Part shown: one piece after another, positions 1-20,000 of the stretch
How positions within the stretch are numbered: the stretch's first letter is position 1
Layout of the letters: every line of letters starts with the position of its first letter
Source: an uncultured virus (IMG/VR IMGVR_UViG_2684622675_000002)
Taxonomy: Duplodnaviria > Heunggongvirae > Uroviricota > Caudoviricetes
Length of the DNA stretch: 20,000 nt
IMG/VR virus record: IMGVR_UViG_2684622675_000002
Coordinates: 46,001 to 66,000 of that record
Direction: 5' to 3' (one strand)
The notes under the pieces: model-generated
Databases searched by the model: none
What the model was told of the DNA's origin: nothing
The model's input: the letters and a program-made list of their open reading frames with translations, nothing else
Program-made: the position numbers and the translations under genes

Positions 1-154
1 GATGGGTTGGTATAATTTTATACGGCATTTCAATTTTATATGCCCATCGGCGATACTGTCCCATATGAAGCTCTGCAATAATAGGGGATACATGTGTAGG
101 GAAAACTGTAAGTTTGAAATCTTCATAAGCACCAACGACATAAAATTTTGACAT
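1..154 (-). CDS. Partial hypothetical protein, third gene of the SLATT operon (MSKFYVVGAYEDFKLTVFPTHVSPIIAELHMGQYRRWAYKIEMPYKIIPTH..., runs off the window)
   Basis: Translated by hand. The ATG at 154-152 overlaps the TAA of the 154..786 ORF (TAATG), a purine-rich RBS (GGAAGGGAG) lies upstream, and the frame stays open to position 1. Confidence 0.6.
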   Translation of the reverse strand, partial: MSKFYVVGAYEDFKLTVFPTHVSPIIAELHMGQYRRWAYKIEMPYKIIPTH

Positions 155-786
155 TAAAAATTTCTCCCTTCCATACCATACTTTGGGTTATATGTGAAAA
201 TTTTATTCTTTAATTTATGGTTTAACCTTCTTATTGTAGGGTTAGATGCATATGTATTTGGTATAAATATGTTATTGATATGTTTTTCCGTAAGAATGTA
301 TCCTGCATCCAAGCAAAACTCAAAAAGCCATGCATGTGGGTTATTCTCAGCGTACATGAAATCTATTACTGTTGTGGAAAAATATTTCTCAAGGATAGGC
401 TTTGAGAAAATACAAGCGCTGTGATTATTTATGTTTTGGAGATAAATACTTGGCAAGTTGAATAAATCTGATGTTAACGCATAAAATTTATTATAATCAC
501 AATTTATCATTTGTAGGAAAGTATCGTTGTCAATGCTTGCTTTGAGAAAACCAAATTTGATACTTCCCGTGTCGACAGGACTTCCTGCTTTAAAAAAATA
601 TTGGTTATCTGTCAAAAATGATATATTCATACTTATGACGATGGAGCCTCTAAGAAGAGGTGGATTCTCAATTGGCGAGCCAATATTGAAATAGTCAGCT
701 TTTTTACTACCATTACCTGCCGTGAAAATGATGTTTTCAATAATATGAAGTTTATTTAGTGTAAGTACCTTGGTGAAAGTTTTCAT
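154..786 (-). CDS. Hypothetical protein, 210 aa, AT-rich; C-terminal 'FEFCLDAGYILTEKHINNIFIP' loosely resembles ADP-ribosyltransferase-fold families (DUF2971/AbiGi/DarT-like)
   Basis: ORF track; ATGA overlap with the upstream SLATT gene. The family resemblance is weak pattern recognition only. Confidence 0.65.
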   Translation of the reverse strand: MKTFTKVLTLNKLHIIENIIFTAGNGSKKADYFNIGSPIENPPLLRGSIVISMNISFLTDNQYFFKAGSPVDTGSIKFGFLKASIDNDTFLQMINCDYNKFYALTSDLFNLPSIYLQNINNHSACIFSKPILEKYFSTTVIDFMYAENNPHAWLFEFCLDAGYILTEKHINNIFIPNTYASNPTIRRLNHKLKNKIFTYNPKYGMEGRNF

Positions 787-1280
787 GCGTCTTTGGCTTT
801 ACTCTTATAAATATGTTCTCGCCACTTATTATTTGCGCAGTTTAAAATGTTCTGATACTCATTTTGATATTCCTGAACTCTATCAAGTGTTATTTCTCTA
901 GTTTCATCATCCTCCTCCATCCTTTTATCCATCGTAATTAAATGCCTTAGTTCGTAAAGGTCACAAATTGTGGAGATATTCATTGCCATTCTTTCTTGAT
1001 ACATATATTTGCTAAGAATTTGCCCTGCAAGGTTCGCTAAACAACTAGCTACAAGAGCTACGATAGTAATCCAGAAGAAAGAAAATTTGGTGTTTACTGC
1101 TATCAATATAGTAGTAAGTCCACTCAAAAGCACTTGCCCAAATGAATAGAATTTACTATTCTCCTGATTATATTTACGCTTTGCATTAAATTCTTTTATT
1201 CGAGCATCGATCTCTGATTCCAGTCTGTTTAAGCTCTTTAACTTATGCTCTGTACTCATAAAAAACCACTTTTTGAACAT
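783..1280 (-). CDS. SLATT/DUF4231-like two-transmembrane protein (putative defence effector); start may be the MSTEHK ATG at 1259
   Basis: N-terminal charged helix, two adjacent TM helices (GQVLLSGLTTILIAV, FWITIVALVASCLANLAG), 'YQERM...LYELR' helix and a helical C-terminus, which is the typical SLATT layout. Confidence 0.7.
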   Translation of the reverse strand: MFKKWFFMSTEHKLKSLNRLESEIDARIKEFNAKRKYNQENSKFYSFGQVLLSGLTTILIAVNTKFSFFWITIVALVASCLANLAGQILSKYMYQERMAMNISTICDLYELRHLITMDKRMEEDDETREITLDRVQEYQNEYQNILNCANNKWREHIYKSKAKDA

Positions 1281-1466
1281 GCTTGGAGTGAATACTTTAT
1301 CATACTGATATCACTAAAAATAGATATGGTACCAAGCAATGAATCGACACTATTTTAGCAGCCATTCTTTTCGTTGGTTACACTACCTTTTGGCCATTGA
1401 TAGCCACAGATAATTTCCGCTCTTCGCTGACTATCAAAATTATTAGTGCCTTGCTACAGAGCACAA

Positions 1467-1577
1467 TCAGATCTGGTGACAACTAATGCAAATCATCAGT
1501 ACTTTCCCAAGTTTCCTGAAAATTTCTTCGTTCGCTTTCTTATTCTCACTAGCTCTGTCTAGTACGGTTGAGCCCAT
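1467..1577 (-). CDS. Small ORF or gene remnant, 36 aa (MGSTVLDRASENKKANEEIFRKLGKVLMICISCHQI)
   Basis: Translated by hand; GAGG RBS just upstream of the ATG; below the ORF-track cutoff. Confidence 0.3.
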   Translation of the reverse strand: MGSTVLDRASENKKANEEIFRKLGKVLMICISCHQI

Positions 1578-1778
1578 AGGGAGCCTCAAATTAGTAATAC
1601 TAAGTTATTTAAAAATTATATGAAGGCAGCTATGTATACAGAAGAATAAGATACCTTGTATAAGGAAATGTGTAGCGTGATACCTGATGCGCTCAGAACT
1701 GCGCTAGGGGGGAAGCACGAAAGTTCGGGATTGATGAGAACTGCAATGGAGTTGCCAATAAAATTACTAGAGCAATAG

Positions 1779-1814
1779 AAATGTCAAACCCATTAAGGTC
1801 TAGGTTTGACATTT
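1779..1814 (-). terminator. Inverted repeat / probable terminator downstream of the Cys-rich ORF
   Basis: AAATGTCAAACC (1779-1790) and GGTTTGACATTT (1803-1814) form a perfect 12-bp stem with a 12-nt loop. Confidence 0.55.
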
Positions 1815-1825
1815 GTTATTACTGA

Positions 1826-1975
1826 TTAAGCAACTTTCTTTTCAGAGCAGTTGCAGAGAGGGATAGGGAAAGGTCGCCCTTTTTTTGCGATTCGCACTAC
1901 GCCATCAACACAAGTTGAATAGCGAAAAATGATTTCGCAAGTATTACCACATTTACGACAAGTACCAGTCGCCAT
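1826..1975 (-). CDS. Small Cys-rich putative Zn-ribbon protein, 49 aa (MATGTCRKCGNTCEIIFRYS...PFPIPLCNCSEKKVA)
   Basis: AGGA RBS upstream of the ATG at 1975; CxxC...C...CxC pattern; basic; co-oriented downstream of the HTH-peptidase pair. Confidence 0.7.
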   Translation of the reverse strand: MATGTCRKCGNTCEIIFRYSTCVDGVVRIAKKGRPFPIPLCNCSEKKVA

Positions 1976-2019
1976 GAGGTGCATCCTGTTGTTATACACA
2001 GCCTGTAAACCCATACAGA

Positions 2020-2048
2020 TTGCGTTTTGCCAGGAGAACCGCTATCCT
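2020..2048 (+). promoter_or_regulatory. Predicted sigma70 promoter, antisense to the HTH-peptidase-small protein operon
   Basis: TTGCGT (2020-2025), exact 17-bp spacer, TATCCT (2043-2048). Confidence 0.5.
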
Positions 2049-2054
2049 AAGTTT

Positions 2055-2149
2055 GTAAATATATAGGTGTAGCGATGGGGTTGTCTCCATAGTTACCGGA
2101 ATGTGTTAGCGCACTTCCCGCCCGAAAGCCCTGTTAGCGCAGGGCTTTT
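2055..2149 (+). ncRNA. Putative SymR-like antisense sRNA (~95 nt) with two TTAGCG-loop hairpins
   Basis: Upstream promoter; hairpin GGAATGTG-TTAGCG-CACTTCC recalls the SymR GTGTGTTGGCGCAC hairpin; ends in AAAGCCCTG-TTAGCG-CAGGGCTTTT. Confidence 0.45.
2125..2149. terminator. Bidirectional intrinsic terminator-like hairpin
   Basis: AAAGCCCTG TTAGCG CAGGGCTTTT, directly after the peptidase stop codon. Confidence 0.7.
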
Positions 2150-2639
2150 ACATATAAAAATCAAACGTTAATTGTGCCATAGAATAGCCCATTCTTTCCA
2201 AGACAACCTCCGCAAAAGTATCTGCTTGCCATTCTGCATCTTCTATTTGGAGAGGGTGAGTATTGGAAAAATGAAGCACTGGCTTGTGGCCTAATAACAA
2301 ATGTCCTAATTCATGCATCATTATTGATAGCGCACTTCTTTCACCCATGCTGGCCATCTCATAAATTCGCTTGGGGACAGTTATAGTTAAGGTGCTGGGG
2401 TCACAGTGACCTATGGTTAAATCGAGAGTAATCTTCTCCCATGCTCTGTCCTCCATGACATCGAGTGTTATGCCATAGTAGGCAAGCATTTCAAAAACAT
2501 CATCATAGCGCTTCTTCTTTTTACGCCTCGGTGTTAACCCAAACTCGTTGCAGAAGTTAATGGCTTTATTCGTAATTTCATCTACTTTCATAGGAGATAC
2601 CCTGTTTCCCCTCATTTGATATGTAGCGCTTTGATCCAT
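2148..2639 (-). CDS. ImmA/IrrE family (DUF955) Zn metallopeptidase, short form
   Basis: HELGH (HExxH) motif plus downstream EWQADTFA (ExxAxxFA) motif; follows an XRE HTH gene. Confidence 0.9.
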   Translation of the reverse strand: MDQSATYQMRGNRVSPMKVDEITNKAINFCNEFGLTPRRKKKKRYDDVFEMLAYYGITLDVMEDRAWEKITLDLTIGHCDPSTLTITVPKRIYEMASMGERSALSIMMHELGHLLLGHKPVLHFSNTHPLQIEDAEWQADTFAEVVLERMGYSMAQLTFDFYM

Positions 2640-2647
2640 GGTATCCC

Positions 2648-2998
2648 TTATCGGTTCATTTTTTCTAAAAGCTCAGCAAATTTCTTCAACTGTTGAGGTG
2701 TCCACGGGGACTTGGCAAATCCAGCAACAAGCATTTTCTGCTGCTGGGATAGACCATCTAATGGAACTGATTCATTGGAGACGTCAGCTAATTCTTGTAG
2801 ATTACTAATTTCATAACCTTTTGCTTCAAAGAAACTCTGGATGTTTTTCACCCATTTTCTTGGGATTTTTTTACTGCCGGTTTCTAGTCCGCTCAAGAAC
2901 GCAGATGATGCCCCTAACTCTTCAGCCATGGTTAGTAACGTATGTCCTGTTTCAATCCTCGCTATCCTTACGGCTTTGCCGAATTCAGTGAGTGCCAT
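2648..2998 (-). CDS. XRE-family helix-turn-helix transcriptional regulator
   Basis: FGKAVRIARI...LLTMAEELGASSAFLSGLETGSKKIP is a typical HTH_3 pattern; GAGG RBS. Confidence 0.9.
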   Translation of the reverse strand: MALTEFGKAVRIARIETGHTLLTMAEELGASSAFLSGLETGSKKIPRKWVKNIQSFFEAKGYEISNLQELADVSNESVPLDGLSQQQKMLVAGFAKSPWTPQQLKKFAELLEKMNR

Positions 2999-3200
2999 GT
3001 TTGTTTCCTCAGTATGTGGTTCGGGAGGGTTAGGATTTTAATTATGATTAATATAGCTGGGAAATGTTAGTTAGTAAACCGTTTTGGTTAATTTTTCACT
3101 TTAAATAGTGAAACTCCTGAACAAGTAGTTCATTCCATGAAACTTGCTTATAAGCTAGTTAGCTATGGTTAAATTGGTGATCGGGTATCATATATTTGGC

Positions 3201-3433
3201 TTACGAAGTTTTTACGAATGGTTCCGAATTAATTGATAACTATATGAATCTAAAAGATGTAATGAAAAGTAAACTAAGGTGTTTTACTGAGGGTTTAATA
3301 GATAACAAATTGATTTGAAAGGGAATTATTGATTTTAATCTGAAAGAGGAATCGTATTCGGTCTTTTTTTAATGCTTTGATTTATATGGTTTTTTCTCTC
3401 TTCGTCCGAAAATGTCCGAAATCTCCCCGAAAT
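3201..3433. mobile_element. attP-like phage attachment site, copy 1: left arm repeats 3201-3230, IHF 3303-3315, core 3347-3370, IHF 3370-3382, right arm repeats 3404-3433
   Basis: Core AGGAATCGTATTCGGTCTTTTTTT matches the 3' end of the SdsR/RyeB sRNA as I recall it. Two perfect WATCAANNNNTTR matches on the minus strand (AATCAATTTGTTA, AATCAAAGCATTA). Roughly 10-bp-phased (T/C)(A/C)CGAA repeats on both sides. Lies directly downstream of the integrase stop. Confidence 0.8.
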
Positions 3434-3445
3434 CCTATATCCGGC

Positions 3446-3878
3446 CTAAATTTCTACCCACTCATTTTTACGTGAATCAAGGTATACATTCGTCATTTTC
3501 ATCGACTTGTGGCCGAGTAATTTCTGAGCAAATTCCTTGCTGTATTCTGCTTCATAAAGCCGTGATGCCAGGCTGCGGATCTCGTGAAAGCTGGGAGGAG
3601 ATATTTCATAAACTAGATCGGTAGCCTTCAATGCTTTAACAAATGCTTTAGTGAGTGAGTCGGCATTTAATGCGCCGGGTTCGCGACCAGATTTTTTACT
3701 GGCAGAACTAATGAGATATTCACTCTTACTATTATTTAGACACTGCTCAATAACCTCACCAACAGTGGTATTCATTATTTCCAGTCGTAGTGAGAGTGAG
3801 ATAGCAATTTGATTACCGGTCTTACCCTGTATTACCCACAGTTTTCCATCATGCACATCACCTCTTTTTAATTGTCGG
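3446..3878 (-). pseudogene. int: Lambda-family tyrosine integrase, C-terminal fragment (allele A), 5'-truncated
   Basis: FHEIR (HxxR), LLGH and catalytic Y (TNVYLD) present. Similarity to the longer copy stops at 3878, so the catalytic R region is missing. Confidence 0.9.
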
Positions 3879-4151
3879 CTACCAACAGGAGTTCGGTAAG
3901 GCCAAACAGCAAGCTGCTACTGAATTGGCTGCGGGTGGTGTTGATCCAAGTAGCGGTAAATTTCAGGGAACACTACAAACATTGCAAAGTGACCAGGTGG
4001 CCGGGCAAATAGACACGACCAATCGGGCGCAAACCTCACAACAGGATAAATATGTCGCCGGGTTACAGGATGTGGTGGCAATGGGGGCCGGTCAGAAAGC
4101 TGATGCGTTGTCAGGCTATAGCAACATTGCCAGTCAGAGCTTAAACAAGGC
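3879..4151 (+). pseudogene. Duplicate fragment of the truncated virion protein gene (same as 6073-6345), ends at N
   Basis: Appears identical to 6073-6345 and terminates at N4152. Confidence 0.7.
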
Positions 4152-4152
4152 N

Positions 4153-4959
4153 TAGTAAACCGTTTTGGTTAATTTTTCACTTTAAATAGTGAAACTCCTG
4201 AACAAGTAGTTCATTCCATGAAACTTGCTTATAAGCTAGTTAGCTATGGTTAAATTGGTGATCGGGTATCATATATTTGGCTTACGAAGTTTTTACGAAT
4301 GGTTCCGAATTAATTGATAACTATATGAATCTAAAAGATGTAATGAAAAGTAAACTAAGGTGTTTTACTGAGGGTTTAATAGATAACAAATTGATTTGAA
4401 AGGGAATTATTGATTTTAATCTGAAAGAGGAATCGTATTCGGTCTTTTTTTAATGCTTTGATTTATATGGTTTTTTCTCTCTTCGTCCGAAAATGTCCGA
4501 AATCTCCCCGAAATCCTATATCCGGCCTAAATTTCTACCCACTCATTTTTACGTGAATCAAGGTACACATTAGTCATTTTCATCGACTTGTGGCCGAGTA
4601 ATTTCTGAGCAAATTCTTTACTGTATTCTGCCTCATAGAGCCGTGAGGCCAGGCTGCGAATTTCATGAAAGCTGGGAGGGGATATTTCATAAACTAGATC
4701 GGTAGCCTTCAATGCTTTAACAAATGCTTTAGTGAGTTAGTCGGCATTTAATGCGCGGGGTTCGCGACCAGACTTTTTACTGGCAGAGCTAATAAGATAT
4801 TCACTCTTACTATTATTCAGACACTGCTCAATAACCTCACCAACAGTGGTATTCATTATTTCCAGTCGTAGTGAGAGTGAGATAGCAATTTGATTACCGG
4901 TCTTACCCTGTATTACCCACAGTTTTCCATCATGCACATCACCTCTTTTTAATTGTCGG
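4153..4959 (+). repeat. Direct repeat of 3072-3878 (offset 1081), including att copy 2 (core 4428-4451)
   Basis: Non-coding part appears identical; the integrase part differs by about 17 substitutions, mostly synonymous. Confidence 0.9.
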
Positions 4960-5513
4960 ATATCATCCCGGCGCTGCCCGGTCATTAATGCCAGAGCCAT
5001 GCTGAGTGATACCCACTTGGGTTGCTGCAATGCTGCTAAATGAATCTTACGAAAAGCATCATAGTCGAGCCGTTCCCGCTTAACTTTCGGTGATGGGGTA
5101 CGCGTAGCTTCCACAGGGTTACTGCTAATTAGGCCATCAGCGATGGCCTCTCTAAATACATCGGATAAGACAGACCGTAAATTAACCGCCATTGAACTCT
5201 TACCCTCATCGACATAGGCATTAATAAAATCCGCAATATGCTTTGTGGTAATGGCATCAATCTGCATTTTGCCAAATTTCTGATTGATGTAACCAATCTG
5301 AAGGATCCGCATTTTCATTGTATTTTCAGCTAACCCCCGGCGGTTTAATAACTGGGTATATTGCTTTAGCCAGGTAGCAACCGAATTCACCGCGGGATCT
5401 ATAGGGGTAGGTACTGGAGCTCGAAGCCGCTCCAGCAAAGCGACAGGCTGAAAATTTGATTCAATATAATTATTAGCTTCGATGGCTTGAGCAATAGCAT
5501 CCCTGCGGGTAAT
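4527..5513 (-). pseudogene. int: Lambda-family tyrosine integrase (allele B) with an in-frame nonsense codon at 4737-4739 and a missing N-terminus
   Basis: ORFs 4737..5438 and 4527..4712 are in the same frame, with TCA(Ser)->TAA relative to allele A. Contains the core-binding domain, TGQRRDD, FHEIR and LLGH..Y. The frame extends upstream to ITRRDAIAQAIEANNY, then loses integrase character near 5513. Confidence 0.9.
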
Positions 5514-5537
5514 TGGTGGTTTGCTGTTGTAGGTTTN

Positions 5538-6345
5538 AAAGAGGAATCGTATTCGGTCTTTTTTTAATGCTTTGATTTATATGGTTTTATTTTTAAGATC
5601 CCGAAATTCCCCGAAATTCCCCGAAATCCTATATCCGGCCTAAATTTCTACCCACTCATTTTTACGTGAATCAAGGTATACATTCGTCATTTTCATCGAC
5701 TTGTGGCCGAGTAATTTCTGAGCAAATTCCTTGCTGTATTCTGCTTCATAAAGCCGTGATGCCAGGCTGCGGATCTCGTGAAAGCTGGGAGGAGATATTT
5801 CATAAACTAGATCGGTAGCCTTCAATGCTTTAACAAATGCTTTAGTGAGTGAGTCGGCATTTAATGCGCCGGGTTCGCGACCAGATTTTTTACTGGCAGA
5901 ACTAATGAGATATTCACTCTTACTATTATTTAGACACTGCTCAATAACCTCACCAACAGTGGTATTCATTATTTCCAGTCGTAGTGAGAGTGAGATAGCA
6001 ATTTGATTACCGGTCTTACCCTGTATTACCCACAGTTTTCCATCATGCACATCACCTCTTTTTAATTGTCGGCTACCAACAGGAGTTCGGTAAGGCCAAA
6101 CAGCAAGCTGCTACTGAATTGGCTGCGGGTGGTGTTGATCCAAGTAGCGGTAAATTTCAGGGAACACTACAAACATTGCAAAGTGACCAGGTGGCCGGGC
6201 AAATAGACACGACCAATCGGGCGCAAACCTCACAACAGGATAAATATGTCGCCGGGTTACAGGATGTGGTGGCAATGGGGGCCGGTCAGAAAGCTGATGC
6301 GTTGTCAGGCTATAGCAACATTGCCAGTCAGAGCTTAAACAAGGC
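5538..6345 (+). repeat. Direct repeat of 3343-4151, including att copy 3 (core 5542-5565; variant arm CCGAAATTCC-type repeat x3 at 5599-5628)
   Basis: Appears identical to copy 1 except about 5589-5617 in the arm region; starts right after N5537. Confidence 0.9.
5640..6072 (-). pseudogene. int: Lambda-family integrase C-terminal fragment (allele A)
   Basis: Same sequence as 3446-3878; deletion junction at 6072/6073. Confidence 0.9.
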
Positions 6346-6493
6346 CACGAGTGACGCGCAAAAATCACTGAGTGACCGTCAGGCTGTTGGGCAATTGGTG
6401 GGGGCTGCGGGTGGATTGGCTGCCCGCAGTTATGGGTTGAAAGACGCAACGGCATCCGGTAGTCGGTCAACCGGTGTATTTGACGGCAACTAA
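6073..6493 (+). pseudogene. 5'-truncated phage virion/ejection protein (933W/phi24B-like)
   Basis: Frame reads YQQEFGKAKQQAATELAAGGVDPSSGKF...DKYVAGLQDV from the junction; no ATG or RBS; recalled Stx-phage homologues have a longer N-terminus. Confidence 0.7.
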
Positions 6494-6508
6494 TGACAGG
6501 AGATAGCG

Positions 6509-6892
6509 ATGGGACAAGCATCTGATACCTATGCCAACCTAATCCGTGACCAGTATAACGACTGGCTTACGCGCTTCTATCCGAAGCAAAAAGAGCTAAT
6601 GGGGCTGGCTACCAGCGGTGAGTTGATGAACCAGCAATTAACCCGCGTCAGTGACAGCTCTGCCAACAGTTTGCGTTCTGCTCAGTTGGGTACACAAAAC
6701 CAGTTAGCACGTTACGGTACAACTCAGACGGCAAACCCGAACGATAACAGTTTAGGTCTGCGCTCAGCACTGGCCACTGCGGGTGCAAAAAATGGGATCC
6801 GTGAAGCAGAGCAGGACCGACAAATGAATATTTTAACTGGTGGCAGTGCAAGTCTGCGTGAACAGATGAGTATTGGCGGGGGGAGTAACTAA
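6509..6892 (+). CDS. Phage virion internal/ejection protein (933W/phi24B-like)
   Basis: AGGAG RBS; QYNDWLTRF and GAKNGIREAEQDRQMNILTG resemble recalled Stx podophage late genes. Confidence 0.75.
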   Translation: MGQASDTYANLIRDQYNDWLTRFYPKQKELMGLATSGELMNQQLTRVSDSSANSLRSAQLGTQNQLARYGTTQTANPNDNSLGLRSALATAGAKNGIREAEQDRQMNILTGGSASLREQMSIGGGSN

Positions 6893-7152
6893 TGGGCTAT
6901 GGATTAATTGATGCTGCGCGGGATACCCGGCAGCAGGCTATGCAAGGGCTTAGCGATGCTTCTAACCGTGAGATACAGCGTGAGTCTGCAAATGAACAAC
7001 TCAAATCCCAGCAAAAACAGAGCCAAATGAGCATGATTGGCGTCGGGGCCGGTACTGGGATGGCGGTTGGTGCAACTTATGGCGCCGCGGGTGGGCCGAT
7101 TGGCGCAGGCATTGGTGCGGCGGTAGGGTTACTAGCAAGTAGTTTCTTTTAA
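6892..7152 (+). CDS. Small glycine-zipper phage ejection (DNA transfer) protein
   Basis: TAATG coupling; MGYGL N-terminus; C-terminal Gly/Ala-rich hydrophobic zipper (GGPIGAGIGAAVG). Confidence 0.8.
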   Translation: MGYGLIDAARDTRQQAMQGLSDASNREIQRESANEQLKSQQKQSQMSMIGVGAGTGMAVGATYGAAGGPIGAGIGAAVGLLASSFF

Positions 7153-7164
7153 AGGATAATTATC

Positions 7165-8556
7165 ATGGGCGTACAAGGTTTAGCGGACGGCTTTCTGGCG
7201 GGTTTCAACACGGCAGATCAGGCGATCAGTCGCAACCGCGAACTCGGACTGCGAGATGCTGCTCAGCAGCAACAGATTAAAGACTCTGACCGTAACTATG
7301 GTCTGGCGAAAGAACAGATTGATTGGCGTAAAGAGACTGACAACCGTGACCACCAATACAAGTCGCAACGCGATAGCGTAGGTGATGAACAGTGGAATAA
7401 GAACTATGGTTTGGCGCAGGCCAACCAACGTACAGCAAATGCCAGCTTAGGCATGCGGGCGCAGGAACTCAACATGAGGAACAGTGAATTTAACTTCCAA
7501 CGTTCTCAGGCTGAACGCCAGCAGCGTATGCAAGAAGAAATGCCAGTTGTCCAAGCGCTCTACAAACAGATTGAAACCACTGGGCAGGTTGATCCTCAAT
7601 TGTATGGACAAATTTCAAAGGATAATCCGCTACATCCGTCCCGCTTCTTTGGTCAGGGAGCAATTGATAACGTCATAGAAATTAACCAGATTATGCCGAA
7701 GGTGCTTTCGGGGGAAATAAACTACAACGATCCGAAAGTATTAAAAACAATGAATACTGTGCTGGCCCCTTATATTGAGCGCAATATTGATGAAGTCGAT
7801 CCGGAGTCAGGGAAGAAAATTAAGAGCAAAGAGCTGGCCCATATTGGTATCAGTGAAGATGGCAAGTTTGTTATTCCCGGACTGAAAGTTACCTACAGCG
7901 ATGGCTCCACCGCGAACAAACCAATGACTCAATTCGGCTCAGCGGATGTGAATGATAACCAGGTGGCAAAAATCCCTATTGATGAGTTTATGAATAAGGT
8001 AAGGGGTTACAGCCAGATGGTAGGGCAACTTAACCAGCCAGATCGGGCCAAGTTTGTTGGCAATATGGTTAACCCGCCAGATAAAGCCGCCATGCGTCAG
8101 GAAAGTGAGGGCTATCGCAAAGAGCTGCTGGATATCAGCAAGGATGAAGGTAAGCAGCTGGCCGCGTTAAATAAAGATGGCGCGATGATGGATGAGAAGC
8201 AACTGGCCACCGCAAAACAGGAAATTAAGAGCAACTCTGAGCAACGCCGTCAGCAAGCTTCTGAACTCTATGGTGTTGGTGGGAGCCGTGGTTCTCAGAA
8301 TCAATCCGGCATTGACCCAGCTGAATTGGAAGCATTTGCGGGGGAGTACCAAAAAGAATTTGGTGAAGCCCCTGATCTGAACAACCCACAGGATCAGCAG
8401 GTCTTTATGGCATGGAAACAACTGCGACAGCAGACACCGCAAGGGAAAGATCAGCCCCAGAGTACACCGCCCAGCATAGTTCAAAATGCTCCAACAGATA
8501 ATAGCAATACTGCTCAGCAGTTGAGGGAAATGCAGCGATTATCAGCTAAGAGATAA
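7165..8556 (+). CDS. Phage ejection/DNA transfer protein, 463 aa, Gln-rich coiled coil
   Basis: AAGGA RBS; GLADGFLAGF N-terminus; position between the small ejection genes and the giant gene. Confidence 0.75.
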   Translation: MGVQGLADGFLAGFNTADQAISRNRELGLRDAAQQQQIKDSDRNYGLAKEQIDWRKETDNRDHQYKSQRDSVGDEQWNKNYGLAQANQRTANASLGMRAQELNMRNSEFNFQRSQAERQQRMQEEMPVVQALYKQIETTGQVDPQLYGQISKDNPLHPSRFFGQGAIDNVIEINQIMPKVLSGEINYNDPKVLKTMNTVLAPYIERNIDEVDPESGKKIKSKELAHIGISEDGKFVIPGLKVTYSDGSTANKPMTQFGSADVNDNQVAKIPIDEFMNKVRGYSQMVGQLNQPDRAKFVGNMVNPPDKAAMRQESEGYRKELLDISKDEGKQLAALNKDGAMMDEKQLATAKQEIKSNSEQRRQQASELYGVGGSRGSQNQSGIDPAELEAFAGEYQKEFGEAPDLNNPQDQQVFMAWKQLRQQTPQGKDQPQSTPPSIVQNAPTDNSNTAQQLREMQRLSAKR

Positions 8557-8615
8557 TTAATAGTTTAAGCCCCGTTAGCTAATTATTGCTGAACTAGCAC
8601 CTACAGGGCAATGTT

Positions 8616-9446
8616 TTAACCTGAACGAACACTCTTTAAGATTAAATTATTGCGTGATAATAAATTCTTCTGTGACATAATCATGCGTGATATATCTAAT
8701 GTTATTTTCTTAAAGCTCTGAGTGTCACTGACATCATTGTATTTGTTGGCTAGTGTAATTATATCTTCGCAAGCTTTTAGTATTAATTTGTGATGGTCAT
8801 ATTCTTGAGATACTTCATCTTTTTTAACACTTAGACTATGTTCAAGTCTTATTAACTCTTCTTTTTTCTCTTTTATTTCATTATCCAATTGGATGATGGA
8901 ATCACTCATGACCTGATGTTTTTCTTTTAATGTACTTATGTCCATTTCACTCTTGGCTTCAATTGCATCAAGATCCGCTTGGTTTTTCTTATTGATGAGT
9001 TCAATTTCCGCTTTATGTTCTGTTTGCACTAATTCTTTTTTGTGTTGAATTCTTGTGTTTTCTTCTAAAGTGGCGTTTTCTGATTTTGCTTTTATTTCAG
9101 CCAAATCAATGAGGTCCTCATATTCCCTTAGTTTGTTGAATTTTTCACGTTCCCTTTTTAGCTCTATCGCTTTAGGATGTTTTCTGTCGATCCATCCCTG
9201 AGCGTATGGATAAATTATAGCTAGTGAAACTCCTATTAAAACCGGAAGTAATAAATAACAAAAGTAATTCAATAAGGTAGAATTACTTATTATTTTTATT
9301 CTTTCCTCAATTGTTCTTTCACTGAATAAGACAAAGAGAATATTTGACCAGTTGGCCGCAAACCAACTTAGAAGTATGAATCCAAACAAAGGACTATCAA
9401 GCCTTTTTGATATGGAATTTTTTACCGAGTTGGTTATTTCTTCCAT
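8616..9446 (-). CDS. Moron: two-TM membrane protein with long C-terminal coiled coil, 276 aa
   Basis: AT-rich, opposite strand to the late genes; RLDSPLFGFILLSW..NW N-terminal TM region, then a Glu/Lys-rich helical region. Confidence 0.8.
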   Translation of the reverse strand: MEEITNSVKNSISKRLDSPLFGFILLSWFAANWSNILFVLFSERTIEERIKIISNSTLLNYFCYLLLPVLIGVSLAIIYPYAQGWIDRKHPKAIELKREREKFNKLREYEDLIDLAEIKAKSENATLEENTRIQHKKELVQTEHKAEIELINKKNQADLDAIEAKSEMDISTLKEKHQVMSDSIIQLDNEIKEKKEELIRLEHSLSVKKDEVSQEYDHHKLILKACEDIITLANKYNDVSDTQSFKKITLDISRMIMSQKNLLSRNNLILKSVRSG

Positions 9447-9534
9447 TTTTATCCTGTCTTTTTTATAAAAGTATTGCGTCTGCTGTTTTATTTGCGTGTA
9501 ATTTCAATGTTAAGGTTAATTTTATGTCCCAACT

Positions 9535-10014
9535 CTACAAATTCATTTTTCCATAAACACCTTCAACCTGGCAGGAATCACCATCATCAAATGTCAGTGT
9601 ACCGCTTGAGCCGAAGGTAATCTTGAGAATGGCGTTGTCTGCCAGCGCTAAATTCAAGCACATAGAGGTTATAATAAAATTGTCTGTACCAAAAATATTG
9701 TACAATTTATCATCTTCTCGACTCACTTGTACTTCATATGTTCCCGTGTTCAAATTAACCGGCTCTAGGATTCTCTGAACATCGCACGAGTCCTTGCTAT
9801 CTATAAATATTAACTTGTCGCTGTACCCTTCAGTACGAAGGTAAGCATCTTCTGAATAAGCATAGGTGTAGCAGTACCTGGTGTGAATCAGTGTATTTTT
9901 ACCATCGATTACATAAAGATTGCTGTCTTTTCGGGTTACTGATACTTCGTATGTTGCTGCTGTGGTAGAGAAAGATATAGAGATCAGATAGATGAGAACA
10001 TACAACGTACGCAT
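9535..10014 (-). CDS. Moron: exported protein with two internal repeats, each with a Cys pair (probable start MRTLYV at 10014)
   Basis: Signal peptide ending TTA-A; repeats YEVSVTRKDSNLY..C..C and YEVQVSREDDKLY..C..C. Confidence 0.75.
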   Translation of the reverse strand: MRTLYVLIYLISISFSTTAATYEVSVTRKDSNLYVIDGKNTLIHTRYCYTYAYSEDAYLRTEGYSDKLIFIDSKDSCDVQRILEPVNLNTGTYEVQVSREDDKLYNIFGTDNFIITSMCLNLALADNAILKITFGSSGTLTFDDGDSCQVEGVYGKMNL

Positions 10015-10147
10015 TTTTAGCATTTCCTTTACCAAAAGTAGTAATTAAGTTGTTAATTATTATTATCAATTCAACGTAAAAGTCATGAACGACAGAATTA
10101 TAGACCTTGTTGGGAATCTGTAACGTGCTAAATTACAGAAAGATGCC

Positions 10148-10176
10148 AAGCCTCACTTTTTAGTGGGGCTTTTTTT
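10148..10176 (+). terminator. Intrinsic terminator-like hairpin upstream of the giant gene
   Basis: AAGCCTCACT-TTTT-AGTGGGGCTT followed by a T run. Confidence 0.7.
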
Positions 10177-10201
10177 ATGCCTAAAATTTGGAGTCTATTA
10201 G

Positions 10202-13200
10202 ATGACTTACGATCCGCAACAGCAACGTCCAGAAGAACAAACAACTAACAACAATCGTGAAACACTCAATATCCAGCAGCCCGGTGAAAATGCGAATACG
10301 GGGTTCGACTGGGGTGCCGTCAGGGAAGCGCGTGAGGCTGCTGGACGGCAGTCAAAAACTCCACAGGCCAATGATCCAAGCGTAGGTTTAAAAGATGTAC
10401 TCCTTTCTGTGGCCGCAGCTCCAACTGATATTATCAGCGGCAATGCTCAACTGTTTAAGGCTGGCAATCAGCTTTTGGATGATAAAGCATCAGAATATCG
10501 AAGTGGTGAAAAGAAACCGCTGATAGATATTCCGGTTAGTCCTGAAATGTTGAAGGTGATGCGAGACAGTGGCGGTAACTCTTTGTCGCGCGTGGGTAAT
10601 GCTTTCATTGATGGAGTGGGTGAGCTTGCTCAAAGCGCTTCGAAAGAAATCAAAAGCCATTTTAGTGAGGGGGCCAAAGAGGCCGCTGCAATGGACTTTA
10701 TCAATTTTGAGCGAGATAAAAATAAGAATGTGACTGGGATTAAAGTAGGGGCTGGCCTATTTGATAAAGATGCGTGGATGATTAATGCTATACCATCAAT
10801 ATCGCAGATGTTTTTAACGGCAAGTGGTGCAAAGCTAGGGGCTAACGCTGTAGAGAGGATGGTTGAAAAGGGAACTTACAACCGTTTAATTAAGGTACTT
10901 CCTGAAGATGCGGCAAGGGCCGCAGCAAAAGAAACTGCTCAGATAGCAAAAAGAAGAGCTCAAGTAACTGGCTTTGTTGGGGTTTCAGCGGGTACCGCTC
11001 AAGGGCAAGGCGGCATTGATATGCGCGAAGAGACTAACTCCATCCCCTTTGATCAATTATTCGAAAGCACAACATTCCAAAAAGCGTTTGCTGATATTGA
11101 TAGCGATCCCTCTAATTCCTCATTAACTGACACACAAAAATTAACCTTGGCTCGAAGCCAGGTTGCAGAACAAGCTGCTAATAGTGTTACTGCCGATCCT
11201 CGGATGCTGGCTATTAATATTGCCGCTTCTACATTGGGGGATCATACCTTAGCAAAATTGCTTACTAAAAAGATGGCAACTAAAAGTGTTATTTCTAGTG
11301 CGGCGACGGGAACCTTCGCGGAAGGCAGTACTGAGTTTGCTCAAGGTGCCTCCCAGCGTTATGTCCAGAATCAGCAATTAATTAACACCGCAGGCCAAAA
11401 AATTGACCCGATGAAAGATGTTTTTGAAACAGGGGCGAACAATGCAATTGTAGGGGGTGGCATTGGTATGGGGGCCGGTACTGTCGGTGGCATTCGAGGC
11501 CGTAAATCAGCAGCAGAAACCACACCCGAAACTCCAGTTGATGCTGAGGGTTCGCCAGTATCTGAAAATATTGATCCAGCTATTCAGCCAGAAATGACAC
11601 CACAGGCAGAAAATCCGGCCTCTCCAGATGTGGCTGCACAGCAGAATTCAGTGAGTGAAAACGGTGTACCAAATTCCCAGATTGATGATTTCCGTGATAC
11701 CCCGGCTTACTTGCGCCAAGATCCTCGCGTGCAAGGCTTTGCTGATGATAGCGATGTTCAGCGTTCATTGGCCGAGCCAGAGGCACAGCCGACCACACAA
11801 GAGCTTATTCAACAGCAAATGGAGTCAGGGGATCAAGGTTTTACGCCTGATGAGTTAGCAATACTTGAGCAGGCTGACCAGATTCGGGCACAGAGAACGC
11901 CACGCCTACCAGCGCCCGGTAATATTCATCCAGGCGAAGGTTTCCCCATGCCGGGGCCAATTCAAGGGGATGAAACCCAAGCGGGTACCGCACCACAATT
12001 TACTGCTGGTGAGCAAGTCCGTGGCCCAATGTATTTGCCGAGAGAGCAGGCTGAGCAACAAGGTGCGGTGCGCGAAACCCATACCTACGATGGACAAACG
12101 GATCCGCAGGCTATTACCGATAAAAACATCATCTTTGCTGATGGACCGGTAGTTAATCCTGATGATGTCCAATCGGGGCAAGCGCCACAGTTTGAGGGTG
12201 GGCAGCGTAAAGATGTACGCCGCTTTACGAAGGCTATGGGTGGGCAGCCTGAAACCGCCATTACCGATCAGCGTCAGCGTGCTGGTGGTGTCCCTATAGA
12301 TGCTCACACCGAAGCTTATGCTAAAGGGGAAGCACTAGGTGAGTTGAGATTACATGCGGGCAAACCGTTCTCCAGTGAGAAAGTAGCCAGATTCACCAAG
12401 TGGGCCAAGATACCGGGGGCGGTGATTGAACCGGTTGGTGATGGCTTTGGTGTGCGATTGCCGCCTGAACCCACAACGGCTTACACAAAAACAGCGCCCT
12501 CAAATGAGGGCGTTGTTGCATCTGGTGTGCAGCTAACCGGTGAATTAAGACTGCATCTCGGCAAACCCTTCAACAGTGAGAAAGTCGCTAAGTATTCCAA
12601 ATGGGGCAAGATGCCGGGTGCCACGATTGAACCGGTAGGAAAGGGGTACGGTGTCCGATTGCCCGTACCTGAGCCAGCGGGGCAAGCCAAAATCAGGGAC
12701 GCAAAAATTGATGATTTTGGTGAGGAACTTAAGGGGGCGGCGAAGCATAAATGGGGCCAGTTGGCAGAGTCACTGAAAGCCGATCATGATATTGAAGAAA
12801 TCAAAAAACAGCCCCTTTCTAAACTGTTCCCACATCCTGATTACAGCAAAATGCATGAGAGTGGAATTGAATCAGACAAGCTTGCTTTGCTTGCGGCATT
12901 ACGCTCGATTATCCCAACCAAACCCAGCTCTCCATATAAAGTAAACCAATGGGCAGAACAAGTGAAAGGGGTTCGATCTATCGCCAATAGCCTTATGGGG
13001 GGCAATATCAGCGTTGCCGATATTAAAGCTCACTTTCAACGTAGCAAAACCACCTTAAACGCTGTAGCGGATAAGGTCGATTTAATCTCACAATTTAAAC
13101 CAGAGCAGATGGCCGAAGCATCGAAGTACTCAATTAGATCCGGCCATTACACCTACTTTGATGGCAAGAGTTATCCCGGCGGGAAAACCCTATATGAGCT

Positions 13201-15614
13201 GATTACCCCTAGAGGGATGAAAACTGATATTTCAGCGGGTTCAATGTCTGAGCTATTAGTCAAAGCCAAGGCATTTATTGAGGCCAAGATTAATAGTGAT
13301 AAAGGGGAAGTCGCGCCTAAACAGGCTCAGTTAGCACCTAAACAGGCTAAGTTAGAGATCTATACCCGACGGGCAGATAAGAGTGTGTTTATTGGCTACA
13401 AAGGGGCCATGGGCGTTTTACCGCTTAAAGCTGGCTTCAAAACACCTACCGAAGCACGCGCTTATCTGGCAGAAAATCGCGCTGAAATAGAAGCCAAACT
13501 AGATAAATTACGCAAAATATCGCGAGAGGAACAACGCAAATTAACCAACGAACCCCGGATAGGAATCGAACGCCGTAAGGGCAATGTGACGCCTGAACAA
13601 TTTAGTGATGCATTTGGCTTTAGAGGGGTACAGTTTGGTAACTATGTCGAAGGGGCACGTCGTCAATCTGAATTGAACGATACCTATGACTCATTGATTG
13701 ATATGGCCGAATTACTGAATGTGCCACCCAAAGCACTCTCTCTCAATGGTGAATTGGGCCTGGCATTTGGCGCACGGGGTAAGGGCGGAGCCAAAGCACA
13801 CTATGAGCCGGTGCAAGTGGTTATCAATCTAACCAAAGGTAATGGCGCTGGCTCACTGGCACATGAGTGGTTCCATGCACTGGATAACTATTTTGGTACC
13901 TTTGATGTACATGGCGAGGCGTCCGGTAAGCGGTCCTCCGAATTTATTACCGATCGTAGACGTTCGCGTTATGAGTTTAGCAGTGGTAAAAGGCAAGAGA
14001 TTACTCATCCAGTCAGGCAAGAGGTATATGACGCATTTAAGAGCGCAGTCAATAAAGTCACTAGTAGCGGAATGATGGCGCGGGCTGCACTGCTGGACGG
14101 TGGCCGAAGCAAAGCCTACTGGACGACTAAACTTGAAATGTCAGCGCGAGCATTTGAACGCTATCTGCTGGATAAAGCGCAGAGTAAAGGCATCACTAAC
14201 GATTATCTGGTGAACCTGCGCAAAGCTGACGAACATGCAAACCCTGAAACTTATGCTTACCCAACGGAAGCCGAATTAAACAGCGGTGTGCGTCAGGCTT
14301 TTGATCACCTATTCCAAACCATCAAAACCAAGCCAACCGATAAAGGTATCGCTTTCTATTCGCGTAAGGGTACTGACATTGGCAAAGGCAATGTGATTTC
14401 AGATACCGGTCATACTGCCGCTACCGGTGTGCTGGAGGTGATTGAATCACTGAACAAGATGGACTTTGAGCGTATCGGCAAAGATGTGGTGAAGGTGTTT
14501 ATGGATGGGCAGGAGAAGCTAGTGCAGGTCAATGATCCAGAACTGTATCGTGCCTTTACCATGATTGACCTTGAGCGTAGTAATTCCACCTTTATGAAGG
14601 CAGCACGCACGGCTAAAAAGGTGCTGACCGTCAGCACCACATCGATGCCTGATTTTATCATTCGTAACTTTATGCGCGATTCTATCCATTCATGGGCCAT
14701 TAACAAAGATGGCTTTAAACCGGTGACTGCCTCATGGGCCGGATTCAAAAAAGCGCTGCGCACTGATGATAGCCTGGTAGATATGATGTTTGCCGGTGCC
14801 ACTTTTGGTGGAGGTTATTCGAATGTTTATGATCCGGCATCTACAGCTAAAACCATTCGTAGTGTTCTACGGCGTAAAGGTTACAACGACAGTCAGATAC
14901 AAGAATTTGAGTCCTCAATTGTTCGTAGTAGTAAAGAGGTCATGGGCAAGGTTGAGCAAGGGTTACATAAATATAAGAACCTAAGTGAAGCAGCAGAGAA
15001 CGCCAACCGGCTGGCCACGTATGAAGCCGCCATTAAATCGGGAAAAAGTAAAGCGCAGGCGGCATTTGATGACCAGACTAGCCTGTTAATGCGTGAAATA
15101 GGTGAGGCGACCAATATGTCACCGAAGATGCTGGATCACATTGTGATGGGCTACACCGGCAGCTTAGGCAGCTATGTGATGGGCGCTACCAATCTGCTGA
15201 TGCGTAACCTGAAAGATTACGGCGAAACCCCGGCCATGCGTTTGGATGAACTGCCGGTGATTAAATCCTTCTTCCGGGGTTCAGATCCGGCCAAGTCTAC
15301 CCAGTTCACCGAAGATTTTTACCGCATGATGACCGAAGCCAACCAGATAAACAGCACTATTAACAGTTTCCGTAAGCAGGGGCGATGATGCCAATGAATT
15401 GATAGAGGAAAATAGAGGGAAATTATCGCAGCGTCAGGGGCTAACAGCGACTCAGAAACAAGTGAAAGCACTGAATGCCCAGATTGAGATGATGAGGCGG
15501 GACCGGATACTCACGGCGGATCAGAAAAGAGAAAAAATTGACCGACTGATGGCAACAAGAAATAAACTGGTACAGCAGGCGGTGGAAAGGGTGAATCCGT
15601 ATTTTAATAAGTGA
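10202..15614 (+). pseudogene. Large polyvalent virion/ejected protein (LPD5-, LPD1/zincin-like and LPD38-associated regions), frameshifted near 15384 and probably internally deleted
   Basis: 1728-aa ORF with DDFGEELKGAAKH, GVQFGNYV..AHEWFHALD and RNFMRDS..ENANRLA motifs. The C-terminus continues in another frame (GDDANELIEENRGKL...FNK, ORF 15399..15614). Confidence 0.8.
12338..12675 (+). repeat. Tandem ~45-aa repeated domain within the giant protein
   Basis: GELRLHAGKPFSSEKVARFTKWAKIPGAVIEPVGDGFGVRLP vs GELRLHLGKPFNSEKVAKYSKWGKMPGATIEPVGKGYGVRLP. Confidence 0.85.
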
Positions 15615-15620
15615 CTTAAA

Positions 15621-15642
15621 AGGGAGTTTGAAAGAACTCCCT
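15621..15642. terminator. Hairpin/terminator after the giant gene
   Basis: AGGGAGTT-TGAAAG-AACTCCCT between convergent genes. Confidence 0.65.
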
Positions 15643-15741
15643 AATTTATAAATCTTTGAGCAAGACAATGTTGCCGCACTTATAGATGGCTTGAATTGCC
15701 AACGCAAAAGTGGTCTCATCTGGAGGGCACAACTCTATGAA

Positions 15742-16266
15742 TCAACCAATTTTCCAGAATGGACGGGTGCAAATATTTTTTACATTCCAATACTTAACTG
15801 GGTTCTTCGCATGATTTTTGATTACATCATCGGGGTTTACTGATGCATCCGGGATGAAGTCTGCAGGGACCTGAATGGCTTGGCTTCCCGAGGCGACATA
15901 ATAATACTTCCCTGCTTCCGGAATGAGTGACGAATGGGAGTTTCGAATATATCCTCCCCCTTGATTTTTGATCTGCGAAACAGAGTATAGGACATTGGGT
16001 TTTATCTTACTAACGACTACATTACCCTTAGCTTGAAAGATATTTGAGTCAAGTTCATAGCGATCAGACATATCGTAGCAATTGCTTTGGTTGTTGAACG
16101 TGTAAGAACCTAGATAGATGGTGCCTACATTTCCCTCCCTGTTAAGTACATACAACGTCGCAGCATCGCTTCCAGTGTAGTCTTTGTAATCAAGAGGTAA
16201 TACTTTAGCGCACCCTGTAAGCCCCAGAGAGATTGCAGCTACGATGACGGTTTTATTTAATTTCAT
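15742..16266 (-). CDS. Lipoprotein moron, 174 aa (start MKLNKT)
   Basis: AAGGA RBS before the ATG at 16266; signal peptide with lipobox LTGC. Confidence 0.85.
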   Translation of the reverse strand: MKLNKTVIVAAISLGLTGCAKVLPLDYKDYTGSDAATLYVLNREGNVGTIYLGSYTFNNQSNCYDMSDRYELDSNIFQAKGNVVVSKIKPNVLYSVSQIKNQGGGYIRNSHSSLIPEAGKYYYVASGSQAIQVPADFIPDASVNPDDVIKNHAKNPVKYWNVKNICTRPFWKIG

Positions 16267-16428
16267 ATCGTCCTTTATTGTGTGTAAGTTCGTTGCCCAT
16301 GTTAAATACAATAATTAGCAGATAGGTGCATTATCGGCTGTATTTGTTTTTTCTTCAATCATATCAATGTCCTTTCTTCGCCGATTGTCAGATTGAGTGG
16401 CTACTAATCCATGTTGCAGCATCAATAA

Positions 16429-16509
16429 TTATTTGAGAGCATCTTTAACGATGACGAACAGAACCAATAGCAGAATAAATCCGATAATCCCTAAAATGAT
16501 GCTGGCATT
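16429..16509 (-). pseudogene. 3' remnant of a small membrane protein gene, paralogue of 19788..20000
   Basis: Translates NASIILGIIGFILLLVLFVIVKDALK* vs NTSIILGIIGFILLLVLFVIVNHALK*; 16383-16509 aligns with 19742-19868. Confidence 0.85.
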
Positions 16510-16642
16510 CTAACCTCAGAACAGAAACGAGAAAGAATCGACAGAATGATGGCAACCAGAAATAAACTGGTACAGCAGGCGGTGGAAAGAGTGAATCCGT
16601 ATTTTAATAAGTAAATTGAAAGGGAGTTTGGAAAGACTCCCT
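16507..16642 (+). pseudogene. Second, diverged copy of the giant gene 3' end plus its terminator hairpin
   Basis: ILTSEQKRERIDRMMATRNKLVQQAVERVNPYFNK* (16507-16614) vs ILTADQKREKIDRLMATRNKLVQQAVERVNPYFNK* (15507-15614); hairpin AGGGAGT...ACTCCCT at 16621-16642. Confidence 0.9.
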
Positions 16643-16726
16643 GATTTGTTAGTTTTTGGGTAAAGTATCTGCAGGAATCATGGCAGCGCGTGTGGTGAGC
16701 TTTATTTTTTTTGAAACGGAGTACCA

Positions 16727-17380
16727 GTGAAGAAAGAAAAAGGTATTTCTAAGTACAAGTTGAATCAAATCGCTACAGAATCTTTGAGGAATACTATCCG
16801 GCTTCACTTTGACTCAGTGCTGCTTTATGAGAACGGATCGTATCCAAGTGCATTTCAACTTTCGGTCTTGGCTCTTGAAGAGTTCTCAAAGGCCAATTGG
16901 GTGGACCACTATATTTGGTCATCTGAAACCAATGGAGGATACCCAGATATTGAATTCGAGCAGGAGTGGTTAAGGCTTCTGTATCTACACCCAAAGAAGC
17001 AATGGAACTTTGTAGCAAGAGAAACAAATGATTACTCTCCAAAGTTTATTTCTCTGATTCAGAACAGAAAGCTAGAAGAAAAAAAGCAAAATGCTATATA
17101 TGTCGGCTTATCGCGCACAAAAGGAAAAATTGATACAGATAGTCGAGTTTCTACCCCTTTGAAAATTAAACAAAAAGATGCTAAGCAGTTTATTTCAATA
17201 ATCAATGATGAGCTACTTAGAATATGCACTCGTATTGAAGATAACGAATATTACTTCGAAGGCGGGGAAAATATGGACGAAGTGTTCGACTATGAGATTT
17301 ATAAAAAACTTTTGAAATGGCCTCACAAGAGTGGAATATATAATAATGGCTGGAGAAAGAAAAACCACCTACGAAACTAA
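16727..17380 (+). CDS. abiV: AbiV-family HEPN abortive infection protein
   Basis: N..RL..D..LLY..GSY.SA..LSVLALEEFSK, H..K (LHPKKQ) and KQNAIYV motifs match the HEPN_AbiV pattern; GGAG RBS before a GTG start. Confidence 0.8.
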   Translation: MKKEKGISKYKLNQIATESLRNTIRLHFDSVLLYENGSYPSAFQLSVLALEEFSKANWVDHYIWSSETNGGYPDIEFEQEWLRLLYLHPKKQWNFVARETNDYSPKFISLIQNRKLEEKKQNAIYVGLSRTKGKIDTDSRVSTPLKIKQKDAKQFISIINDELLRICTRIEDNEYYFEGGENMDEVFDYEIYKKLLKWPHKSGIYNNGWRKKNHLRN

Positions 17381-17433
17381 CAAACGCATGCTGCGAGTTG
17401 GTTTTCCGCTGTGCAGCCAAATCAGCTACAAAT
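17375..17433 (+). other. Degenerate, right-truncated integron attC-like site
   Basis: The stop codon sits within AACTAAC (R''-like), followed by AAACGCATG and the imperfect stem AGTTGGTTT...AAATCAGCT; no GTTRRRY R' box. Confidence 0.5.
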
Positions 17434-17583
17434 TAGTGATTTCAAGATAATCGATTGAAATAAAGGTAGATCAGCATTAATTTGAGATGAGTAAAAATCA
17501 TGAAAGAAGACAGGAAAATGTTCGTCGTGCTGACCCCGAGTCTCCTATTGAATTGTTATCCCTCATTAAGGATTTGCATATAA

Positions 17584-19020
17584 ATGGAAAACCCAAAATT
17601 ATTCATTTCTTACAGTTGGTCTAACCCAACCCATGAACAATGGGTGATCGACTTAGCTAACGAGCTAACAGAATCTGGTGTTCATGTAATTCTTGATAAA
17701 TGGGATCTAAAAGAAGGTCATGATTCAGTTGCTTTTATGGAAAAGATGGTTACAGATCCCCAGATAACCAAGGTAGCTATCATATGTGACGAGATATACG
17801 CAACAAAAGCTGATGGTCGTGCTGGAGGTGTAGGTACTGAAACTCAAATCATCTCTCGTGAAGTTTATGAGAATCAAGAACAAGGAAAATTTGTAGCGAT
17901 CATTCCTGAGAGAGATTCCCAGGGTAAAGCATACCTACCGACATATTATAAATCCCGAATATATATTGATTTAAGCGAAGCCGACAGCTATACCGATAAT
18001 TTCGAAAAACTGTTACGTTGGGTATATGACAAACCCCTTTATACGAGGCCTGTGATAGGAAAACAGCCTTCTTTTTTGGATAAATCAGATGGAATATCGC
18101 TGGGAACAACATCAATACACAAGAGAGCTATATCAGCAATTAAAGAAAATAAACCATTTATATCAGGTGCATTGGACGAGTATTTTTCTACCTTTAGTAG
18201 TAATCTTGAAAAATTTAGAATCACTGATAAAGAAGGTGAGTTTGATGATAAAATCATTGCCAGTATAGATGATTTTACCCCGTACAGGAACGAGGCAATT
18301 ACATTATTTATTGCTCTCGCACAATATGCACCAACAGAAGAAAACATCCTTAAAGTTCATCGTTTCTTTGAAGCCTTGATCCCCTATATGAGTCACCCTG
18401 TAAATGGTAACCACTGGAATGAATGGGACTTCGATAATTTTAAGTTTATTATTCATGAACTTTTCCTATATGTGGTCGCTATTTTCACAAAATATGAAAA
18501 GTTCACAGAGGTTAACGTATTATTGTCACAGCAATACTATGTAAAAGAAAGAACTAATTATGGTAAGAATCCAATGGTTGGATATGAGGTTTTCCGAGAA
18601 TACTTACGTTCCTTAGGGCATCGAAATGAACGGTTGAAACTAGGTCGTTTATCTATTTGTGCAGATCTACTTGAGCAAAGAAGTAAAAGTTCTGGTATAG
18701 AATTTCGTTATTTAATGCAAGCTGATTTTATATTATTTATTCGAAATGGAATGCAGAAAACTGGCCTTTATACCCGTTGGTTTCCAGACACTTTACTGTA
18801 TGTTGGTCATTTTCATAGTGCATTTGAAATTTTTGCAAGATCTTCATCAAAGTCATACTTTGAAAAATCAAAATGTATTCTAGGCATAGATAAACCATCA
18901 GATCTTAATGAGTTGATGGAGGCTTATAGAACAGATACTCAAAGTGTACCAAGATGGCAGTTCGAGTCATTTATCCCTTCGGTATTACTTGGCTTTGAAC
19001 AATTAGCAACAAAAGTATAA
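17584..19020 (+). CDS. SEFIR/TIR-domain anti-phage protein (putative NADase), 478 aa
   Basis: KLFISYSW...WV..LA..L...GV.VILDKWDL..G.D...FME and GGVGTE (putative catalytic Glu), plus a helical C-terminal domain. Confidence 0.88.
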   Translation: MENPKLFISYSWSNPTHEQWVIDLANELTESGVHVILDKWDLKEGHDSVAFMEKMVTDPQITKVAIICDEIYATKADGRAGGVGTETQIISREVYENQEQGKFVAIIPERDSQGKAYLPTYYKSRIYIDLSEADSYTDNFEKLLRWVYDKPLYTRPVIGKQPSFLDKSDGISLGTTSIHKRAISAIKENKPFISGALDEYFSTFSSNLEKFRITDKEGEFDDKIIASIDDFTPYRNEAITLFIALAQYAPTEENILKVHRFFEALIPYMSHPVNGNHWNEWDFDNFKFIIHELFLYVVAIFTKYEKFTEVNVLLSQQYYVKERTNYGKNPMVGYEVFREYLRSLGHRNERLKLGRLSICADLLEQRSKSSGIEFRYLMQADFILFIRNGMQKTGLYTRWFPDTLLYVGHFHSAFEIFARSSSKSYFEKSKCILGIDKPSDLNELMEAYRTDTQSVPRWQFESFIPSVLLGFEQLATKV

Positions 19021-19084
19021 CAAGAAATTGCTATCGGAGAATTTTTCACCTGCGCTCAAAATTATTCAGAGCGCAGCGTTTGAG
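19015..19084 (+). other. Degenerate integron attC-like site (70 bp)
   Basis: GTATAAC (includes the stop codon) ... AATTTT-tcacctgcgctc-AAAATT ... GCGCAGC-GTTTGAG. Confidence 0.6.
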
Positions 19085-19213
19085 TCTATTTCTTTGTTAT
19101 AATAGTCCGAGGTATTTCCTGTGAGTAGCTCCATGTCAAGAGCAAAAGTTGATATATCTCTTTGTTTTATTCCGTTCTGTAGATTTGTGTTTTACTATTA
19201 AAGTTTTCTTGTA

Positions 19214-19615
19214 TTGGAGAATGATACAATGGGTTTTATTATGAATGATGTTATGTGGTGGAAAATATCGCTTAATGGGTTTATGAATGGCTGGTTACCT
19301 GGCATTCTGACATTTCTATTAGGGTTGTGGTTTTCTAAAATATCTGACCGGAGAAAGCTTAGGCAGAAACTGAAGAATGATATTCTGGAGACTTTCATTC
19401 CTTTTTTTAATTCTGGCGAAACTATATCAATATCTATCGCAGAAGATGCTTGTCAAAAAATCAGAATGACGTTTAAGGCCTACAAAAGAATCTATCCAAA
19501 TATATTAAATAGGGAATCAGAAAAGAAATTAGGAGAATTACTCAACGAAGGTTTTGTAGTGAATAATACAGTAAATAAAAAATTTCTAGAGCCTGAATAC
19601 ATCCAAAACTTATAG
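19214..19615 (+). CDS. Hypothetical protein with N-terminal TM helix (start may be ATG 19229 or 19241)
   Basis: ORF track; GWLPGILTFLLGLWFS hydrophobic segment followed by basic residues; AT-rich. Confidence 0.65.
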   Translation: MENDTMGFIMNDVMWWKISLNGFMNGWLPGILTFLLGLWFSKISDRRKLRQKLKNDILETFIPFFNSGETISISIAEDACQKIRMTFKAYKRIYPNILNRESEKKLGELLNEGFVVNNTVNKKFLEPEYIQNL

Positions 19616-19787
19616 TTGGTGTATTGGGTTACGAATGGTTACCTCACCAGTGAAGATAATAAATAATGTAATTTTTCGTTTACCGCGTCGGATTTAGAAA
19701 ATGAGCACCGGTGGCACTTTGGCTGCTTCACGTTCTTAGCAGACTGTTAGATTGAGTGGCGATTAATCTACATTACAGCATCAGTAA

Positions 19788-20000
19788 TTATTTGAGGGCG
19801 TGATTCACAATGACGAACAGAACCAATAACAGAATAAATCCGATGATGCCTAAAATAATGCTGGTATTACTGTCCATGTGCATATTACCTTTGCCTGCCA
19901 TCAGGTAAGCAGCAATAACGAAAGGAATGCAGAGAGCAGGGTGGATGGTGATCATTACGGCGGCCAGTATTAGGCAGACTATAAATAGTGTTGATGTCAT
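19788..20000 (-). CDS. Small hydrophobic phage membrane protein, 70 aa
   Basis: Almost entirely hydrophobic; the diverged copy at 16429-16509 preserves the frame, which supports coding. Confidence 0.75.
   Translation of the reverse strand: MTSTLFIVCLILAAVMITIHPALCIPFVIAAYLMAGKGNMHMDSNTSIILGIIGFILLLVLFVIVNHALK

What the first reader, a model, noticed from the sequence alone, without database searches (positions are those of the whole stretch)
16727..19084. AbiV and SEFIR/TIR genes both end in integron attC-like sites: integron cassettes captured by a prophage hotspot
Seen: both stop codons lie in a TAACAA motif that opens an imperfect palindrome with related centres (TTTTCCGCTGTGCAGCCAAAT; TTTTCACCTGCGCTCAAAAT). 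The second closes with GCGTT at about 70 bp, and the first is cut short. No intI is in the window. Known: cassette ORFs typically stop within the R'' RYYYAAC box, and integron cassettes carry anti-phage genes. Inference: gene flow of defence cassettes from integrons into an enterobacterial prophage, with attC sites now decaying.
Basis: partly seen in the sequence, partly recalled or inferred. Interest (0 to 1): 0.75.

Follow-up and report, generated by a model that had tools for sequence, protein, structure and literature searches.

The report
Ex-integron defence cassettes in a prophage
Two anti-phage genes in a variable spot of an enterobacterial prophage were once integron gene cassettes and still carry the broken remains of their integron recombination sites, which shows defence genes moving from integrons into phages.

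Summary
AbiV (16727-17380) and bSEFIR (17584-19020) both stop inside a TAACAA that opens a sequence homologous to true attC sites. Close relatives of both genes sit in integron cassette arrays with intact attCs. Homology between independent arrays starts and ends exactly at the G|TT crossover. In one Pseudoalteromonas genome AbiV is the first cassette beside an eroded intI.

A home-made attC covariance model gives held-out attCs of these cassettes 26-50 bits. The window's two sites get only 9.1 and 8.2 bits, and neither folds end to end. The AbiV attC lacks its last 13 nt, including R'. The bSEFIR attC keeps R'' and GCGTT but has lost L-box pairing. They are fossils.

The genes lie in a cargo hotspot between two convergent conserved phage genes. 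Related prophages show empty sites (12-32 bp) and cargo up to 8.5 kb. The phage is a relative of 933W-like phages found in Enterobacteriaceae genomes. No intI is present in the 66-kb record.

How the cassettes entered the phage is unresolved. Integron-borne defence genes and phage-borne attCs are each in print, so this is a new member of a known kind.

The parts
15399..15614 (+). Gene X. It is the C-terminal piece of the large polyvalent (LPD5/LPD1/LPD38) protein gene 10202-15388 and forms the left conserved flank of the hotspot. A terminator-like hairpin follows at 15622-15642.
   Evidence: 35 viral loci carry it. It matches the C-terminal ends of large phage protein families. In L005 it is fused in one 802-aa ORF. 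The hairpin was read.
15742..16311 (-). Cargo 1: a lipoprotein-like ORF of 189 aa with no family assigned.
   Evidence: The same gene follows X in L018 at 98% aa.
16374..16663 (.). Remnant junction. A 3' piece of gene Y (16374-16509) is joined to a 3' piece of gene X plus its terminator (16507-16663). It is the scar of an unequal join of two hotspot alleles.
   Evidence: Direct repeats D1 (83%) and D2 (84%), alignments, terminator 16621-16642. L004 has cargo 2 without this scar.
16667..16701 (+). 35 nt between the last bases shared with other hotspot alleles and the AbiV cassette. It may be the 3' end of an upstream attC, with T in place of the crossover G.
   Evidence: Left junction read. The best match is to the 3' end of an attC in L062, but p is about 0.075, which is not significant.
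16702..17433 (+). AbiV gene cassette: 5' leader, ORF 16727-17380 (HEPN_AbiV, 217 aa) and attC remnant 17375-17433. The remnant keeps R'' AACTAAC, the left arm, the loop and part of the right arm. The L' end and R' are missing.
   Evidence: Pfam HEPN_AbiV 1e-26. Flanks compared with 15 genome loci. 46/60 identity to the L053 attC, then the last 13 nt are absent, z=15.9. Model score 8.2 bits.
17434..17555 (+). 122-nt spacer of unknown origin that ends in ...GAATTG, the G before the bSEFIR cassette's TT.
   Evidence: No significant likeness to attC 3' ends or to any fetched locus.
17556..19078 (+). bSEFIR gene cassette: leader TTATCCCTCATTAAGGA..., ORF 17584-19020 (478 aa) and a decayed attC.
   Evidence: PADLOC bSEFIR 1.3e-124, Pfam SEFIR 1.8e-15. 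The 5' end is colinear with cassettes that start G|TTATGCC..TTAAGGA. Homology with L005 ends at GCGTTTG.
19015..19084 (+). Decayed attC of the bSEFIR cassette. It has R'' GTATAAC (the stop is inside it), a 28-nt unpaired left arm, an 8-bp hairpin CTGCGCTC/GAGCGCAG and an R'-like GTTTGAG.
   Evidence: 54/72 identical to the intact attC of L112, z=11.4. Model score 9.1 bits, E=1.5, with the L box unpaired. No end-to-end fold.
19214..19615 (+). Third cargo gene (133 aa, phrog_26730, function unknown). No evidence of cassette origin.
   Evidence: 0 of 401 genomes matched. Only the sister contig matched in viral contigs.
19788..20000 (-). Gene Y: a 70-aa hydrophobic protein with no family match, the right conserved flank of the hotspot.
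   Evidence: Found in 27 of 35 X-bearing loci at 12 bp to 8.5 kb from X. No Pfam or PHROG family.

Best explanation
AbiV and bSEFIR are two single-gene anti-phage genes that began as integron gene cassettes. The donor was probably a chromosomal integron of marine Gammaproteobacteria using one attC family. They are now fixed as cargo in a variable hotspot of a temperate 933W-like phage of Enterobacteriaceae, between the end of the large polyvalent virion-protein gene (X) and a small membrane-protein gene (Y).

Their attC sites are vestiges. The AbiV site has lost the R' box, where the integrase cuts. The bSEFIR site has lost the L-box pairing and folds as a short off-centre hairpin. An integron integrase should therefore no longer move them.

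They now travel with the phage, and by ordinary recombination in or near the conserved flanks. The Y/X scar at 16374-16663 records one such unequal join.

In a lysogen the two genes would protect the host against other phages by abortive infection. AbiV would act as a HEPN-type nuclease and bSEFIR by NAD+ depletion.

**Shown:** cassette ancestry, the state of the sites, and the hotspot.
**Inferred:** direction and route of transfer, loss of recombination activity, expression and defence function.
For: **AbiV as a cassette**
- 16 genome loci hold a relative, at 87-91% aa in seven genera including Pseudoalteromonas, Marinobacter and Amphritea.
- Likeness between these loci begins at G|TTAGTTTCTGAA and ends at ...GCGGGCG|TT. 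The DNA beyond differs in each locus, and the upstream neighbours end in ...GGC|GTTAG.
- The model finds an attC abutting the stop in 11 of 16 loci. All 57 of 57 hits are on the gene strand.
- In L053, intI pieces (111.7 and 58.1 bits to TIGR02249) lie about 260 bp upstream and divergent.

**bSEFIR as a cassette**
- An attC abuts the stop in 12 of 80 metagenome loci, and 23 of 80 loci hold at least one. All 32 of 32 hits are on the gene strand.
- Genome loci L067 and L072 score 29.4 and 49.6 bits.

**Window sites as homologues of attCs**
- Site 2 is 54/72 identical to the L112 attC (z=11.4). Site 1 is 46/60 identical to the L053 attC (z=15.9).
- One bSEFIR cassette (L095) carries the AbiV-type attC, so the two sites belong to one attC family.

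**Decay**
- 9.1 and 8.2 bits, against 26-50 bits for nine held-out sites.
- Folds.

**Model specificity**
- One hit, the L005 homologue of site 2, in 507 kb of phage loci.
- 0 hits in 864 kb and 0 in 29 kb.

**Hotspot**
-.
- GC is 0.34-0.41 across the insert and 0.45-0.54 in the neighbouring phage gene.

**Host family**
-.
Against: - The window sites themselves do not reach significance with the model (E=1.5 and 2.5). The case rests on homology to intact sites elsewhere.
- The model is my own, built from 28 sites in six loci with a shortened calibration. It is not IntegronFinder's.
- No array with AbiV next to bSEFIR was found, so the donor is unknown.
- The closest cassette copies are only 82% (bSEFIR) and 91% (AbiV) identical in protein.
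- The third cargo gene and the 122-nt spacer have no cassette evidence.
- Most bSEFIR relatives in phage contigs have no attC. L006-L009 and L011 gave no hit.
- Expression and defence were not tested, and no promoter-like site was found just upstream of AbiV.
Confidence: 0.85

Rival explanations
1. The cassettes were put into the phage genome by an integron integrase acting at secondary (attG-type) sites or at a phage-borne attC. The phage hotspot would then have worked for a time as a cassette platform, and the sites decayed afterwards.
For: - The bSEFIR unit has exact cassette ends...G|TTATCCC at 17555/17556 and ...GCG|TT at 19078/19079.
- Likeness between the window and L005 stops within a few bases of that crossover, and different cargo follows in each.
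- In a P2-like Psychromonas prophage (L014=L054) the AbiV cassette and the next cassette have intact attCs, 37.2 and 30.4 bits, with an exact G|TTAG left end.
- Integrase-catalysed insertion at genomic attG sites is reported (Loot et al., bioRxiv 10.1101/2022.09.11.507474, abstract read).
Against: - The left end of the whole insert (16667) is 35 nt before the AbiV cassette start, not at a G|TT.
- No intI is in the 66-kb record.
- No attC was found in 26 other hotspot loci searched or in 80 P2-like integrase loci, so such capture is rare at best.
- No empty site was found for the L014 insertion.
Confidence: 0.25
2. The two sites, or at least site 2, are still usable attC sites for an integron integrase.
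For: - Site 2 keeps R'' and a GTT at the right distance, and it is the best hit of the model in the window.
- attC recognition is known to depend on structure more than on sequence (recalled).
- The L005 version scores 26.3 bits when extended to a second GCGTT 30 nt further on.
Against: - Site 1 has no R' at all.
- Site 2 has no L-box pairing. Even with the R box forced it folds as a branched structure, unlike the single hairpin with three bulged bases seen in L112, L095, L075 and L053.
- It scores 9.1 bits against 48.7 for its closest intact relative.
Confidence: 0.1
3. There is no integron ancestry. The post-stop sequences are ordinary terminators or chance palindromes.
For: - TAACAA is not enriched in the window.
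- Site 2's stable element is a plain 8-bp GC-rich hairpin.
- The model E-values in the window are above 1.
Against: - Colinear homology of both sites to attCs that score 33-49 bits.
- The same genes sit as cassettes in arrays.
- The intact relatives show the R box, the 2x2 internal loop and bulged bases.
Confidence: 0.02
4. Flow went the other way. Phage genes were recruited into integrons and gained attCs there.
For: How cassettes are born is not known (recalled). bSEFIR relatives without attC occur in several phage contigs.
Against: - The phage copies carry truncated and mutated versions of sites that are intact in arrays. A gene leaving a phage would carry no attC piece.
- The insert's GC is far below the phage's.
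- Only 2 of 35 hotspot loci besides the window hold these genes.
Confidence: 0.03

Closest known systems
Integron gene cassettes encoding anti-phage defence (sedentary chromosomal integrons as 'biobanks'; Darracq et al., bioRxiv 10.1101/2024.07.02.601686, passages read)
   Same: Single small defence genes, each followed by an attC. AbiV is named there among the most frequent known systems in integrons. That paper also notes that homologues outside integrons are often in prophages.
   Different: Here the cassettes are outside any integron, inside a phage hotspot, with attCs that are truncated or decayed and no intI in the record. 'SEFIR' does not occur in that paper's main text; its supplements could not be seen.
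[quoted passage not shown] 2023, Front Microbiol, PMC9892861; abstract, section 3.1 and passages read)
   Same: Phage genomes carrying cassettes and attC sites taken from chromosomal integrons.
   Different: Those cases have attCs that IntegronFinder recognises, some shown to recombine. Defence cargo and prophage hotspots are not discussed in the parts I read. Here the sites are fossils, and the host family rarely has chromosomal integrons (the last point is recalled).
Prophage defence hotspots (variable cargo between conserved phage genes, as described for P2- and P4-like elements; recalled, not read here)
   Same: Conserved flanking genes, empty sites, and allelic cargo that is often defence genes. 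L005 has an Mrr_cat nuclease.
   Different: This hotspot lies after the large polyvalent protein gene of a 933W-like phage. I did not find it described, but I made no dedicated literature search for it.
Cassette insertion at genomic attG sites (Loot et al., bioRxiv 10.1101/2022.09.11.507474; abstract read)
   Same: It would explain isolated cassettes with exact G|TT ends outside integrons.
   Different: The insert's outer left junction is not at a G|TT, and no integrase is at hand. This is untested here.

Membership tests
integron attC site | R'' box (RYYYAAC) at the 5' end, often holding the stop codon (consensus recalled) | tested here: met
   Site 1 has AACTAAC (17375-17381) and site 2 has GTATAAC (19015-19021). 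Each has one departure from the consensus. These are the same boxes as in the intact relatives L053 and L112.
integron attC site | R' box (GTTRRRY) pairing with R'' and holding the G|TT crossover | tested here: not met
   Site 1 lacks it: the last 13 nt of the relative's site are missing. Site 2 has GTTTGAG at 19078-19084, which departs from the consensus at two places and pairs only through AAC/GTT.
integron attC site | L''/L' pairing next to a short unpaired spacer, giving one long hairpin on the bottom strand | tested here: not met
   Both window sites have 0 end-to-end pairs in the free fold, and site 2 gives a branched fold when the R box is forced. The intact sites L053, L014, L067, L072, L010, L095 and L075 fold as one hairpin. 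The model marks the L box of site 2 as unpaired.
integron attC site | Extrahelical (bulged) bases on the bottom strand | tested here: not met
   Three single-base bulges at the same places in L053, L095, L112 (R box forced) and L075. There is no such pattern in the window sites.
integron attC site | Score with an attC covariance model | tested here: not met
   9.1 bits (E=1.5) and 8.2 bits (E=2.5) with my own model R1. Held-out true sites score 26-50 bits. IntegronFinder's model was not available.
integron gene cassette (ancestry of the two genes) | The same gene bounded by G|TT and its own attC in independent arrays, with an integron integrase nearby | tested here: met
   AbiV: with eroded intI beside it in L053. 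bSEFIR. Full intI genes exist in two further AbiV-holding genomes, but their linkage to the cassette is not known.
AbiV (HEPN_AbiV) | Match to the family profile over its full length | tested here: met
   Pfam PF18728: 94.4 bits against a cut-off of 27.1, profile positions 3-154 of 155. The PADLOC AbiV model matches only weakly (1e-5, 34 residues). An R-x4-H stretch (RLLYLH) is in the translation; that this is the HEPN motif is recalled. Activity was not tested.
bSEFIR defence protein | N-terminal SEFIR domain and full-length match to the defence-system profile | tested here: met
   PADLOC PDLC03957 1.3e-124 over residues 1-476. Pfam SEFIR: 57.9 bits against a cut-off of 23, residues 5-129. 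Defence and NAD+ depletion are reported for Bacillus SEFIR proteins (bioRxiv 10.1101/2022.05.11.491447 and 10.1101/2024.02.11.579819, passages read). Not tested for this protein.
prophage cargo hotspot | Conserved flanking genes with empty and differently filled alleles in related phages | tested here: met
   Y was found in 27 of 35 X-bearing loci. In the 22 loci measured, the X-Y gaps were 12, 12, 28 and 32 bp, and 362 bp to 8,487 bp in the other 18.

The most novel reading that the evidence does not exclude
Temperate phages act as shuttles that carry defence cassettes out of the chromosomal integrons of marine bacteria into bacterial families that have no such integrons. Phage hotspots would serve, at least briefly, as landing pads where an integron integrase inserts or swaps cassettes. 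Three hints point that way: the exact G|TT ends of the bSEFIR unit, the break in likeness with L005 at that crossover, and the intact two-cassette cluster in a P2-like Psychromonas prophage.
Probability: 0.2. Interest if true: 0.75.

Novelty: new member of a known kind. Interest (0 to 1): 0.55.

Why it matters
It gives a sequence-level trace, with attC fossils, that links two large pools of bacterial immune genes: integron cassette arrays and prophage hotspots. It suggests that part of the prophage defence repertoire was drawn from integrons across wide taxonomic distances.

AbiV copies about 90% identical in protein lie in seven genera including Pseudoalteromonas, Marinobacter, Psychromonas, Oceanospirillum and Amphritea, and here in a phage of Enterobacteriaceae.

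attC remnants could be used as a marker to look for more such transfers. They would also help date when a cassette left the integron system.

Tried and rejected
- **Rfam.** An E-value scan of 16000-20000 gave only chance matches.
- **Megablast.** The region gave no match against E. coli genomes or phage records, and neither did the phage part against E. coli genomes.
- **My first attC detectors.** Detectors based on box complementarity plus a forced fold were far too permissive. They gave about equal counts on both strands and served only to pick obvious sites by eye for the model.
- **Upstream attC remnants.** I tested whether 16672-16708 is the 3' half of an upstream attC. The best match had p of about 0.075, so I do not claim it. 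The same test on the end of the 122-nt spacer gave p of about 0.32.
- **Spacer and the stretch after site 2.** blastn against all fetched loci gave nothing.
- **Third cargo gene.** 0 of 401 genomes matched, and only the sister contig matched in viral contigs.
- **Empty site for the L014 insertion.** The closest relatives of its integrase have other cargo and no alignable junction.
- **Sequencing runs.** 21 runs were listed (20 holding at least part of the stretch, 2 of them all of it) under coded names, which gave no host name. I did not pursue it.
- **The genome search usage.** I then went through handles as the tool advises.
- **Terminator idea.** Site 2's hairpin is not listed by the terminator scan, because its loop is 11 nt and the T run is weak.
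- **Earlier findings of this scan.** Nothing was returned.
Full report
**What is there**

The window is the last 20 kb of a 66-kb provirus record.

- ORF 16727-17380 is an AbiV-family HEPN protein: Pfam PF18728, 1e-26, 94.4 bits.
- ORF 17584-19020 is a full-length match to the bSEFIR defence protein: PADLOC 1.3e-124, Pfam SEFIR 1.8e-15.
- Both stop codons lie in TAACAA, at 17378 and 19018.
- TAACAA by itself is not enriched: 18 in the window against 16.3 expected.
- The motif shared by the two downstream sequences, TTTTCNNCTGYGC, occurs only at these two places in the 66-kb record. I chose that pattern after seeing the sites.

**The genes are integron cassettes elsewhere: AbiV**

A scan of one genome per species found 16 loci with an AbiV relative. 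Copies at 87-91% protein identity lie in Pseudoalteromonas, Marinobacter, Psychromonas, Oceanospirillum, Amphritea and a Chromatiaceae bacterium, with weaker ones in Simiduia, Photobacterium, Herbaspirillum, Serratia and others.

Printing the flanks shows classic cassette behaviour.
- Likeness between loci begins at G|TTAGTTTCTGAA.
- It ends at ...GCGGGCG|TT.
- The DNA outside those points differs in every locus.
- The upstream neighbours end in ...GGC|GTTAG.

In Pseudoalteromonas sp. ASV78 (L053) the cassette is the first one beside the remains of an integron integrase gene. Two frames match TIGR02249 at 111.7 and 58.1 bits. They lie on the opposite strand about 260 bp upstream.

**An attC model and its controls**

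No attC model is in Rfam, so I built one.
- I took 28 obvious attCs from arrays in six loci, leaving out the AbiV attC of the 90%-identical copies (A3).
- The structure given was the R box plus the L box. The L box shows compensatory changes at 5 of 6 pairs. 74% of cells are paired against 61.5% in shuffles, with 0 of 500 shuffles reaching the observed value.
- The model is R1. Its calibration is shortened, so E-values are rough.

Scores of held-out sites:

| Site | Bits |
|---|---|
| AbiV attCs in L014, L061, L051, L055 | 37.2, 33.3, 32.7, 28.8 |
| bSEFIR attCs in L072, L067 | 49.6, 29.4 |
| Two neighbouring cassettes | 30.4, 39.4 |

Specificity was good.
- One hit at E<=1 in 507 kb of phage loci, and that hit is the L005 homologue of site 2.
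- None at E<=0.1 in 864 kb of P2-like prophage loci.
- None at E<=1 in 29 kb of enterobacterial hotspot loci.

Over the 16 AbiV loci the model gives 57 hits, all on the gene strand. An attC abuts the AbiV stop in 11 of 16 loci. Three of those 11 sites were in the training set.

**The genes are integron cassettes elsewhere: bSEFIR**

- In 400 genomes sampled from the class of the Pseudoalteromonas genome, 5 hold a relative. In three of them (L067, L072, L068) the stop is followed by a TAAC...GCGTT element.
- A metagenome scan found 285 relatives, of which the best 80 were kept.
- The model gives 32 hits in 23 of those 80 loci, all on the gene strand. In 12 of 80 the attC abuts the stop.
- Many of these contigs end soon after the gene, so the counts are floors.
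- The cassettes begin G|TTATGCC..TTAAGGA. The window reads G|TTATCCCTCATTAAGGA at 17555/17556.

**State of the two sites in the window**

The two candidate sites are the best hits of the model in the 20-kb window with filters off, but they are weak.
- 19015-19084: 9.1 bits, E=1.5, with the L box marked unpaired.
- 17375-17403: 8.2 bits, E=2.5, using a spurious nearby GTT.

Direct alignment explains this.
- Site 1 matches the L053 AbiV attC at 46 of the first 60 aligned columns (z=15.9). The last 13 nt, which hold the L' end and R', are then missing.
- Site 2 is 54/72 identical to the intact 72-nt attC of the bSEFIR cassette in L112 (z=11.4), which itself scores 48.7 bits.
- Four consecutive bases at the foot of site 2's left arm are changed, and its right arm carries further changes and a 2-nt gap.

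Bottom-strand DNA folds of intact sites (L053, L014, L067, L072, L010, L095, L075) give one hairpin. It has the AAC/GTT stem, a 2x2 internal loop and single bulged bases. L112 gives the same shape when the R box is forced. The two window sites give 0 end-to-end pairs. Site 2 folds as an 8-bp hairpin (CTGCGCTC/GAGCGCAG) with a 28-nt unpaired left arm, and stays branched even when the R box is forced.

One bSEFIR cassette (L095) carries the AbiV-type attC.

**The hotspot**

The insert lies between two convergent conserved genes.
- X (15399-15614) is the C-terminal piece of the 1728-aa polyvalent protein gene. It is fused to it in L005.
- Y (19788-20000) is a 70-aa hydrophobic protein with no family match.

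35 viral loci carry X, and Y is found in 27 of them. X-Y distances were measured in 22 of these loci.
- 12 bp in two loci, and 28 and 32 bp in one locus each. These are empty sites.
- 362 bp to 8,487 bp in the other 18.

Relation to the two closest alleles:
- One sister contig (L004=L013=L017) has X|AbiV|bSEFIR|orf133|Y at 97% identity, without cargo 1.
- L005 (=L022) has bSEFIR but no AbiV. Just after X's terminator it still keeps the right part of the AbiV attC, so it is a deletion derivative and not a precursor.
- Its other cargo includes an Mrr_cat nuclease.

In the window, 16374-16663 is a 3' piece of Y joined to a 3' piece of X with its terminator. This is the scar of an unequal join between an X|lipoprotein|Y allele, seen in L018, and the X|AbiV-bSEFIR|Y allele.

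The GC of the insert is 0.34-0.41, against 0.45-0.54 in the polyvalent protein gene.

**Route of entry: open**

- The outer left junction of the insert is at about 16666/16667, 35 nt before the AbiV cassette start. It is therefore not at a G|TT.
- Those 35 nt resemble the 3' end of a short attC with T in place of the crossover G, but the match is not significant (p about 0.075).
- That would fit capture of a piece of an array by illegitimate recombination.
- Against a purely illegitimate history, the bSEFIR unit has exact cassette ends. Likeness to L005 also stops within a few bases of its crossover, with different cargo beyond.
- No intI is in the record.
- I found no donor array with the two cassettes side by side.

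**Host**

- The phage's ejection-type protein is 34% identical to proteins of Stx-converting short-tailed phages.
- The LPD5 part is 66-67% identical in DNA to the same phages, and all 188 matching records are Escherichia, Shigella or Stx phages.
- No E. coli genome matches at megablast level.
- The X region matches 8 of 351 species genomes of the family of a Serratia genome, 2 of them at 91-94%. It matches 3 of 401 genomes of its order.
- The phage family therefore lives in Enterobacteriaceae. The exact host is not known.

**What is in print**

- Integrons as stores of defence cassettes, with AbiV among the commonest known systems in them: Darracq et al., bioRxiv 10.1101/2024.07.02.601686. 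I read passages. Its supplements are closed and may list SEFIR.
- Integron fragments and attC clusters in 21 phages: Qi et al. 2023, PMC9892861. I read the abstract, section 3.1 and passages.
- Integrase-catalysed insertion at attG sites: Loot et al., bioRxiv 10.1101/2022.09.11.507474, abstract only.
- SEFIR defence and NAD+ depletion: passages in 10.1101/2022.05.11.491447 and 10.1101/2024.02.11.579819.
- In the listings of three searches I saw no paper that describes decayed attCs beside defence genes in a prophage hotspot. That covers listings only.
- The architecture of attC (R/L boxes, bulged bases, G|TT crossover) and the HEPN motif are recalled knowledge.

**Verdict**

The piece is a new member of known kinds (integron cassettes, phage-borne attCs, prophage defence hotspots) and not a new kind. 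It offers a clear fossil record of integron-to-phage flow across bacterial orders.

Noticed in passing
window 16374-16663: A 3' piece of gene Y is joined to a 3' piece of gene X plus its terminator, so two hotspot alleles sit in tandem. Extra partial X copies also occur downstream of X in other loci (L025, L030, L031, L036, L048) and in two Enterobacteriaceae genomes (G753, G987). Unequal joins therefore seem to recur at this hotspot.
   Followed up: partly
L014 (= L054, Psychromonas aquimarina) 2942-4668: A P2/186-like prophage (Int_N integrase, S24 CI repressor, CP76 CII) carries cassettes between int and cI. The AbiV cassette has an intact attC (37.2 bits). A TIR-domain cassette has a ~100-nt attC (30.4 bits). 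A third gene is followed by only the start of an attC.
   Followed up: partly
L014 5360-7578: Four copies of a different ~40-nt imperfect palindrome (GGGCCAGGTCTTGCGTTTTG...) each follow a plus-strand ORF, at spacings of 548, 813 and 818 nt. They have no TAAC/GTT ends. Their nature is unknown.
   Followed up: no
window 3446-3856, 4737-5438, 5640-6050: Two identical 136-aa integrase C-terminal ORFs flank a 233-aa integrase fragment on the minus strand. This looks like a duplicated or interrupted phage integrase gene next to the virion genes.
   Followed up: no
window 154-2998: A low-GC stretch (0.32-0.44) holds a weak SLATT-like two-transmembrane ORF (783-1280) with a neighbour (154-786), and an HTH plus M78-peptidase pair (2148-2998). 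It may be further accessory or defence cargo.
   Followed up: no
window 15388-15399: The large polyvalent protein ORF stops at 15388, and its usual C-terminal end continues as the separate 71-aa ORF X. In L005 the same end is part of one 802-aa ORF. This could be a split gene or a sequencing frameshift.
   Followed up: no
window 19620-19670: After the third cargo gene, GTTA...GAATGG...ACCAGTGAAGATAATAAA resembles the 5' start of the AbiV cassette (repeat D8, 15 of 18 identical). It may be the stump of a second AbiV-type cassette. A match this short is not significant on its own.
   Followed up: no
L005 7432-7531: The L005 version of site 2 scores 26.3 bits when the model extends it to a second GCGTT 30 nt beyond the first. 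It does not fold end to end. It may be the end of another attC lying in tandem.
   Followed up: partly
attC loops in L056, L062, L065, L067, L072, L112 and both window sites: The loop motif CGCTGCGCT, or a near variant, recurs in attCs of different cassettes and different genomes.
   Followed up: no
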